Under the pieces are notes generated by a model. The model was given only the letters and a program-made list of their open reading frames with translations. It was not told where the DNA came from and searched no databases. The position numbers and the translations under genes were made by a program. Below, one piece after another: positions 1-18,562 of a stretch of 18,562 nucleotides of DNA. The stretch spans positions 1 through 18,562 of IMG/VR virus record IMGVR_UViG_3300030021_000030, one strand, 5' to 3'. How positions within the stretch are numbered: position 1 is the first letter of the stretch; the number at the start of each line of letters is the position of its first letter. This DNA is from a virus (lineage: Duplodnaviria; Heunggongvirae; Uroviricota; Caudoviricetes).

Positions 1-288
1 TCAATGGTTGGCGTCATTATCTTTTTCTCTTTCTGAACGTGAATATTGCGGTGGACGGTTCATCAGCTGTGGGGCAAGACGTTTTGCCACCTGAAGAATA
101 ACCACCACCGCAGCGGGAAACATGAGCAAAACACCGAGAAAAATCATCAGAATCTGCACTTCTGGCCGAGAAAATGGCTCAGGCAGCGACAGGGAGTCGC
201 TTACCGACAGCAGCGCCACCGCCAGTAGCATCATTCCGATAAATTCCAGTATCAACACGCCTTTAGGCAATTTACCGATCGCGCGCAT
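1..288 (-). CDS. ybjC: Small inner-membrane protein YbjC (DUF1418), 95 aa, complete
   Basis: 95-aa ORF whose sequence I recognise as E. coli YbjC; conserved ybjC-grxA-ybjM-ybjL synteny; stop codon at 1-3. Confidence 0.8.
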   Translation of the reverse strand: MRAIGKLPKGVLILEFIGMMLLAVALLSVSDSLSLPEPFSRPEVQILMIFLGVLLMFPAAVVVILQVAKRLAPQLMNRPPQYSRSEREKDNDANH

Positions 289-447
289 ACGCTTCCCTCT
301 GCAAAGTGAGCCTTCAGTCTAAAACTTTTCACTGTATTGTGTTTAACAGTTATAGCTTTTAGCAATTAATGCAACAGGTTAAACCTACTTTCAGCGAATA
401 CATTTTAGCGTGATCATTACAGGCATAAATCTATGAGGAGAGAAATA

Positions 448-705
448 ATGCAAACCGTTATTTTTGGTCGTTCGGGTTGCCCTTACTGTGTGCGTGCAAA
501 AGATCTGGCTGAGAAATTGAGCAATGAACGCGATGATTTTCAGTATCAGTATGTAGATATTCGTGCGGAAGGGATCACTAAAGAAGATCTACAACAAAAG
601 GCAGGTAAACCCGTAGAAACCGTGCCGCAGATTTTTGTCGATCAGCAACATATCGGCGGCTATACCGATTTTGCTGCATGGGTGAAAGAAAATCTGGACG
701 CCTGA
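448..705 (+). CDS. grxA: Glutaredoxin 1 (85 aa)
   Basis: Translation MQTVIFGRSGCPYCVRAKDL... has the CPYC dithiol active site and glutaredoxin fold signature. Start placed at the second ATG (448), preceded by GAGGAGAG Shine-Dalgarno, rather than the ORF-track start at 433. Confidence 0.9.
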   Translation: MQTVIFGRSGCPYCVRAKDLAEKLSNERDDFQYQYVDIRAEGITKEDLQQKAGKPVETVPQIFVDQQHIGGYTDFAAWVKENLDA

Positions 706-715
706 TCGTCTGACA

Positions 716-747
716 AGCCCTCGCGTTGAGGGCTTTACTGATTTTTT
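716..747 (+). terminator. Putative rho-independent terminator downstream of grxA
   Basis: Inverted repeat agccctc (716-722) / gagggct (728-734) with 5-nt loop, followed by a T-rich stretch (tttttt at 742-747). Overlaps the convergent ybjM stop. Confidence 0.45.
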
Positions 748-1112
748 CTGTGCTGTGGTTTAAACAAACTACTGATAAATAAGAAACACAGTGCCCCCAG
801 CGCACACCAGAACACCGCGCTTAGTAACCATGCCAGCTCTTGCCAGAATGAGCGCGTCGGTGAAAAAAACAGCCGCATAATGAGCATTGAACAGGGTGCC
901 GCCAGCATTGCGCCAAATAGAGGTTTCAGGACTTCTCTACGCTGTGAAAAGAAACTGGCAACTGCTCCAGGAAGAATGAAAAATAGCAAGCCGATTTCAG
1001 GATGCCCGGCAGCCCGAAAAGCGCCTTTCATGTGCGTCGCCAGAAAAAGGCACACCACAATGAAGAGGACAAAACAGCAGATTGCCCCCGCCCAACGTTG
1101 TTTATGTTTCAC
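735..1112 (-). CDS. ybjM: Inner membrane protein YbjM (125 aa)
   Basis: 125-aa hydrophobic ORF matching the E. coli YbjM sequence and position between grxA and ybjL. Confidence 0.8.
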   Translation of the reverse strand: MKHKQRWAGAICCFVLFIVVCLFLATHMKGAFRAAGHPEIGLLFFILPGAVASFFSQRREVLKPLFGAMLAAPCSMLIMRLFFSPTRSFWQELAWLLSAVFWCALGALCFLFISSLFKPQHRKNQ

Positions 1113-1381
1113 TCGTTCCTCCTGACACTGCGTCTATCGAACACATTTTTCGCCAGTGTGGCGTTCAGTAAGATAAAGCCGCTTCGCATTCCATGCTAAT
1201 ATAGGCCAACGCAATTCATATAGCCGTTGATACCTAATGTGATTACACTAGTAAAATATATTGTTACTTTACTATCGTTTAGGTGCGCTGAATGAATCTG
1301 CGCCCTGAATTCTGGTAAAAAACATTATCGTAAATTACCATTTCTTTCAACAGCTTACTAGTAAACAAGAAGTTAGCCTCC

Positions 1382-3067
1382 GTGAATATAAACGTCGCCG
1401 AATTGTTAAATGGGAATTACATTCTGTTATTATTTGTGGTCCTCGCGCTTGGGCTATGTCTCGGAAAGTTACGACTTGGTTCGATCCAACTGGGTAATTC
1501 CATTGGCGTTTTAGTCGTATCGCTGTTATTAGGCCAACAACATTTCAGCATTAACACCGATGCGCTTAATCTTGGCTTTATGCTGTTTATTTTCTGCGTC
1601 GGGGTCGAAGCCGGACCGAACTTTTTTTCCATTTTTTTTCGCGATGGGAAAAATTACCTAATGTTAGCACTGGTGATGGTTGGCAGTGCGCTGGTGATCG
1701 CCTTAGGGTTAGGTAAGCTGTTTGGCTGGGATATTGGCCTGACGGCCGGTATGTTAGCAGGCTCTATGACGTCGACACCGGTTCTGGTCGGTGCTGGCGA
1801 TACACTGCGTCATTTCGGCATGGAAAGCAGGCAGCTCTCACTGGCACTGGATAATCTGAGCCTCGGGTATGCCTTAACCTATTTAATCGGTCTGGTGAGT
1901 TTGATTGTTGGTGCGCGTTACTTGCCGAAATTGCAGCATCAGGACTTACAGACCAGCGCCCAGCAAATCGCCCGCGAACGTGGCCTGGACACTGATGCCA
2001 ACCGTAAGGTTTATTTACCGGTGATCCGCGCCTATCGCGTCGGCCCGGAGCTGGTGGCCTGGACCGACGGCAAAAATCTGCGTGAACTGGGTATTTATCG
2101 ACAAACCGGCTGCTACATTGAACGTATTCGACGTAACGGGATTCTGGCAAATCCAGACGGTGATGCCGTGCTACAAATGGGCGATGAAATAGCGTTGGTA
2201 GGCTATCCCGACGCCCATGCCCGACTCGATCCCAGCTTCCGTAACGGTAAAGAAGTTTTCGATCGTGACCTTCTCGACATGCGTATCGTCACTGAAGAAG
2301 TGGTCGTTAAAAACCATAACGCTGTAGGTAAACGTCTCGCACAACTGAAGTTGACCGATCACGGTTGCTTCCTTAACCGCGTCATTCGTAGCCAGATTGA
2401 GATGCCGATAGATGACAACGTCGTGCTTAACAAAGGTGACGTTTTACAAGTCAGCGGCGATGCCCGCCGCGTAAAAACCATCGCCGATCGCATCGGCTTT
2501 ATCTCGATTCACAGCCAGGTCACTGACCTGCTGGCATTTTGCGCCTTCTTTGTTATTGGGCTGATGATCGGGATGATCACCTTCCAGTTCAGCACATTCA
2601 GTTTCGGCATGGGGAACGCTGCCGGGTTGTTATTCGCCGGAATTATGCTGGGCTTTATGCGTGCTAACCACCCGACCTTCGGTTACATTCCGCAAGGTGC
2701 ATTAAGCATGGTGAAAGAGTTCGGCTTGATGGTGTTTATGGCAGGCGTTGGTCTGAGCGCCGGTAGCGGTATTAATAACGGCCTGGGCGCGATTGGCGGT
2801 CAGATGTTGATTGCCGGATTAATTGTCAGTCTTGTGCCCGTGGTTATCTGTTTCTTGTTCGGTGCTTATGTATTGCGAATGAACCGCGCACTGTTGTTCG
2901 GCGCAATGATGGGCGCACGCACCTGCGCGCCGGCAATGGAGATCATCAGTGATACAGCTCGCAGTAACATCCCTGCGCTGGGCTATGCGGGCACCTACGC
3001 AATCGCCAACGTCCTGCTGACGCTGGCAGGGACAATCATCGTCATGGTATGGCCAGGATTAGGATAA
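1382..3067 (+). CDS. ybjL: Putative transporter YbjL (AAE-family permease with two central TrkA-C/RCK_C domains), 561 aa, GTG start
   Basis: 561-aa ORF beginning [20 protein letters not shown]...; hydrophobic N- and C-terminal halves separated by a soluble region; start codon is GTG at 1382. Confidence 0.9.
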
Positions 3068-3179
3068 AACTGAAGTTGCCCTGAAAATGAAATTTTTTTG
3101 CACAACCGCAGAACTTTTCCGCAGGGCATCAGTCTTAATTAGTGCCACTGCTTTTCTTTGATGTCCCCATTTTGTGGAG

Positions 3180-3225
3180 CCCATCAACCCCGCCATTTCG
3201 GTTCAAGGTTGATGGGTTTTTTGTT
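3180..3225 (+). terminator. Rho-independent terminator downstream of ybjL
   Basis: 10-bp perfect stem cccatcaacc (3180-3189) / ggttgatggg (3207-3216) followed by TTTTTT (3217-3222). Confidence 0.6.
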
Positions 3226-3302
3226 GCCTGAAATTTATGCCTTTTAAAATCATGATGTTAGAAGCACTGTTTTTTAACGATGGCGACAAATTGGCGGCAG
3301 CG

Positions 3303-3521
3303 TCAAAGAGAGAGCGCCACCTGTCCTGATTTCATTGGATGCGGCTGAACCGGATTTGACTCTTTTGGCGTTGCAATCGAACGAACAAAAGTTTCATGGG
3401 TAACAAAAGTATGGCTGCAGTTAATGTTCTGGCACTGGTTGTAACGCTCTTTGGTCAATGAAGATACCTGAAAACTGCTGCGAGTATGGGCGGCACTTCC
3501 ACACAGTGGGCAAATCATCAT
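3303..3521 (-). CDS. ogr: Ogr-family late-gene transcriptional activator (zinc finger), 72 aa
   Basis: MMICPLCGSAAHTRSS...KERYNQCQNINCSHTF: Cys-X2-Cys ... Cys-X4-Cys zinc-binding motif typical of P2 Ogr / P4 Delta. Start moved to the internal Met so the product is 72 aa, the length of P2 Ogr. Confidence 0.85.
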   Translation of the reverse strand: MMICPLCGSAAHTRSSFQVSSLTKERYNQCQNINCSHTFVTHETFVRSIATPKESNPVQPHPMKSGQVALSL

Positions 3522-3611
3522 TTTTCGAGTTCTCCCCATTTTTGCTAAATTCACAATAATGATACCGCATTATTCCATTTTGAAAACTTAAAAGTTCTCC
3601 ATTGCGAAGAA

Positions 3612-4712
3612 TCATTCCATTTCGAAATCATCAATCTTCACTTCAAGCTCCAGACTGGTCGTAAAACCGTTATCCGGGCTGACGGTATGTGTCAGAGTCG
3701 TAATGGTCCATTCCGCATCATCTATCGGCTGTTTAAAACCACTGACCTTCACAGGCATTTCCGTGTAGAGATCTGCCCGCCCTTCCGCCAGTTGTAGCGA
3801 GAATGACGCAACGCCGCGTTGCAGGCGTTCCCACTGCATTTTTGCCGCTCGTTCGGCGTTGCTCCGGTTGGCATAAGTGCGATTAAGTACCAGCACGTTT
3901 TCATCCGTCCCCACCAGGTAATCGCCCTGCTTCGCTTCCGGCTCTTTCTTCTGCTTCTTAGTCCTGTGCTTACGCTTCACCGTAGTGCTTTCTTTCTTCG
4001 CGGGTTCGCGGGTATGCAACCAGCTGGCAATTACCCCCGTGTAGGCTCCGCGATCTGCCAGGGTAAAGCGGTGACTGTCGCCGTCCTTGCGTGTGATAGT
4101 GATCACCGGCAGTGGTTTACCAGTGGCGCTTTTGCCCTGTCCCTGCCGGATGAATAACAGATTGCCATTTTTCACCGACGCGATGGCACCGTACTGGCGC
4201 GCCAGCCGCATCAGAAAACTGCCGTCACTCTCATTAGTCTGGTCTATATGCTCCACGGGCTTATCCGACAGGTCTTTACCCAGTGCCATCTTCAGCTTGT
4301 GACGCGCGGCTATTTCCTTCACCACTTCCCCGACAGTGGTCTTGTGCCACGATTTTTCACGGCGGGTATTCAGCGTTTCCCTAAAATCAGCACTTCGCGC
4401 CCGGATAGTCAGGCGATCCGGTGCGCCAGTGTGTTCAATCTCGTCCACCGTGAATGCCCCTTTCGGGAAAAGCGGCTGCCCCTTCCAGCCCAGCGCCAGC
4501 GTAATGACCGCACCACGGCGCGGCAGCACGATTTTTCCGTCGGCGTCGTCCAGCTCCAGATCAAGCTGGTCCGCTTCAAAGCCCCGGTTATCCGTCAGCG
4601 TAAGCCCCATCAGGCGGTTGACCAGCACAGTGGTGATATCCTTGCCTTCAATACTGATGCTGAATGCTGGAGTTTTGTTGCCTTTGTTAAGCAGTTCAGA
4701 GCTGAAATTCAC
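3612..4712 (-). CDS. D: P2 gpD-like tail protein (late control gene D family)
   Basis: 366-aa ORF with the LTDNRGFEADQLDLELDDADG and WAV-type motifs characteristic of gpD; lies between U and ogr as in P2. Confidence 0.9.
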   Translation of the reverse strand: MNFSSELLNKGNKTPAFSISIEGKDITTVLVNRLMGLTLTDNRGFEADQLDLELDDADGKIVLPRRGAVITLALGWKGQPLFPKGAFTVDEIEHTGAPDRLTIRARSADFRETLNTRREKSWHKTTVGEVVKEIAARHKLKMALGKDLSDKPVEHIDQTNESDGSFLMRLARQYGAIASVKNGNLLFIRQGQGKSATGKPLPVITITRKDGDSHRFTLADRGAYTGVIASWLHTREPAKKESTTVKRKHRTKKQKKEPEAKQGDYLVGTDENVLVLNRTYANRSNAERAAKMQWERLQRGVASFSLQLAEGRADLYTEMPVKVSGFKQPIDDAEWTITTLTHTVSPDNGFTTSLELEVKIDDFEME

Positions 4713-5194
4713 GACAGCAGCCCTCCCACCGTTTTACTGATATCGCTTAAGGCAGACGTTGCCGTATCCTGCAAATTATTCAGCTGCGCACTGAGATCAC
4801 CGAACATATCGGACAGGGATTCATCCACCCGTTTGAGCGACAGGGTGAACTCAATCCGGCGCGGCATACCATCGCGGAAAAACTCCGTTTTAGTCTGATT
4901 CAGTCCCTCAATCACATACATGCCGTAAATCGTGCCGCTGCCTTCAATCAGGGGCCATGCTTTTCCCTGTTCTGCCATCTGCTCCAGAGCCAGCAACGAC
5001 AGCCTGCCGCCCGTTATCTCTGGCATAAGAACACCAGAAAGCGTCAGCATGTCGTTGTCCGGTCCCAGAAACTGCGTGGACGGACGTCGGTTGACCCGGC
5101 TGTTTGCCGCATGTCGCCAGCTGCGTTGATACTGCAGTTCCTGATACGGCACAGTGCGCAGCATAAACACGTACAATCCCAGCACCATCATCAT
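4709..5194 (-). CDS. U: P2 gpU-like tail protein
   Basis: 161-aa ORF in the P2 position between T and D; 4-nt ATGA overlaps with both neighbours. Confidence 0.85.
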   Translation of the reverse strand: MMMVLGLYVFMLRTVPYQELQYQRSWRHAANSRVNRRPSTQFLGPDNDMLTLSGVLMPEITGGRLSLLALEQMAEQGKAWPLIEGSGTIYGMYVIEGLNQTKTEFFRDGMPRRIEFTLSLKRVDESLSDMFGDLSAQLNNLQDTATSALSDISKTVGGLLS

Positions 5195-8100
5195 GCGTCG
5201 TATCCCCCCTGATCGCTGTAGTTACTCCTGGCTTTTGCCTTCAGCCTGCGTTCACGTTCATCAAGCTGACGTGCCACCTCCCGCGCAATATCCTGCGCAC
5301 TTTGTCCTGGCTGCGTCTGAATGATGATCTGCATCGGTGCCTCAATCCGCTGAACGGGCGGCACAGTGGCTGCACGACTCACCATCGCTTCGTCGCCTTT
5401 CGCGGGAAGTGCCAAAGGGTGCAACGGTGGAAACTCTGCTGGCGCGGCAGCAACGCCCATCATTCCGGCAACAACGGCAGCCAGTGCAGCTGTATTTCTC
5501 CGGCTGGTCACATTTGCCGGGCCGTTAACAATTTCCGGCCCGTTTTCACCGACGATGCCAAACTGCCCGCGCGGGATATACCCGCCGCTGTCATACATCC
5601 CCGCAAAGCCATATCCCCATGACGGAAAACCACCCGATGGCATCATCACTTTACCGTCTGCATTCACCGTCGCAGGTTGCTGACGCGTCACGCTTTCCGG
5701 CAGTTTCGCCTTTGCAGCTTCTTTACTGACAATGCCGAGTTTATCCAGCAACCAGGAAACACCGGATTTCAGGGAGTCCAGCGGATGCATGACCATATTC
5801 AGCCCTTCCGCCAGTGCCTCCCCGAATCGTCGCCCCATTGCCGCTGCGCTCTGCAGTTCGGCAGAGGTCGACTTAACAGGCGTCAGCAGATTAGTAAACC
5901 AGCCCCACAGCGCCTGTACTTTGTCGCCAATCCACTGAAACACAGGCTTAAGTGGTTCGAATGCAGCACTGATGGGACCTGCCGCCGCTTTGAATCCTTC
6001 CACCACGCCACCGAGAAATGCGGTGATGGGTTGCCAGTATTTCCAGACAACCAGCGCTACGCCTGCCAGTGCAGTAACCACAAGACCTATCGGACTGAGC
6101 AGAGCACCTAACAGACCAGATATGGCATACAGGGCAACGCGCAGCATCGCCAGCGGACCGGATGCCAGCACACGAAGCACCGTGCCTGCGGAGGCCAGTC
6201 CACCGCGCAGTACCGCCAGAGGATTCATAAACATCACAGCAACAGCACGTAAACCGGATAATCCAGACCGCAAAAGTGCAACCGGCGCACCTGCTACAGT
6301 TTTCAGGACATTTCCCGTCAGTGATGCCGTGCGGCGCAAAGACGACAACGGCGCAGTAAGTAAACCTGCGGCGTTGCCCGATGAAGCAAGCCCGCGTCGC
6401 AGCAGTGCCAGTGGTGCGCAAGCTAACCAGGACAACGCGCTGCTGGTTCGTGTTACTGCTGCCGTAACGGAAGGTAACGTTTTGATACCCAGCACAGCAG
6501 CCAACACCACAGCCAGGGTGCCGAGGCCCACAGTAACAGCAGCCACAACCGCGGCTACTTTCATCAGTGTGCCCGTCAGTTCAGGGTTAGCTTCCACCCA
6601 GCGACGCAACGCCCCCGTGATGCTTTTCACCGTGTACAGAATATCCATCAGCGGCTGGCGCAGCGTTTCGCCCAGGCTGCTGAAGGTGTTCTGCGCTCCG
6701 GTTTTGACCAGCAACCACTGCGCAGAAAGTGAGTCCTTGTTAATGTCGGATTCTTTCTGCATCGAACCGAGCGCATCATTGCCCGCTGTCAGTTTTAGCT
6801 GGCGCTGCAGTTCCGGCAGGTTGTTTGCCAGTTTCGCCGCATCATCGCCAAACTCTTTACCAAACAACATGGTCATGGCAGACAGGCGCTTATCCTGCGG
6901 CAGTGCGTTCACCTTCTCCAGTACGCGCTGGATAGTTCCCATCGCATCCTTCGTCATCTGCTTTTCAATCACTTCAGGATTGAGTTTCAGCAGATTCATT
7001 CCTTCAAAGAAACTCTTGCTTTGCATGGTCGCAATGGACAATTCACGCACCATCGCGTTGGCAGCACTGGCAGCGACCTCCGGCGCAGCCCCCAGTGTCA
7101 GGAAGGTGGAACCCAGCGCCGCCGCTTTACGATAATCCAGACGATCAGCCACACCGCCCAGGCGTTGCATGACATCAATGATGTCTGCCCCTTTCGACAT
7201 AGCGTTATCATCCAGATAGTTCAGCGCATCACCGAGCTGTTCAATATTGCGGGTTGGTATTTTGTAGAGCTGGGCGATTTTCCCCAGACTTTCTGACAGT
7301 TCATCCGCTGGCAGCTCAAAGGCTGTTGCCGCCTTTGCTGCCGTACTGGCGAAGGCCAGCAGGTCACGTTTCTGGTCCTCCCAGCTGTCGTCAGGGTTTG
7401 CCACATTCATGCGCGCACCACCTTCAACCAGTGCGGCGAAGTCCACAGCACCGTTTTCCATTGGCAGCTGTTCACTGGCAGCTTTGATGGCATCCTGCAT
7501 TTCGTAAAAACGCGCAGTGCGGTTGCCATTATCGTCACGCAGACCATTGACCTGCTTTGCCACACCTTTCATGGCATCTTCCATGCTGGTATAGCTTTTT
7601 ACCGCCGCCATCACTGGCGCGCCCATTGCCAGCCCTGCAGCCGTGGTGGTGGCTCCGGCTCCTGCGATGCGATCGCGCACTTCAAGCCGTCTTGAGTATT
7701 GTTCTCTGGCAGCCTTCATCCGTGCCTGTTGTTCACCCAGACGTTTAAGTGCTTTTTGCTGGCCCTCCAGTGCCTGACGAGTTTCTTCGGCATTTTTCTT
7801 AAGTTCTCGCTGGGCACTACTGAGTTGTCTGGTATCAATCCCTGATTCTTTAAGTGCCTGACGTTGTCTCTGGACCGCCCCCAACAAGCCGTTATAGGTC
7901 TGCTGAAGTTCCTGTACTCGTGTTTTGGCCTGACTGAATAACTTTGCCTGCGCGGCGGTTGGCCTGTTAGTGGCAGCAAATTGTGTGGCGAGTTTTGCCG
8001 CCTCTTCGCGGGCTGCGTTCAGGTTGTTGGCTGTTATGGCTAGTTGCGAGCGCGTCTTGCGAAATTCATCAATTCTGCCAGCCTGCTTATTCAGTTCTTT

Positions 8101-8229
8101 GAGGCTGTTTCGGGTATTCTGAATTGCGCCAGCCAGCTCTTTCGAACTGGCCTGTGCAGCACGGAATGGGCGGGTGAGTTTGTCAACCGCATTAAGAATG
8201 ACCTGCAGGCGCAGGTTATTATCACTCAT
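5191..8229 (-). CDS. T: Tail tape-measure protein (gpT-like), 1012 aa
   Basis: Very long ORF with an N-terminal coiled-coil/Ala-rich region and central hydrophobic Gly/Ala repeats, in the canonical position after E/E'. Its ATG overlaps the E' stop (ATGAGTGA). Confidence 0.9.
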   Translation of the reverse strand: MSDNNLRLQVILNAVDKLTRPFRAAQASSKELAGAIQNTRNSLKELNKQAGRIDEFRKTRSQLAITANNLNAAREEAAKLATQFAATNRPTAAQAKLFSQAKTRVQELQQTYNGLLGAVQRQRQALKESGIDTRQLSSAQRELKKNAEETRQALEGQQKALKRLGEQQARMKAAREQYSRRLEVRDRIAGAGATTTAAGLAMGAPVMAAVKSYTSMEDAMKGVAKQVNGLRDDNGNRTARFYEMQDAIKAASEQLPMENGAVDFAALVEGGARMNVANPDDSWEDQKRDLLAFASTAAKAATAFELPADELSESLGKIAQLYKIPTRNIEQLGDALNYLDDNAMSKGADIIDVMQRLGGVADRLDYRKAAALGSTFLTLGAAPEVAASAANAMVRELSIATMQSKSFFEGMNLLKLNPEVIEKQMTKDAMGTIQRVLEKVNALPQDKRLSAMTMLFGKEFGDDAAKLANNLPELQRQLKLTAGNDALGSMQKESDINKDSLSAQWLLVKTGAQNTFSSLGETLRQPLMDILYTVKSITGALRRWVEANPELTGTLMKVAAVVAAVTVGLGTLAVVLAAVLGIKTLPSVTAAVTRTSSALSWLACAPLALLRRGLASSGNAAGLLTAPLSSLRRTASLTGNVLKTVAGAPVALLRSGLSGLRAVAVMFMNPLAVLRGGLASAGTVLRVLASGPLAMLRVALYAISGLLGALLSPIGLVVTALAGVALVVWKYWQPITAFLGGVVEGFKAAAGPISAAFEPLKPVFQWIGDKVQALWGWFTNLLTPVKSTSAELQSAAAMGRRFGEALAEGLNMVMHPLDSLKSGVSWLLDKLGIVSKEAAKAKLPESVTRQQPATVNADGKVMMPSGGFPSWGYGFAGMYDSGGYIPRGQFGIVGENGPEIVNGPANVTSRRNTAALAAVVAGMMGVAAAPAEFPPLHPLALPAKGDEAMVSRAATVPPVQRIEAPMQIIIQTQPGQSAQDIAREVARQLDERERRLKAKARSNYSDQGGYDA

Positions 8230-8658
8230 CGTTGGCCCCGCTTCTCTGAATCGCTTTATACCGCCATTCCAGCACTTCGGTCAGCGGCATAACGTCAGTA
8301 ACGGATGGCGGCCAGTGAAAGATGGTGGCGATATCAGCCACCAGATCGTCAACCGTCAGGCTGTCGGTAAACCGGCAAGCACCGACTTCTTCAACAAAAA
8401 AGTGACAACCTCAACCGACATGGCAGTGAGATCTGCCGGGTCCATCTCTGCAATTTCCTGTGCAGTCAGTGCCGGACTGGAGATGCGGGGGATCACGGTC
8501 ATCATCGCGTTTACATCCATATCCATAATGGCCTGCAGGCGTGTACCGCGCAGCGCACCGGACTGCGGTTTACGCAGCACAATTTCGGTGATTTCTGTTT
8601 TACCGCGCTTGATGGGGGTATCCAGTTGAATGGTCTTTTCAGTCTGCTTATCGCTCAT
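8222..8658 (-). CDS. E: Tail assembly chaperone gpE and the frameshifted fusion product gpE+E' (E alone is 8356..8658; E' extension is in the -1 frame, 8222..8395)
   Basis: 100-aa gpE-like ORF; the T_TTT_TTG slippery heptamer sits at codons F87-L88. Manual translation of the -1 frame from the slip site gives a 59-codon open extension (VEEVGACRFTDSLTVDDLVADIATIFHWPPSVTDVMPLTEVLEWRYKAIQRSGANDE) ending at a TGA that overlaps the T start codon. Confidence 0.8.
8395..8401 (-). other. Programmed -1 ribosomal frameshift slippery site T_TTT_TTG (E/E')
   Basis: Minus-strand sequence ACT TTT TTG read directly from plus-strand caaaaaa (8395-8401); same heptamer as the P2 E/E' site. Confidence 0.75.
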
Positions 8659-8712
8659 TTTGCTGTCCTGTCAATTGGGTTCTGGCGCGGTATCCCGCGC
8701 CGTTCAGATATA

Positions 8713-9228
8713 TCAGAGGCCGAGGGCGTTGCGGTGCGCTTCCATCAGGTCCACACCGTCCACAATTTCCACCATGTTGATAAGGTCCACTTCATAGAGC
8801 ACCTCACCATTGATGGTCAGCTTCGCGTAGCTGTTGGTACTGGTCACTTTGGTGGTGTTGCTTTCGCCCGTCTTCCACTCGCCGGAATCCACTTCTTTGT
8901 GACGTCCACGCACGACAAGCTCCACGGCCTGCACTTCCCCGGTATCGTCACGCTGAATAGAGCCGGTAAAGCGCAGCTGGATGCCATCCACCGTGGCTTT
9001 ACCCATCTGTTTAAACAGCAGCAATTCAGTACCACCAATGGAAAATTCTGTGTCCAGCGCACTGTCATCAAGCCCCAGATCCACATCAACTGCACCAGGC
9101 ATTCCGCCGCCGCGATACTTCTCATATTTGCGGGTGAATTTCGGCAGCGTCAGCGACTCAACGATCCCCTGCCAGTTGTTCCCGTCGTTAAACAGGTTCA
9201 GGTGTTTTAATTTGCGTGGTAAAGCCAT
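8713..9228 (-). CDS. FII: Major tail tube protein (gpFII-like)
   Basis: 171-aa ORF beginning MALPRKLKHLNLF..., recognisable as the P2 FII tail tube family; follows FI. Confidence 0.9.
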   Translation of the reverse strand: MALPRKLKHLNLFNDGNNWQGIVESLTLPKFTRKYEKYRGGGMPGAVDVDLGLDDSALDTEFSIGGTELLLFKQMGKATVDGIQLRFTGSIQRDDTGEVQAVELVVRGRHKEVDSGEWKTGESNTTKVTSTNSYAKLTINGEVLYEVDLINMVEIVDGVDLMEAHRNALGL

Positions 9229-9237
9229 GTTGTCCCC

Positions 9238-10410
9238 TTACGCGCTGACCTGGCTGGCGAAATTCACCAGGTACTGATCGGTGATGCGCTGACGCAGCAT
9301 CAGGTTTTCAAGTGGCGGCACTGGCGTGTAGTCGTAGTCGATGGTGAGTTTTCCGGCTTTCAGCGTGTCTTTGTCGTTCACCGACTCATCCAGCCAGCAA
9401 TCACCACCAATGAGATAGCCCTGACTGACCAGGCTGCGCATTTTGGCGCGGATACCTTCGATAATGTCGCGGGCCAGCGACGGGTTAAGCGGTTTATCCA
9501 CCGCCCACATGTGTGCTTCTGCCATCGTGTCCATCAGCACCTGCGCCGTGCGGGTGTAGTTTTCGAAGGCAAAGAGCGGGTCATCACTCAGACAGCGGGA
9601 ACCCCAGAAGCGGAAACCGTCTTTACGCACAAGCGTAGTGACGTCGTTCTGGTTCAGCAGACCTGCATCGGTTGCCGGGTCCTGCAGATCCCAGAACACA
9701 TCTGCAGAAATTCCGGTGACACCGTTCACGCCCACGTTGGACAGGCTTTTGTGCCATCCGGTCTGCTCGTCAATTTTGGCGCGCAGACCAAGCGCACGGG
9801 CGGTGGCATATGCCGTTGCTTCGGCATTCAGCACCGTGTCCCAGCCAGTAAAGTCAGGCCAGATCAGCATCCCTTCGCGCTGGCTGAAGTTTTCGCGGTA
9901 AGTGATCGCCTCCTGCACTGTCTTGCAGCCATACGCTGACAGGTAAGCAAATCCACGCAGGCTTTGCGCCACGCTCAGCAACTCAGTAGCTACCGCCTTG
10001 GTGTCGTGGCCTGGCACGCCGAGAATGCGCGGTTTAACGCCGAGCTGTGACTGGGCAGATAACAGGGCTTTCATACCTGTTTTTTTACCTTCAGCAGTCA
10101 CTGCGCCGATGATATTGGTCGTGGTTTCGTCTTCCGTTTCACCCTGCGGCACACGCACAACAATGGTCACGGGTTTTGCCTGGTCAGCGATGGCATCCAG
10201 CGAACGGGCCAGAGTACCTGACTCACCCGCTTTACCGCTGGCAGTCAGCACATCAGTGATCAGCACGGGTTTATTAAGAGGAAACATTTTTGCATCGGCA
10301 TCATCGCCCGTGCAGACCATACCCACGATGGCGGTGCTCACCGTGGTAATAGATCGGGTGCCTTCGTTGACTTCAACAACGCGCACCCCGTGGTGGTAAT
10401 CCTGAGCCAT
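9238..10410 (-). CDS. FI: Contractile tail sheath protein (gpFI-like)
   Basis: 390-aa ORF ([19 protein letters not shown]...[11 protein letters not shown]...[20 protein letters not shown]) closely resembling P2 FI along its whole length. Confidence 0.9.
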
Positions 10411-10486
10411 AGTGGCGAACCTCCTGATTGGATTAGGCTTCGCCCTATGTTGAAGTGATTGTGCCTGACAAACAGCTAAGCGCAGT

Positions 10487-10504
10487 TGTGTCGTTATTCA
10501 CACA
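10487..10504 (-). promoter_or_regulatory. Candidate Ogr-dependent late promoter activator site (TGT-N12-ACA) upstream of FI
   Basis: TGTgtcgttattcacACA dyad in the 142-bp gap between the invertase stop and the FI start. P2/P4 late promoters carry TGT-N12-ACA centred near -55. Confidence 0.4.
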
Positions 10505-10552
10505 AAATGACGGTATTTGTCTACTTGCAGGGATAATCAAAATAATGCTGAT

Positions 10553-11119
10553 TCAGGGGGATTCATTGCTCTTATTTGCCGGAAATTTTCTATAAATGGT
10601 AGAAACGCCTACATCAAAAATCAGTGCAATACGCTGTCTTGATTCTCCGGCCTCGAGTAAACGCCCAATCTGTGCCCACTGTTCGGTGGTCAACTTAGGA
10701 CGGCGTCCACCTACTCTGCCTTTGGCACGAGCTGCAGCCAGCCCTGCCATGGTACGTTCAACTATCAGTTCGCGTTCCATTTCAGCCATGGCACCCATGA
10801 CATGAAAAAAGAAACGGCCCATTGGGGTGCTGGTATCAATACTGTCAGTCAGACTTCGGAAATTCACGCCACGCTGACGCAACTCTTCTATCAGCGTAAC
10901 AAGATGCCGCATACTGCGCCCCAACCTGTCCAGCTTCCAGACAACCAGAGTGTCTCCTGCCGATAGTGTCCTGAGCAGTTTTTTAAGCCCCGGTCTGTCG
11001 GACTTAGTGCCACTGATTTTATCCTCAAAAATCCGCTCACATCCCGCGCAGTTCAGTGCATTACGTTGCAAATCGGTGTTCTGGTCATTTGTTGACACGC
11101 GTACATAGCCAATAAGCAT
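10553..11119 (-). CDS. Serine recombinase, DNA invertase of the Gin/Hin/Pin/Cin family
   Basis: Translation from the internal Met: MLIGYVRVSTNDQNTDLQ...VVWKLDRLGRSM...FFFHVMGAMAEMERELIVERT...C-terminal HTH. The catalytic Ser is in the YVRVSTNDQ motif. GGGA Shine-Dalgarno lies upstream of the ATG at 11119. Confidence 0.85.
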   Translation of the reverse strand: MLIGYVRVSTNDQNTDLQRNALNCAGCERIFEDKISGTKSDRPGLKKLLRTLSAGDTLVVWKLDRLGRSMRHLVTLIEELRQRGVNFRSLTDSIDTSTPMGRFFFHVMGAMAEMERELIVERTMAGLAAARAKGRVGGRRPKLTTEQWAQIGRLLEAGESRQRIALIFDVGVSTIYRKFPANKSNESP

Positions 11120-11174
11120 GATCAATCCCCTGAATAAAAACCGTGGATGATGCCAGTTAGCCATTATCTCTGCA

Positions 11175-11200
11175 TTTTCATAAACGTTGGTTTGGGAGAA
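11175..11200. repeat. gix/hix-like 26-bp invertase crossover site (invertase-proximal)
   Basis: TTTTCATAAACGTTGGTTTGGGAGAA fits the Hin/Gin site consensus TTnTCnnAAACCnnGGTTTnnGAnAA and is 20/26 identical to the reverse complement of the site at 12275-12300. Confidence 0.6.
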
Positions 11201-11545
11201 GCGGCGAAAAGGGGTGTGGGCACAGGAGATAATCAGATACCGGATATGGGAGCATTCGCTTCTGGTTCGGGATGGTTCAGGCTACCAGGTGGATATATTG
11301 TTCAGTTTGGCACTTTTGCAGGAAACACGACCCGCTTTATCAGTGGACACTTCCCTATACCATTCCCTAATCAGCCGATGGTTTCAGTCAGTGTTATGTC
11401 TGATGCCGTTCAGTCAGACCCGTCGATTCCTGCCCCGCAGGTTTTGTCTGTAAATTTTGAACATATCAGTAATTCAGCGTGGCGTGTGGCAACCAGTGAT
11501 ATCTCACAGCAATACAGATTCAGTTATATTTCGATAGGACGGTAG
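11201..11545 (+). CDS. Promoterless alternative tail-fibre C-terminal segment (Sv'-like), expressed only after inversion
   Basis: Open frame runs through the gix-like site and encodes ...GWFRLPGGYIVQFGT..., parallel to the current H C-terminus ...GYFELPGGLLLQWGH... There is no plausible independent start; the ORF-track Met at 11147 lies inside the invertase gene region. Confidence 0.6.
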   Translation, partial: AAKRGVGTGDNQIPDMGAFASGSGWFRLPGGYIVQFGTFAGNTTRFISGHFPIPFPNQPMVSVSVMSDAVQSDPSIPAPQVLSVNFEHISNSAWRVATSDISQQYRFSYISIGR

Positions 11546-11547
11546 AA

Positions 11548-11973
11548 ATGCAGAAATATATTTTCAGTGCCGATAAAAATGCGTTTTTCCCTGTGGAGCT
11601 TAAAATCGCTTATCAGGAATCCGGCGAATGGCCCGATGATGGAATCGAAATTGACGACACTGTTGCCGCCGAATTTATGAAGGAAGCACCAGAAGGAAAA
11701 TACAGAGGTGTCATCGACGGAATGCCAGCATGGATTGATATTCCACCACCAACTCATGAGGAACAAATTGCTGCAGCCGAATTGGAAAAGCAGCAATTGA
11801 TTAATCAGGTCAACGAATACATAAACAGTAAGCAGTGGCCTGGCAAATCGGTGCTTGGACGCCTGAAAGATGATGAATTAACGCAGTACAATTTATGGCT
11901 GGATTATCTTGATGCGCTGGAAGCGGTGGACGTATCCAGCGCTCCAGATATTGTTTGGCCCTCCTCAACCTAA
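11548..11973 (+). CDS. Tail fibre assembly chaperone (Tfa/gpG/Mu U family)
   Basis: 141-aa ORF immediately after the Sv' segment (3-nt gap) with the conserved C-terminal Tfa-like region ...QYNLWLDYLDALEAV...; opposite strand to H. Confidence 0.75.
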   Translation: MQKYIFSADKNAFFPVELKIAYQESGEWPDDGIEIDDTVAAEFMKEAPEGKYRGVIDGMPAWIDIPPPTHEEQIAAAELEKQQLINQVNEYINSKQWPGKSVLGRLKDDELTQYNLWLDYLDALEAVDVSSAPDIVWPSST

Positions 11974-12001
11974 ATAAAAAGCCGCTCTACGCGGCTTTCT
12001 C

Positions 12002-13336
12002 TTACATCCCGAGTGCAAAATACGTATAGCTGTCAATATTGTTTACCGTGCCGTTTCCATTCCATCCATAAAGGCTAAAGCTAGTTAAGGTATAATTAGA
12101 TGACGTCACATACCGACCATCAGTTGTGATTTTATGCGGCAGTACAATGAACGGAGTGACGTTAAACGACTTCTTAAACTGTATAATGGCACTTGACGCA
12201 TGAATCGAGCCGTGCCCCCATTGCAGCAGCAATCCTCCCGGTAATTCAAAGTACCCATCAGCCTCCAGTAACCGCTCTCCAAAACCAAGGTATGTGAGAA
12301 GACCAGTTACATCCTTTCCACTCAAATTAGTCAGCGTATTGTCCAGCGGTTGTTTACCTGCCAGTGCATTAAGCATTGTCGTGGCAAAGTTCGGGTCATT
12401 CCCCAGCGCCGCCGCCAGTTCGTTCAGTGTATCCAGTGCCGCAGGTGCAGAACCCACCATTGCCGCAATCGCCGATTTCACAAATGCCGTGGTGGCAATT
12501 TGTGTATTGTTGACCGACTGTGCCGCAGTAGGTGCGGTTGGCGTTCCGGTGAGTGCCGGACTCGACAGCGGCGCTTTCAGTGCCAGCGCATTGTTAATGG
12601 TGGTACTGAATTTCGGATCATTGTTAATGGCTGCGGCTATTTCTTTCAGCGTGTCCAGCGTGGCTGGCGCACCATTAATAAGAGCCGTCAGAGCCGCCTG
12701 AACAAACTCGGTGGTCGCAATCTGCGTGGTGTTATTCCCTGCTGCTGGCGTTGGCGCTTTGGGTGTCCCGGTAAACGTCGGACTTTCTTTGGGTGCATAC
12801 TGTGAATGCGGGTCCGGTGCGGCAAGATGTTTTGCCATCAGGTCATCCACGTACACCTTCAACTCCAGTGCTTTGTCATCCACATACTTGCGGGTTGCCA
12901 GCACTACAGCAGGGTCGATTTTCAGGGTGATATTGTCCGTGCTGCTGGTTATCAGCACCATGCGCACGGTCTGGGTGCGCCCGCTGCCTTCAGCCAGTTG
13001 CGGCTTATAGCTTTCCGGGCAGTTGCCCACGGCAATCAATGCCCCGGACTCATCAAACAGGCCCACTTCACGTATCCACCAACCACCCTCGTTTTCAGGG
13101 ATCACCTGTTCAGCAATAATCTGGCTGCTGTTCTGCGGGTCGATATAAAGCATATTCAGCGCAGCCCGGCGTTTCTCATTTACCAGTGCCGTCTGCTTTG
13201 CGTCCGGCGTTGGCAATACTCCGCCGCCATCGCCCACCGCCATATGAGTAATTTTTAGCGGCACACCGAGCGCGGCGGCGCTGGCAAGTTTCGCCGCGCC
13301 AATATCCGTTAGCAGGGTATAAAATTTTGTGCTCAT
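12002..13336 (-). CDS. H: Tail fibre protein (gpH-like): constant N-terminal part plus the currently fused variable C-terminal tip
   Basis: 444-aa ORF with the conserved P2/Mu/P1 tail-fibre N-terminus (MSTKFYTLLTDIGAAKLASAAALG...) and repeated TQIATTEFV / TQIATTAFV collar motifs. The last ~90 codons lie inside the invertible segment. Confidence 0.9.
   Translation of the reverse strand: MSTKFYTLLTDIGAAKLASAAALGVPLKITHMAVGDGGGVLPTPDAKQTALVNEKRRAALNMLYIDPQNSSQIIAEQVIPENEGGWWIREVGLFDESGALIAVGNCPESYKPQLAEGSGRTQTVRMVLITSSTDNITLKIDPAVVLATRKYVDDKALELKVYVDDLMAKHLAAPDPHSQYAPKESPTFTGTPKAPTPAAGNNTTQIATTEFVQAALTALINGAPATLDTLKEIAAAINNDPKFSTTINNALALKAPLSSPALTGTPTAPTAAQSVNNTQIATTAFVKSAIAAMVGSAPAALDTLNELAAALGNDPNFATTMLNALAGKQPLDNTLTNLSGKDVTGLLTYLGFGERLLEADGYFELPGGLLLQWGHGSIHASSAIIQFKKSFNVTPFIVLPHKITTDGRYVTSSNYTLTSFSLYGWNGNGTVNNIDSYTYFALGM
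12275..12300. repeat. gix/hix-like 26-bp invertase crossover site inside H
   Basis: CTCTCCAAAACCAAGGTATGTGAGAA; its reverse complement TTCTCACATACCTTGGTTTTGGAGAG encodes LTYLGFGE of H and matches the site at 11175-11200 in inverted orientation. Confidence 0.6.
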
Positions 13337-13938
13337 GGATTCACTCTCATTGTGTCAATAACATGGACCGCCCCGCCTTCATGCGCGGTGCCGCCGGAAA
13401 TAATTGTTTCGTTGATATACGGATAGATCGTGATTTCTTCGCCAAGATAGCTGGCGGCTCCCACCCAATGCGGGCCGCTGGTCTGCAGGTTGATGGACAT
13501 GCCGATCATGTGACGGCTACATGGTTTGGCATCGCTTATCAGTCGCTCAAGTTCCAGATAGGTATCTTCAGTGATGCCCTGGTCCTGCACGCCGATATCC
13601 AGACGAAACGTGCCCGGTGTTTCTCCGGTATGCCACCACTCAATAATGCGGATCAGAAAGCCGAACGGTTCCACTACCCGCCGCACTGCACTGGTGGTTC
13701 CTTTATGCTGATGAATATAAAAAGCATCCTTCACCACCTGACGTTTGACGCTTTCAGTCCAGCCCTCATCCCAGCGATCCACAGAGAACGCCCAGGCGAG
13801 ATAAGGCAGGAAGCTGACCGGACAGGTCGCCGGATTCCACAAGTCACGAAGCGGCACCTGCAGATCAGAAATCCCGCTGCAGGTTTGCGCCAGTCGGCGC
13901 TCCAGTGGTGTTGAACCCGGTGGCAGCAGACTATTCAT
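13333..13938 (-). CDS. I: Baseplate protein gpI-like
   Basis: 201-aa ORF in the P2 position between J and H with 4- to 8-nt coupled overlaps. Confidence 0.8.
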   Translation of the reverse strand: MNSLLPPGSTPLERRLAQTCSGISDLQVPLRDLWNPATCPVSFLPYLAWAFSVDRWDEGWTESVKRQVVKDAFYIHQHKGTTSAVRRVVEPFGFLIRIIEWWHTGETPGTFRLDIGVQDQGITEDTYLELERLISDAKPCSRHMIGMSINLQTSGPHWVGAASYLGEEITIYPYINETIISGGTAHEGGAVHVIDTMRVNP

Positions 13939-14839
13939 CCGTTCCTCCGTTGGTTACGCTCCACTGCGTACATGATGCCGCCTGTGTTTTGTTCAGGACC
14001 ACATCCGCCAGAGGAGAAGCCAGCTCCACACGCTGCACACCCTCAACATGCAGGGCGGCAAAGATGGCGCTACGGCGAATATCCCGACCAAGACGCGTCT
14101 GACTGGCGATGTACTTCTGCAGGCTGGCTTTTGCCGCTGCCATTACCGGCTCTGCTTCCGGTCCCGGATAGAGAAAAATGGTGGCTTCCACGCGATACGG
14201 GATGATTTCTGCGCTGCGAACCGTAAGACGGTCAGCCACCGGGCGTACGTTCTCACTGTTCAGAGCTTTTTCCACCACGTCCAGCAGGTCCTTTTCTGCA
14301 GTTCCATCGCCTTCGCGGCTCAGAACAGTCAGCACCACCTCTGCAGGTGCCGGGCTGGTTGCACTGGCATCCGCCACCCGACCGTCGGCGCTTCGGGCAT
14401 GAAATTCATAAGCTGCAGTTGGCCCCGCAACTGAAAGTCCTTCAAAGGCTGCAGGCACACGCAGGCGTAACGCTTCATCACTTTCCATCACAGCCGCAAC
14501 AGGCGGTACAGCGTCATCATCAGCAGGTGTCACCGTCAGGCGTTTCACGTTGTAGTTGGCAGCGAGCTGGTCAAGATCGCTGCCCATCGCGTAAGCCACC
14601 ATCACAGCCTGCGCGGCTTCGTTAATGCGCTGGCGCAGAAGCAACTCACGGTAAGCGTTCTCCTGCAGCAATTTGGTGACGGGTTCAGATTCAAGCTCCA
14701 GCGTACGCATCACTGCTTCCTGCTCATCTTTCGGATGAAGCGCCACAAATTCGGCCTTGCGTTCGGAAAGCAGCGTCTCAAAGTCCGGCACATCCACAAT
14801 CTGCGGCGCAGGTAACTGCGAAAGGTCAATCACTGCCAT
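13931..14839 (-). CDS. J: Baseplate protein gpJ-like (302 aa from the Met at 14839)
   Basis: MAVIDLSQLPAPQIVDV... matches the P2 gpJ N-terminus. The ORF-track start at 14878 is rejected in favour of the conserved Met. Confidence 0.85.
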   Translation of the reverse strand: MAVIDLSQLPAPQIVDVPDFETLLSERKAEFVALHPKDEQEAVMRTLELESEPVTKLLQENAYRELLLRQRINEAAQAVMVAYAMGSDLDQLAANYNVKRLTVTPADDDAVPPVAAVMESDEALRLRVPAAFEGLSVAGPTAAYEFHARSADGRVADASATSPAPAEVVLTVLSREGDGTAEKDLLDVVEKALNSENVRPVADRLTVRSAEIIPYRVEATIFLYPGPEAEPVMAAAKASLQKYIASQTRLGRDIRRSAIFAALHVEGVQRVELASPLADVVLNKTQAASCTQWSVTNGGTDE

Positions 14840-15185
14840 TCTCTGCTCCTGTTGATACGGAAAGGGAAACAGGCACACCGTTATTACGCCGCCCGGTCAG
14901 CTCCACCACCATTGAACCGTCAAAATTGCTGTTGATGGTGATGGAATCCAGCGTCAGCCGTGGCTCCCAGCGACTCAGCGCCACATACACTGCCGACATG
15001 ACCTGCAGGCGTAATGCCGGATTTTGTGGCTGGTCTATCAGTGTCGACAACAGGGAACCATATTCCCGACGGGCAATGCGGCTACCCTGCGGTGTCAGTA
15101 GAATGTCCCGCACCGACTGACGCAGATGGTCAATATCAGTAATGGCTTTACCGCTGGTATTGTTCATCCCGCTATAAAGCGTCAT
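14826..15185 (-). CDS. W: Baseplate wedge protein gpW-like (GPW/gp25 family)
   Basis: 119-aa ORF between V and J, of the size and position of P2 gpW. Confidence 0.85.
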   Translation of the reverse strand: MTLYSGMNNTSGKAITDIDHLRQSVRDILLTPQGSRIARREYGSLLSTLIDQPQNPALRLQVMSAVYVALSRWEPRLTLDSITINSNFDGSMVVELTGRRNNGVPVSLSVSTGAENGSD

Positions 15186-15760
15186 ACCGGACCTCCAGTC
15201 GTGTCGCCGCCTTTCAGGACGCCAGTATGCTGATGCGCATCAACCACGATCCCGTTAGAACTCATCGCTCCGCCACCCTGGGTAACGCCACCATTGATCA
15301 CCACTTCGCTGTTAATGCGCGTGCGGTCAGCCTCCAGTACAAACTCACTGGTTTTCATGGTGATGTTATCAGCGGCCTCAATGACCATTGATTTGATGCC
15401 CCTGACATACCAGCTCCCGGTGGCGGGTTCGTATTCAAACCAGCCACCGTCAGGATGTTCTGTCACGCAGGCGTCCGCCGACGTCGACGGTGGTGCGAAC
15501 TGATTCGAATAGACAGCGGGCAGCGCAAAGGCAGTCTCCAGATTGCCTCCCAGACTCAGCAGCACCACCTGCTCACCTTCCGATGGTTTCCACCATGTGC
15601 GGGCATTACCCGCGCGCAGCGTCAGCCAGCTGATCCAGTTGGTTTCAAGGTCGCCCGTTTTCACCCGGCAAAGCCAATTCTCCCGGTCCACTTCGGTAAC
15701 TACACCTGTGCGGATCAGATTGGTGATAAGGCGCATGATTTCGGTTAATTGTGCGTTCAT
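15182..15760 (-). CDS. V: Baseplate spike/assembly protein gpV-like (193 aa from the Met at 15760)
   Basis: MNAQLTEIMRLITNLIRTGVVTEVD...RTWWKPSEGEQ... closely parallels the P2 gpV N-terminus; the longer ORF-track start at 15826 is unlikely. Confidence 0.85.
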   Translation of the reverse strand: MNAQLTEIMRLITNLIRTGVVTEVDRENWLCRVKTGDLETNWISWLTLRAGNARTWWKPSEGEQVVLLSLGGNLETAFALPAVYSNQFAPPSTSADACVTEHPDGGWFEYEPATGSWYVRGIKSMVIEAADNITMKTSEFVLEADRTRINSEVVINGGVTQGGGAMSSNGIVVDAHQHTGVLKGGDTTGGPV

Positions 15761-15806
15761 ACCGTATATATTAAACATTTGAAATAATATCTTCCAAACG
15801 GCATAA

Positions 15807-15837
15807 TTGTACTGAGGATGACACAAATGATTATAAA
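15807..15837 (+). promoter_or_regulatory. Candidate sigma70 promoter for the ATPase/TOPRIM cassette, in the divergent V/cassette intergenic region
   Basis: TTGTAC (15807-15812), then TG-n-TTATAAA extended -10-like element (15828-15837); AAGGA Shine-Dalgarno at 15861-15865, 7 nt before the ATG at 15873. Confidence 0.3.
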
Positions 15838-15872
15838 TTTAAGTAGCTCAACTAATAATAAAGGATACATAG

Positions 15873-17129
15873 ATGTATAAAATTCAAAGCGTCACAATTA
15901 ATGGCTTTTGGCAGCGATTAAACTGTTCCTGCTCATTTAATGATGATGTAAATATTATTATAGGCCGAAATGGCACGGGTAAAACAACCTTTATGAACCT
16001 TCTGCACTCAATATTATCCCTTGATTTGGACAGTATTAACAATGCTGATTTCAATAGTGCCGAAATAAAACTTAAAGATAAAAAAAAGACAAAAACAATC
16101 AAAGTCAAAAAACTTGAAAGCGATACATCTCCATTTTCCAAAATAGAATATCAGCTTTCATCTAAAAAACACACAATTCGTTTATTTAACACTGATGATA
16201 GAAGAATATCTCTTAGTTATAGACGTAGAGTGCATGATGAAACAGAAGAACTAAGAACAGAACTAGCAAAACTAGTCTCGCTTTCTTCTTTATCTGTTTA
16301 CAGATTAAGAAATAGTGATGATTTTGAAGTTAAAGATAAATATGGCTCTCGTTTTATCAACCCTGTTGACTATAAGTTATCAGAATTAATACAGGAACTT
16401 ACAAAATATCAACTTGAACTATCCCAGAAAGCCAGAGATATCGCATTAGAACTGCAAAAAGAGGTTCTGGCATCAATACTTTATAGCAAGGAAGATATGG
16501 AGAATCCTGCTTACAACATTAACTTTAACAAAGAGGAAGAAAAACAAAACCTCCTTAATGCATACACACAGTTAAATGCTATTGATCAAAACATTCGTAA
16601 AAAAATCAGCTTTCATGTTGAAACAATTAATAATACCATTTCGGAATTAAAGAATAAAAGTGAAAGTGGCTTTGATATTCGTTCGATCGAAGCATTGAGA
16701 AAAACACAAAAAATAATCAAAATGTCATTAACTTCAAAAGAGAAAACATCAAAAATATTTTCTCCAATAGAACAATTCTTAAGCATACTAAGAAATTTTA
16801 TCACCGATAAAGAATTTCATTTTCAATCGGGATTGTTAGTCATAAATAACACCTATGGGCCAATAGTTTTAGAAAGTTTATCTTCTGGTGAAAAACAACT
16901 GCTAATTTTATTCATTGAGACCCTCTTACAAAGAGGGCAACAATATATTTTCCTAACTGATGAGCCTGAGCTTTCCTTACATATTCAATGGCAAAGAAAT
17001 ATTATCCCTGCCATAAAAAAATTAAATCCTAATGCACAAATTATTGCTGCAACCCATTCTCCTGAAGTTGCATCTAAATATAAAAACGCCATTTTCAATA
17101 TGGAGAGATTAGTCAATGCTAATCAATGA
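15873..17129 (+). CDS. ABC/SMC-like ATPase (AAA_15/AAA_21-type), 418 aa; candidate AriA-like component of a PARIS-type defence system
   Basis: Walker A GRNGTGKTT (aa 31-39), ABC signature LSSGEKQ (aa 336-342), Walker B YIFLTDEPE (aa 358-366), H-loop AATHS (aa 392-396). A Lys/Glu-rich, probably coiled-coil insertion separates Walker A from the signature. The region is strongly AT-rich relative to the flanking phage. Confidence 0.8.
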   Translation: MYKIQSVTINGFWQRLNCSCSFNDDVNIIIGRNGTGKTTFMNLLHSILSLDLDSINNADFNSAEIKLKDKKKTKTIKVKKLESDTSPFSKIEYQLSSKKHTIRLFNTDDRRISLSYRRRVHDETEELRTELAKLVSLSSLSVYRLRNSDDFEVKDKYGSRFINPVDYKLSELIQELTKYQLELSQKARDIALELQKEVLASILYSKEDMENPAYNINFNKEEEKQNLLNAYTQLNAIDQNIRKKISFHVETINNTISELKNKSESGFDIRSIEALRKTQKIIKMSLTSKEKTSKIFSPIEQFLSILRNFITDKEFHFQSGLLVINNTYGPIVLESLSSGEKQLLILFIETLLQRGQQYIFLTDEPELSLHIQWQRNIIPAIKKLNPNAQIIAATHSPEVASKYKNAIFNMERLVNANQ

Positions 17130-17973
17130 TTCTAATGCAGAAAACTTTTCTTGGTCTAATGAAGCGGAAAATGTGATCAGTTTATTTTATGATGCTGATA
17201 TTATGGTCTATGTTGAAGGTGAAGATGACATTGCTTTTTGGGAAATAATTTTTAAAAAAAATGGTCGTTTTAATGTAGAAGTTCAAGATGTTGGTGGATG
17301 TGAAGCTTTACAACCATATATCGAAAAAATAACCTCAGGAGAAATAAACGCCATAGTTGCCAGAGATTCGGATCTAAACCATTTTTCTGACAACATAGTA
17401 AAGCATACAAATATTATTTACACAAAGGGATATTCAATAGAAAACACAATCATTGATGAAAAAATCATATCACACATACTCAAAAACACAGGCCGTTTTT
17501 GCACGAAAAAAATGCAGGAAATAGATGTGGAAAATTGGCTTTCTAATTTCTATAGCAACATTGAGAACTTAATAATACTAGATATTCACAATCATTTAAA
17601 TAAATTAGGATGCTCCGTAATTGGTGATTCCTGTGATCGTTTTATGCAATCAAGAAATTCATACAATATATGCAAGGAAAAAATAGATGAATATATCAAT
17701 AGACTACCTGAATCGTTTACTACTAATGGTTTAGCAGAAAAAAACAACATTCAATTCCCAGAAAATACATCTATAAATCATTGGGTGAAAGGGCACTTTC
17801 TTTTCTCAGCATCATTAAGATTTATAACAAACTTTTTGGCATCCATCAATAAAAAAACCTCTATATCCAAGGATAGTTTTTACGCAAACATCTTGTCTGC
17901 ATTTGAGATTTTTTATACAGAAGAACATGCTGATTATAGTTATTACAATCAAAAGATAGGGGCCATCACATAA
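17116..17973 (+). CDS. TOPRIM/DUF4435-like putative nuclease, 285 aa; candidate AriB-like effector
   Basis: N-terminal VYVEGEDD (conserved Glu, aa 34) and ARDSD (DxD, aa 84-86) resemble TOPRIM metal-binding motifs of OLD/DUF4435 proteins. The start overlaps the ATPase stop by 14 nt, with a GAGAGA Shine-Dalgarno inside the upstream gene. Confidence 0.7.
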   Translation: MLINDSNAENFSWSNEAENVISLFYDADIMVYVEGEDDIAFWEIIFKKNGRFNVEVQDVGGCEALQPYIEKITSGEINAIVARDSDLNHFSDNIVKHTNIIYTKGYSIENTIIDEKIISHILKNTGRFCTKKMQEIDVENWLSNFYSNIENLIILDIHNHLNKLGCSVIGDSCDRFMQSRNSYNICKEKIDEYINRLPESFTTNGLAEKNNIQFPENTSINHWVKGHFLFSASLRFITNFLASINKKTSISKDSFYANILSAFEIFYTEEHADYSYYNQKIGAIT

Positions 17974-17982
17974 AAAAATAAA

Positions 17983-18002
17983 GGCTGGCTTTTATGCCAG
18001 CC
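17983..18002 (-). terminator. Hairpin terminator at the 3' end of S, preventing late-operon read-through into the cassette
   Basis: ggctggc (17983-17989) / gccagcc (17996-18002) stem with 6-nt loop. On the minus strand it is followed by TTTATTTTTT; on the plus strand it directly follows the cassette stop codon. Confidence 0.5.
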
Positions 18003-18450
18003 AATCCCCAGAAAATAAATTCATAATGAATATTTTTCGAATTAATTTTTCACATCCATTTAATCCAAGCAATTTTCTCTCTGCGTAACGGATCTCAGGT
18101 CCTTTGCGGCTGACGCGATCACGTAGGCCGTAATGGTGAACGCGGGCAATGCGCTGTACCTTACCTTCAAACTGTACGCTGGCAGTATCCGCGCTGGCGG
18201 CAGTTTTCAGGTATTTTGTAGTGCGCAGCTTTGTAAACATCTGACGTTTGATCCGCCCCTTTTTACTGCGTGCTGTTACCCGTCGCGGTTCATAGCTGCT
18301 GCCGTCAGGGTTGCGCTGCATCCTGATATTATGCTGCTGTGTCCGGCGCAGTTCCTGCGACAGCTGGCGCATCATGCGGCTTCTTGCGGCTGGTTCTAGA
18401 TTCGCCAGCAAGGCACTCAGCCAGTCGTCCACCTTCTGCAGTTCAGCCAC
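17992..18450 (-). CDS. S: Tail completion / virion morphogenesis protein gpS-like, GTG start
   Basis: 152-aa ORF resembling the phage virion morphogenesis (P2 gpS) family, located upstream of V as in P2; start codon GTG. Confidence 0.75.
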   Translation of the reverse strand: MAELQKVDDWLSALLANLEPAARSRMMRQLSQELRRTQQHNIRMQRNPDGSSYEPRRVTARSKKGRIKRQMFTKLRTTKYLKTAASADTASVQFEGKVQRIARVHHYGLRDRVSRKGPEIRYAERKLLGLNGCEKLIRKIFIMNLFSGDWLA

Positions 18451-18562
18451 GTTTCACCGTCCACATTTCTTCAGGTTCATCGGGTTCTGCTACAGCTTCA
18501 ACGCTCGACACACTGCCGTCAGTGCTGACCAGCACACGTTCCGTCAGTTGCAGGTTAAGGCT
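18443..18562 (-). CDS. R: Tail completion protein gpR-like, 3' fragment (gene continues beyond the window)
   Basis: Open frame to the window edge ending ...EPDEPEEMWTVKRG, with its TGA overlapping the S start. Assignment rests on position in the P2 gene order only. Confidence 0.5.
   Translation of the reverse strand, partial: SLNLQLTERVLVSTDGSVSSVEAVAEPDEPEEMWTVKRG

Follow-up and report, generated by a model that had tools for sequence, protein, structure and literature searches.

Several temperate phages integrate into the 3′ ends of stable RNA genes: 186 does so in tRNA-Ile, HP1 in tRNA-Leu and Fels-2 and SopEΦ in ssrA, while small RNA (sRNA) loci serve the same purpose in the case of ryeB in Salmonella and of ryeE/cyaR for P2-type phages (PMC3448106, PMC3603311). 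sRNA genes have been discussed as phage targets (Bobay et al. 2013, PMC3603311). For the P2-type prophages Rybb*W, Rybb*B and Rybb*Cr of E. coli W, B and Crooks, one of them, rybB, is the published insertion site, given as 'rybB ncRNA' (Archer 2011, PMC3032704, Table 2). The prophages ΦECO1 (E. coli HS, 916812–948276), ΦECO2 and ΦECO3 share one common integration site (Nilsson 2011, PMC3448106), hotspot #29, found in 109 genomes, contains only Felsduovirus prophages and lies within rybB (Hochhauser 2023, PMC10121019), and the island Kpn38RybB is placed 'precisely within' rybB (Hudson 2014, PMC4048246).

We analysed an 18,562-nt stretch of caudoviral DNA (IMG/VR record IMGVR_UViG_3300030021_000030, positions 1 to 18,562; hereinafter the window), in which host genes meet the late genes of a prophage. 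We are highly confident that positions 3068–3302 of the window are the ogr-side junction (B-O-P′) of a 186/P2-type temperate myovirus inserted in the 3′ end of rybB, between ybjL and rcdA. The locus thus matches ΦECO1–3, the Rybb* prophages and hotspot #29 in position (ybjL–rybB/rcdA), in the 14-bp core found at the ends of ΦECO1, in phage type and in orientation, with ogr beside rybB and int beside rcdA. There is no substantial difference from these; the prophage in the window departs from them in its PARIS-like cargo and in details of its tail-fibre cassette. The Klebsiella elements 4LV2017 (Elveevirus), KP12 and Kpn38RybB likewise share a near-identical integrase (in the Klebsiella phage records), the same attP and rybB as the target, but in another host genus, where attB equals attP over ATGGGTTTTTTGTTGCCTG and then diverges. 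The phages using tRNA, tmRNA and other sRNA sites follow a shared logic, namely a heterobivalent tyrosine integrase, a target in the 3′ stem of an RNA gene and a replacement copy of that sequence in attP. In contrast to the tRNA and tmRNA sites, the rybB target is the terminator of an Hfq-type sRNA rather than a T-arm/acceptor stem, and exact identity in K-12-type E. coli extends over only 14 bp.

A megablast search with window positions 2700–3700 against 5426 complete E. coli genomes gave a match in 5419 of them. The junction ybjL–rybB–ogr–D, scored as occupied where at least 80% of the query was covered (i.e., ybjL plus ogr and gpD), is present in 1115 of the 5426, among them REL606 (E. coli B) and one strain that bears the name E. 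coli C; the reverse search, using a 401-bp K-12 span across the site, recovered an empty ybjL–rybB–rcdA arrangement in 4227. We found nothing in the literature on P2-like prophages under the names ybjL or ybjK–ybjL, the published name of the site being rybB. The original prediction held that the site, if confirmed, would be worth recording; it is not new, however, as the attachment site has been published as the rybB site (PMC3032704, PMC3448106, PMC10121019, PMC4048246) and is already known, well documented and very common. Hence, the discovery value is small, and the locus is best seen as a clean textbook case of a phage landing in the 3′ end of a conserved sRNA gene.

Position and type of the prophage end

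The features of the junction and its surroundings are as follows:

1–288, minus strand: ybjC, host gene at the start of the window
1382–3067, plus strand: ybjL, aspartate:alanine antiporter (open reading frame list; RefSeq annotation of S56 and K-12)
3110–3138, plus strand: putative sigma-E type promoter of rybB (AGAACTT, 17 nt, TCTTA; read by eye)
3144–3222, plus strand: rybB, host sRNA gene, intact in the lysogen (Rfam RF00110; same as in K-12)
3178–3222, plus strand: predicted Rho-independent terminator of RybB (stem 3178–3189/3207–3218, U tract 3217–3222; Rfam consensus structure and folds)
3212–3225: exact att core ATGGGTTTTTTGTT (alignments and junction listing; same in attB, attP and both junctions)
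3226–3238: imperfect core extension GCCTGAAATTTAT, phage allele; the K-12-type attB has ATCTAAAACTTAT
3239–3302: phage P′ arm of attP, collinear with the KP12 attP between core and ogr
3278–3299, minus strand: two direct 11-bp repeats, TGCCGCCAATT and TGTCGCCATCG, putative 186-type arm-type integrase sites
3303–3521, minus strand: ogr/Delta-type zinc-finger late-gene activator (translation; Pfam PF04606, E = 5e-22)
3612–4712, minus strand: gpD-like late control/tail protein (open reading frame list; annotation of the matching S56 stretch)

The host side reads ybjC–grxA–ybjM–ybjL, as the original prediction had it and in agreement with the RefSeq annotation of S56 and K-12. Its last protein gene ahead of the junction is ybjL, the stop codon of which ends at 3067; as ogr occupies 3303–3521, the gap between them (3068–3302) is 235 bp, again as predicted. 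The att-proximal phage gene, ogr, is also annotated by RefSeq in S56, REL606 and HS, and is followed by the gpD-like gene, the first of a P2-type tail cluster filling the remainder of the window. Thus, the ogr-proximal end of a P2-family prophage does lie directly downstream of ybjL, and it is the only prophage end in the window, the integrase end being outside it.

The other prophage end, the direct repeat and the crossover were therefore taken from proxies: K-12 represents the empty site, Klebsiella phage KP12 the contiguous attP, and S56, REL606 and HS the integrase-side junctions. E. coli S56 is the best whole-window match among complete E. coli genomes (98.4% identity over 96%) and is 99.9% identical to the window across the junction. 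Its prophage, of about 34 kb, runs from ogr adjoining rybB to a tyrosine integrase adjoining rcdA.

The prophage is of the 186/Fels-2 type (a temperate myovirus of the Peduoviridae) rather than P2 itself, so that the earlier designation 'P2-like' holds at the level of the family. The regulators of the proxies are CI, CII and Fil, as in the 186/Fels-2 type, and their integrase, which combines the Pfam domains Int_N and Phage_integrase, is about 96% identical in nucleotide sequence to those of Escherichia phage vB_EcoM-813R9 and Klebsiella phage 4LV2017, and 99% identical in amino-acid sequence to those of vB_EcoM-813R9 and Klebsiella phage Kp4880-1. Identity falls to about 55% with a Yersinia phage and Salmonella phage SEN1, to 49% with HP1 Int and to 39% with P2 Int. 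P2 shares the order ogr, att, int and the overall organisation of attP, in which direct arm repeats flank a core of about 27 bp on either side, but differs in its integrase, in arm repeats of the type tgTGGaCa, in its host site and in its C/Cox regulators. Accordingly, P2 sensu stricto was rejected on the integrase, the 186-type arm repeats and the regulators. That the landing site is the 3′ end of a conserved sRNA gene may account for a single integrase (99% identical in records of E. coli and Klebsiella phages) being able to serve hosts in several enterobacterial genera.

An alternative that concerns the state of this prophage is that the junction is a dead remnant, i.e., that it belongs to a cryptic prophage with att and integrase no longer functional, as in E. 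coli B. The heavily deleted REL606 prophage at the same site, the truncated one of EcPF15 and the frameshifted accessory genes of S56, the nearest relative, lend this some weight, as does the fact that the window covers only half of the prophage. Against this, the late/tail genes D, U, T, E, FII, FI, H, I, J, W, V and S are all open in the window and collinear with those of S56, whose prophage appears to be of full length, and the core and arm repeats are intact. We consider such a remnant unlikely, and it would in any case bear on the state of the prophage and not on the nature of the junction.

The att core and the rybB terminator

The original prediction proposed alignment with prophage-free E. 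coli as a check. In a pairwise comparison with K-12, the window is identical through 3225, retains 9 of 13 positions over 3226–3238 and is unrelated beyond 3238, where K-12 runs on into rcdA; likewise, the megablast match of prophage-free genomes such as K-12 ends at query position 539, equivalent to window 3238. From the opposite side, the search with the K-12 span showed that the rcdA-side match of occupied genomes begins at the equivalent of window 3212. Together, the 14-bp exact core and its 13-bp imperfect extension make up a 27-bp core at 3212–3238, within which the prophage boundary is fixed. Of the interval previously given for the junction, 3226–3302, the first base is indeed the first phage-specific one, while the att core itself lies just before it at 3212–3225; the placement is thus right to within about 15 bp.

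A second suggested check, a search for the direct repeat at the other prophage end, is borne out in the proxies S56, REL606 and HS by the 14-bp core. In these genomes and in EcPF15, the rcdA-proximal end has a second copy of the core together with the tyrosine integrase. On this side, the junction of S56, REL606 and HS consists of the phage arm, ATGGGTTTTTTGTT, the host-type ATCTAAAA(C/T)TTAT and the rcdA flank, which in S56 takes the form of a phage arm ending in ACCCGTTTACATAA, then ATGGGTTTTTTGTT, ATCTAAAACTTAT and the rcdA flank. In KP12, the unintegrated attP is contiguous, reading int, P arm, ATGGGTTTTTTGTT GTCTGAAATTTAT, P′ arm and ogr; to the left it is collinear with the integrase-side arm of S56 and to the right with window 3226–3320, such that window 3212–3320 as a whole aligns with it from core to ogr. 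The break is not due to chance because the 14-bp core recurs at the integrase end of S56, REL606 and HS and the KP12 attP joins both arms. The shared sequence is ATGGGTTTTTTGTT, as it is common to attP, attB and both junctions. In line with this, the published ends of ΦECO1 in E. coli HS, 916812 and 948276, are the first bases of two copies of ATGGGTTTTTTGTT, flanked by rcdA and ybjL, and the 4LV2017 record has attL and attR annotated on the same core, with the Klebsiella rybB at the ogr end.

The two copies of the core differ in their 13-bp extension in S56, REL606 and HS: on the side of ogr it is the phage allele, on the side of the integrase the host allele. Judging from these alleles, strand exchange in the proxy lysogens must have taken place inside 3212–3225 (window numbering), and the crossover interval in the window's own strain would be that of the proxies, mainly S56. 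For a host with the native GCCTGAAATTTAT allele, the crossover could be placed only to 3212–3238.

The same core is part of a gene. An Rfam scan of the whole window returned a single match, RybB (RF00110), on the plus strand at 3147–3225, with 105.3 bits as compared to a gathering score of 40 (E = 3.7e-21); it spans positions 1–79 of the 79 in the model, untruncated and with the terminator helix included. The 5′ end at 3144 follows the published RybB sequence. RybB is sigma-E dependent, and the putative promoter AGAACTT-N17-TCTTA, which ends 6 nt upstream of the RNA start, presumably resembles the sigma-E consensus. As compared to K-12, the insertion leaves the sequence of the RybB RNA unaltered. 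The hairpin folds with −24.1 and −25.2 kcal/mol (z −2.4 and −3.3), and none of 200 shuffled sequences is as stable as the latter fold; in line with the Rfam structure, it would act as the terminator of RybB, and it could additionally stop read-through from ybjL. A simple terminator scan of 2950–3650 on both strands, with loops restricted to at most 8 nt, gave no terminators; this does not weigh against the RybB hairpin, because that loop limit excludes a hairpin with an interrupted apical part. A tRNA target for the integration is excluded, as ARAGORN finds neither tRNA nor tmRNA genes in the window.

The hairpin had earlier been attributed to ybjL, rybB being overlooked, with the att core sought beside or beyond it. 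Instead, it is the Rho-independent terminator of rybB by its Rfam assignment (RF00110, 105 bits), and the core ATGGGTTTTTTGTT is the 3′ strand of that terminator stem plus the U tract. A plain ybjL terminator with the att core farther downstream in 3226–3302, apart from any host gene, has next to nothing to recommend it: the hairpin does lie in the orientation of ybjL, beginning 110 nt past its stop codon, and divergence from K-12 does start at 3226, but the hairpin is the 3′ third of the full-length RybB match, attP, attB and both junctions share only 3212–3225 and the imperfect 3226–3238, and within 3239–3302 nothing but the arm repeats recurs at the integrase-side junction. In annotation, the hairpin should hence be assigned to rybB, intact in the lysogen, and the label 'ybjL terminator' be avoided.

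For insertion into the 3′ end of rybB, we propose the following course. The tyrosine integrase, encoded at the far prophage end outside the window, would recombine attP with attB inside ATGGGTTTTTTGTT. As attP carries its own copy of the core, rybB survives, and the RybB RNA sequence and its terminator would be rebuilt unchanged. Downstream of int, the core of the phage would likewise close a small hairpin with a T run behind it. Phage DNA begins at 3226, with 3226–3238 as the right half of the 27-bp core and 3239–3302 as the P′ arm leading into ogr, and the two 186-type repeats in this arm would serve the N-terminal domain of the integrase.

Following the insertion, ogr and rybB are convergent. 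The scan detected no intrinsic terminator on the ogr strand ahead of the rybB antisense (3226–3302, minus), and the minus-strand fold is the complement of the RybB hairpin, with no U run after it. As the two genes converge with no recognisable terminator between them on the ogr strand, antisense read-through is conceivable in either direction: RybB read-through under sigma-E stress might extend antisense into ogr, or ogr transcripts might run antisense across rybB. That phage late induction is coupled in this way to an envelope-stress sRNA, or that the attB allele affects the efficiency of integration, would be a long shot on what the sequence offers.

Phage arms and attB alleles

The P′ arm at 3239–3302 shows no similarity to prophage-free E. 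coli. Published consensus sequences of arm-type sites are tgccGCCActt for the 186 type and tgTGGaCa for the P2 type (Nilsson et al. 2011, PMC3448106). On the minus strand, TGCCGCCAATT at 3289–3299 agrees with the 186-type consensus in 10 of 11 positions and the adjoining TGTCGCCATCG at 3278–3288 in 7 of 11. In the same orientation, the 20-mer TGGCGACAAAtTGGCGGCAG (window 3281–3300) is found again in the P arm; this copy lies in the 3′ end of int, at a distance of about 115 bp from the core. Each arm copy is a tandem of two 11-bp units, the P-arm copy being found in both KP12 and S56. In Enterobacter-group prophages, the sequence of the 42 nt that separate the core from the repeats has diverged, but the repeats and their distance to the core are kept. 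This conservation of repeats and spacing supports a functional role for them, and the integrase probably binds those at 3278–3299. The P arm further contains two copies of AACTTATTGTTTT, a possible accessory-factor site. In the integrase-side phage segment, a local 9-bp stem with a T run is predicted downstream of int, and may act as the int terminator; the 106-nt segment as a whole is no more stable than its shuffles (z −0.32).

Right after the 14-bp core, the attB of E. coli is dimorphic. The K-12 type, a diverged allele, has ATCTAAAACTTAT (3027–3039 of the extracted locus), which amounts to four mismatches to attP in the right half of the core, while the F11/Nissle type, seen in B2-type strains, has GCCTGAAATTTAT, identical to the phage attP. 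Thus, many E. coli (e.g., F11 and Nissle 1917) and Escherichia whittamii have an empty, native attB that equals the 27-bp phage core. About 1000 records match a 100-bp probe of the GCCTGAAATTTAT allele at 99% or more, a count that includes partial matches from occupied genomes. The attP-identical form apparently also occupies empty sites in an Enterobacter MAG, an Atlantibacter MAG and a Citrobacter genome, which were called empty from the look of their downstream flanks. The pattern of the rybB 3′ end followed by GYCTGAAATTTA was tried and rejected as a marker of occupied sites, with a host-like flank in at least 6 of 13 matching representative genomes; from its occurrence in empty sites we came to recognise that B2-type E. 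coli and other genera have the 27-bp phage core as their native attB. The two E. coli alleles could make the efficiency of integration differ from one phylogroup to the next.

The prophage-free rybB site of Nissle 1917 (NZ_CP007799.1, about 913966–914022; 331–387 of the extracted sequence) consists of the 27-bp core, TAA and a second 27-bp core, with the TAA matching the last bases of the phage P arm. This tandem may be the scar of an imprecise prophage loss. In the same assembly, ybjL is annotated as truncated. The 724-bp contig NZ_JBHLZP010001226.1, which carries the label Actinoallomurus acaciae, has 99.2% identity with the ybjL–rybB–rcdA region of E. coli and almost certainly reflects contamination of an actinomycete assembly. 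JAATUR010000002.1 (labelled E. coli SCPM-O-B-8794, a species representative) is 89.8% identical to the window over ybjC–ybjL, as compared to 90.8% for Escherichia whittamii, and SCPM-O-B-8794 may belong to another Escherichia species.

Cargo and related prophages at the rybB site

Between gpV (15182–15826, minus) and gpS (17992–18450, minus) the window codes for a PARIS-like defence pair on the plus strand (15873–17973), in which a 418-aa protein matches AriA (E = 7.6e-39) and a 285-aa protein matches AriB (E = 4.1e-22). Frameshifts split both of these genes in S56. Prophages of the rybB site carry defence cargo at fixed positions (PMC10121019), and the PARIS-like pair fits this pattern.

A serine invertase (10553–11164, minus; Pfam Resolvase and HTH_7) adjoins the tail-fibre cassette. 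The sole tail-fibre assembly gene (11548–11973, plus) and a spare fibre C-terminus (11147–11545, plus) are oriented opposite to the fibre gene H (12002–13336, minus); S56 has an extra tail-fibre assembly gene on the strand of H. No long inverted repeat was found at the invertase/tail-fibre cassette (10553–13336).

E. coli EcPF15 (NZ_CP054227.1, extracted locus 20543–38534) has a truncated P2/HP1-like prophage in the same rybB site. Still present are int, CI, CII, the replication genes, portal, terminase and capsid, but hypothetical genes take the place of the entire tail half and of the usual end near ogr, and past the core and GCCTG the sequence is unrelated to the window. The rybB-site prophage of REL606 (extracted 18542–42697) is defective through deletion of the capsid-to-lysis and tail sheath-to-D regions. 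Between its replication and portal genes it carries a retron reverse transcriptase with an effector (extracted 27893–29941), in agreement with the placement of retron Ec86 on Rybb*B (Archer et al. 2011, PMC3032704).

Follow-up and report, generated by a model that had tools for sequence, protein, structure and literature searches.

A very probable programmed -1 frameshift at the E/E' locus of a P2-like prophage tail operon

In phage P2, a -1 shift at the sequence TTTTTTG of gene E leads to products of 91 and 142 aa, according to PMC3091744 (citing Christie 2002 and Xu 2004). The GenBank record of this phage (NC_001895) contains entries for gene E, for a CDS that joins E with E' and for a "site of -1 translational frameshift", and describes both E products as essential tail proteins; the facts on P2 used here were taken from this annotation and from secondary citations. 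In the G/GT system of phage lambda the two products appear at a ratio of 30:1; G attaches to the tape measure and T to the tube protein (PMC5009743). Most tail-chaperone frameshifts of dsDNA tailed phages need no 3' structure (PMC3091744, PMC5009743).

We analyzed a stretch of 18,562 nt from a virus of the class Caudoviricetes (IMG/VR record IMGVR_UViG_3300030021_000030), hereafter the window, which carries on its minus strand the gene order FI-FII-E-T-U-D-ogr, identical to that of P2 (Table 1). The E/E' pair is located between the tail tube gene FII and the tape-measure gene T, and it is the context of FII that defines the chaperone position; the tail genes neighboring E/E' are full-length, as judged with Pfam. 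A 571-nt region containing E/E' is 98–99% identical to sequences from Escherichia phage Cartapus (Peduoviridae, Elveevirus), phage 500465-1 and many Klebsiella phages; of 5,426 complete genomes of E. coli, about 1,000 contain a homologous segment. The Elveevirus prophages and phages (Cartapus, 500465-1, Klebsiella phage KP12 and others) have the same gene order as the window and do not differ from it in anything substantive, their records listing E' as a 39-aa CDS of its own and not as a joined product. The prophage is P2-like and belongs to the Elveevirus type of the Peduoviridae. A search for the inverted repeats of an invertible tail-fibre segment yielded none of 16 nt or longer. Recognition of the E/E' site bears out the integrity of the tail module in this prophage.

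Table 1. Coordinates of the E/E' locus, its candidate signals and the surrounding tail genes in the window.
Feature	Position	Strand	Basis
Sheath gene FI	10410..9238	-	Pfam
Tail tube gene FII, immediately 5' of E	9228..8713	-	Pfam Phage_tube, 8.8e-60
Gene E (zero frame), 100-aa tail assembly chaperone	8658..8356	-	ORF list and translation
SD-like GAGG, candidate upstream stimulator	8412..8409	-	7 nt 5' of the heptamer
Slippery heptamer T_TTT_TTG, putative -1 shift site	8401..8395	-	Register and P2 alignment column
E' extension, -1 frame	8395..8222	-	Coordinates, Pfam, P2 similarity, third-position variation
Two mutually exclusive candidate hairpins, 6–8 nt 3' of the heptamer	8388..8363	-	Folding
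GTG, public start of the 39-aa "GpE family phage tail protein"	8341..8339	-	Homologous public CDS
Tape-measure gene T, 1012 aa	8229..5191	-	PhageMin_Tail, 1.9e-18 (Pfam); TIGR01760, 1.3e-93 (NCBIfam)
GpU gene	5194..4709	-	Pfam
GpD gene (GPD)	4712..3612	-	Pfam
ogr	3554..3303	-	

Gene E extends from an ATG at 8658..8656 to a TGA at 8358..8356, and its product is 44% identical to P2 gpE. A Pfam scan assigned residues 9–88 of the zero-frame protein to PF10109 (Phage_TAC_7; E = 1e-18, 67.5 bits against a cut-off of 25), with profile positions 1–78 of 79 matched; PF10109 was the only family found in this protein, which lacks PF06528. The slippery heptamer T_TTT_TTG begins with the last base of codon 86 (ACT), continues through codons 87 (TTT) and 88 (TTG), and is followed by 12 zero-frame codons. 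It thus lies in the X_XXY_YYZ register, which is the register required for tandem -1 slippage. The location at E codons 87–88 proposed in the first-pass annotation was therefore verified, and the interval 8222–8401 that it assigned to the feature is exact, its limits being the final base of the E' stop and the first base of the heptamer, although it omitted that the feature is on the minus strand. Screening nine late genes for in-register X_XXY_YYZ heptamers retrieved four, one of them T_TTT_TTG; this one alone is situated near the 3' end of its gene and has a -1 frame that reaches the start of the next gene. The E/E' arrangement is not due to chance. Additionally, the heptamer is made of minority codons (in the late genes of the window prophage, ACT represents 21% of the Thr codons and TTG 9% of the Leu codons), yet the run of six T is invariant in 62 distinct related sequences.

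The -1 frame re-reads G8395 and continues for 57 codons until a TGA at 8224..8222, and this extension translates as VEEVGACRFTDSLTVDDLVADIATIFHWPPSVTDVMPLTEVLEWRYKAIQRSGANDE; joined to codons 1–88 of E, it gives an E+E' product of 145 aa. Counted from an upstream stop at 8413, the -1 frame is open for 62 codons in total, and the 59 codons reported previously agree with our analysis when the count starts at the first T of the heptamer, corresponding to 57 after TTG. In the Pfam scan (threshold E ≤ 0.01), the extension matched the complete profile of PF06528 (Phage_P2_GpE; E = 2.9e-18, positions 1–37 of 37) at residues 107–143 of the fusion, so that the 145-aa product displays Phage_TAC_7 (2e-18) at residues 9–88 followed by Phage_P2_GpE. 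NCBIfam models gave no match to the E+E' fusion, and a profile search by sequence against the PDB found no relatives of E/E' (best E-value 0.42).

For comparison with P2, the 142-aa E+E' protein was rebuilt from the locus in NC_001895. The fusion from the window aligned with it without gaps across the junction, with 68 of 139 residues identical (49%; E = 4e-51), whereas the E' extension by itself was 56% identical to P2 E' along all of its residues (57/57; E = 8e-24). The first-pass annotation had considered that a -1 extension without similarity to the E' regions of P2-like phages would refute its proposal; the similarity found here shows the contrary, and homology, register and gene position all agree with the arrangement of P2 E/E' that it had recognized. 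P2 also has T_TTT_TTG, at codons 84–85, and this heptamer, the frameshift site annotated in NC_001895, shares its alignment column with the one from the window; the offset of three codons is due to three extra N-terminal residues in E from the window. Likewise, both loci have a 57-residue extension in the -1 direction, contain the same Pfam families and are placed between FII and T. They differ in the length of E (100 aa in the window and 91 aa in P2, with 12 and 6 zero-frame codons past the slip site, respectively), in that of the fusion (145 versus 142 aa) and in that of the tape measure, which is longer in the window (1012 aa) than the product of the P2 T gene (2448 nt, about 815 aa).

The end of E' overlaps the first codons of T. 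The ATG of T (8229..8227) is within the motif ATGAGTGA, which also contains the E' stop, and the two ORFs overlap by 8 nt. The previous observation that the E' TGA is embedded in the motif holding the T start was thus correct, but the stop does not overlap the ATG itself and instead covers codons 2–3 of T. The stop occupies the same two T codons in P2, where the sequence is ATGAGTAA; the consensus of both motifs is ATGAGTRA, with TGA as the E' stop in the window and TAA in P2. The junction GATGAGTGA is present in 76 of 80 IMG/VR relatives, and in 13 of 15 diverse loci the E' stop overlaps the beginning of T. One idea is that this conserved overlap could couple part of the translation of the tape measure to frameshifted ribosomes.

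With the fused protein as tblastn query, 425 phage records were retrieved, 388 of which cover at least 80% of the fusion; among the 40 matches listed, all those of full length were in two pieces, which denotes a change of frame. A -1 shift is required in every one of 15 diverse loci of Peduoviridae examined, with identity in E as low as 33%, and all 15 contain an in-register heptamer where both frames are open, in one common alignment column: T_TTT_TTG in ten of them, T_TTT_TTT in two, and T_TTT_TTC, C_CCT_TTC and A_AAT_TTT in one each. Among IMG/VR relatives (58–97% protein identity), the -1 shift was found in 80/80 loci with the T6 run invariant, as T_TTT_TTG (74/80) or T_TTT_TTA (6/80). Altogether, the -1 shift and an in-register heptamer at the common column are present in 95/95 loci. 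Alternative heptamers, T_TTC_CCG or G_GGT_TTC, were considered as sites in eight of the IMG/VR loci and discarded, as the canonical T6 lies upstream in each of them. Upstream zero-frame third positions have a mean conservation of 0.69, and between -90 and +6 only three of 33 such positions are invariant in 62 distinct sequences, two of which are inside the heptamer. The conservation of the slippery site and of the -1 coding capacity among relatives indicates purifying selection on the recoding signal.

Homopolymer runs are typical spots for indels and sequencing errors, and the split between E and E' could in principle reflect a frameshift mutation, or a sequencing error, in a single 145-aa gene of a decaying prophage. 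The occurrence of the same -1 arrangement in all 15 diverse phages and all 80 IMG/VR contigs leaves this explanation with a negligible probability, particularly as the arrangement is shared by phages sequenced from viable virions (P2, phiCTX, KS5, EtG and Cartapus). Additionally, the zero-frame stop is always found 6–22 codons past the site in the 15 diverse loci, and the neighboring tail genes of the window are not truncated.

The T6 homopolymer also raises the possibility of transcriptional slippage, in which RNA polymerase would add an extra U to the U6 run and the ribosome would not slip. An insertion of one base in the mRNA would produce a nearly identical protein, differing at the junction (...TFFVEE... 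against ...TFLVEE...), and a minor contribution of this process is compatible with the sequence alone. Productive slippage by the RNA polymerase of E. coli normally needs runs of about 8–9 or more. The feature conserved among the loci is the X_XXY_YYZ register relative to the frame of E, and canonical heptamers that are not homopolymeric occupy this very column in Kp4845-1 (C_CCT_TTC) and P88_4B11 (A_AAT_TTT). These two heptamers fit re-pairing by two tRNAs and not stuttering by the polymerase, and the maintenance of the heptamer pattern while its sequence varies is a signature of dual-tRNA slippage that argues against a process dependent on a homopolymer. We therefore consider transcriptional slippage, as the main source of E+E', to be very improbable, and ribosomal frameshifting remains our preferred reading.

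In public databases, E' most often appears as a gene by itself. A separate 120-nt CDS for E', starting at the GTG that corresponds to 8341 in the window, is annotated in an E. coli RefSeq record, in phage Cartapus and in many other records, and PF06528 spans residues 107–143 of the fusion only, coinciding with this 39-aa ORF; under this view, the T6 run would be incidental and no frameshift would occur. Several results contradict it. In the 15 nt that separate the E stop from the GTG (8356..8342), the three positions of the -1-frame codons have conservation values of 0.987, 1.0 and 0.726, and the 18 nucleotide versions of this segment encode TVDDL, TVEDL or TIDDL only. No ATG, GTG or TTG was found in the -1 frame 5' of the GTG in 59 of 62 sequences. 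Conservation with a variable third position and the scarcity of start codons point to translation of the -1 frame by ribosomes that initiated elsewhere, so E' is very probably not free-standing. Likewise, the similarity to P2 E' is not limited to the last 39 residues and covers the whole 57-residue extension from the heptamer, the sequence 5' of the GTG (gacgatctgGTG) is not SD-like, and the heptamer pattern is kept in every locus of the set of 95. A joined product is annotated in a minority of records, including those of P2, KS5, EtG, Smp131 and L-413C. An independent E' gene thus has very little probability, and the GTG at 8341 most likely encodes a Val inside E+E' and does not serve as a start. 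These comparisons indicate that the annotation of a free-standing 39-aa gene is wrong for the lineage of the window. The 145-aa fusion is invisible to ORF callers, and RefSeq/PGAP and most of the phage records carry an artefactual 39-aa "GpE family" gene, which affects about a thousand E. coli genomes. The main importance of the site hence resides in the quality of annotation: it is an already known site, orthologous to a textbook recoding site and present in an abundant prophage lineage, and it leaves the concepts established with P2 and lambda unchanged.

With a high degree of confidence, we interpret the locus as the E/E' programmed -1 ribosomal frameshift of the tail operon of a P2-like prophage. 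Most ribosomes would terminate at the TGA at 8358..8356 and release the 100-aa E protein. A minority would slip with tRNA-Phe on UUU (codon 87) in the P site and tRNA-Leu on UUG (codon 88) in the A site; both tRNAs would re-pair one base back, onto UUU_UUU, and reading would resume at G8395, now in the -1 frame, and proceed through 57 codons to the TGA at 8224..8222, generating the 145-aa E+E' protein with the predicted tandem-slippage junction peptide ...VVTFLVEEVGACR... A fixed frequency of slippage would set the ratio of E to E+E'. Taking lambda gpG/gpGT as a model, the E part common to both products would coat the tape measure T and the rare E' domain would recruit the tube protein FII, so that polymerization of the tube would start on the tape measure; as deduced from P2 and lambda, neither E nor E+E' would stay in the virion. 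For the window locus, we infer the slipping, its frequency and the binding partners from these described systems.

The likeness to lambda G/GT is functional. As in lambda, the window has two overlapping ORFs between the major tail or tube gene and the tape-measure gene, with the -1 slip predicted near the end of the first ORF and a fusion product proposed to be made at low frequency. The Pfam scan (E ≤ 0.01) matched PF10109 and PF06528 only and did not place E or E' in the families of lambda gpG or gpT; the comparison with lambda made in the first-pass annotation consequently stands for a functional analog and not for a sequence relative. The slippery sequences differ as well, with G_GGA_AAG in lambda, and lambda, a siphovirus, has a non-contractile tail, whereas that of the window has a sheath (FI).

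The first-pass annotation had also suggested looking for a stimulatory stem-loop downstream of the heptamer. We folded 40, 60, 90 and 95 nt after the heptamer from the window and from 14 relatives, and obtained two candidate hairpins in the window, AAGUCGGU-GCUU-GCCGGUUU and GUCGGUG-N10-UACCGAC. Folding of 40 nt gave -12.3 kcal/mol as the minimum free energy (z about -2), and folding of 95 nt gave z = -1.33; in distant relatives, z ranged from -2.7 to +0.9 and the hairpins of the window were absent. When the hairpins were mapped on 31 distinct sequences of the lineage, 85–89% of the cells paired and the RNAalifold consensus was -2.95 kcal/mol. Covariation among these 31 sequences was not above that of column shuffles, in a test of low power because the region is coded in two frames, and a scan of positions 7900–8800 against Rfam (E ≤ 1) retrieved no match. 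With this limit of a dual-coded region, neither shuffling nor covariation lends support to the stem-loop, and we discarded the hairpins as established stimulators, because they are weakly stable, lack covariation and are not family-wide. This agrees with PMC3091744, in which no hairpins are reported for P2 and the Burkholderia P2-like phages (KS5, KS14 and KL3).

A different candidate is situated 5' of the heptamer. The SD-like GAGG of the window would pair with the anti-SD at -6.3 kcal/mol, and the sequence at the same place in P2 (UAAGGUGG) would do so at -8.1 kcal/mol; duplexes of -6 kcal/mol or better were found in 7 of the 15 diverse loci, compared with 16% of background windows. Furthermore, the third base of the GAG codon is the sole invariant zero-frame third position outside of the heptamer (33 positions in 62 sequences), and GAG is the minority codon for Glu (32%) in the late genes of the prophage. 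The spacing of the GAGG falls inside the range of 6–17 nt described for SD stimulators in PMC4066793, the main text of which does not mention the efficiency of U_UUU_UUG. The GAGG falls on a conserved E/K-V dipeptide, and the loci compared share ancestry; we therefore regard it as a lead and not as a result. That the P2-like E/E' shift might be tuned by an SD-like element pairing with 16S rRNA, as in dnaX, rather than by a 3' structure, is a tentative and unlikely proposition.

The comparison with dnaX from E. coli illustrates both the similarity and the differences of the two systems. The dnaX site (A_AAA_AAG) and the heptamer from the window share the X_XXY_YYZ format for tandem slippage, and in dnaX the site has an SD-like element on its 5' side and a hairpin on its 3' side, whose equivalents in the window are candidates only. 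The outcome is also opposite, because the shift in dnaX truncates the product, whereas the shift in E/E' would extend it.

In RefSeq/PGAP and most phage records, E' is annotated as a separate 39-aa 'GpE family phage tail protein' that starts at an internal GTG, and the joined -1 frameshift CDS is absent from those records; CDSs of the same kind occur in an E. coli RefSeq record (L001) and in phage Cartapus (L002). Judged by the conservation pattern upstream of the internal GTG, this free-standing E' is an annotation artefact. An SD-like GAGG precedes the slippery heptamer of the E/E' frameshift, and its synonymous third-position G does not vary among 62 distinct relatives; P2 has UAAGGUGG at the matching position. 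This element may stimulate the frameshift from upstream, as in dnaX.

Gene T also contains an in-register G_GGA_AAT heptamer, after which the -1 frame is open for 120 codons. The alternative-frame ORF that includes this stretch is probably a chance ORF of GC-rich coding sequence.

Coordinates of the features described, in the window unless another record is named
Feature	Position	Strand	Remarks
SD-like GAGG	8409-8412	-	7 nt 5' of slippery heptamer
Annotated E' CDS	8222-8341	-	
Annotated E' CDS, same kind	L001 9073-9192; L002 1573-1692		
In-register G_GGA_AAT	6316	-	T codon 639
Alternative-frame ORF, 157 aa	5948-6421	-	inside T
DUF1418	288..1	-	
Glutaredoxin	433..705		
YbjM	1112..735	-	
Permease	1382..3067		Asp-Al_Ex/TrkA_C
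Serine invertase	10553..11164	-	Hin/Gin family; Resolvase + HTH_7
Tail-fibre tip fragment	11147..11545	+	Gp53-like_C
Tail-fibre assembly gene	11548..11973	+	Caudo_TAP
Tail-fibre gene H	13336..12002	-	faced by the two plus-strand fibre genes
AAA_15/AAA_21 ATPase, 418 aa	within 15873-17973	+	PADLOC AriA match, 7.6e-39
285-aa protein	within 15873-17973	+	AriB match, 4.1e-22

The left end of the window (1-3300) is chromosomal DNA, and from the genes that it carries the prophage end can therefore be placed within the T-rich DNA of positions ~3068-3300, immediately beyond ogr (3554..3303). A second E. coli genome contains an E/E' region with 99.5% identity that adjoins ssrA instead, so integration sites differ within this prophage lineage.

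The invertase gene adjoins the Gp53-like_C and Caudo_TAP genes, the whole region spanning positions 10553-13336. Together with the opposed fibre genes, this arrangement resembles the Mu G segment and similar switches that change host range by inversion, but a search for the inverted repeats of such a segment found none of at least 16 nt.

Behind the baseplate gene V there is a plus-strand insert of two genes, with a GC content of ~0.30-0.36 versus ~0.55 in the phage late genes. From their database matches, these AriA-like and AriB-like genes make up a PARIS-type anti-phage defence cargo, sited where the P2-like prophage is variable.

Follow-up and report, generated by a model that had tools for sequence, protein, structure and literature searches.

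The P2 late promoters PP, PO, PV and PF share a common TGT-N12-ACA dyad and are Ogr-dependent (PMC3931495). In the P2 RefSeq record, the centre of the PF activator site lies 83 bp before the FI ATG and 56.5-58.5 bp away from the annotated start sites, the site of PV is centred ~55.5 bp before the V ATG, with its start site at the first base of the V coding sequence, and a single PP/PO site (centre 3071.5) lies 55.5 bp from each of two divergent starts (3016 and 3127). The P2 sites are themselves imperfect, reading TGT-N12-CCA at PF and at PP/PO and TGT-N11-ACA at PV, and because they deviate by one mismatch or by an N11 spacing, a perfect dyad is not in itself a functional criterion. The annotated B-protein sites of phage 186 are GTTGTGCCAGACATCATCCA (before pJ) and GTTGTGTGGGCGGTTGTCCA. 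The RefSeq annotations of P2 and 186, together with PMC3931495, form the basis of the rule applied here that the activator dyad is centred near -55.

PARIS systems (AriA/AriB) are found in accessory hotspots of P2 and P4 (Rousset et al. 2022, PMC9122126; NAR 2026, PMC13586616), and published surveys have noted that the P2 tail genes contain a hotspot for accessory or defence genes (PMC13586616). The terms Ogr, orf30 and gpV are absent from PMC9122126 and PMC13586616, and the mentions of promoters in these two papers never concern a late promoter.

Here we analyse an 18,562-nt stretch of DNA from a tailed-phage record (IMG/VR IMGVR_UViG_3300030021_000030, positions 1 to 18,562), referred to throughout as the window, in which a sequence-only reading had tentatively proposed two TGT-N12-ACA dyads as Ogr/Delta sites of the FI and V late promoters. 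That proposal is upheld by our analysis: we assign both dyads, at a probability of about 0.9, as the activator sites of orthologues of the P2 PF and PV promoters, of the Ogr/Delta type, because their positions are conserved, a -10-like hexamer accompanies them at a fixed offset, they agree with the sites of P2 and 186, and an ogr homologue is present in the window. These two promoters represent a known kind of element in a new prophage, and the P2 late-control model is left unchanged by them. What sets this prophage apart is its baseplate promoter, which is located on an imported PARIS anti-phage cassette and interleaved with it; the rest is textbook P2 biology.

Prophage context and late gene order

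According to ORF listing and Pfam scans, the window holds the tail half of a P2-like prophage, the late genes of which are on the minus strand. The prophage is a Wadgaonvirus-like member of the Peduoviridae inserted beside E. coli ybjL. Among phages it is closely related to Wadgaonvirus-type Peduoviridae from Escherichia and Klebsiella; among complete genomes the best matches are E. coli chromosomes that carry a prophage at ybjL, for instance that of strain S56 (96% coverage, 98.4% identity). The genes needed for the comparison are as follows.

1382-3067, ybjL, a host gene of the aspartate:alanine antiporter family, at the left end of the window
3303-3521, minus strand, ogr homologue (Pfam Ogr_Delta, 6.7e-22)
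9238-10410, minus strand, FI tail sheath gene, first in the PF operon (Pfam Phage_sheath_1, Phage_sheath_1C)
10553-11164, serine DNA invertase gene (Pfam Resolvase and HTH_7)
15182-15760, minus strand, V baseplate spike gene, first in the PV operon (Pfam Phage_base_V, Apex)
15873-17129, plus strand, ariA-like ABC/AAA ATPase gene, divergent from V (Pfam AAA_15, AAA_21; PADLOC AriA, 7.6e-39)
17116-17973, plus strand, gene for an ariB-like DUF4435 (TOPRIM) protein (Pfam DUF4435; PADLOC AriB, 4.1e-22)
17992-18450, minus strand, S (Pfam)

On the minus strand the gene order, taken from ORF positions and sizes, is ogr-D-U-T-E-FII-FI and H-I-J-W-V-(cassette)-S. FI, V, S, ogr and the invertase are confirmed by Pfam. 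The remaining late genes, which are D, U, T, E and FII below FI and, between the invertase and V, the tail fibre gene with I, J and W, were named from their position, their size and the way relatives are annotated. With the end of ybjL at 3067 and that of ogr at 3303, the attachment site and the edge of the prophage must fall within 3068-3302. The true start of V is ATG 15760, according to the annotated relatives, and its product begins MNAQLTEIM; the start at TTG 15826 returned by a mechanical ORF finder was rejected because the relatives start at the equivalent of ATG 15760.

The serine DNA invertase gene lies directly upstream of PF, and beside it are plus-strand ORFs at 11147-11545 and 11548-11973. 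Their counterparts in strain EC596 carry the annotations gp53-like tail-fibre fragment and tail-fibre assembly protein. The segment 10553-11973 looks like an invertible host-range segment; an inverted-repeat search across 10400-13400 found no clear invertase crossover sites and one weak pair only.

The FI and V upstream gaps compared with P2 and 186

Both dyads are exact TGT-N12-ACA matches at the coordinates proposed for them, and each lies directly upstream of a late morphogenetic operon, the first before FI and the second before V. The elements assigned to the two putative promoters are listed below.

10487-10504, minus strand, putative PF activator dyad TGTGTCGTTATTCACACA, that is TGT-GTCGTTATTCAC-ACA, centre 10495.5
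10486-10505, extended form of the PF dyad, TTGTGTGAATAACGACACAA
10447-10452, minus strand, PF -10-like hexamer CAACAT, predicted +1 at about 10440
15808-15825, minus strand, putative PV activator dyad TGTACTGAGGATGACACA, that is TGT-ACTGAGGATGAC-ACA, centre 15816.5
15807-15826, extended form of the PV dyad, TTGTGTCATCCTCAGTACAA
15768-15773, minus strand, PV -10-like hexamer TAATAT, predicted +1 at about 15761, one base before the V ATG

The first dyad sits within the 142-bp gap 10411-10552, downstream of the invertase gene, and its centre is 85.5 bp from the FI ATG (10410). The second occupies the 112-bp gap between V and the ATPase gene (15761-15872), where the earlier estimate of about 56 bp between its centre and the V start becomes 56.5 bp given ATG 15760.

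PF of P2 resembles the window PF in the operon that it serves, with the sheath gene FI first and ogr downstream of D in both phages, in the position of the site (centre 83 bp against 85.5 bp before the FI ATG) and in the type of -10 element, which is GAAAAT in P2, ahead of the annotated PF start, and CAACAT in the window at an equal distance from the dyad. Outside the motif, however, the two have no alignable similarity; the P2 site TGT-N12-CCA carries one mismatch, whereas the window site is perfect and extends to a longer palindrome, TGTGT...ACACA, and the upstream neighbour is fun(Z) in P2 and the DNA invertase in the window. The likeness at PV is of the same kind. The site lies ~55.5 bp before the V ATG in P2 and 56.5 bp before it in the window, the annotated P2 start at the V start codon implies a leaderless message, as is predicted for the window, and in both phages a non-essential accessory gene is transcribed away from V over a short gap, which measures 83 bp in P2 and 112 bp in the window. 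The differences are the TGT-N11-ACA spacing of the P2 site, the unrelated gap sequences and the divergent accessory genes themselves, as P2 has orf30 in this place and the window a two-gene PARIS cassette. The comparison with the P2 PF and PV regions that had been suggested as a check gives flanks that cannot be aligned and site positions that agree, as does the -10 spacing at PF. The P2 PP/PO site and the 186 B sites (p12/pV and pJ) share with the window sites the left half-site GTTGTG(y)C and a start distance of ~-55. The left half-site TTGTG(y)C is the common denominator of these sites, and the window palindromes are strong versions of it.

Both dyads exceed chance expectation

The sequence-only reading had cautioned that several such dyads would be expected by chance in 18 kb, and for the bare pattern this caution holds: TGT-N12-ACA matches the window seven times against 5.57 expected, and seven or more matches were obtained in 69 of 200 shuffles. 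The raw count is not significant and was dropped as evidence. The five other matches are at 749 and 1404, beside or in ybjL, and at 7182 (T), 9177 (FII) and 16834 (ariA), all three coding. For the extended motif the caution does not hold, as both sites lie above every shuffle. With a 22-column position weight matrix, for which 21 upstream contexts of types other than that of the window were used, the two dyads came out as the top two sites (23.0 and 22.7 bits on the two strands for site 1; 20.7 bits for site 2), with the next-best match in the window at 12.8 bits and the best matches of 100 shuffled windows at a median of 11.4 and a maximum of 18.1 bits. Besides these two dyads, no site in the window strongly matches the extended motif TTGTGyCA...ACAA. 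A P2-type region such as this should contain exactly two late promoters, PF and PV, and exactly two sites stand out. A third Ogr-like site, GTTGCGTCATTCTCGCTACAAC (3791-3812, minus strand, inside D and ~280 bp upstream of ogr), was rejected at 12.8 bits as no better than shuffled sequence, and is probably a chance match.

For conservation, we collected from IMG/VR 80 loci with a close homologue of V and 80 with a homologue of FI, and compared their upstream DNA anchored on the start codon. BLAST alignment to P2, 186 and cassette-less relatives was discarded as a conservation test: homology stops at the FI and V start codons, and start-codon-anchored and dyad-anchored comparisons were therefore used instead. 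All 29 distinct sequences upstream of V carry the dyad, with its centre 54.5-57.5 bp from the ATG, and no further TGT-N12-ACA match was found within the 250 bp scanned. Upstream of FI the dyad is present in 65 of 65 distinct sequences, centred 78.5-85.5 bp from the ATG, and a second match occurs in only two of them, at 101.5 bp. Many of these loci are phylogenetically close, such that the counts overstate independence; this is mitigated by 14 V contexts and 9 FI contexts that, after greedy filtering, are mutually less than 60% identical outside the six fixed bases. Divergent contexts, with different cassettes or neighbours, share TTGTGyCA...ACAA and a short element near the start. The PV dyad is likewise kept in alignment A1 though the flanks diverge; P2 was misaligned there by MAFFT owing to the N11 spacing of its PV site.

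Seven matches where about 5.6 are expected, a count that shuffling readily reproduces, is what would be seen if one or both dyads were functionless matches to a loose six-base pattern. The background rate of the dyad is ~3e-4 per position, which over a window of 4-8 positions gives a probability of ~1e-3 to 2e-3 per context, and its repetition across unrelated flanks is therefore not due to chance. Together with a position that does not vary among the distinct sequences examined upstream of V and FI, the -10-like hexamer linked at a fixed offset and the extended-motif scores, this makes the explanation by chance exceedingly improbable, and it is in effect already refuted.

Promoter geometry and predicted start sites

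A -10-like hexamer of the form xAxxxT (A at position 2, T at position 6) accompanies the dyads at a single dyad-anchored offset. It is present in 55 of 55 distinct FI contexts (as GAACAT, CAACAT, TACCAT and others) and in 23 of 26 distinct V contexts, or 88% (as CAACCT, CAATAT, TAATAT and others). At other offsets its frequency is at most 11% for FI, except for side peaks of 36% at -11 and +12, and at most 15% for V, except at the adjacent +1 and at +19 (50% each). With the hexamer taken as -12 to -7, +1 falls at dyad centre + 55.5, and it is from this hexamer geometry alone that the start sites at 10440 and 15761 are predicted.

The predicted PF leader of 30 nt contains the Shine-Dalgarno sequence AGGAGG. 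For V, the message is predicted to be leaderless or to carry a 1-nt leader: of the 29 distinct contexts, 24 have the V ATG precisely at dyad centre + 55.5, and in the window V lacks a preceding Shine-Dalgarno sequence. The rigid dyad-to-ATG distance of V follows from this predicted leaderless message, and the 7-bp variation of the FI distance from a leader of variable length downstream of a promoter of constant geometry.

A consensus scan found no sigma-70-like site on the minus strand at PF or PV, and the sequence at the PV -35 position, TGGAAG, has three of six matches. The absence of a late-strand sigma-70 promoter is as expected for activator-dependent promoters. On the plus strand a sigma-70-like site was noted at 10517-10546 (TTGTCT, 18-bp spacer, AATAAT), directed antisense into the 3' end of the invertase gene and away from FI. 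The start predicted for it would be ~57.5 bp away from the centre of the PF dyad and would miss the late-promoter geometry by 2 bp; the site is probably due to chance.

From these comparisons a sharper rule can be stated, TTGTGyCA...ACAA followed by xAxxxT 44-49 bp after the dyad centre, which finds late promoters in this P2-like group far more specifically than TGT-N12-ACA.

The Ogr homologue and predicted late transcription

The window Ogr homologue has 72 amino acids, is 51% identical to P2 Ogr over 72 aa and contains a CX2CX22CX4C motif. On this basis it is predicted to be a C4 zinc-finger late activator and the ligand of both dyads. By analogy with P2, 186 and P4, after induction the homologue would bind each dyad, centred at ~-55.5, and recruit RNA polymerase, and transcription would start near 10440, giving a 30-nt FI leader, and near 15761, giving a V message that is leaderless or nearly so. 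PF would then drive an FI-FII-E-T-U-D operon and PV a V-W-J-I-H operon. For annotation, the V start is fixed at ATG 15760 and PF and PV are placed, with predicted starts, in an uncharacterised Wadgaonvirus-like E. coli prophage.

The PARIS cassette and its candidate promoter

Judged by its protein matches, the plus-strand cassette between V and S is a PARIS-type pair AriA/AriB, the two genes of which overlap by 14 nt. PARIS systems as a class are marked by a defence against phages that anti-restriction proteins such as Ocr set off. It resembles published PARIS systems in combining an ABC/AAA ATPase with a DUF4435/TOPRIM protein, in being carried by a P2-like prophage and in occupying a known accessory slot in the tail genes. 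The P2 defence hotspot as first described was gpA-gpQ, whereas the PARIS copy of the window is in the S-V (orf30) slot. The best candidate for a promoter of the cassette is the following.

15779-15807, plus strand, sigma-70-like promoter with hexamers TTGAAA (15779-15784) and CATAAT (15802-15807), a 17-bp spacer and 10 of 12 consensus matches

Its -10 hexamer abuts the PV dyad, and the cassette +1 that it predicts, at ~15814, is inside the dyad. In the E22-type locus, with a cassette only 77% identical to that of the window, the spacer has diverged but the two hexamers and the distance between them are unchanged, which provides modest phylogenetic support for a cassette promoter at this position; the assignment thus combines one consensus match with conservation in a single divergent lineage. 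A common sigma-70 arrangement was sought across the other cassette families in the S-V slot and was not found. Wherever a cassette ORF could be identified upstream of V among the distinct contexts, it is divergent, and its first ATG is ~48-113 bp from the V ATG. As PV takes up ~65 bp of this gap, overlap with a cassette promoter is close to a geometric necessity. The proposed overlap of the V late promoter with the cassette promoter is therefore supported both by geometry and by the conserved sigma-70-like site.

The position of the dyad over the predicted ariA +1, in low-GC, cassette-like DNA, could also be expected of an operator belonging to PARIS, and the position of the other dyad in the 142-bp gap downstream of the invertase gene could be expected of an invertase crossover or enhancer site, in which case neither would be a late-promoter element. 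AriA homologues that do not adjoin V (L168, L169 and L171) have no dyad at the corresponding position, which assigns the dyad to V and not to PARIS, and on this ground a cassette-borne operator was rejected. Moreover, V homologues keep the dyad whatever cassette, or none, is upstream of them, and FI homologues without an adjacent invertase (in terminator-type and other contexts) keep theirs with the same geometry. We consider this dual explanation highly implausible, and retain the assignment of both dyads to late promoters.

The sequence-only reading had further supposed that the overlap could couple cassette expression to prophage induction. A positive coupling would result if the PV dyad were bidirectional, such that Ogr also switched on ariAB late. 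A single dyad can indeed serve two divergent promoters, as at P2 PP/PO and 186 p12/pV, and the P2 site at 3071.5, with starts at 3016 and 3127, has xAxxxT at the correct offset on both sides. The PV dyad lies in the exact middle of the 112-bp gap, 56.5 bp from both ATGs, and on the ariA side AAGGAT fits xAxxxT if the offset is shifted by 1. At the canonical offset, however, the ariA-side hexamer is AAAGGA, with no T at -7, so that, unlike PP/PO, the window dyads have a -10-like hexamer at the required offset on the late-gene side only. Across 26 contexts xAxxxT is present in 4% on the cassette side, compared with 88% on the V side. Nor is the symmetry conserved, as the E22 type has 52.5 bp, and the XJW9B277/813R9 type 45.5 bp, between the dyad centre and the ariA ATG; in addition, a start at 15872 would exclude the ariA Shine-Dalgarno sequence AAGGA (15861-15865), and a conserved sigma-70-like promoter is available further upstream of ariA. 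Ogr co-activation of the cassette is thus not supported by the mirror-side hexamer analysis, and we regard a bidirectional dyad as unlikely.

The overlap geometry instead suggests competition rather than co-activation by Ogr, which would make any coupling negative. With lower confidence than the late-promoter assignment itself, we propose that PARIS may be transcribed in the lysogen from the sigma-70 promoter at 15779-15807, interleaved back-to-back with PV, and that Ogr binding and polymerase loading at PV may compete with cassette transcription without stimulating it. Late in infection, Ogr on the dyad and polymerase at PV would then occlude the cassette promoter.

Probable location of PV on a low-GC exchangeable module

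The V-ariA gap belongs to a low-GC module, 15761-18051, that comprises the last ~60 nt of S, a terminator, ariB, ariA and the whole V-ariA gap with PV. GC content is 56% in V, 26.8% in the gap, ~31% in ariA and ariB, 26.7% in the last 60 nt of S and, in the remainder of that gene, 55%. A hairpin that overlaps the S stop codon marks the far edge of the module.

17983-18002, minus strand, intrinsic terminator hairpin at the end of S (the upstream late operon), with a T-run at 17973-17982

Similarity to cassette-less relatives ends exactly at the V ATG, and in those relatives the PV dyad lies 4 bp after the S stop codon, in GC-rich DNA. PV differs from one cassette family to the next in its spacer sequence, which is unrelated, and keeps an identical geometry. 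From the location of PV in the low-GC gap and the end of homology at the V ATG, we conclude that in the window prophage the essential late promoter PV is probably carried on an accessory, foreign-looking and exchangeable module. Whatever cassette fills the S-V slot, a PV of exact geometry is kept, and cassette promoters must share those ~65 bp.

A more general model, which we put forward tentatively and hold to be doubtful at present, is that throughout the S-V hotspot PV rides on the exchangeable cassette and not on the backbone, and that in the window prophage the Ogr dyad over the cassette +1 acts as a toggle that turns PARIS off as the baseplate genes are turned on. If such a toggle operates, the phage would keep its own abortive-infection system silent while it goes through its lytic cycle. 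The locus allows a direct test for cross-talk in regulation between the defence genes of a prophage and its late lytic programme.

At least three diverged PARIS lineages occupy the S-V slot, namely that of the window, the E22 type (77% identity) and the XJW9B277/813R9 type. Among complete E. coli genomes, strain EC596 (NZ_CP156718, L006) has the sole V-PARIS-S segment that is 100% identical to the window. The EC596 prophage is decayed, with the D-to-FI genes deleted and the replication and integrase genes reduced to pseudogenes; its PARIS cassette and PV region are intact.

Follow-up and report, generated by a model that had tools for sequence, protein, structure and literature searches.

A Pin/Gin-type inversion system predicted to exchange the receptor-binding tip of the tail fiber in a P2-like Escherichia coli prophage

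Judged from sequence, the 18,562-nt stretch of DNA analyzed here (the window) contains a genuine Pin/Gin-type flip-switch of a P2-like E. coli prophage, which consists of a pair of inverted crossover sites and an invertase gene and is predicted to swap the receptor-binding tip of the tail-fiber protein H. The switch is a clear-cut case of a textbook mechanism rather than a new mechanism. Its one unusual detail is an asymmetry between the alternative tips: tip B is accompanied by an assembly-chaperone gene and tip A is not. The features of the locus are the following.

10553–11119, minus strand: Pin/Gin-family serine DNA invertase of 188 aa, which reads away from the segment (Pfam Resolvase, 6e-53, and HTH_7)
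11035–11097, minus strand: putative Fis-dependent recombinational enhancer in the 5′ end of the invertase gene (by homology only)
11120–11174, minus strand: leader of the invertase gene, between site L and the start codon (four-way DNA alignment)
11175–11200, no strand assigned: crossover site L, proximal to the invertase, with core TT at 11187–11188
11201–11545, plus strand: tip B, the silent alternative tip, with a gp53-like C-terminal domain (Pfam Gp53-like_C, 5e-9)
11548–11973, plus strand: tail-fiber assembly chaperone gene, 141 aa, coupled to tip B (Pfam Caudo_TAP, 1e-33)
11976–12000, no strand assigned: bidirectional intrinsic terminator hairpin between two convergent units (terminator scan)
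12002–12274, minus strand: tip A, the currently expressed tip of about 90 aa, with a gp53-like C-terminal domain (Pfam Gp53-like_C, 2e-6)
12275–12300, no strand assigned: crossover site R, inside gene H, with core AA at 12287–12288
12301–13336, minus strand: constant N-terminal part of the P2-type tail-fiber gene H, about 345 aa (Pfam Phage_tail_fib, 5.9e-65)

Site L reads TTTTCATAAACG TT GGTTTGGGAGAA and site R reads CTCTCCAAAACC AA GGTATGTGAGAA. Together they form an inverted repeat, in which 11175–11199 is 80% complementary to 12276–12300 over 25 nt; compared as 26-mers, the two agree at 20 of 26 positions (77%). Such a repeat is unremarkable alone, because other pairs of 70–80% are present within the same 3 kb, and its weight comes from the fit to the crossover pattern shared by hix, gix, cix, and pix sites. 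Only L and R match this pattern (TTCTCNNAAACCWWGGTTTNNGAGAA, with up to three mismatches) in the 18.5-kb window, and 0.00 matches are expected by chance (200 shuffles). Each consists of two imperfect inverted half-sites of 12 bp around a 2-bp core. Their half-site profile is common to the gix, cix, pix, and EPEC sites, and the reverse complement of site L is identical at all 26 positions to the proven crossover site located by pinE of the e14 element (NC_000913, 1209605–1209630). The original prediction of two inverted 26-bp sites of hix/gix type is thus borne out, and alignment with the Hin/Gin-family crossover sites, which had been set beforehand as a check that could refute it, places both sites within that family. 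Translation likewise agrees with the proposed reading frames: site R lies inside H, where it encodes LTYLGFGE, and site L opens a plus-strand frame that starts with FINVGLGE and continues to ...GWFRLPGG.... The TT and AA cores stand in inverted orientation, which is compatible with inversion only. No third crossover site was found within 6 kb at up to seven mismatches or window-wide at up to three. A shufflon-like or multiple-inversion system, which has at least three sites and more than two arrangements (as in p15B Min or a three-site EPEC P2 locus), was rejected, since just two sites are present.

The gene next to the segment, which had been proposed to encode a serine invertase, indeed encodes a 188-aa enzyme of the Pin/Gin subfamily. 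It starts at 11119 (MLIGYVRVST, as also annotated by PGAP), 55 bp from site L, and an upstream ATG at 11164 is not the real start. The protein is 86% identical to PinE of e14, about 75% identical to Gin over its full length, and 76% identical to Cin, and it matches the Gin structure 3UJ3 over residues 1–184 (E 2e-93). Its open reading frame is intact and contains the catalytic Ser9 within YVRVST. The protein thus conforms to the family plan of a small serine recombinase (about 185–195 aa) that has its catalytic domain at the N-terminus, the catalytic serine near residue 9–10, and an HTH at the C-terminus. In the leader, the blocks TGGCAT(C/G)AT and CTTTT are conserved in e14, Mu, and an EPEC P2 prophage.

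Several features are consistent with control of the invertase by the host protein Fis. Residues K46, K47, and R50, together with the QIGRL motif in helix 1 of the DNA-binding domain, occupy positions equivalent to the Fis/enhancer contacts of Hin; we take the numbering to be offset by one between the two proteins. An enhancer of this kind is expected to lie within the invertase gene, toward its 5′ end, with two Fis sites about 47–48 bp apart and a distance of about 100 bp to the nearest crossover site, judged in part by the positions in Hin. Here, two Fis-like 15-mers, TGTCAACAAATGACC and GCGCGGGATGTGAGC, are centered at nt 30 and 78 of the gene (about 11090 and 11042 in the window), a spacing of 48 bp, at a distance of about 97 bp from the site L core. 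By a crude score they are weak matches (9–10 of 13). In alignments they coincide with the corresponding positions of Mu gin and P1 cin; coding constraint on this stretch confounds the conservation. The contacts described for Hin and conserved in invertases are K47, K/R48, and K/R51 as well as Q151, R154, and L155, and the geometry of the two 15-mers, although these are weak and lie in a protein-coding stretch, agrees with the account of Fis/enhancer control given for Hin in the same work (PMC3798978). By analogy, inversion may depend on Fis, the putative enhancer, and negative supercoiling.

H occupies its usual place among genes that follow the P2 order V-W-J-I-H. The H protein shows two similar blocks, each of about 55 aa; at the DNA level, no direct repeats were found in the constant part of the gene. 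In the present orientation, H ends in tip A, which has no chaperone gene downstream and is followed directly by the terminator (fold of −18.9 kcal/mol, z = −5.2). Tip A is, to judge by dN/dS values of 0.16–0.29 against its homologues, under purifying selection. Tip B lacks a start codon of its own, and the chaperone gene starts 2 nt past its stop codon. The earlier description of this frame as a promoterless paralogue of the tail-fiber tip holds, as the sigma-70 scan gave no promoter signal above chance for the silent cassette and both tips pass the Gp53-like_C cutoff. When the two tip sequences were compared with the PDB, the search returned noise alone (E > 0.4).

Evidence for inversion comes from the predicted product and from related genomes. 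When 11187–12288 is flipped in silico, H is joined in frame to tip B, which gives an open product of 468 aa in place of the present 444 aa, with the chaperone gene then following; both products are annotated in natural genomes. The flipped 468-aa protein occurs verbatim in 31 public contigs and the 444-aa form of the window in 34. At the DNA level, complete E. coli genomes that cover at least 80% of the query include 22 records in the window orientation and 26 in the flipped one. CP167342.1 (L017) has the orientation of the window, L014 and L021 (CP099020.1) are flipped, and apart from this the three sequences do not differ over 3001 nt. Genomes one silent-region SNP away from the window are likewise found in both orientations. 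Between flipped and unflipped genomes, the half-sites are reciprocally swapped, which brackets the crossover to site positions 13–17. Tip A DNA of 100% identity is joined to H in four genomes and silent in three, and tip B is fused to H in the flipped genomes. A further locus, L020, is a diverged relative. The inversion of about 1.1 kb that had been proposed to exchange the C-terminal tip of H is therefore found as a natural locus with its natural protein. Inversion in P2-like E. coli prophages has previously been demonstrated by experiment (PMC4272514), and the segment presumably flips in this particular strain as well.

Taken together, we consider it very probable that a Pin/Gin-type invertase inverts the 1,102-bp segment and thereby gives rise to particles with two different predicted receptor-binding tips. 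The invertase would bind both 26-bp sites, most likely together with host Fis on the enhancer in the 5′ end of its gene, and would cut at the central dinucleotides 11187–11188 and 12287–12288 to invert the DNA between them. In the present orientation, H would end in tip A and run straight into the terminator. After inversion, H would continue in frame into tip B and the chaperone gene, and transcription would meet the other face of the terminator. A population of lysogens would then release particles with either tip, and the two tips presumably confer different host ranges.

The closest characterized relative is the P segment of e14 in E. coli K-12, as indicated by the 86% identity of the invertases and the identical proximal site. 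The layout is also the same, with a site, a leader of about 55 bp, an invertase reading away from the segment, and a crossover inside the tail-fiber open reading frame. The e14 segment inverts in culture (PMC4272514; PMC12529663), and its inversion end-points are given in Table S1 of PMC4272514. The e14 element, however, is lambdoid and defective, and its segment of 1.8 kb holds two tip-plus-chaperone pairs (stfP/tfaP and stfE/tfaE), whereas the window has a P2-like late operon and a 1.1-kb segment with one such pair and one tip without a chaperone. In the P2-like prophages of EPEC E2348/69, an invertible segment occupies the same position, between the tail-fiber gene and the sheath gene FI, and its inversion was shown by sequencing clonal cultures (Goldberg et al, 2014, PMC4272514). 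The gene order is alike (tip, chaperone, chaperone′, gp53-like tip′, invertase, sheath; L009), and the proximal site is 1 nt off site L, but the invertase is just 77% identical and the segment of about 1.9 kb holds two chaperone genes. At a second EPEC locus, three sites allow four states, compared with the two sites of the window. The Fin invertase of Fels-2 in Salmonella belongs to a further case among P2-like invertible tail-fiber loci.

More distant systems share the logic of the switch. The Mu G segment has an invertase of about 75% identity (Gin), 26-bp sites with the same half-site pattern, a site-to-gene spacing of 54 bp compared with 55 bp here, and an enhancer position that aligns inside the invertase gene. 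It also joins a constant N-terminus to alternative C-termini. It differs in its gix core (GA/TC instead of AA/TT), its 3-kb length, its symmetric Sv-U/Sv′-U′ arrangement, and its phage backbone. The P1 C segment is served by Cin, of the same subfamily, and its cix core is TT as here. The P1 layout differs in that cin is placed on the opposite side and the C segment has inverted repeats of 0.6 kb. Hin of the Salmonella H segment is also of this subfamily, but it flips a flagellin promoter and not a coding C-terminus. The parallel that had been drawn with Mu G, P1 C, and e14 P holds in that a constant N-terminus is joined in frame to either of two C-termini. With Mu G and P1 C it holds only in part, since an assembly-chaperone gene accompanies a single one of the two tips here.

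This asymmetry extends beyond the window. Most P2-like relatives contain two chaperone genes, and tip A without a chaperone is also found in L010, in L011, and in Mu-like contexts. A tblastn search with tip A against 50,697 phage records returned no match. When the phage records were searched with the DNA of the whole segment, tip A was never found, and tip B with its chaperone was present in about 20 P2-like phages. Because tip A is chaperone-less, under purifying selection, portable between P2-like and Mu-like prophages, and without a counterpart in the isolated phages searched, its state might not amount to a second host range. H would then toggle between tip B, which is assisted by a chaperone, and the minimal tip A, the latter being, for example, a self-folding tip of a new type or a receptor-blocking state like StfE2 of e14 that serves the prophage. 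We regard this extended reading as rather doubtful.

A related alternative accepts the inversion but assigns it a main role other than phage host range, such that one state is non-infective or serves the host, for example as a receptor-blocking fiber fragment. The lack of a chaperone gene for tip A and its absence from the isolated phages in the collection would fit, as would the PARIS defense cassette carried by the same prophage. There is also a precedent in e14, where Pin-driven inversion is reported to create a fusion, StfE2, that blocks T2 adsorption (PMC12529663). This explanation nevertheless appears unlikely: the full P2 late-gene order is kept around H, H is a structural, baseplate-attached fiber with Phage_tail_fib at its N-terminus, and tip A, conserved by selection, is fused to full-length H in many genomes. 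Host range is, moreover, the established function of the inversion systems of Mu, P1, and carotovoricin (see references in PMC4272514).

Alternatively, the locus could be a frozen relic, with an invertible architecture but a silent or inactive invertase and an orientation fixed with tip A expressed. Locked close relatives do exist, in that L010 has a truncated invertase and EC596 has lost the invertase and site L in a 7.5-kb deletion. In addition, no convincing promoter of the invertase gene was found in a simple sigma-70 scan, in which counts were at chance level. Against this, the invertase of the window is an intact reading frame with the catalytic serine and the Fis-contact residues named in PMC3798978, both orientations occur among genomes that differ from it by one silent-region SNP, and the flipped protein, in its exact form, is found as often as the unflipped form. 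Further invertases of the Pin family in the same cell could also work on the segment in trans, in the way that PinQ acts on e14 (PMC12529663). We therefore consider a frozen locus very unlikely. Hardly credible is an origin of the two orientations by RecA recombination between short inverted repeats or by horizontal cassette replacement: the same cassette does recur in unrelated P2-like and Mu-like backbones, so that cassettes are exchanged horizontally, but for RecA to recombine them efficiently, repeats of just 26 bp at 77% identity are too short and too divergent. The exchange point also lies within the 5 bp around the core of a canonical invertase site, and the flanks on both sides are identical in flipped and unflipped genomes, so that no replacement took place.

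Invertase-driven exchange of the tips has practical consequences, chiefly for annotation. The “gp53-like domain-containing protein” annotated by PGAP at 11246–11545 is a silent cassette and not a gene, and differences in orientation between assemblies reflect phase variation and not divergence. Two forms of the tail-fiber protein exist for this prophage, a point to consider when host range or tailocin specificity is predicted. As site L matches its e14 counterpart exactly, invertases of the Pin family from other prophages in the same cell probably flip the segment in trans. Something new might be learned only from tip A, which lacks a chaperone and could reveal how a fiber tip reaches its fold when no dedicated assembly protein accompanies it.

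As judged from its sequence, the locus belongs to the Gin/Cin/Pin/Hin family by every feature tested. The prophage in the window, a P2-like element of Escherichia coli inserted beside ybjL, is represented by its late (tail) region, with gene calls based on Pfam matches and on the PGAP annotation of a 100%-identical region in E. coli strain LZYWN_4. On the minus strand, the genes run leftwards in the order V, W, J, I, H, the invertible feature, sheath FI, tube FII, E/E', tape measure T, U, D, and ogr. The feature comprises an invertase gene and two crossover sites, L and R, which enclose a silent tail-fiber tip (tip B) and the tip now fused to H (tip A):

10553-11119, minus: serine recombinase gene (188 aa)
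11175-11200: site L, TTTTCATAAACG TT GGTTTGGGAGAA
open through site L, ending at 11545, plus: tip B, gp53-like C-terminal domain (FINVGLGE...)
11548-11973, plus: Caudo_TAP assembly-chaperone gene (141 aa), starting 2 nt after the end of tip B
11976-12000: strong hairpin with U-tracts on both strands, following the chaperone gene
12002-12274, minus: tip A, gp53-like, last ~90 codons of H
12275-12300: site R, CTCTCCAAAACC AA GGTATGTGAGAA

The two sites form an inverted repeat exactly where the original prediction had placed it, with 20/26 identities as 26-mers. On its own, such a repeat would not stand out, as these 3 kb contain several 70-80% pairs of about this length. The invertase crossover-site pattern TTCTCNNAAACCWWGGTTTNNGAGAA matches only sites L and R in the 18.5 kb at ≤3 mismatches (0.00 expected; 200 shuffles). 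It was then compared with sites taken from sequence records (Mu gixL and gixR, one P1 cix, two e14 sites, and those of an EPEC P2-like prophage), and the half-site profile T-T-C-T-C-n-n-A-A-A-C-C is common to all of these and to sites L and R, which bears out the proposed fit to the family consensus. The reverse complement of site L equals the e14 site adjoining pinE at 26/26 positions.

The invertase shows 86% identity to PinE and 74-77% to Gin, Cin, and the EPEC P2 invertase; its match to the sequence of the Gin crystal structure has an E-value of 2e-93. A longer ORF from 11164 was rejected because PGAP starts at the MLIGYVRVST methionine, from which Gin and PinE also align. As predicted, the gene adjoins the segment: it starts 55 bp from site L, compared with a gixR-gin gap of 54 bp in Mu, and reads away from the segment. 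The leader between site and start (11120-11174, minus) contains the blocks TGGCAT(C/G)AT and CTTTT, which e14, Mu, and the EPEC P2 prophage share with the window while the surrounding bases diverge, and which could serve the invertase as a promoter or regulatory element. A recombinational enhancer inside the gene is no more than probable, because the match to the Fis consensus is weak, the DNA concerned codes for the protein's most conserved part, and the placement of the Hin Fis sites used for comparison is provisional. The candidate elements are Fis-like 15-mers centered at nt 30 (TGTCAACAAATGACC) and nt 78 (GCGCGGGATGTGAGC) of this protein-coding stretch, spaced at 48 bp and ~97 bp from the site L core. 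GATTTG...GTAATG lies between the two, and they line up with the corresponding elements in Mu gin and P1 cin. According to PMC3798978, the two Fis sites of the hin enhancer are separated by 47 bp that include ATTTA and TAATG and lie ~100 bp from hixL, and Hin K47, K/R48, K/R51, Q151, R154, and L155 are specific to Fis-dependent invertases; at equivalent positions, the window invertase has K46, K47, R50, and QIGRL.

The plus-strand frame encoding FINVGLGE does remain open through site L and encode a tip. Tips A and B are distant paralogues, in keeping with the proposal; aligned, they share 22 identities over 92 columns and the motif G(Y/W)F(E/R)LPGG. PGAP calls silent tip B a free-standing "gp53-like domain-containing protein" from an internal ATG (11246-11545, plus; likewise in two comparison loci, L002 and L024), and tip A in flipped genomes; these are promoterless C-terminal cassettes, not genes. 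In the constant part of H (12350-12800, minus; residues ~200-320), two similar ~55-aa blocks, NTTQIATTEFVQAALTALINGAPATLDTLKEIAAAINNDPKFSTTINNALALKAP and NNTQIATTAFVKSAIAAMVGSAPAALDTLNELAAALGNDPNFATTMLNALAGKQP, are visible in translation, although no DNA-level direct repeat was found there.

When 11187-12288 is reverse-complemented in silico, H stays open and yields a 468-aa protein with tip B at its C-terminus. That such a product exists is shown by three independent lines of evidence. Searches of complete E. coli genomes with a 3-kb query gave, at ≥80% coverage, 22 records for the window orientation and 26 for the synthetic flipped one, with strains H2 and APEC O18 colinear and gap-free to the latter. 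The predicted protein, joining the window's own H allele to its own tip B, is present verbatim on 31 public contigs (the 444-aa H of the window is on 34). Finally, three of the loci found through a chaperone-protein look-up, one in the window orientation (L017, CP167342.1) and two flipped (L014 and L021; L021 is CP099020.1), share the same single nucleotide difference (10789) and are otherwise identical to the window over 3001 nt, segment orientation aside. In four complete genomes, DNA 100% identical to tip A is fused to H; in three, it is silent. In the loci from the chaperone look-up, the inner half-sites GGTTTGGGAGAA and CTCTCCAAAACC move with the segment and the outer ones remain with the flanks, as predicted; the positions at which the two sites differ confine the exchange to site positions 13-17, core dinucleotide included. 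RecA recombination or cassette replacement would not leave the reciprocal half-site exchange apparent here, which is what a serine invertase does. The analysis supports the original prediction of a Gin/Hin-type segment whose ~1.1-kb inversion would swap the H tip.

The closest characterized relative is the e14 Pin/P-segment. Invertible tail-fiber segments are already on record at this location in P2-like prophages. Goldberg et al (PMC4272514) found e14, a Mu prophage, and two P2-like prophages of EPEC E2348/69 each in both orientations within clonal cultures; one of the EPEC E2348/69 P2-like loci (L009) has the gene order of the window's common relatives. A 2024 preprint describes invertases with inverted neighbors in the same P2 hotspot, and 19 phage records carry an invertase 95-99% identical to the window's (e.g., phage KP12, with the same layout). 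The mechanism is textbook, experiments in E. coli have already demonstrated this class of locus, and many public genomes contain the exact sequence.

In a close relative, strain EC596 (L024, NZ_CP156718.1), a ~7.5-kb deletion that starts within gene D and stops shortly after entering tip B (window-equivalent about 3730-11232) has taken out U, T, E, FII, FI, the invertase, and site L, so that the prophage is defective and locked in the tip-A orientation. L010 has an invertase cut down to 108 nt. Four loci (L016, L019, L022, and L023) carry the same tip B/chaperone/terminator/tip A cassette in baseplate modules of Mu-like prophages (Mu Gp45-48), with the chaperone protein identical, a very short constant fiber part (whole fibers 191-215 aa), and an adjoining 187-aa invertase in some and none in others. 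GCA_027278115.1 has three cassette copies in one genome.

At the left prophage boundary (1-3600), host ybjC, grxA, ybjM, and ybjL precede prophage ogr (3303-3554); ybjL lies at 1382-3067 in the window and 1343-3028 in LZYWN_4, a 39-bp offset that implies a small indel in one genome relative to the other. A two-gene cassette on the opposite strand (15873-17973, plus) has been inserted between baseplate V and tail S. Its products are an AAA_15/AAA_21 ATPase (418 aa) and a DUF4435 protein (285 aa), whose best PADLOC matches, AriA (7.6e-39) and AriB (4.1e-22), identify the cassette as a PARIS anti-phage system in a P2 hotspot. It is present in EC596 and missing from the otherwise identical LZYWN_4 prophage.

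The usual P2-like version (L001, L005) has a ~1.83-kb segment with two tip-plus-chaperone pairs; in the window, tip A alone replaces one pair, hence the 1.1-kb segment. Tip B with its chaperone occurs at ~95% identity in ~20 P2-like phages, and tip A had no match in the phage collection. The chaperone-less design is recurrent rather than damage: tip A without a chaperone, followed by the terminator, occurs in 31 of 5,426 complete genomes, has different partner cassettes in L010 and L011, is found in Mu-like prophage backbones with the same inner and different outer half-sites, and has a dN/dS of 0.16-0.29. A role outside host range is conceivable, since Pin-driven inversion in e14 reportedly yields a fusion that blocks T2 adsorption (PMC12529663), but we consider it unlikely here. 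The asymmetric, chaperone-less tip A is the sole loose end of the system: it may fold unaided, borrow a chaperone, or serve another purpose.

Follow-up and report, generated by a model that had tools for sequence, protein, structure and literature searches.

How does an expressed tail-fibre tip fold when the only chaperone gene of its inversion switch is co-oriented with the other, silent tip? The invertible segments of Mu (G), P1 (C) and e14 (P) are symmetric: each fibre tip is accompanied by its own tail-fibre assembly protein (Tfa; U and U', TfaE and TfaP). The window, i.e. the whole stretch of 18,562 nucleotides analysed here, contains a switch with two tips and a single tfa. An earlier note on this DNA had left three options for the expressed tip: it folds without a dedicated chaperone, it receives one in trans, or the present orientation yields non-infective fibres. 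Comparison with related loci favours the option of folding without a dedicated chaperone, weakens supply in trans and speaks against a non-infective state.

Layout and natural inversion of the switch

Positions 11175-12300 of the window form an invertible segment of the Gin/Cin/Pin type, about 1.1 kb in size and bounded by two 26-bp crossover sites. The segment holds tip B and tfa on the plus strand, a hairpin, and tip A on the minus strand, where it is fused to the tail-fibre gene H. The features of the locus are as follows.

10553-11119, minus strand: serine DNA invertase of the Gin/Cin/Pin/Hin family, 188 aa (Resolvase, 6e-53; HTH_7, 1.8e-15)
11175-11200: crossover site on the invertase side, TTTTCATAAACGTTGGTTTGGGAGAA, one arm of the inverted repeat
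11189-11545, plus strand: tip B, the silent alternative, 118 codons plus stop (Gp53-like_C, 3.9e-9)
11548-11973, plus strand: tfa, the sole tail-fibre assembly gene, 141 aa (Caudo_TAP, 1e-33; phrog_188, 1e-56)
11976-12000, both strands: hairpin, a potential two-way terminator between the tfa and H stops (terminator scan, folding)
12002-12287, minus strand: tip A, the variable C-terminal end that H carries at present, about 94 aa and a stop codon, without a chaperone gene
12275-12300: crossover site within H, CTCTCCAAAACCAAGGTATGTGAGAA, encoding ...TYLGFGE..., the other arm of the inverted repeat
12288-13336, minus strand: constant part of H, P2 gpH-like (Phage_tail_fib, 5.9e-65)

The two crossover sites are imperfect inverted repeats that match at 20 of 26 positions around a central AA/TT dinucleotide, and they are the single cix/pix-type pair in the region 10900-12600. 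The core TTGGTTTGGGAGAAG of the invertase-side site is identical in 15 of 16 bases to the repeat of the e14 P segment (PMC12529663). The invertase gene adjoins the segment but lies outside it; RefSeq annotates its start at MLIGYVRVS (the mechanical ORF reaches 11164). Together with the J, I, H, sheath and tube genes, it is encoded on the minus strand. An adjoining serine invertase, two 26-bp inverted sites inside the fibre gene, and an inversion that exchanges the C-terminal tip, hence host range, are all shared with the systems of Mu (Gin), P1 (Cin) and e14 (Pin). The difference is that each tip has its own Tfa there, whereas here we found one Tfa and no conserved co-oriented ORF. An invertible fibre segment is also known from carotovoricin Er. 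The label of shufflon that had been given to this segment is a misnomer. Shufflons of the R64 type comprise several segments with at least three sites and are rearranged by the tyrosine recombinase Rci; they resemble the present locus in that site-specific inversion alters the C-terminus of an adhesin, but a single site pair served by a serine invertase does not belong to that type.

The H gene runs from 13336 to 12002 on the minus strand (444 aa) and combines a P2-type N-terminal fibre domain with a C-terminal Gp53-like_C domain. Its constant part is 97-98% identical among relatives with differing tips. Given the boundaries of the two crossover sites, the expressed tip spans 12002-12287 and thus extends beyond the previously assigned end at 12274. 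Inversion leaves the reading frame open and gives an H protein of 468 aa with tip B, as found at two related loci (L004, L005).

The switch is real and both of its orientations occur in nature. In Escherichia coli APEC O18, in E. coli strain H2 and in one IMG/VR contig, the interior of 11175-12291 (98% identity) is flipped relative to both flanks; H ends in tip B at these loci and is followed by tfa, and the fusion of tip B to H is present in both E. coli strains. The breakpoints of inversion coincide with the sites at 11175-11200 and 12275-12300 in L004, L005 and L015. Loci of this kind in P2-like prophages of E. coli have been described as constantly flipping (PMC4272514). In the orientation shown here, the window is 100% identical to the chromosome of E. 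coli LZYWN_4 across the 1.3 kb compared, and the prophage of that strain is annotated with a full P2 gene set and zero pseudogene flags. The tip A-bearing prophage is apparently complete and P2-like.

The tfa gene begins 2 nt past the stop codon of tip B, and its product scores 116.7 bits against Caudo_TAP (PF02413), for which the curated cut-off is 22.1. A search of the whole window by tblastn with seven diverse Tfa queries and with a Tfa HMM revealed no second Tfa, 11548-11973 being the sole match. The minus strand downstream of H, where the earlier note suggested looking for a small ORF that had been missed, holds no Tfa-like or conserved ORF. Three ORFs of 90, 52 and 33 aa were considered there as a hidden co-oriented chaperone and rejected: they are antisense to tfa, lack Pfam matches (zero for 11524-11796 and 11810-11968) and are not matched at the other tip A loci by ORFs of similar frame, length or sequence. 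A Pfam search of H gave no match to the self-cleaving chaperone domain Peptidase_S74 either. The asymmetry as originally described is confirmed, with one tfa on the plus strand, co-oriented with the silent tip and convergent to H; only the spacing needs correction, as the stop codons of tfa (11973) and H (12002) are 28 bp apart rather than 29.

This gap is occupied by the hairpin. The terminator scan matched it on the minus strand, with 10 pairs followed by a T run, and the predicted folding energy was -16 kcal/mol on the minus strand (z -4.1) and -12.3 kcal/mol on the plus strand (z -5.1), better than 200 of 200 shuffles on each strand. At every enterobacterial tip A locus examined, the tip A stop leads into TAAG(A/G)GAAAGCCGC; a loop of 5 nt separates this from GCGGCTTTTT, after which the 3' end of the convergent tfa follows. 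The stem GAAAGCCGC/GCGGCTTTTT was kept, with variable loops, in 13 of 13 aligned tip A loci. The closest phage records, KP12 (Klebsiella) and Cartapus (Escherichia), are P2-like Peduoviridae phages that share 95-99% identity with the window in the invertase, the sheath and the constant part of H, and KP12 carries the same module of tip B and tfa. Their invertible segments differ in having two Tfa genes, the second module being another tip with its own Tfa (200 or 139 aa). In such two-Tfa relatives, the 3' ends of the convergent tfa genes overlap at the place where the window has its terminator hairpin.

Tip A in other genomes

A search of 5426 complete E. coli genomes found tip A together with the hairpin in 31 of them, joined to a fibre gene (ON) in about 17 and silent (OFF) in about 14; the state was called from whether the match continued beyond the crossover site, with a check against the annotation for six loci. 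The family spans 74-99% amino-acid identity and includes members from E. coli, Salmonella, Klebsiella, Kluyvera, Enterobacter and Citrobacter. A pattern scan of species-representative genomes recovered no relatives of tip A; the protein database holds many. Blastn and tblastn searches gave no tip A in any of 50,697 records of a phage collection, and hence no known particle bears it.

About 20 enterobacterial tip A loci were examined (the window, L003-L009, L013-L022 and L026-L029), some of which are near-duplicates and do not count as independent observations. All of them show the same order of tip A stop, hairpin and convergent tfa 3' end, and none has a co-oriented tfa next to tip A. The partner side of the segment varies, with at least five types of Tfa (141, 194, 191, 190 and 136 aa) and with a partner tip of either the Gp53-like_C or the Collar family. 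Tip A is also found on different tail backbones: P2-like; Mu/e14-like, in which a fibre of 189-191 aa follows baseplate genes of the Mu gp48/YmfQ type; and lambdoid, in which a side fibre adjoins lom. Three loci at which the invertase is lost or truncated (L018, L021 and L007) have tip A ON, as does an Enterobacter lineage in which a stop codon interrupts the reading frame of the partner tfa. In Serratia, more distant relatives (38-48% identity) occupy the end of a fibre of 190 aa, and neither an invertase nor a Tfa lies within 4 kb of them. Given that the layout is constant across many partners and never includes a chaperone gene, tip A forms a module complete in itself, made up of a half-site, a head domain and a terminator. 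Judged by this comparison of sequences, the asymmetry stably accompanies tip A and is not a local accident.

Substitution patterns argue that the tip A protein is under purifying selection: among 12 distinct copies, pairwise dN/dS was 0.09-0.42, with dS up to about 1. Tip A matches Pfam PF21882 (Gp53-like_C) above the cut-off, and its predicted fold matches PDB 4MTM, the structure of gp53 from the Acinetobacter phage AP22, which is the founding member of Gp53-like_C. Sequence identity to that protein is 19%, and a sequence search of the PDB with a tip A profile gave no match. A first structure model was discarded (shallow alignment, pLDDT 44); the model built from a more diverse alignment reached a pLDDT of 79.7, with about 90 over the head domain, and in it tip A models as a lectin head of the gp53/R-pyocin type.

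We considered the fold as a test of chaperone dependence and rejected it, as the two closest solved relatives behave oppositely. Gp53 of AP22, a stand-alone fibre of a lytic phage without an inversion switch, forms a trimer when expressed alone in E. coli. The fibres of the R1 and R2 pyocins of Pseudomonas aeruginosa (PDB 6CL5, 6CL6, 6CXB), which are not invertible, require a chaperone: their fragments were soluble only with the co-expressed cognate chaperone, which co-purified with them. As the fold occurs in chaperone-independent and chaperone-dependent fibres, it does not by itself decide the matter. Tip B shares the fold with tip A and yet has a Tfa.

Proposed fibre assembly in the two orientations

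We propose the following mechanism. The invertase would recombine the two 26-bp sites and flip about 1.1 kb, thereby joining the constant part of H to either tip A or tip B. With the segment oriented as here, the hairpin past H probably ends the late transcript, and tfa, which is antisense to that transcript, is probably silent; tip A would then trimerise without a dedicated Tfa. After inversion, H with tip B and tfa would be co-transcribed and the same hairpin would terminate their transcript. The two tips would accordingly be modules of different kinds, tip B coming with its own Tfa and tip A consisting of a half-site, a lectin-type head of about 94 codons and a terminator. If tip A trimerises without Tfa, both orientations should give working fibres that differ in receptor specificity. 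The comparative evidence, together with the analogy to gp53, makes it probable that tip A is Tfa-independent and that H toggles between a Tfa-bearing and a Tfa-less tip.

Alternatively, tip A could need a Tfa that is supplied in trans, either by this tfa, transcribed in both orientations from its own promoter, which would lie within tip B or run divergently from the promoter region of the invertase, or by the tfa of another prophage. The requirement of R-pyocin heads of the same fold for a chaperone is in line with such a supply, as is the abundance of tfa: most E. coli genomes have several, and our query matched 2322 of 5426, some of them at as many as 10 places. Within the locus, a 132-aa ORF that opens with an ATG at 11147 spans the silent tip and stops 2 nt short of tfa, and a weak sigma-70-like site lies at 11503-11530, although it leaves no room for a leader with a ribosome-binding site. 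Such sites are no commoner here than in shuffled sequence (3 versus 3.0 expected, in a crude scan that missed the invertase promoter), and the scan thus gave no evidence for a promoter of tfa itself. Late transcripts that read through the hairpin with tip A ON would be antisense to tfa. Supply in trans would have to reckon with the variety of the partners, since the Tfa types that accompany tip A number at least five and differ in their N-terminal halves; this half is reportedly the tip-binding part, a finding ascribed to North et al. in 2019. The nonsense codon in the partner tfa of the Enterobacter lineage with tip A ON, and the Serratia relatives without any Tfa nearby (4 kb), likewise speak for a tip that does without. 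On balance, we regard supply in trans as unlikely.

It is also conceivable that H joined to tip A represents an off or defective state with misfolded fibres or non-infective particles, so that only tip B with tfa is productive. The lack of tip A among sequenced phage isolates would fit this reading, and several of the loci with tip A ON belong to prophages that have decayed (L006, L007 and L008). A defective tip would hardly be expected to show purifying selection across divergent copies, an intact and confidently modelled head domain and a conserved terminator, nor to occur in several genera and on three types of tail. Moreover, about half of the E. coli carriers have tip A ON, and so does an apparently complete prophage, which makes a defective state quite improbable in our view. 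That the asymmetry is merely a recent accident without functional meaning, for instance the deletion of a second tfa in this lineage, is suggested by KP12 and Cartapus, which share the flanks (95-98%) and have two tfa genes. Tip A, however, is unrelated to the tips of these phages and lacks a Tfa of its own whatever the partner cassette; as it always comes with the same terminator, the whole module was apparently replaced rather than one gene deleted. We therefore attach next to no weight to an accident.

Chaperone independence of tip A, the reading we prefer, can be extended to the shaft of the fibre. Tip A may represent a clade of Gp53-like heads that nucleate trimerisation of the P2-type H shaft without Tfa, the same shaft being Tfa-dependent when it carries tip B; we consider this extension about equally likely to be right or wrong. 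If it is right, Tfa serves only the tip and not the shaft. A single H shaft that receives either a Tfa-bearing or a Tfa-less tip offers a natural way to tell whether the tip or the entire fibre is the target of Tfa.

Inversion switches with two, one and no Tfa genes

To place the locus among its kind, the number of Tfa genes was counted at 80 invertase loci of species-representative genomes; the count was automated, taken between cix-like repeats and partly verified.

Two Tfa genes in the segment: about 9-10 loci
One Tfa gene in the segment: about 7 loci
No Tfa gene in the segment: about 7 loci

By this rough census, switches with one or no Tfa are common in Enterobacterales. The premise of the earlier note, that each tip is followed by its own Tfa, therefore holds for Mu, P1 and e14 but not as a general rule, and the census corrects a textbook generalisation, switches with two, one and zero Tfa genes being about equally frequent within the roughness of the count. 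The one-Tfa switch is a variant of a well-known system that recurs in genomes. No published description of the one-Tfa asymmetry was found in the searchable literature, older subscription literature lying outside its reach. In the one-Tfa switch of Siccibacter (L038), the Tfa-less tip is again a Gp53-like_C head, and in that of Mixta (L067) it matches Gp53-like_C weakly, below the Pfam cut-off. The zero-Tfa switch of Enterobacter (L047, L070), which was seen in both orientations, has one tip with the intramolecular chaperone Peptidase_S74 and one of the Phage_tail_C_2 family.

If tip A is indeed Tfa-independent, one-Tfa switches would provide matched pairs for finding the determinants of chaperone dependence in fibre tips. 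A practical side concerns the re-targeting of phages and tailocins, where the matching chaperone gene must travel with the tip (PMC6116203). Should tip A work without a chaperone on P2-like, Mu-like and lambdoid fibres, this module of about 94 residues would be convenient for engineering.

The ORF at 11147-11545 deserves mention in its own right. Its ATG lies outside the segment and in frame with the silent tip B, and counterparts are annotated in many genomes. The stub on the invertase side and the silent tip might together be expressed as an unattached lectin head that has its own function, as reported for StfE2 of e14, although we consider this the less likely interpretation.

The crossover site as a possible junction for exchange of fibre modules

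Tip A, the expressed C-terminus of tail-fibre protein H in the window, is carried by six or more unrelated fibre N-terminal parts, each joined to it exactly at the crossover site. In the window this site is 12275-12300; in A2 the junction reads LGFG(E/D)RLLEA. Because the joins between tip A and the fibres always fall exactly there, the sequences suggest that the crossover site may also serve as a junction for module exchange between phages.

The invertase was deleted or truncated in several prophages carrying tip A (L018 5892-6480; L021 2442-2549; L007 2398-2520; L014 3875-4001), and the segment is thus locked. In the locked state, tip A is ON, i.e., fused to the fibre gene, in L018, L021, and L007, and OFF in L014.

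Chaperone genes of the segment

The two-Tfa relatives have convergent tfa genes whose 3' ends share 29 bp (L001 2960-2988; L002 2931-2959), with no intervening hairpin, whereas one-Tfa segments have the two-way terminator at this place. Two further arrangements were observed in Enterobacter:

L026-L029 4601-5173, minus strand: convergent tfa of an Enterobacter prophage, 191 aa, with an in-frame stop
L047 4233-5923 and L070 4227-5929: invertible fibre segments with zero Tfa

The tfa of L026-L029 contains one in-frame stop (at ~4967-4969) and is elsewhere 99.5% identical to the intact gene of L014; tip A is ON in this prophage, whose baseplate is Mu-like. No Caudo_TAP gene is present in the invertible fibre segments of L047 and L070, which lie in opposite orientations. 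One of their alternative tips is a Peptidase_S74 domain (an intramolecular chaperone) and the other Phage_tail_C_2.

Predicted ORFs beside the invertase

Three reading frames concern the invertase and its surroundings:

Window 10553-11164, minus strand: invertase, mechanical ORF, 203 aa, ATG at 11164
Window 11147-11545, plus strand: stub-plus-tip ORF, whose ATG lies in the leader region of the invertase and hence not within the segment
L022 2026-2448, plus strand: additional ORF of 140 aa in E. coli MB51, flanked by the invertase and by the partner tip, which is of Collar type

RefSeq and homologues place the invertase start at 11119 (MLIGYVRVS), giving 188 aa; the 15 extra codons of the mechanical ORF overlap the leader region beside the crossover site. 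From the leader-region ATG at 11147, the frame is open across the crossover site into whichever tip is silent, yielding a predicted ORF of 132 aa in the window. Its predicted counterpart in genomes with tip A silent corresponds to the annotated 108-aa 'MMPVS...' ORFs. The putative product would be analogous to StfE2 of e14, a stub-plus-tip protein that reportedly prevents phage T2 from adsorbing (PMC12529663).

The 140-aa ORF of L022, which has no match in Pfam, might represent a third cassette; a search of this locus for a third crossover site found none. The LZYWN_4 prophage has, outside the window, a DUF262-domain gene (L110 29159-30940) flanked by the portal gene and a dinI-like gene. A related gene (L007 407-2296) adjoins the truncated invertase of strain A27, and both may represent accessory (cargo) genes carried by the prophages.

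What the first reader, a model, noticed from the sequence alone, without database searches (positions are those of the whole stretch)
15761..17991. Compositional island precisely replacing the P2 orf30-equivalent position between S and V
The phage structural genes are GC-rich, whereas roughly 15761..17991 is visibly AT-rich with A/T homopolymer runs and Lys/Asn/Ile-rich proteins. The island is bounded on one side by the V start codon and a 112-bp divergent promoter region, and on the other by a hairpin at the S stop. This looks like a moron/defence island acquired horizontally at a phage accessory hotspot, insulated from late-operon transcription and probably expressed from the lysogen.
Basis: seen in the sequence. 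Interest (0 to 1): 0.6.

Follow-up and report, generated by a model that had tools for sequence, protein, structure and literature searches.

The report
PARIS defence genes in P2-like prophage
The AT-rich island between tail genes S and V of this P2/186-like prophage is a two-gene PARIS-type anti-phage system (AriA ATPase plus AriB nuclease) sitting in a known cargo slot of these phages, so it is a real but ordinary feature.

Summary
Window 15761-17991 has 30.7% GC against 52.6% for the rest of the window, with GC3 of 0.25-0.27 against 0.53-0.65. It has 15 A/T runs of 6 or more bases, against none in the 3.5-kb left flank. The AT-rich tract runs on to about 18078, which is about 27 codons into gene S.

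The island holds two overlapping + strand genes. The first (15873-17129) matches AriA and the second (17116-17973) matches AriB/DUF4435. Support comes from PADLOC and Pfam profiles, from invariant catalytic residues, and from AlphaFold models whose best PDB matches are the AriA and AriB chains of the solved PARIS complex.

The island occupies the same slot as P2 orf30, in the same antisense orientation. A terminator hairpin lies on the S side. A TGT-N12-ACA late-activator box and a sigma-70-like promoter lie on the V side.

The slot is a real exchange hotspot. Most related E. coli prophages have it empty. Others carry FRG, DUF2971, DUF6216 or PcfJ genes, Septu-like ATPases, EcoRII, SIR2 or KAP NTPase genes.

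The PARIS system, the orf30 region as a site of horizontal transfer, and defence hotspots within P2 tail genes are all published. This is a new, uncharacterised member of a known kind. Interest is low.

The parts
15182..15760 (-). gpV, the baseplate spike. It is the conserved left anchor of the hotspot.
   Evidence: Pfam Phage_base_V 1.3e-17 and the Apex motif. The identical sequence is annotated as a 579-nt V gene in RefSeq. Homology with empty-site and other-cargo prophages runs up to the ATG and stops immediately after it.
15808..15825 (.). TGT-N12-ACA dyad, the presumed Ogr/late-activator box of the P_V promoter. It lies 48-65 nt upstream of the V ATG.
   Evidence: Read directly from the sequence. 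A TTGT..(A/T)ACAAA element sits at the same distance in all seven E. coli S-V variants aligned, although the surrounding sequence differs. P2 has an annotated activator-binding site 42-69 nt upstream of V. An Ogr/Delta gene is present in the window at 3303-3554.
15779..15807 (+). Predicted sigma-70 promoter for ariAB: TTGAAA, 17-nt spacer, CATAAT.
   Evidence: It is the best promoter-like match in 15600-18200 (10 of 12). Both hexamers are identical in the 77%-identical allele L007, while only 9 of 17 spacer bases match. This is a consensus match only. The number of promoter-like sites in the region is no higher than in shuffled sequence.
15873..17129 (+). ariA: an ABC/SMC-type ATPase of 418 aa, the predicted sensor and scaffold.
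   Evidence: PADLOC AriA 7.6e-39; Pfam AAA_15 7e-22 and AAA_21 1.9e-19. PDB sequence search: AriA 8ux9/8v45, E 1.5e-20. AF2 model with pLDDT 82.5: the top 15 PDB fold hits are all AriA (E about 1e-18, TM 0.51-0.66; the first 14 are 0.58-0.66), ahead of retron PtuA. Walker A (G31, K37, T38), signature S337-Q342, Walker B D363/E364 and H395 are invariant in 35 homologues. AGGA lies 7 nt before the ATG.
17116..17973 (+). ariB: a DUF4435/TOPRIM nuclease of 285 aa, the predicted effector. It overlaps ariA by 14 nt.
   Evidence: Pfam DUF4435 5.3e-27 (95.5 bits; cutoff 27); PADLOC AriB 4.1e-22. AF2 model with pLDDT 91.8: the best PDB fold hits are the AriB chains 8ux9_A and 8v46_D (prob 1.0, TM 0.55-0.57), followed by OLD nuclease C-terminal regions. 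E34, D37, D38, D84, D86 and E109 are invariant in 37 homologues. GGAGAG lies 8 nt before the ATG.
17983..18002 (.). Hairpin GGCTGGC-N6-GCCAGCC. On the minus strand it is followed by TTTATTTTTTT, which makes it an intrinsic terminator after S. It also ends the ariAB unit.
   Evidence: Terminator scan, minus strand. RNA folding: -15.8 kcal/mol, z -4.7 on the plus strand; -15.4 kcal/mol, z -2.2 on the minus strand. A related hairpin follows ariB in every other genomic context examined. P2 has an annotated O-operon terminator at the same place.
17992..18078 (-). AT-rich 3' end of gene S (about the last 27 codons), which travels with the cargo.
   Evidence: The 40-nt windows starting at 18000, 18020 and 18040 have GC 0.20-0.30. 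The gpS sequences of seven variants are near-identical up to ..YAER(K/R)LLG and then differ with each cargo type. The window and its 77% allele have related tails.
17992..18450 (-). gpS, the tail completion / virion morphogenesis protein. It is the conserved right anchor of the hotspot.
   Evidence: Pfam Phage_tail_S 1.8e-37.

Best explanation
The island is a PARIS-type (AriA/AriB) abortive-infection defence system. A P2/186-like prophage carries it as non-essential cargo in the S-V slot, the position of P2 orf30.

Shown here:
- Two translationally coupled genes encode an AriA-fold ABC ATPase and an AriB-fold DUF4435/TOPRIM protein, each with intact catalytic residues.
- The pair lies antisense to the late tail genes.
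- The slot is empty or holds unrelated cargo in most relatives.

Inferred by homology to the E. coli B185 system (PMC9122126, PMC11464382):
- AriA forms a hexameric scaffold that holds AriB inactive.
- A protein of an infecting phage (for B185, anti-restriction proteins such as T7 Ocr) binds AriA in an ATP-dependent way and releases AriB.
- Free AriB dimerises and cuts host tRNA (tRNA-Lys for B185). This stops translation and aborts the infection.

Inferred from sequence features:
- In the lysogen the pair is transcribed from its own sigma-70 promoter at 15779-15807.
- The hairpin at 17983-18002 stops late transcription coming out of S from running antisense into ariB.
- The Ogr-dependent P_V promoter restarts late transcription at V.

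The cassette most likely arrived, and is exchanged, by homologous recombination within the conserved V start and the body of S. No flanking repeats or recombinase genes are present.
For: - Family assignment: PADLOC AriA 7.6e-39 and AriB 4.1e-22. Pfam AAA_15/AAA_21 and DUF4435 are all above their curated cutoffs.
- PDB sequence match to AriA: 1.5e-20, against 9.5e-9 for the next family.
- Fold: both AF2 models have the PARIS chains as their best PDB matches.
- Catalytic residues are invariant.
- The genes overlap by 14 nt and each has a Shine-Dalgarno sequence.
- Cargo status: the GC and GC3 break, the 68-bp empty site L003, and alternative cargos at the same site.
- Mobility: the same ariAB clade (76-81% identity in AriA, 64-66% in AriB) lies in three other contexts. 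These are the portal-gpA hotspot of a Serratia marcescens P2-like prophage, a conjugative element in Salmonella, and a non-phage chromosomal site in S. rubidaea. All copies have 31-34% GC.
- Architecture equals P2 S-terminator-orf30-activator site-V.
- No border repeats were found.
- Mechanism of the type system: PMC9122126 and PMC11464382.
Against: - No experiment bears on this particular allele.
- It is distant from the characterised B185 proteins: 19-22% identity for AriA and 13-15% for AriB in the structural alignments. AriB gave no PDB sequence hit at E <= 0.01. The trigger, the RNA target and even hexamer formation are therefore extrapolated.
- AriA is 418 aa against 464 aa in B185.
- The promoter is a consensus match, and such matches are no more frequent in this region than in shuffled sequence.
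- On the plus strand the hairpin lacks a T tract, so termination of ariAB itself is uncertain.
- One tested PARIS (E. coli O42) was silent from its native promoter.
Confidence: 0.85

Rival explanations
1. It is a different member of the OLD-like ABC-ATPase plus TOPRIM group, working like OLD, Gabija, AbiL or MADS. The effector would then cut or nick DNA rather than tRNA, and the sensing logic would differ from PARIS.
For: The ATPase also scores against many PtuA, GajA and MAD3 profiles (NCBIfam PtuA 1.4e-18 and MADS3 1.4e-6, both far below their cutoffs). After AriB, the next fold matches of the nuclease are OLD C-terminal regions. Identity to the characterised AriB is only 13-15%.
Against: The best profile, sequence and fold matches of both proteins are AriA and AriB, by wide margins. 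The nuclease matches DUF4435, the PARIS-type partner. It does not match RloB, DUF4276 or TOPRIM-Old, the domains listed for the other ABC ATPase-containing systems in the tree of PMC11464382. There is no helicase, HNH, methylase or reverse transcriptase partner in the island.
Confidence: 0.09
2. It is mainly an addiction or stabilisation (toxin-antitoxin-like) module that keeps the prophage in the chromosome, with AriB as toxin and AriA as antitoxin. Phage defence would be secondary or absent.
For: Several degraded copies of this prophage at the same chromosomal site have lost tail or head genes but keep ariAB intact (L002, L018, L019). One set of PDB depositors names AriA an 'antitoxin'. The Pfam AAA_21 description mentions a type IV TA system.
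Against: For the B185 system, deleting either gene was non-toxic and abolished defence, which excludes a classical TA system (PMC9122126). Retention in decaying prophages is equally expected for any gene that benefits the host.
Confidence: 0.04
3. It is decaying or silent cargo, or a misannotated transporter ATPase, with no current function.
For: A close homologue is labelled 'hemin importer ATP-binding subunit' in one record. The allele is rare: 3 near-identical copies in 5426 complete E. coli genomes.
Against: Both reading frames are intact and all catalytic residues are conserved. Homologues at 55-86% identity are full-length across many genera. There is no membrane partner. The paired DUF4435 gene is always adjacent.
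Confidence: 0.02

Closest known systems
PARIS (AriA/AriB) of E. coli B185, encoded in a P4-like satellite hotspot (PMC9122126; structures 8UX9, 8V45-8V49; PMC11464382)
   Same: It is a two-gene ABC ATPase plus DUF4435/TOPRIM cassette. The best sequence, profile and fold matches of both proteins are to this system. Equivalent catalytic residues are conserved (K37 with B185 K39, E364 with E393, E34 with E26). It is carried by a mobile element of the P2/P4 world.
   Different: Identity in the structural alignments is only 19-22% for AriA and 13-15% for AriB. AriA is 46 aa shorter. The system sits in a P2/186-like prophage between tail genes S and V, not next to the cos site of a P4 satellite. Its trigger, target and activity are untested.
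P2 orf30 locus, one of the three P2 regions regarded as horizontally acquired (TO region, Z/fun, orf30; PMC3091744, PMC6823313)
   Same: Same position, and same antisense orientation relative to the late genes. It is flanked in the same way by the O-operon terminator and the P_V activator site.
   Different: P2 orf30 is a single 261-aa protein with no Pfam or PADLOC match. Here the slot holds a recognisable two-gene defence system.
P2 defence hotspots: gpA-gpQ (old/tin), Z/fun, and 'within the tail genes / downstream of GpL' (PMC9122126, PMC9519451, bioRxiv 10.1101/2024.10.15.618418, PMC13586616)
   Same: It is a variable slot between conserved core genes, filled with AT-rich defence cargo that is swapped quickly. 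AAA_15/AAA_21 + DUF4435 pairs are already tabulated for the gpA-gpQ hotspot. A relative at 80% (AriA) and 65% (AriB) identity lies in that hotspot in Serratia.
   Different: The S-V slot is not the one dissected experimentally in those papers. The texts I read name only two tail-region hotspots: the Z/fun locus, and a hotspot 'downstream of GpL'. The S-V interval is not resolved in them.
Septu (PtuAB) and retron-associated PtuA ATPases
   Same: A related AAA_15/21 ABC ATPase. PtuA-like cassettes occupy the same S-V slot in other species.
   Different: Their partner is an HNH nuclease, not DUF4435. The fold match is much weaker (TM about 0.4 against 0.6-0.66).

Membership tests
PARIS (AriA/AriB) | An ABC-type ATPase of the AAA_15/AAA_21 family that matches AriA better than other defence ATPases | tested here: met
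   PADLOC AriA 7.6e-39 against the best PtuA at 2.5e-23. PDB sequence search: AriA 1.5e-20 against PtuA 9.5e-9. Fold: the top 15 hits are all AriA.
PARIS (AriA/AriB) | An adjacent DUF4435 (TOPRIM) protein as the only partner, or a fusion of the two | tested here: met
   Pfam DUF4435 at 95.5 bits (cutoff 27) and PADLOC AriB 4.1e-22. The genes overlap by 14 nt and the island holds no other ORF with a family match. The fold best matches AriB 8ux9_A and 8v46_D.
PARIS (AriA/AriB) | Intact ATPase motifs (Walker A Lys, Walker B Glu) and TOPRIM acidic residues, which defence requires in B185 | tested here: met
   K37, D363/E364 and H395 are invariant in 35 homologues. E34, D37, D38, D84, D86 and E109 are invariant in 37 homologues. 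The requirement in B185 is reported in PMC9122126 and PMC11464382.
PARIS (AriA/AriB) | An AriA hexamer that sequesters three AriB monomers | not testable with these tools
   Only monomer models could be made. No multimer prediction or biochemistry was available.
PARIS (AriA/AriB) | Phage protection through trigger-induced release of AriB and tRNA cleavage (abortive infection) | not testable with these tools
   This needs plaque assays, trigger co-expression and RNA blots.
P2 orf30-position accessory (moron) locus | Lies between tail-completion gene S and baseplate gene V, flanked by the O-operon terminator and the P_V activator site | tested here: met
   P2 annotation compared with the window features.
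P2 orf30-position accessory (moron) locus | Variable or absent among close relatives, with composition unlike the phage backbone | tested here: met
   Empty site. In the E. coli sample, 32 sites were empty and 13 occupied. In other species, 10 were empty and 20 occupied, all with GC 0.32-0.44 against 0.56-0.61 for V.
AbiL / MADS3-4 / Gabija / class 1 OLD (other ABC ATPase + TOPRIM systems) | A TOPRIM partner of the RloB, DUF4276 or TOPRIM-Old type, or an ATPase-TOPRIM fusion with a helicase or methylase partner | tested here: not met
   The nuclease matches only DUF4435, plus a sub-threshold DUF3226 hit, and only AriB/AriAB in PADLOC. No extra genes are present.

The most novel reading that the evidence does not exclude
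The most novel reading has three parts.

(1) The S-V exchange unit is more than a passive slot. Each cassette brings its own P_V late promoter, with an Ogr box kept at a fixed distance, and its own C-terminal ~27 codons of the tail-completion protein S.

(2) In this cassette the predicted ariAB promoter (15779-15807) lies back-to-back with, and inside the footprint of, the Ogr-activated P_V promoter. Activating the prophage's own late genes would then shut PARIS off by promoter occlusion. This would spare the phage from its own abortive-infection system.

(3) AriB diverges faster than AriA in every pair compared (for example 85% against 71%, and 63% against 43% identity). This may mean the clade has changed its RNA target.
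Probability: 0.2. Interest if true: 0.5.

Novelty: new member of a known kind. Interest (0 to 1): 0.2.

Why it matters
It adds one uncharacterised and fairly divergent PARIS allele to the catalogue. It also shows that the classical P2 orf30 position is a working defence slot. In related prophages across Enterobacterales the same slot holds PARIS, PtuA-like ATPase cassettes (Septu-like), EcoRII, SIR2 or KAP NTPase genes, and several families of unknown function. That makes the S-V slot a convenient place to mine for new anti-phage genes. The empty-site comparison also gives exact cassette borders for cloning. None of this changes current understanding of PARIS or of P2 hotspots.

Tried and rejected
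- Transposition or site-specific insertion. No direct or inverted repeats lie at the island borders, and there is no recombinase in the island. The only border-related repeat is a 25-nt, 84%-identical match between ariB 17752-17776 and the S tail 18002-18026. In AT-rich sequence this is probably chance.
- A structured RNA in the island. Rfam at gathering thresholds found nothing there. The only hit in the window is RybB at 3147-3225.
- AriB in the PDB by sequence. No hit at E <= 0.01. The relationship needed a structure prediction and a fold search.
- NCBIfam. There is no model for AriB, and the ATPase gave only sub-cutoff hits.
- The phage collection (INPHARED). It contains no copy of the island; only the first ~60 nt, in gene V, match.
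- Long inverted repeats for the tail-fibre invertase region. None were found, so that side observation stays open.
- Matching this allele to the experimentally tested PARIS-1 (E. coli O42). I found the entry in the supplement but did not retrieve the sequences for comparison.
Full report
**1. Observation**

A sliding-window profile shows GC falling from about 0.55 to about 0.30 between roughly 15700 and 18050, and nowhere else so sharply.

- The stated interval 15761-17991 has GC 0.307, against 0.526 for the rest of the window.
- The two ORFs inside it have GC3 of 0.248 and 0.266. Eleven prophage tail genes have 0.53-0.65.
- The island has 15 A/T runs of 6 or more bases in 2231 nt. The 3561-nt left flank has none.
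- The two proteins are 35% and 41% K+N+I+F+Y, against 13-18% for four tail proteins.

One refinement is needed. The AT-rich tract continues past the S stop codon to about 18078. The 40-nt windows starting at 18000, 18020 and 18040 have GC of only 0.20-0.30.

**2. What is in the island**

Only two long ORFs are present, both on the + strand: 15873-17129 (418 aa) and 17116-17973 (285 aa). They overlap by 14 nt, and each is preceded by a Shine-Dalgarno sequence.

*The first protein (AriA-like).*
- It has Walker A, ABC signature, Walker B and H-loop motifs.
- It matches PADLOC AriA (7.6e-39) better than any PtuA, GajA or MAD3 model.
- It matches Pfam AAA_15 and AAA_21.
- In the PDB it matches AriA of the PARIS complex by sequence (1.5e-20; the next family scores 9.5e-9).
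- Its AlphaFold model (pLDDT 82.5) has AriA chains as its top 15 fold matches (E about 1e-18, TM 0.51-0.66; the first 14 are 0.58-0.66). Retron PtuA and Rad50 follow, with Septu PtuA further down, at TM about 0.33-0.48.

*The second protein (AriB-like).*
- It matches Pfam DUF4435 (95.5 bits, cutoff 27) and PADLOC AriB (4.1e-22).
- It has no sequence match in the PDB.
- Its model (pLDDT 91.8) has the two deposited AriB chains as its only confident fold matches (prob 1.0, TM 0.55-0.57, 13-15% identity). OLD nuclease C-terminal regions come next.

*Conserved residues.* In alignments of 35 and 37 homologues, the ATPase motifs (G31, K37, T38, S337-Q342, D363, E364, H395) and the TOPRIM acidic residues (E34, D37, D38, D84, D86, E109) are invariant. 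The B185 counterparts K39, E393 and E26 are needed for ATP-dependent trigger recognition, ATP hydrolysis and defence, respectively (PMC11464382, PMC9122126).

**3. Surroundings**

The flanking genes are gpV (15182-15760, minus strand; Phage_base_V) and gpS (17992-18450, minus strand; Phage_tail_S). They sit in a tail module: D, U, T, E, FII, FI, an invertase/tail-fibre region, then H, I, J, W, V. The prophage abuts the host genes ybjC, grxA, ybjM, ybjL and the sRNA gene rybB. A 100% identical copy of the island is in E. coli EC596, annotated only as 'AAA family ATPase' and 'DUF4435 domain-containing protein'.

In phage P2 itself the annotated order is S, putative rho-independent terminator of the O operon, orf30 on the opposite strand, activator-binding site of pV, V. 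The window has the same layout.

- After S lies a 7-bp G+C-rich hairpin (17983-18002). On the minus strand it is followed by TTTATTTTTTT.
- The cargo is antisense to the late genes.
- A perfect TGT-N12-ACA dyad (15808-15825) lies 48-65 nt upstream of the V ATG. This compares with 42-69 nt for the P2 site.
- The window also encodes an Ogr/Delta activator (3303-3554).
- The best sigma-70-like match in the region (TTGAAA-17-CATAAT, 15779-15807, + strand) lies 65 nt upstream of ariA.
- Both promoter hexamers are identical in a 77%-identical allele, although about half the spacer bases differ.

**4. Is it a hotspot?**

*E. coli.* The V/S flanks occur in about 1046 of 5426 complete genomes, but only 12 carry this island (3 near-identical copies, 9 at about 77% nucleotide identity). 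At least five more carry a third, much more divergent AAA+DUF4435 pair at the same place.

In an evenly spaced sample of 60 hits:
- 32 sites were empty (a 68-bp S-V spacer, L003);
- 13 were occupied, by PARIS, FRG, DUF6216, DUF2971, PcfJ plus a hypothetical protein, or several unannotated proteins;
- 15 matched one flank only.

FRG and DUF2971 match the PADLOC candidate families PDC-S15 and PDC-S31. P2 orf30 matches nothing.

*Other species.* Thirty other species had both S and V. Ten sites were empty and 20 held 0.7-3.9 kb of cargo, always AT-rich (GC 0.32-0.44, against 0.56-0.61 for V). Of the 28 cargo ORFs, 27 were antisense to V. The cargo included:
- PtuA-like ATPases with a small partner (three loci);
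- a PARIS pair ([Erwinia] mediterraneensis);
- EcoRII plus a C5 methylase;
- SIR2, KAP NTPase, DUF5677, DUF6216 and DUF2971 proteins.

**5. Borders and mode of exchange**

Alignment of seven E. coli variants shows that homology on the left ends immediately after the V start codon. Every variant nevertheless keeps a TTGT-N12-ACAA element at the same distance. On the right, homology resumes only at about 18078. The gpS proteins are near-identical up to ..YAER(K/R)LLG, and then carry a different C-terminal tail of about 20 residues for each cargo type.

The exchanged unit is therefore P_V promoter + cargo + terminator + the 3' end of S. The island is not 'precisely' bounded by the S stop. No border repeats and no recombinase were found, so homologous recombination in the conserved flanks is the likely route. 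This is an inference.

**6. Mobility of this ariAB clade**

Relatives with 76-81% AriA identity and 64-66% AriB identity lie in three other contexts:
- the portal-gpA (old/tin) hotspot of a Serratia marcescens P2-like prophage;
- next to MobA, TraD and shufflon genes in a Salmonella conjugative element;
- a non-phage chromosomal site in Serratia rubidaea.

All copies have 31-34% GC, and each is followed by a related hairpin. Decaying copies of the window's prophage keep ariAB while losing tail or head genes. AriB diverges faster than AriA in every pair compared.

**7. Mechanism**

The mechanism is inferred by homology to the B185 system (PMC9122126, PMC11464382). I assign it about 0.85 for family and role. 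Confidence is lower for the details, since this allele shares only 13-22% identity with B185 in the structural alignments.

- AriA hexamers hold AriB inactive.
- A phage protein binds AriA in an ATP-dependent manner.
- AriB is released, dimerises and cleaves host tRNA.
- Translation stops and the infection aborts.

Expression from the lysogen and insulation by the terminator are plausible from sequence features but untested.

**8. Comparison with what is known, and novelty**

- PARIS is an established system, detected in 5.2% of prokaryotic genomes.
- AAA_15/21 + DUF4435 pairs are already listed for the P2 gpA-gpQ hotspot.
- The orf30 region has long been named as one of three horizontally acquired regions of P2-like phages (PMC3091744; PMC6823313).
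- A 2026 survey reports defence hotspots 'within the tail genes' and 'downstream of GpL' (PMC13586616).

Standard defence-annotation tools would label this island. It is a new, uncharacterised member of a known kind in a known type of location.

The modestly new points are the exact cassette borders, the cargo-linked S tail and P_V promoter, and the breadth of cargo at S-V across species. Interest is 0.2.

Noticed in passing
window 17992-18078 (3' end of gene S); L003-L008: The last ~27 codons of the tail-completion gene S are AT-rich and differ with each cargo type. The rest of gpS is near-identical. The cassette swap therefore rewrites the end of an essential structural gene. The tails keep a similar hydrophobic pattern.
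   Followed up: partly
window 15761-15830; L003-L008: Sequence upstream of V diverges right after the ATG in every cargo variant, yet a TGT-N12-ACA-type late-activator box is kept at the same distance. The predicted ariAB promoter (15779-15807) lies back-to-back inside the P_V promoter region, so the two may be mutually exclusive.
   Followed up: partly
window 10553-11973: A serine DNA invertase (10553-11164, minus strand; Resolvase 6e-53) lies next to a + strand tail-fibre C-terminal fragment (11147-11545) and a tail-fibre assembly gene (11548-11973). All have lower GC (0.45-0.50). This looks like an invertible host-range switch at the Z/fun-equivalent position. The expressed fibre gene H (12002-13336, minus strand) has no assembly gene downstream on its own strand. 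No long inverted repeats were found.
   Followed up: partly
window 3147-3225 (+): The RybB sRNA gene (Rfam 105 bits) lies between host ybjL and the prophage ogr gene (3303-3554). The prophage end is therefore within about 80 nt of rybB. In EC596 the other prophage end lies beside rcdA. The attachment site was not defined.
   Followed up: no
L002 (EC596), L018, L019: Degraded copies of the same prophage at the ybjL site keep an intact ariAB pair. They have lost large parts of the tail module (a gpD gene or fragment joined directly to the tail-fibre region or to ariA; U fused to V) or of the head/lysis module (lysC or lysA joined to gpA).
   Followed up: partly
L014-L016 (Serratia marcescens), L010/L011 (Salmonella), L009 (Serratia rubidaea): The same ariAB clade (76-81% AriA, 64-66% AriB identity) lies in three other contexts: the other P2 hotspot (portal-gpA), a conjugative element, and a plain chromosomal site. 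It always has 31-34% GC and is always followed by a related hairpin.
   Followed up: yes
window ariA/ariB against L007, L012, L009, L011, L016: AriB, the effector, is less conserved than AriA, the sensor, in all 15 pairwise comparisons (for example 85 against 71%, and 63 against 43%). Three distinct alleles of the pair occupy the same S-V slot in E. coli.
   Followed up: partly
L035-L067 (S-V intervals in 20 other species): The S-V cargo elsewhere includes PtuA-like ATPase pairs, EcoRII plus a Dcm-type methylase, SIR2, KAP NTPase, DUF5677, DUF6216, DUF2971 and several proteins with no family. Of 28 cargo ORFs, 27 are antisense to the late genes.
   Followed up: partly
window 17752-17776 and 18002-18026: A 25-nt direct repeat, 84% identical, links a piece of ariB coding sequence and the AT-rich S tail. 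In such AT-rich sequence it is probably chance.
   Followed up: no

Follow-up and report, generated by a model that had tools for sequence, protein, structure and literature searches.

A foreign two-gene PARIS cassette occupies the orf30 slot of a P2/186-like Escherichia coli prophage

The locus examined here raises the question of what two AT-rich genes, running against the strand of all surrounding tail genes, represent in a P2/186-like E. coli prophage. The window, i.e. the whole stretch of 18,562 nucleotides that was analyzed (IMGVR_UViG_3300030021_000030), contains ariA (15873..17129, plus strand, ATG start, 418 aa), coding for an ABC/SMC-type ATPase and PARIS sensor/scaffold subunit, and ariB (17116..17973, plus strand, ATG start, 285 aa), coding for a DUF4435/TOPRIM nuclease and PARIS effector subunit. 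The genes overlap by 14 nt (17116..17129, plus strand) with the ariB ATG inside the 3' end of ariA, an arrangement that suggests translational coupling; in the relatives L003, L007 and L095 the overlap is 11, 14 and 8 nt, respectively. The neighboring genes J, W and V (13931-15760) and S (17992-18450) all lie on the minus strand, and RefSeq labels the flanking genes 'phage baseplate assembly protein V' and 'phage virion morphogenesis protein'. The GC content of the cassette is 0.309 (0.30-0.31 over positions 16001-18000) compared to 0.55-0.59 in the flanks. The initial annotation had described the extent and overlap of the two genes, their orientation, their AT-richness and their placement in the S-V gap, and it was exact on each of these points.

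The amount of stop codons expected at approximately 31% GC is about 7.8% of random codons, and from this composition the chance of an open frame was calculated to be approximately 1e-15 for 418 codons and 1e-10 for 285 codons. Given these probabilities and the profile E-values of 1e-22 to 1e-39, the two ORFs are not due to chance. No IS-, att- or integron-like repeats were found bracketing the cassette apart from short AT-rich chance matches, and neither a tRNA nor an Rfam family was present within it.

The pair had been proposed to be a PARIS-like AriA/AriB system, leaving it unsettled whether it was a canonical or a divergent member. The MacSyFinder rule for PARIS (Rousset et al. 2022) requires an AAA_15 match of at least 32 bits or an AAA_21 match of at least 27 bits adjacent to a DUF4435 match of at least 27 bits. 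ORF1 scored 79.0 bits against AAA_15 and 71.3 bits against AAA_21, both above the gathering cut-offs, and ORF2 scored 95.5 bits against DUF4435 (cut-off 27) and had an OLD-like TOPRIM match below threshold; the rule therefore calls the overlapping genes PARIS, and the profile checks set beforehand identified ORF1 as an ABC ATPase and ORF2 as TOPRIM/DUF4435. The dedicated defense HMMs of PADLOC also recognized both proteins, AriA with model PDLC04164 (E 7.6e-39, 132 bits) and AriB with model PDLC02983 (E 4.1e-22). The custom AriB model PDLC04165 matched at E 3.2e-6 only, which fits a divergent clade.

The ATPase motifs of AriA are a Walker A G31-RNGTGK37TT, a signature L336SSGEKQ, a Walker B FLTD363E364PE and an H-loop ATH395S. 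K37, the LSSGEKQ signature (336-342; S337-Q342), D363/E364 and H395 were invariant across 32 AriA sequences. When AriA was aligned by hhalign to AriA of E. coli B185 (probability 99.5%, E 3.2e-22), the Walker residues were in register with B185 K39 and E393, and in B185 the Walker A lysine and the Walker B glutamate are needed for defense. The AlphaFold2 model (pLDDT 79) consists of a beta-rich N lobe (3-103), helices (114-309) and a C lobe (314-415), and it predicts a split ATPase head with a short coiled-coil bundle, the AriA-specific fold. In a Foldseek search of the PDB, the best 14 matches of the model were AriA chains (E 2.5e-19 to 5e-16, TM 0.57-0.67, approximately 440 columns), the best one being full length (E 2.5e-19, TM 0.64), and retron PtuA and Rad50 followed approximately six orders of magnitude below.

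The AriB motifs are VE34GEDD38 and D84-S-D86. The predicted two-metal TOPRIM site (E34, D38, D84, D86 and E109) showed no variation among 33 sequences and stood in register by hhalign with that of B185 AriB (E26, D30, D88, E90 and E122), in which E26A and E90A abolish defense. The motifs quoted in the initial annotation for both proteins were thus present, correctly numbered and invariant in 32-33 homologues. No match was obtained when the PDB was searched with AriB by phmmer or with the clade profile, and hhalign gave E 0.016 to B185 AriB and 4.5e-4 to O42 AriB. At the level of predicted structure, the whole-chain AriB fold, comprising the TOPRIM and a C-terminal helical domain, was recovered, the helical domain matching AriB only, and the solved AriA and AriB were the best PDB matches of the two predicted folds. 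The proposed AriA/AriB pairing was borne out by the PADLOC names, the MacSyFinder rule and the predicted folds alike.

These findings show that the cassette is a genuine two-gene PARIS system (AriA ATPase plus AriB nuclease) carried as foreign cargo by the prophage, and that it belongs to the already described PARIS family rather than being a new kind of system. The alternative between canonical and divergent is answered on both sides: the pair is PARIS by every testable criterion, and, judged from sequence, its clade is remote from both PARIS systems tested so far (B185 and O42). The accessions of the exact proteins, WP_001580543/WP_001580542, are not in the tables of Rousset et al.

Related families were considered and rejected. 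OLD and Gabija GajA would imply a fused ATPase-TOPRIM and, for Gabija, a UvrD-like GajB; P2 Old, class 1/2 OLD and GajA are single fused polypeptides, Gabija with its GajB helicase partner, whereas the cassette consists of separate genes without an adjacent helicase, and GajA scored 47 bits in PADLOC compared to 132 bits for AriA. PtuA, both Septu and retron-associated, has the same AAA_15/21 ATPase fold as AriA (PADLOC 81 bits, Foldseek E 1e-12-1e-13), but the NCBIfam PtuA model gave 67 bits with ORF1 (cut-off 500), and PtuB is an HNH nuclease whereas ORF2 is a DUF4435 protein without an HNH match. AbiL (AbiLi ATPase plus AbiLii, an RloB/OLD-like TOPRIM) was also rejected, as the PADLOC models matched by ORF2 were AriB and AriAB only; according to a review, AbiLii and AriB show no significant sequence similarity and superpose poorly.

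The mechanism can be sketched by homology to B185 PARIS (PMC9122126, PMC11464382, PMC10802264, PMC12409363). AriA would assemble into a hexameric scaffold through ATPase head-head and coiled-coil contacts and would keep AriB monomers inactive, up to three per hexamer in the reference PARIS. A protein of an infecting phage would then bind AriA in an ATP-dependent manner, upon which AriB would be released and dimerize, and its two-metal TOPRIM site would cut host RNA, most likely specific tRNAs. The cleavage would stop translation and abort the infection, so that the lysogen, hence the prophage, would be protected from competing phages. All catalytic motifs of AriA and AriB are intact in the sequence, and the cassette is very probably a PARIS abortive-infection module that was horizontally acquired as a moron in the orf30 slot of the P2/186-like prophage.

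The residues that surround this core are less well kept. In the AriB alignment, the two arginines that B185 uses for salt bridges to AriA, R28 and R31, are replaced by E36 and I39. In a low-confidence part of the alignment, the tRNA 'tweezer' residue K60 is opposite A64, K64 falls on a gap, and the dimerization residue F137 is replaced by N124. Since R28, R31 and F137 are not conserved, the AriA-AriB contacts must differ from those of B185, if the complex forms. The middle of AriA (about residues 60-290) aligned poorly to B185, and the coiled-coil/pore part is not conserved. AriB also diverges faster than AriA in the clade (identity 71% vs 86%, 65% vs 80% and 64% vs 77%). The loss of K60, K64 and R28, the unalignable pore region and the faster evolution of AriB all favor a PARIS with another effector chemistry, in which AriB, instead of nicking tRNA-Lys(UUU), Thr and Asn at the anticodon stem, would cut other RNA, or DNA as OLD/GajA do, while AriA would sense something other than an anti-restriction DNA mimic of the Ocr kind. 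Burman et al. found the AriA pore residues poorly conserved across 11 PARIS clades and proposed different triggers, the defense profile of O42 PARIS differs from that of B185, and Belukhina et al. regard the conservation of targets among PARIS systems as unknown. The equivalent of B185 R236 is kept, however, as K225 in AriB and as R in most homologues, and this other chemistry is considered possible but somewhat doubtful.

Of 5,426 complete E. coli genomes, 30 carry the clade in the S-V slot, as three diverged alleles. Among 50,697 phage records, none was matched by the cassette in a megablast search, and tblastn found a single distant allele; at E≤1e-30, AriB relatives amounted to 301 representatives. 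Elsewhere, the clade occurs in P2-like prophages of Serratia, at the gpA-portal hotspot, and in a Salmonella conjugative/mobilizable element, adjoining an Mrr-type nuclease. In strain EC596, the prophage lacks approximately 7.5 kb of tail genes as well as its head and lysis genes, and the cassette is intact and 100% identical to the window. This retention in a degraded prophage would be expected of a TA-like addiction module that mainly stabilizes the prophage or its remnant, with anti-phage defense being secondary, and Deep et al. call PARIS a type II TA with AriB as the toxin and AriA as antitoxin and chaperone. [quoted passage not shown] Moreover, the cassette moves among recognized defense hotspots, and defense genes are generally kept in defective P2 elements (Moura de Sousa et al.), so that addiction is an unlikely main role.

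When the cassette was compared to the second E. coli allele, pS was 0.72-0.77, which is saturated, and pN was 0.08 for ariA and 0.16 for ariB. These values indicate, at the level of sequence comparison, strong purifying selection on both genes. They speak against an inert or decaying passenger, i.e. AT-rich foreign DNA silenced (e.g., by H-NS) and making no contribution, as do the two intact frames, the invariant catalytic residues, the number of AriB relatives and the maintenance of three diverged alleles at one slot. Such a passenger would fit the GC content of 0.31, an ariAB promoter that is only a predicted consensus match, the inactivity of O42 PARIS from its native promoter and the annotation of both genes as split in S56, one of three complete carrier genomes; it is nonetheless regarded as very improbable.

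Each gene of the PARIS cassette is preceded by a conserved Shine-Dalgarno sequence on the plus strand, AAGGA for ariA (15861..15865, 7 nt upstream of the ATG) and GGAGAG for ariB (17102..17107, 8 nt upstream of the ATG). The AATAAAGGAT block at the ariA Shine-Dalgarno is kept even in the allele of 44% identity. The top site of a sigma-70 scan is a predicted promoter of ariAB, TTGAAA-17-CATAAT (15779..15807, plus strand, 10/12); the scan as a whole was not enriched over shuffles (11 sites found vs 10.4 expected). The transcription start predicted from this site falls within the Ogr dyad described below. The L003 allele (86%/71%) has the same two hexamers, with only 9 of the 17 spacer positions identical, and other cargo modules lack CATAAT in their pV regions. 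Since the hexamers are kept in the 86%/71% allele and not in the third (44%) allele, the site is treated as a candidate promoter only.

The cassette occupies the classic orf30 slot of P2, between S and V, a known variable locus; in P2-like phages, orf30 is known to hold horizontally acquired genes. The initial annotation stated that PARIS-type systems sit in P2/P4 accessory hotspots, but the P2 hotspot in which PARIS was described is gpA-gpQ adjoining cos, not S-V. The layout is identical to that of the P2 orf30 locus and runs in the order S, O-operon terminator, opposite-strand cargo, pV activator site and V. P2 Orf30 itself is a single 261-aa protein without a Pfam or PADLOC match, whereas the window's slot holds a two-gene defense system. 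On the left, gene V (baseplate spike; 15182..15760, minus strand, RefSeq) opens the conserved phage backbone exactly at its ATG, and inter-module homology restarts there, at ATGAACGCAC. The predicted Ogr/activator-binding dyad of the late promoter pV, TGT-N12-ACA (15808..15825, minus strand), is module-borne, and its center precedes the V ATG by approximately 56 nt. The P2 RefSeq record places an activator-binding site at the equal relative position and annotates the first nucleotide of the V CDS as the V-operon transcription start, and an equivalent dyad was present in every slot examined, filled or empty. The idea of a slot-resident promoter serving whatever cargo is present was rejected because the whole pV region differs among modules and homology restarts only at the V ATG.

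On the right, a terminator scan predicted that the late operon O (head/lysis/R-S) ends in an intrinsic terminator at 17973..18002 (minus strand), a GGCTGGC-ATAAAA-GCCAGCC hairpin with a T-run that overlaps the final S codons. A rho-independent O-operon terminator stands at the corresponding place in the P2 RefSeq record, and the GGCTGGC/GCCAGCC arms are kept in the L003 allele. The AT-rich 3' tail of S, approximately its last 33 codons (17992..18090, minus strand), travels with the cargo module: the last 100 nt of S have a GC content of 0.30-0.33, the remainder one of 0.57, and nucleotide homology to Cartapus and L003 restarts only at about 18098-18101. The C-terminal approximately 20 aa of S, after ...YAER(K/R)LLG, vary with every cargo type.

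Every slot cargo was seen to bring a C-terminal S tail and a pV promoter of its own. Among the other cargos of the S-V slot, one is ApeA-like, and several look like HEPN-type abortive-infection genes.

We propose, as a plausible idea that falls somewhat short of probable, that the clade is a functionally distinct PARIS, with a non-Ocr-like trigger sensed via a remodeled coiled coil and a faster-evolving AriB acting on another tRNA/RNA set, and that orf30 is a self-contained defense-exchange locus of P2-like phages in which cassettes are swapped with their own S tail and Ogr-dependent pV. Recognized defense systems do occupy this slot, a locus not resolved in defense-hotspot surveys, and its modules are so built that neither S nor the V-operon promoter loses its function when they are swapped. 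In current annotation, the pair carries only the generic RefSeq label 'AAA family ATPase / DUF4435 domain-containing protein' and, in one deposited phage, 'hypothetical protein'. The PARIS mechanism is known from one system, E. coli B185, whose authors explicitly raise the question of whether the 11 PARIS clades have their triggers and tRNA targets in common. The cassette is a compact natural E. coli PARIS from a remote clade, with the catalytic core kept and the B185 interface and tRNA-gripping residues replaced; because of these features, and because its effector diverges faster than its sensor, it is a good comparison system for trigger and target specificity.

Compared to B185 PARIS ('PARIS-2'; AriA 464 aa, AriB approximately 306 aa; PDB 8UX9, 8V45-8V49), the AriA of the cassette is 46 residues shorter, and identity in structural alignments is approximately 20% for AriA and 13% for AriB. 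B185 PARIS lies in the cos-proximal hotspot of a P4 satellite, whereas the cassette lies in the S-V slot of a P2-like phage. O42 PARIS ('PARIS-1'), which is P4-borne, is likewise an AAA_15/AAA_21 plus DUF4435 pair with an AriA longer than that of the cassette (HHpred coordinates to about 469). The N-terminal TOPRIM half of its AriB aligns with the cassette protein through the FEGDDD, VDQD and IEN motifs at the hhalign E-value given above, with an identity of only 25-28% over approximately 100 residues.

The cassette was found to consist of two plus-strand open reading frames, ariA (15873-17129, 418 aa) and ariB (17116-17973, 285 aa), with a 14-nt overlap, exactly where the initial annotation had placed them, and the motifs it quoted for the two proteins were all present, correctly numbered and without variation across homologues. 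All neighboring genes are on the minus strand, and the GC content was 0.30-0.31 in the cassette compared to 0.55-0.59 in the flanks. Each gene is preceded by a Shine-Dalgarno sequence on the same strand (AAGGA, 7 nt before ariA; GGAGAG, 8 nt before ariB). Because stop codons were calculated to make up approximately 7.8% of random codons at the AT content of the cassette, chance does not account for open frames as long as these. Between the window and the second E. coli allele (L003), pS was saturated (0.72-0.77) and pN was low (0.08 for AriA and 0.16 for AriB), which shows that both genes are under strong purifying selection. This selection, together with the conservation of the genes, contradicts the view that the cassette is an inert passenger.

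AriA scored 79 bits against Pfam AAA_15 and 71 bits against AAA_21, and AriB scored 95.5 bits against DUF4435 with an additional OLD-like TOPRIM match below threshold. PADLOC named AriA at 7.6e-39 and AriB at 4.1e-22. The detection rule of the paper that defined PARIS, namely adjacent genes with at least 32 bits for AAA_15 or at least 27 bits for AAA_21 and at least 27 bits for DUF4435, also returned the pair. The PARIS-like AriA/AriB reading proposed initially is supported, and the cassette is a further PARIS member, from a clade remote from the tested systems, in the orf30 slot. The pair lacked the defining features of OLD/Gabija, Septu/PtuAB and AbiL, and these identities were rejected. The clade, with AriA of approximately 418 aa and AriB of approximately 280 aa, is well populated in Enterobacterales, Vibrio, Aeromonas, cyanobacteria and others; AriB had 301 relatives at E<=1e-30 and 1,614 at E<=1e-3, counted as representatives of 50% identity clusters.

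AriA was always better conserved than AriB, with identities to the window of 86% vs 71%, 80% vs 65% and 77% vs 64% in comparisons with loci L003, L007 and L012. The most variable stretches were residues 121-150 and 181-210 of AriB and 241-270 of AriA. Faster evolution of the effector AriB than of the sensor AriA is the reverse of the simple expectation that a trigger-binding sensor evolves fast.

The window starts with chromosomal ybjC-ybjL and the RybB sRNA gene (3147-3225, plus strand; Rfam, 105 bits), followed by a P2/186-like prophage with the gene order ogr (approximately 3303-3521, at the end near rybB), D, U, T, E, FII, FI, invertase, tail fibre genes, I, J, W, V, cassette and S. The position of RybB between ybjL and the ogr end places the prophage attachment site at or adjoining rybB. 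In E. coli 2014C-3075, the other prophage end (int) adjoins rcdA. After a Gin-like DNA invertase ORF (10553-11164, minus strand) come alternative genes for the tail-fibre C terminus and for assembly (11147-11545 and 11548-11973, plus strand). An inverted match of 66 nt (11184-11249), located where Cartapus has its crossover region, points to an invertible host-range segment (10553-11973). Strain 2014C-3075 instead has an acyltransferase and a broken recombinase at this place.

This cassette allele was found in only 3 of 5,426 complete E. coli genomes. In EC596 it is intact and 100% identical within a heavily deleted prophage, so that the defence cargo has been kept while the prophage decays. 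The EC596 prophage is without window positions 3729-11231 (D to the invertase crossover) and without the lysB-to-replication-gene block, and an internal stop interrupts its integrase. In 2014C-3075 the cassette is 99.5% identical in a prophage complete from ogr to int, which has separate cargo in the portal-gpA hotspot as well. In S56 (L098, 1547-3593), ariA and ariB are each annotated as two fragments and the cassette aligns in two pieces, approximately 54 nt shorter, reflecting either real inactivation or an assembly error of an older genome.

In other P2-like phages the S-V position holds two more alleles of the clade, both diverged. The second (AriA 86% and AriB 71% identical) was present in 9 genomes. 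The third (AriB 44% identical) was present in 18 genomes and also in a deposited phage, vB_EcoM-813R9, whose record labels the pair 'putative enzyme with ATPase activity' and 'hypothetical protein'. Other relatives lie in Serratia P2-like prophages, at the canonical gpA-portal hotspot, and in a Salmonella MobA/TraD/PilS element; the clade is thus a mobile cassette for defence, moving between hotspots.

The P2 reference annotation places S, the O-operon rho-independent terminator, the nonessential Orf30 on the opposite strand, the pV activator-binding site and V in this order, with V transcription starting at the first base of the CDS. The same elements are present in the window, including a hairpin and T-run terminator (17973-18002, terminator scan) overlapping the end of S and a TGT-N12-ACA dyad (15808-15825) centred approximately 56 nt upstream of the V ATG. 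P2-like phages have long been described as carrying foreign genes at three loci, one of them the orf30 region; defence-hotspot studies, however, focused on gpA-gpQ, or on Z/fun and tail-CI. A 2026 survey lumped systems 'within the tail genes / downstream of GpL' (16% of P2 systems); PARIS in the S-V slot was very probably counted there, though not resolved to S-V.

The unit of exchange was larger than the cargo. In the slots compared (window 15761-18090; L014-L093, L002, L003 and L095), every filled one has its own version of an AT-rich S C-terminal tail, which extends approximately 20 aa beyond the conserved ...YAER(K/R)LLG, a cargo on the strand opposite V, and its own TGT-N12-ACA dyad with a 46-47-nt pV core, and homology between modules picks up precisely with the ATG of V. 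An empty slot consists of the S stop, 4 nt, the dyad, 46 nt and V, with no terminator. This self-contained architecture is a useful lead.

Among 80 IMG/VR contigs with V at least 97% identical to that of the window (L014-L093), the slot was empty in 61 and filled in approximately 17, with at least 10 unrelated, AT-rich single-gene cargos (GC 0.31-0.35), none of them PARIS. The 584-aa cargo of L093 matched ApeA in PADLOC (1.4e-13), Rx4H HEPN-like motif ends were seen by eye in L018 (RDKIAH), L052 (RHSLFH), L082 (RNIIIH) and L093 (RNNIVH), and two cargos are DUF6216 membrane proteins. Neither Pfam nor PADLOC gave a match for P2 Orf30 or Cartapus gp14. The S-V slot looks like an under-mined defence slot. 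Four contigs (L014, 689-1551; L015, 3638-4500; L016; L028) share an 863-nt AT-rich filler without an ORF above 52 aa, and with no Rfam match for the L015 copy. This filler could encode a small protein or an RNA, or be what is left of a decayed cargo.

A candidate ariAB promoter, TTGAAA-17-CATAAT (15779-15807), was predicted on the strand opposite to pV, overlapping the pV core. In its favour, the 86%/71% allele has the same two hexamers although only 9 of 17 spacer positions agree, and CATAAT does not occur in the other slot modules; against it, the third allele lacks the hexamers and the promoter scan gave no enrichment over shuffles. The predicted ariA transcription start (approximately 15814) would lie inside the Ogr dyad (15808-15825). 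If the promoter is real, one may speculate that Ogr damps or occludes ariAB in the prophage's own late/lytic phase.

The analysis itself shows the genes with their motifs and folds, the selection acting on them and the operon structure. By homology with B185, an AriA hexamer would keep AriB inactive at the head-head interface until a phage protein binds in an ATP-dependent manner and AriA rearranges; AriB would then be freed, dimerise and nick specific tRNAs, halting translation and aborting infection. That the cassette is mainly a TA-like addiction module is a weak alternative to this PARIS reading.

Sequences of the two experimentally validated systems, B185 and O42, were recovered from Rousset et al. 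(Table S2A). Direct sequence match to B185 AriA (8UX9/8V46) was confined to the two ATPase head halves, and the AriA clade profile matched it with an hhalign probability of 99.5% (E 3.2e-22). Window AriA is 46 residues shorter, and the coiled-coil/pore region aligned only with low confidence. AriB had no PDB match by phmmer or by clade profile, an hhalign E of only 0.016 to B185 AriB, and 25-28% similarity to O42 AriB over approximately 100 residues. The catalytic positions nevertheless correspond: B185 AriA K39 and E393 are K37 and E364 in the window, and the acidic TOPRIM residues E26, D30, D88, E90 and E122 of B185 AriB align (hhalign) with E34, D38, D84, D86 and E109, all five invariant in 33 family members. 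In contrast, the B185 AriB arginines engaged in salt bridges with AriA, R28 and R31, correspond to E36 and I39. The two lysines that hold the anticodon loop as 'tweezers', K60 and K64, align with A64 and a gap, and the dimerisation residue F137 aligns with N124; the equivalent of R236 remains basic (K225, and R in most homologues). Burman et al. described 11 PARIS clades with poorly conserved pore residues and suggested different triggers per clade, and according to Belukhina et al. it is unknown whether tRNA targets are conserved across PARIS systems. Within the PARIS reading it is plausible, though less likely than not, that the trigger and/or the RNA target differ. Diverged specificity residues in a PARIS clade native to E. 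coli provide a useful lead.

Follow-up and report, generated by a model that had tools for sequence, protein, structure and literature searches.

The region 15873-17973 of the window, the whole 18,562-nt stretch of virus record IMGVR_UViG_3300030021_000030 that was analysed here, very probably encodes a two-gene anti-phage system of the PARIS type, carried as cargo at the orf30 site of a P2-like prophage of E. coli, with the second gene (ORF2) specifying the AriB effector. The pair is a very divergent copy of known PARIS rather than a new kind of system, and standard defence-finder models already detect it. Its genes carry only generic labels in RefSeq ('AAA family ATPase' and 'DUF4435 domain-containing protein') and, in the sequence of a Peduoviridae phage, both are designated 'hypothetical protein'; the PARIS reading gives them a function. 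The published MacSyFinder rule for PARIS is an AAA_15 match of at least 32 bits, or an AAA_21 match of at least 27 bits, adjoining a DUF4435 match of at least 27 bits (PMC9122126), and the pair passes it, with Pfam scores of 79 (AAA_15) and 71.3 bits (AAA_21) for the ATPase (ORF1) and 95.5 bits (DUF4435) for ORF2. Overlapping ATPase and DUF4435 genes are also found in E. coli phages, in Vibrio and in a cyanobacterium. The features of the window are collected in Table 1.

The product of ORF1 resembles AriA by sequence and by fold. It matches the PADLOC model for AriA (7.6e-39) and, by sequence, the AriA chain 8ux9_B of the PDB (1.5e-20), and the best 14 Foldseek matches of its AF2 model (pLDDT 80.9) are all AriA chains, with E-values from 3.8e-19 to 5e-16 and TM-scores of 0.59-0.68. 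Like AriA, an ATPase of the ABC/SMC type that bears a coiled-coil insertion, it has an intact set of ATPase motifs: Walker A (GRNGTGKTT, including K37), the signature LSSGEKQ (residues 336-342), Walker B (FLTDEPE, with D363/E364) and the H-loop (ATHSP, with H395). K37, D363/E364, LSSGEKQ and H395 are invariant; the reference ATPase residues in AriA of E. coli B185 are K39 and E393. The PADLOC match to PtuA of Septu is weaker (2.5e-23), and the NCBIfam PtuA model gives 67 bits against a cutoff of 500 bits. The start of the ariB-like gene overlaps the stop of the ariA-like gene by 14 nt and is preceded, at about 8 nt, by the sequence GGAGA. Both the AriA-like character of ORF1 and the recurrence of the overlapping pair elsewhere bear out the initial annotation in its choice of the ATPase as partner of ORF2; the sensor or scaffold role that it gave the ATPase is carried over from the B185 system, and would apply here by analogy.

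Table 1. Coordinates of the AriA/AriB-like gene pair, its catalytic motifs and the surrounding prophage features in the window.
Feature	Position	Strand	Basis or remarks
P2 baseplate gene V (left flank)	15182..15760	-	Pfam Phage_base_V and GpV Apex; RefSeq annotation of identical locus
Promoter-like site TTGAAA-17-CATAAT (candidate)	15779..15807	+	10/12 matches; 65 nt upstream of ariA
ariA-like gene, 418-aa ABC/SMC-type ATPase	15873..17129	+	Pfam, PADLOC, PDB AriA, Foldseek
ariB-like gene, 285-aa DUF4435 protein	17116..17973	+	N-terminal TOPRIM nuclease domain and C-terminal helical bundle (predicted)
TOPRIM domain, ~aa 26-115	17191..17460	+	Predicted strands 29-33, 54-58, 80-83 and 100-102, helices between
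E34-G-E-D37-D38, TOPRIM glutamate and first aspartate	17215..17229	+	E34 and D38 invariant
D84-S-D86, DxD motif	17365..17373	+	D84 invariant; D86 is D in 60/61
E109-N110 of YSIEN, fifth acidic ligand	17440..17445	+	Invariant
K225-G-H227-F, C-terminal helical domain	17788..17799	+	H227 invariant, G226 nearly so
GC-rich hairpin then T-run (likely terminator)	17983..18002	-	Terminator scan; overlaps S stop codon
P2 tail completion gene S (right flank)	17992..18450	-	Pfam Phage_tail_S 1.8e-37; RefSeq annotation

In the 285-aa translation of ORF 17116-17973 (+), VYVEGEDD occupies aa 31-38 (E34, codon GAA, 17215-17217), ARDSD aa 82-86 (D84, GAT, 17365-17367; D86, GAT, 17371-17373) and YSIEN aa 106-110 (E109, GAA, 17440-17442). 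The initial annotation had proposed a TOPRIM metal-binding site made up of E34 and D84/D86 and followed by YSIEN, and all of its nucleotide positions prove exact on translation. The span it gave to the catalytic core (17116-17400) was too short, since the fifth acidic residue and its neighbour N110 lie beyond it, and its residue list was right for E34, D84 and D86 but gave no separate mention to D38 (17227-17229), another residue of the site. Across 55 homologues there is no variation at E34, D37, D38, D84, D86, E109 or N110, and E34, D38, D84, E109, N110 and H227 are still invariant in 61 relatives that are 24-40% identical; at the position of K225-G-H227-F the family consensus is RGHF. In the predicted model, E34 ends strand 1, D37/D38 start helix 1, D84/D86 directly follow strand 3, and E109 starts the helix after strand 4. 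The model combines an N-terminal TOPRIM domain with a C-terminal helical bundle, as in AriB. The reading given in the initial annotation is supported overall.

It might be argued that such motifs would arise by chance in a protein rich in Asp and Glu, and that the protein is no enzyme. When the protein is shuffled, a bare pattern of E, 40-70 aa, then DxD turns up 53% of the time, and for this reason that pattern alone is uninformative. The extended pattern (a hydrophobic strand with EG..D, a hydrophobic strand with D.[DE], then [ST].EN) appeared in 0 of 20,000 shuffles, the acidic residues stay invariant at 24-40% identity against a mean column identity of 34%, and a confident model puts them at the positions that are canonical for TOPRIM. 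A chance origin is accordingly scarcely credible, and conservation together with the predicted fold confirms that the flagged residues form the metal-binding centre of AriB, a TOPRIM nuclease.

Assignment of ORF2 as the nuclease effector draws on its DUF4435 and PADLOC AriB (4.1e-22) matches, its conserved catalytic residues, its predicted TOPRIM fold and its AriA-like partner; NCBIfam gave no meaningful family for it. The distance to the structurally studied AriB of E. coli B185 is considerable, with an identity of 13-15%. Neither phmmer with ORF2 nor hmmsearch with the 55-sequence profile found any solved structure, PDB AriB included, even at E <= 10, so the link to AriB is drawn from fold and from profile-profile comparison; with filters off, the profile gave 2.8 bits on B185 AriB and aligned only the GYSIEN/GHSLEN stretch. 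The PADLOC AriB model PDLC02983 matches both proteins. Pfam DUF4435 was considered as a bridge between them and dropped, the type AriB falling below DUF4435 in hmmscan. By hhalign, an alignment that is weak (E 0.016, probability 2.8%), E34, D38, D84, D86 and E109 pair with E26, D30, D88, E90 and E122 of B185 AriB, and K225-G-H227 with R236-G-H. Since sequence similarity is almost nil, this residue mapping is to be read as a weak alignment backed by fold and motif order. Substitution of two of the paired residues abolishes PARIS defence, as seen for AriB E26A (PMC11464382) and E90A (PMC10802264). R236 contacts U17 of the tRNA D-loop in an AlphaFold 3 model (PMC12409363). With AriB of PARIS-1 from E. 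coli O42, the other one studied experimentally, sequence similarity is almost nil as well (~25% identity, in the TOPRIM region only; hhalign E 7e-4).

E34, D38, D84, D86 and E109 of the TOPRIM domain very probably bind a pair of divalent metal ions and carry out phosphodiester cleavage. If the pair works like its B185 counterpart, an oligomer of AriA would keep AriB inactive until a phage protein bound to AriA, together with ATP, freed it; the freed AriB would dimerise and cleave host tRNA, and the resulting stop in translation would abort the infection. In the B185 reference system a hexamer of AriA keeps as many as three AriB monomers sequestered by way of salt bridges of AriB R28/R31, a phage trigger protein (e.g., Ocr) frees AriB, which dimerises, and the effector cuts tRNA-Lys UUU at position 40/41 and arrests translation. 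By analogy with it, oligomeric sequestration, trigger, dimerisation and a tRNA substrate may be presumed for the window pair as well. R28/R31 correspond to E36/I39 in ORF2 (weak alignments), so an AriA-AriB interface, if present here, would differ in detail; the alignment is also weak around the B185 dimer-interface residues F137, K144, E285 and R289.

Compared as systems, the B185 PARIS (PDB 8ux9, 8v45-8v49), which belongs to a P4 satellite, and the window pair are both carried by mobile elements of the P2/P4 family. In both, the gene for an ABC/SMC-type ATPase overlaps a downstream one for a DUF4435/TOPRIM protein, and they also share the five acidic active-site residues, the R/K-G-H motif and an AriA that matches by sequence and fold. 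They differ in that the window AriA is 46 residues shorter (418 against 464 aa), the DxE of the type AriB is DxD, the site is P2 orf30 and not the P4 psu-int hotspot, and neither the AriA-contacting R28/R31 nor the tRNA-contacting K60/K64 is conserved in AriB. PARIS-1 of E. coli O42 (pFR84; Rousset et al. 2022), an experimentally active system of a P4 satellite, has an AriB with the same motif forms (FVFEGDDD, VDQD, YAIEN) which, like the window protein, is a clear Pfam DUF4435 member; its C-terminal domain could not be aligned, RGKY replaces K/RGHF in it, and the accompanying AriA is longer.

Other defence families can be set aside on their architecture and on the scores. OLD proteins (P2 Old; classes 1 and 2, PDB 6p74, 6nk8, 6njw) fuse ATPase and TOPRIM in one polypeptide, where the window has two proteins, and the C-terminal helical domain of ORF2 is AriB-like. 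The ATPases of Septu and retrons (PtuA), AbiL/RloAB and GajA are related to that of the window, and AbiL, RloB and GajA also involve a TOPRIM-type nuclease. In Septu the partner of PtuA is an HNH nuclease (PtuB) and here it is a DUF4435 protein; GajA of Gabija is a fusion with a helicase partner, and ORF2 matches no GajA model; and ORF2 has no RloB, AbiLii or similar matches in Pfam or PADLOC, where only AriB and AriAB models are found. Among TOPRIM enzymes, RNase M5 is a two-metal RNase whose active site can be superposed on AriB's (PMC12409363).

The RNA- or tRNA-directed activity suggested in the initial annotation would extend to ORF2 by analogy with AriB, and the tRNA target is put forward as an inference since K60/K64 are not conserved, while R236-G-H is kept as K225-G-H227. 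It is conceivable, on a tentative view, that architecture and TOPRIM chemistry are those of PARIS while the substrate is something other than tRNA-Lys(UUU)/Thr/Asn, for example other tRNAs or structured RNA. K60 and K64, which defence requires and which modelling places on the anticodon loop (PMC12409363), fall within an 8-residue segment of B185 AriB that is missing from ORF2, and R28, modelled on U16 of the D-loop, becomes E36 (both from weak alignments); the identity to B185 AriB is just 13%, and two PARIS systems that have been tested differ in their defence profiles (PMC9122126). Set against this are the retention of the RGH motif as K/RGH with an invariant H227, the two-domain fold kept overall, and the report that P2 OLD, a distant relative, cuts tRNA anticodon arms (PMC12445682), which makes tRNA the default target of the superfamily. 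The lack of the K60/K64 'tweezer' helix and of the R28/R31 contacts, along with the shorter AriA, could equally point to a functionally distinct clade of PARIS, one that cuts other tRNAs or RNA, has another AriA interface and answers to another phage trigger, though here too the balance lies somewhat against it. The clade comprises ~300 clusters at 50% identity (E <= 1e-30), and within it AriA is better conserved than AriB. There are no tRNA genes in the window, and hence no possible counter-defence or target copy of a tRNA within it.

A DNA nuclease, nicking or degrading DNA as class 2 OLD or GajA do in vitro and with no RNase activity, is an unlikely alternative for the effector, given that the full-length similarity of ORF2, C-terminal helical domain included, is about twice as high to AriB as to OLD, that the partner ATPase is AriA-like, and that AriB cleaves RNA both in vitro and in vivo (PMC11464382, PMC12409363). 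Even less probable is that the main task of the pair is to stabilise the prophage as a toxin-antitoxin addiction module, without a defence role against other phages. PARIS does formally behave as a type II toxin-antitoxin pair (PMC10802264), and the two genes overlap and sit in a prophage, but the pair is not confined to prophages, being present in a cyanobacterial chromosome as well, deletion of ariA in B185 PARIS is not toxic (PMC9122126), and three alleles that have diverged strongly are found at the V/S site, a turnover typical of defence cargo in P2 hotspots (PMC13586616). As a PARIS-type system, the pair keeps the catalytic centre while the residues contacting substrate and partner differ, at ~13% identity to the structurally studied AriB; comparing the two is thus a useful, naturally provided way into the question of how PARIS selects its tRNAs and recognises its trigger. 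No paper was found in the literature for the RefSeq accessions of the window proteins, and among publications from 2025 onward on AriA, AriB and PARIS no title concerned the specificity of other PARIS clades.

The PARIS island lies between tail genes V and S, in the orf30 cargo site, a known site of horizontal transfer in P2-like phages (PMC3091744), and this classical site is thus seen to carry diverged PARIS alleles. The overlapping pair is maintained at the V/S site in P2-like prophages of E. coli and in one Peduoviridae phage. A megablast of the island against the phage collection gave no match, and tblastn against the same collection found one allele, 44% identical. No inverted repeats bounding a putative invertible tail-fibre segment were found. 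The annotated start of gene V is the ATG at 15760, and the 112-nt AT-rich gap between it and the divergent ariA gene contains the promoter-like site, a candidate for a promoter of ariA's own; sites of this kind are no more numerous in the AT-rich stretch than shuffling leads one to expect. The island has 30% GC against ~57% in the flanks, the drop lying between 15760 and 17990, and its right edge coincides with the hairpin, which is likely to be the terminator of the late operon ending in S.

The product of ORF2, the second gene of the ariAB-like pair, combines a predicted TOPRIM fold and a conserved acidic site of five residues, and its partner, ORF1, is an AriA-like ATPase with intact catalytic motifs. 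The pair satisfies the published PARIS detection rule (PMC9122126), and by this operational definition, together with the fold of both proteins, it is PARIS; it is already flagged by standard tools. The two genes are translationally coupled: ORF2 starts before the ORF1 stop, giving a 14-nt overlap, and GGAGA lies about 8 nt 5' of its ATG. Their block (15760-17990) has a GC content of ~30%, that of the surrounding DNA being ~57%. On translation, the motifs of the initial annotation, and its coordinates for E34, D84 and D86, all proved exact.

Features of the ariAB region and of the tail-fibre segment, with residues paired by hhalign in AriB of E. coli B185
Feature	Position	Strand	Detail	B185 AriB
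ORF1	15873-17129	+	418 aa	
ORF2	17116-17973	+	285 aa by translation	
VYVEGEDD (ORF2)	aa 31-38; E34 17215-17217	+	E34 GAA; E34, D38	LLVE26GRHD30
ARDSD (ORF2)	aa 82-86; D84 17365-17367, D86 17371-17373	+	D84 GAT, D86 GAT	LCD88RE90
YSIEN (ORF2)	aa 106-110; E109 17440-17442	+	E109 GAA	HSLE122N
KGH (ORF2)	aa 225-227		K225, H227	R236-G-H
Baseplate gene V	15182-15760	-	left flank	
Tail-completion gene S	17992-18450	-	right flank	
Hairpin GGCTGGC-N6-GCCAGCC	17983-18002		overlaps gene S stop codon	
Serine recombinase	10553-11164	-	203 aa, Pfam Resolvase + HTH_7	
gp53-like tail-fibre C-terminus	11147-11545	+	adjoins serine recombinase	
Tail-fibre assembly gene	11548-11973	+		
Tail-fibre gene H	12002-13336	-		

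In TOPRIM domains strand 1 is followed by a conserved Glu and strand 3 by a DxD. An AlphaFold2 model of ORF2, built from a 55-sequence alignment (mean pLDDT 92.9, pTM 0.88), has strands at 29-33, 54-58, 80-83 and 100-102 interleaved with helices, and an all-helical C-terminal half. In the model E34 ends strand 1, D37/D38 begin helix 1, D84/D86 directly follow strand 3 and E109 begins the helix after strand 4, so that the predicted layout of acidic residues is the expected TOPRIM arrangement. The core proposed by the initial annotation is therefore borne out by the model, the lack of such a core having been named there as evidence against it, and the Foldseek comparison it had suggested placed AriB ahead of OLD: the best PDB matches were AriB chains 8ux9_A (E 5.7e-5, TM 0.56) and 8v46_D (1.1e-4, TM 0.58), followed by the C-terminal region of Xanthomonas OLD (6njw, 6.2e-3). 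The modelled fold is thus AriB-like over its full length.

At the sequence level the studied AriB is distant. The B185-type protein, taken from a P4 satellite (L002:4516-5439), aligns end to end with PDB 8ux9_A (E 9.7e-204) and agrees with the published residue numbering. It was not found from ORF2 by phmmer or the family profile at E <= 10, and with HMMER filters off the profile scored 2.8 bits. Profile alignment by hhalign covered 199 columns with a weak score (E 0.016, probability 2.8%) and a coherent register, and paired the motifs of ORF2 with E26, D30, D88, E90 and E122, the two-metal site of AriB, where E26A and E90A each abolish defence (PMC11464382, PMC10802264). In AriB of PARIS-1 from E. 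coli O42, the second tested system (sequence: PMC9122126 supplement), the motifs take the same forms, FVFEGDDD, VDQD and YAIEN, and the TOPRIM region aligns with the window family at ~25% identity (hhalign E 7e-4; BLASTP 1e-4). The PADLOC AriB model PDLC02983 is common to ORF2 (4.1e-22) and the type AriB (4.6e-9), and Pfam OLD-like_TOPRIM covers ORF2 aa 27-86, spanning E34 to D86, at 16.7 bits, below its 23.2-bit cutoff. ORF2 is a solid member of Pfam DUF4435 (95.5 bits). PARIS is defined via DUF4435, though the type AriB fails to reach that model in hmmscan, its sole match being DUF3226 (E 0.03); in the same genome the ariA 5' of it is called in three pieces (205, 77 and 172 aa).

ORF1 matches Pfam AAA_15 (79 bits) and AAA_21 (71.3 bits), PADLOC AriA (7.6e-39, with PtuA models behind at ~1e-23) and AriA chain 8ux9_B (E 1.5e-20). 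An alignment of 47 homologues shows no variation in its Walker A (K37), LSSGEKQ signature, Walker B (D363/E364) or H-loop (H395). The top 14 Foldseek matches of its AlphaFold2 model (pLDDT 80.9) are AriA chains (E 3.8e-19 to 5e-16, TM 0.59-0.68), followed by retron PtuA, Septu PtuA and Rad50. Within the clade AriA is more conserved than AriB (mean column identity 69% vs 48%, alignments A1 and A2), and the closest E. coli allele has 86% identity in AriA and 72% in AriB. In the studied PARIS only AriA pore residues were called poorly conserved (PMC11464382), which allows no direct contrast with this clade.

The bare E...DxD motif is uninformative by itself, since Asp and Glu make up 40 of the 285 residues of ORF2 and an E-(40-70 aa)-DxD pattern occurs in 53% of its shuffles. 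The extended pattern, with strand contexts and [ST]xEN, occurred in 0 of 20,000. Invariant columns among 55 homologues (34-71% identity) include E34, D37, D38, D84, D86, E109, N110, N159 and H227. A profile search of 1.84 billion cluster representatives returned 1675 proteins at E <= 0.001, of which 808 were at <= 1e-10 and 306 at <= 1e-30; in 61 of the more distant of these (24-40% identity to ORF2, mean column identity 34%), the sole invariant positions were V33, E34, D38, W42, D84, E109, N110 and H227, with D86 kept in 60. The acidic set is thus the family's most strongly conserved feature, and a chance motif is excluded by this conservation and the fold.

By analogy with B185 PARIS (PMC11464382, PMC10802264, PMC12409363), an AriA oligomer would sequester AriB until a phage protein and ATP freed it; the freed AriB would dimerise and act as a two-metal endoribonuclease that leaves 3'-OH and 5'-phosphate ends, nicking the anticodon stem of specific tRNAs, and translation would halt. 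Interface, trigger and tRNA set may differ from those of B185, because R28/R31 (AriA contacts) are E36/I39 in ORF2, K60/K64 (anticodon-loop contacts that defence requires) fall within an 8-residue segment that it lacks, and its AriA is 46 residues shorter. An OLD-like, DNA-cutting nuclease is possible but has less support than an AriB-like RNase: over the full length ORF2 matches AriB twice as strongly as OLD, and recent work reports that even P2 Old cuts tRNA (PMC12445682). Carriage on a prophage could also suggest a pure addiction role, which is unlikely given that the pair occurs outside prophages and that alleles turn over at its insertion site. The initial finding is correct, and as annotation it is useful. 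The clade is far from the two tested systems, a literature search found no experiments on it, and as a natural variant in which to study specificity the pair is of modest interest.

The pair is mobile cargo by its setting. It lies between V and S, the orf30 position of P2 and one of three horizontally acquired gene regions of P2-like phages (PMC3091744); defence systems inside P2 tail genes were recently noted (PMC13586616). The layout of a ~420-aa ATPase gene overlapping a ~280-aa DUF4435 gene recurs in E. coli P2-like prophages (L003) and phage vB_EcoM-813R9 (Peduoviridae), with an AriB allele 44% identical, in L009 (76%-nt allele), in Vibrio parahaemolyticus and in the cyanobacterium Nodosilinea. 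Of 5426 complete E. coli genomes, 3 have the exact island and 31 have a member of the clade. At least three highly divergent ariAB alleles (100%, 76% and ~65% nt identity; window 15761-17990, L003, L009, L011) share the V/S junction in various E. coli P2-like prophages and phages, which suggests that one system type has been replaced there repeatedly. In strain S56 (NZ_CP010242.1, 2906516-2908682) the island is probably disrupted, since each gene is annotated as two CDS. In EC596 the prophage is degraded (gene D and replication endonuclease truncated, integrase with an internal stop), yet its ariAB pair is undamaged, with 100% identity to the window. The hairpin beside gene S has a minus-strand T-run and probably terminates the P2 late operon, whose last gene is S; with no plus-strand T-run there, an ariAB terminator is not evident.

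Elsewhere, the gp53-like C-terminus and assembly gene face the opposite way to gene H, and segment 10553-11973 resembles an invertible host-range switch of the Gin/Cin/Hin type; strain 2014C-3075 has a pseudogenised recombinase and an acyltransferase in its place. The window spans a prophage-chromosome junction, since the chromosomal gene ybjL (aspartate:alanine antiporter; 1382-3067) abuts the prophage, at the end of which lies P2 ogr (3303-3554).
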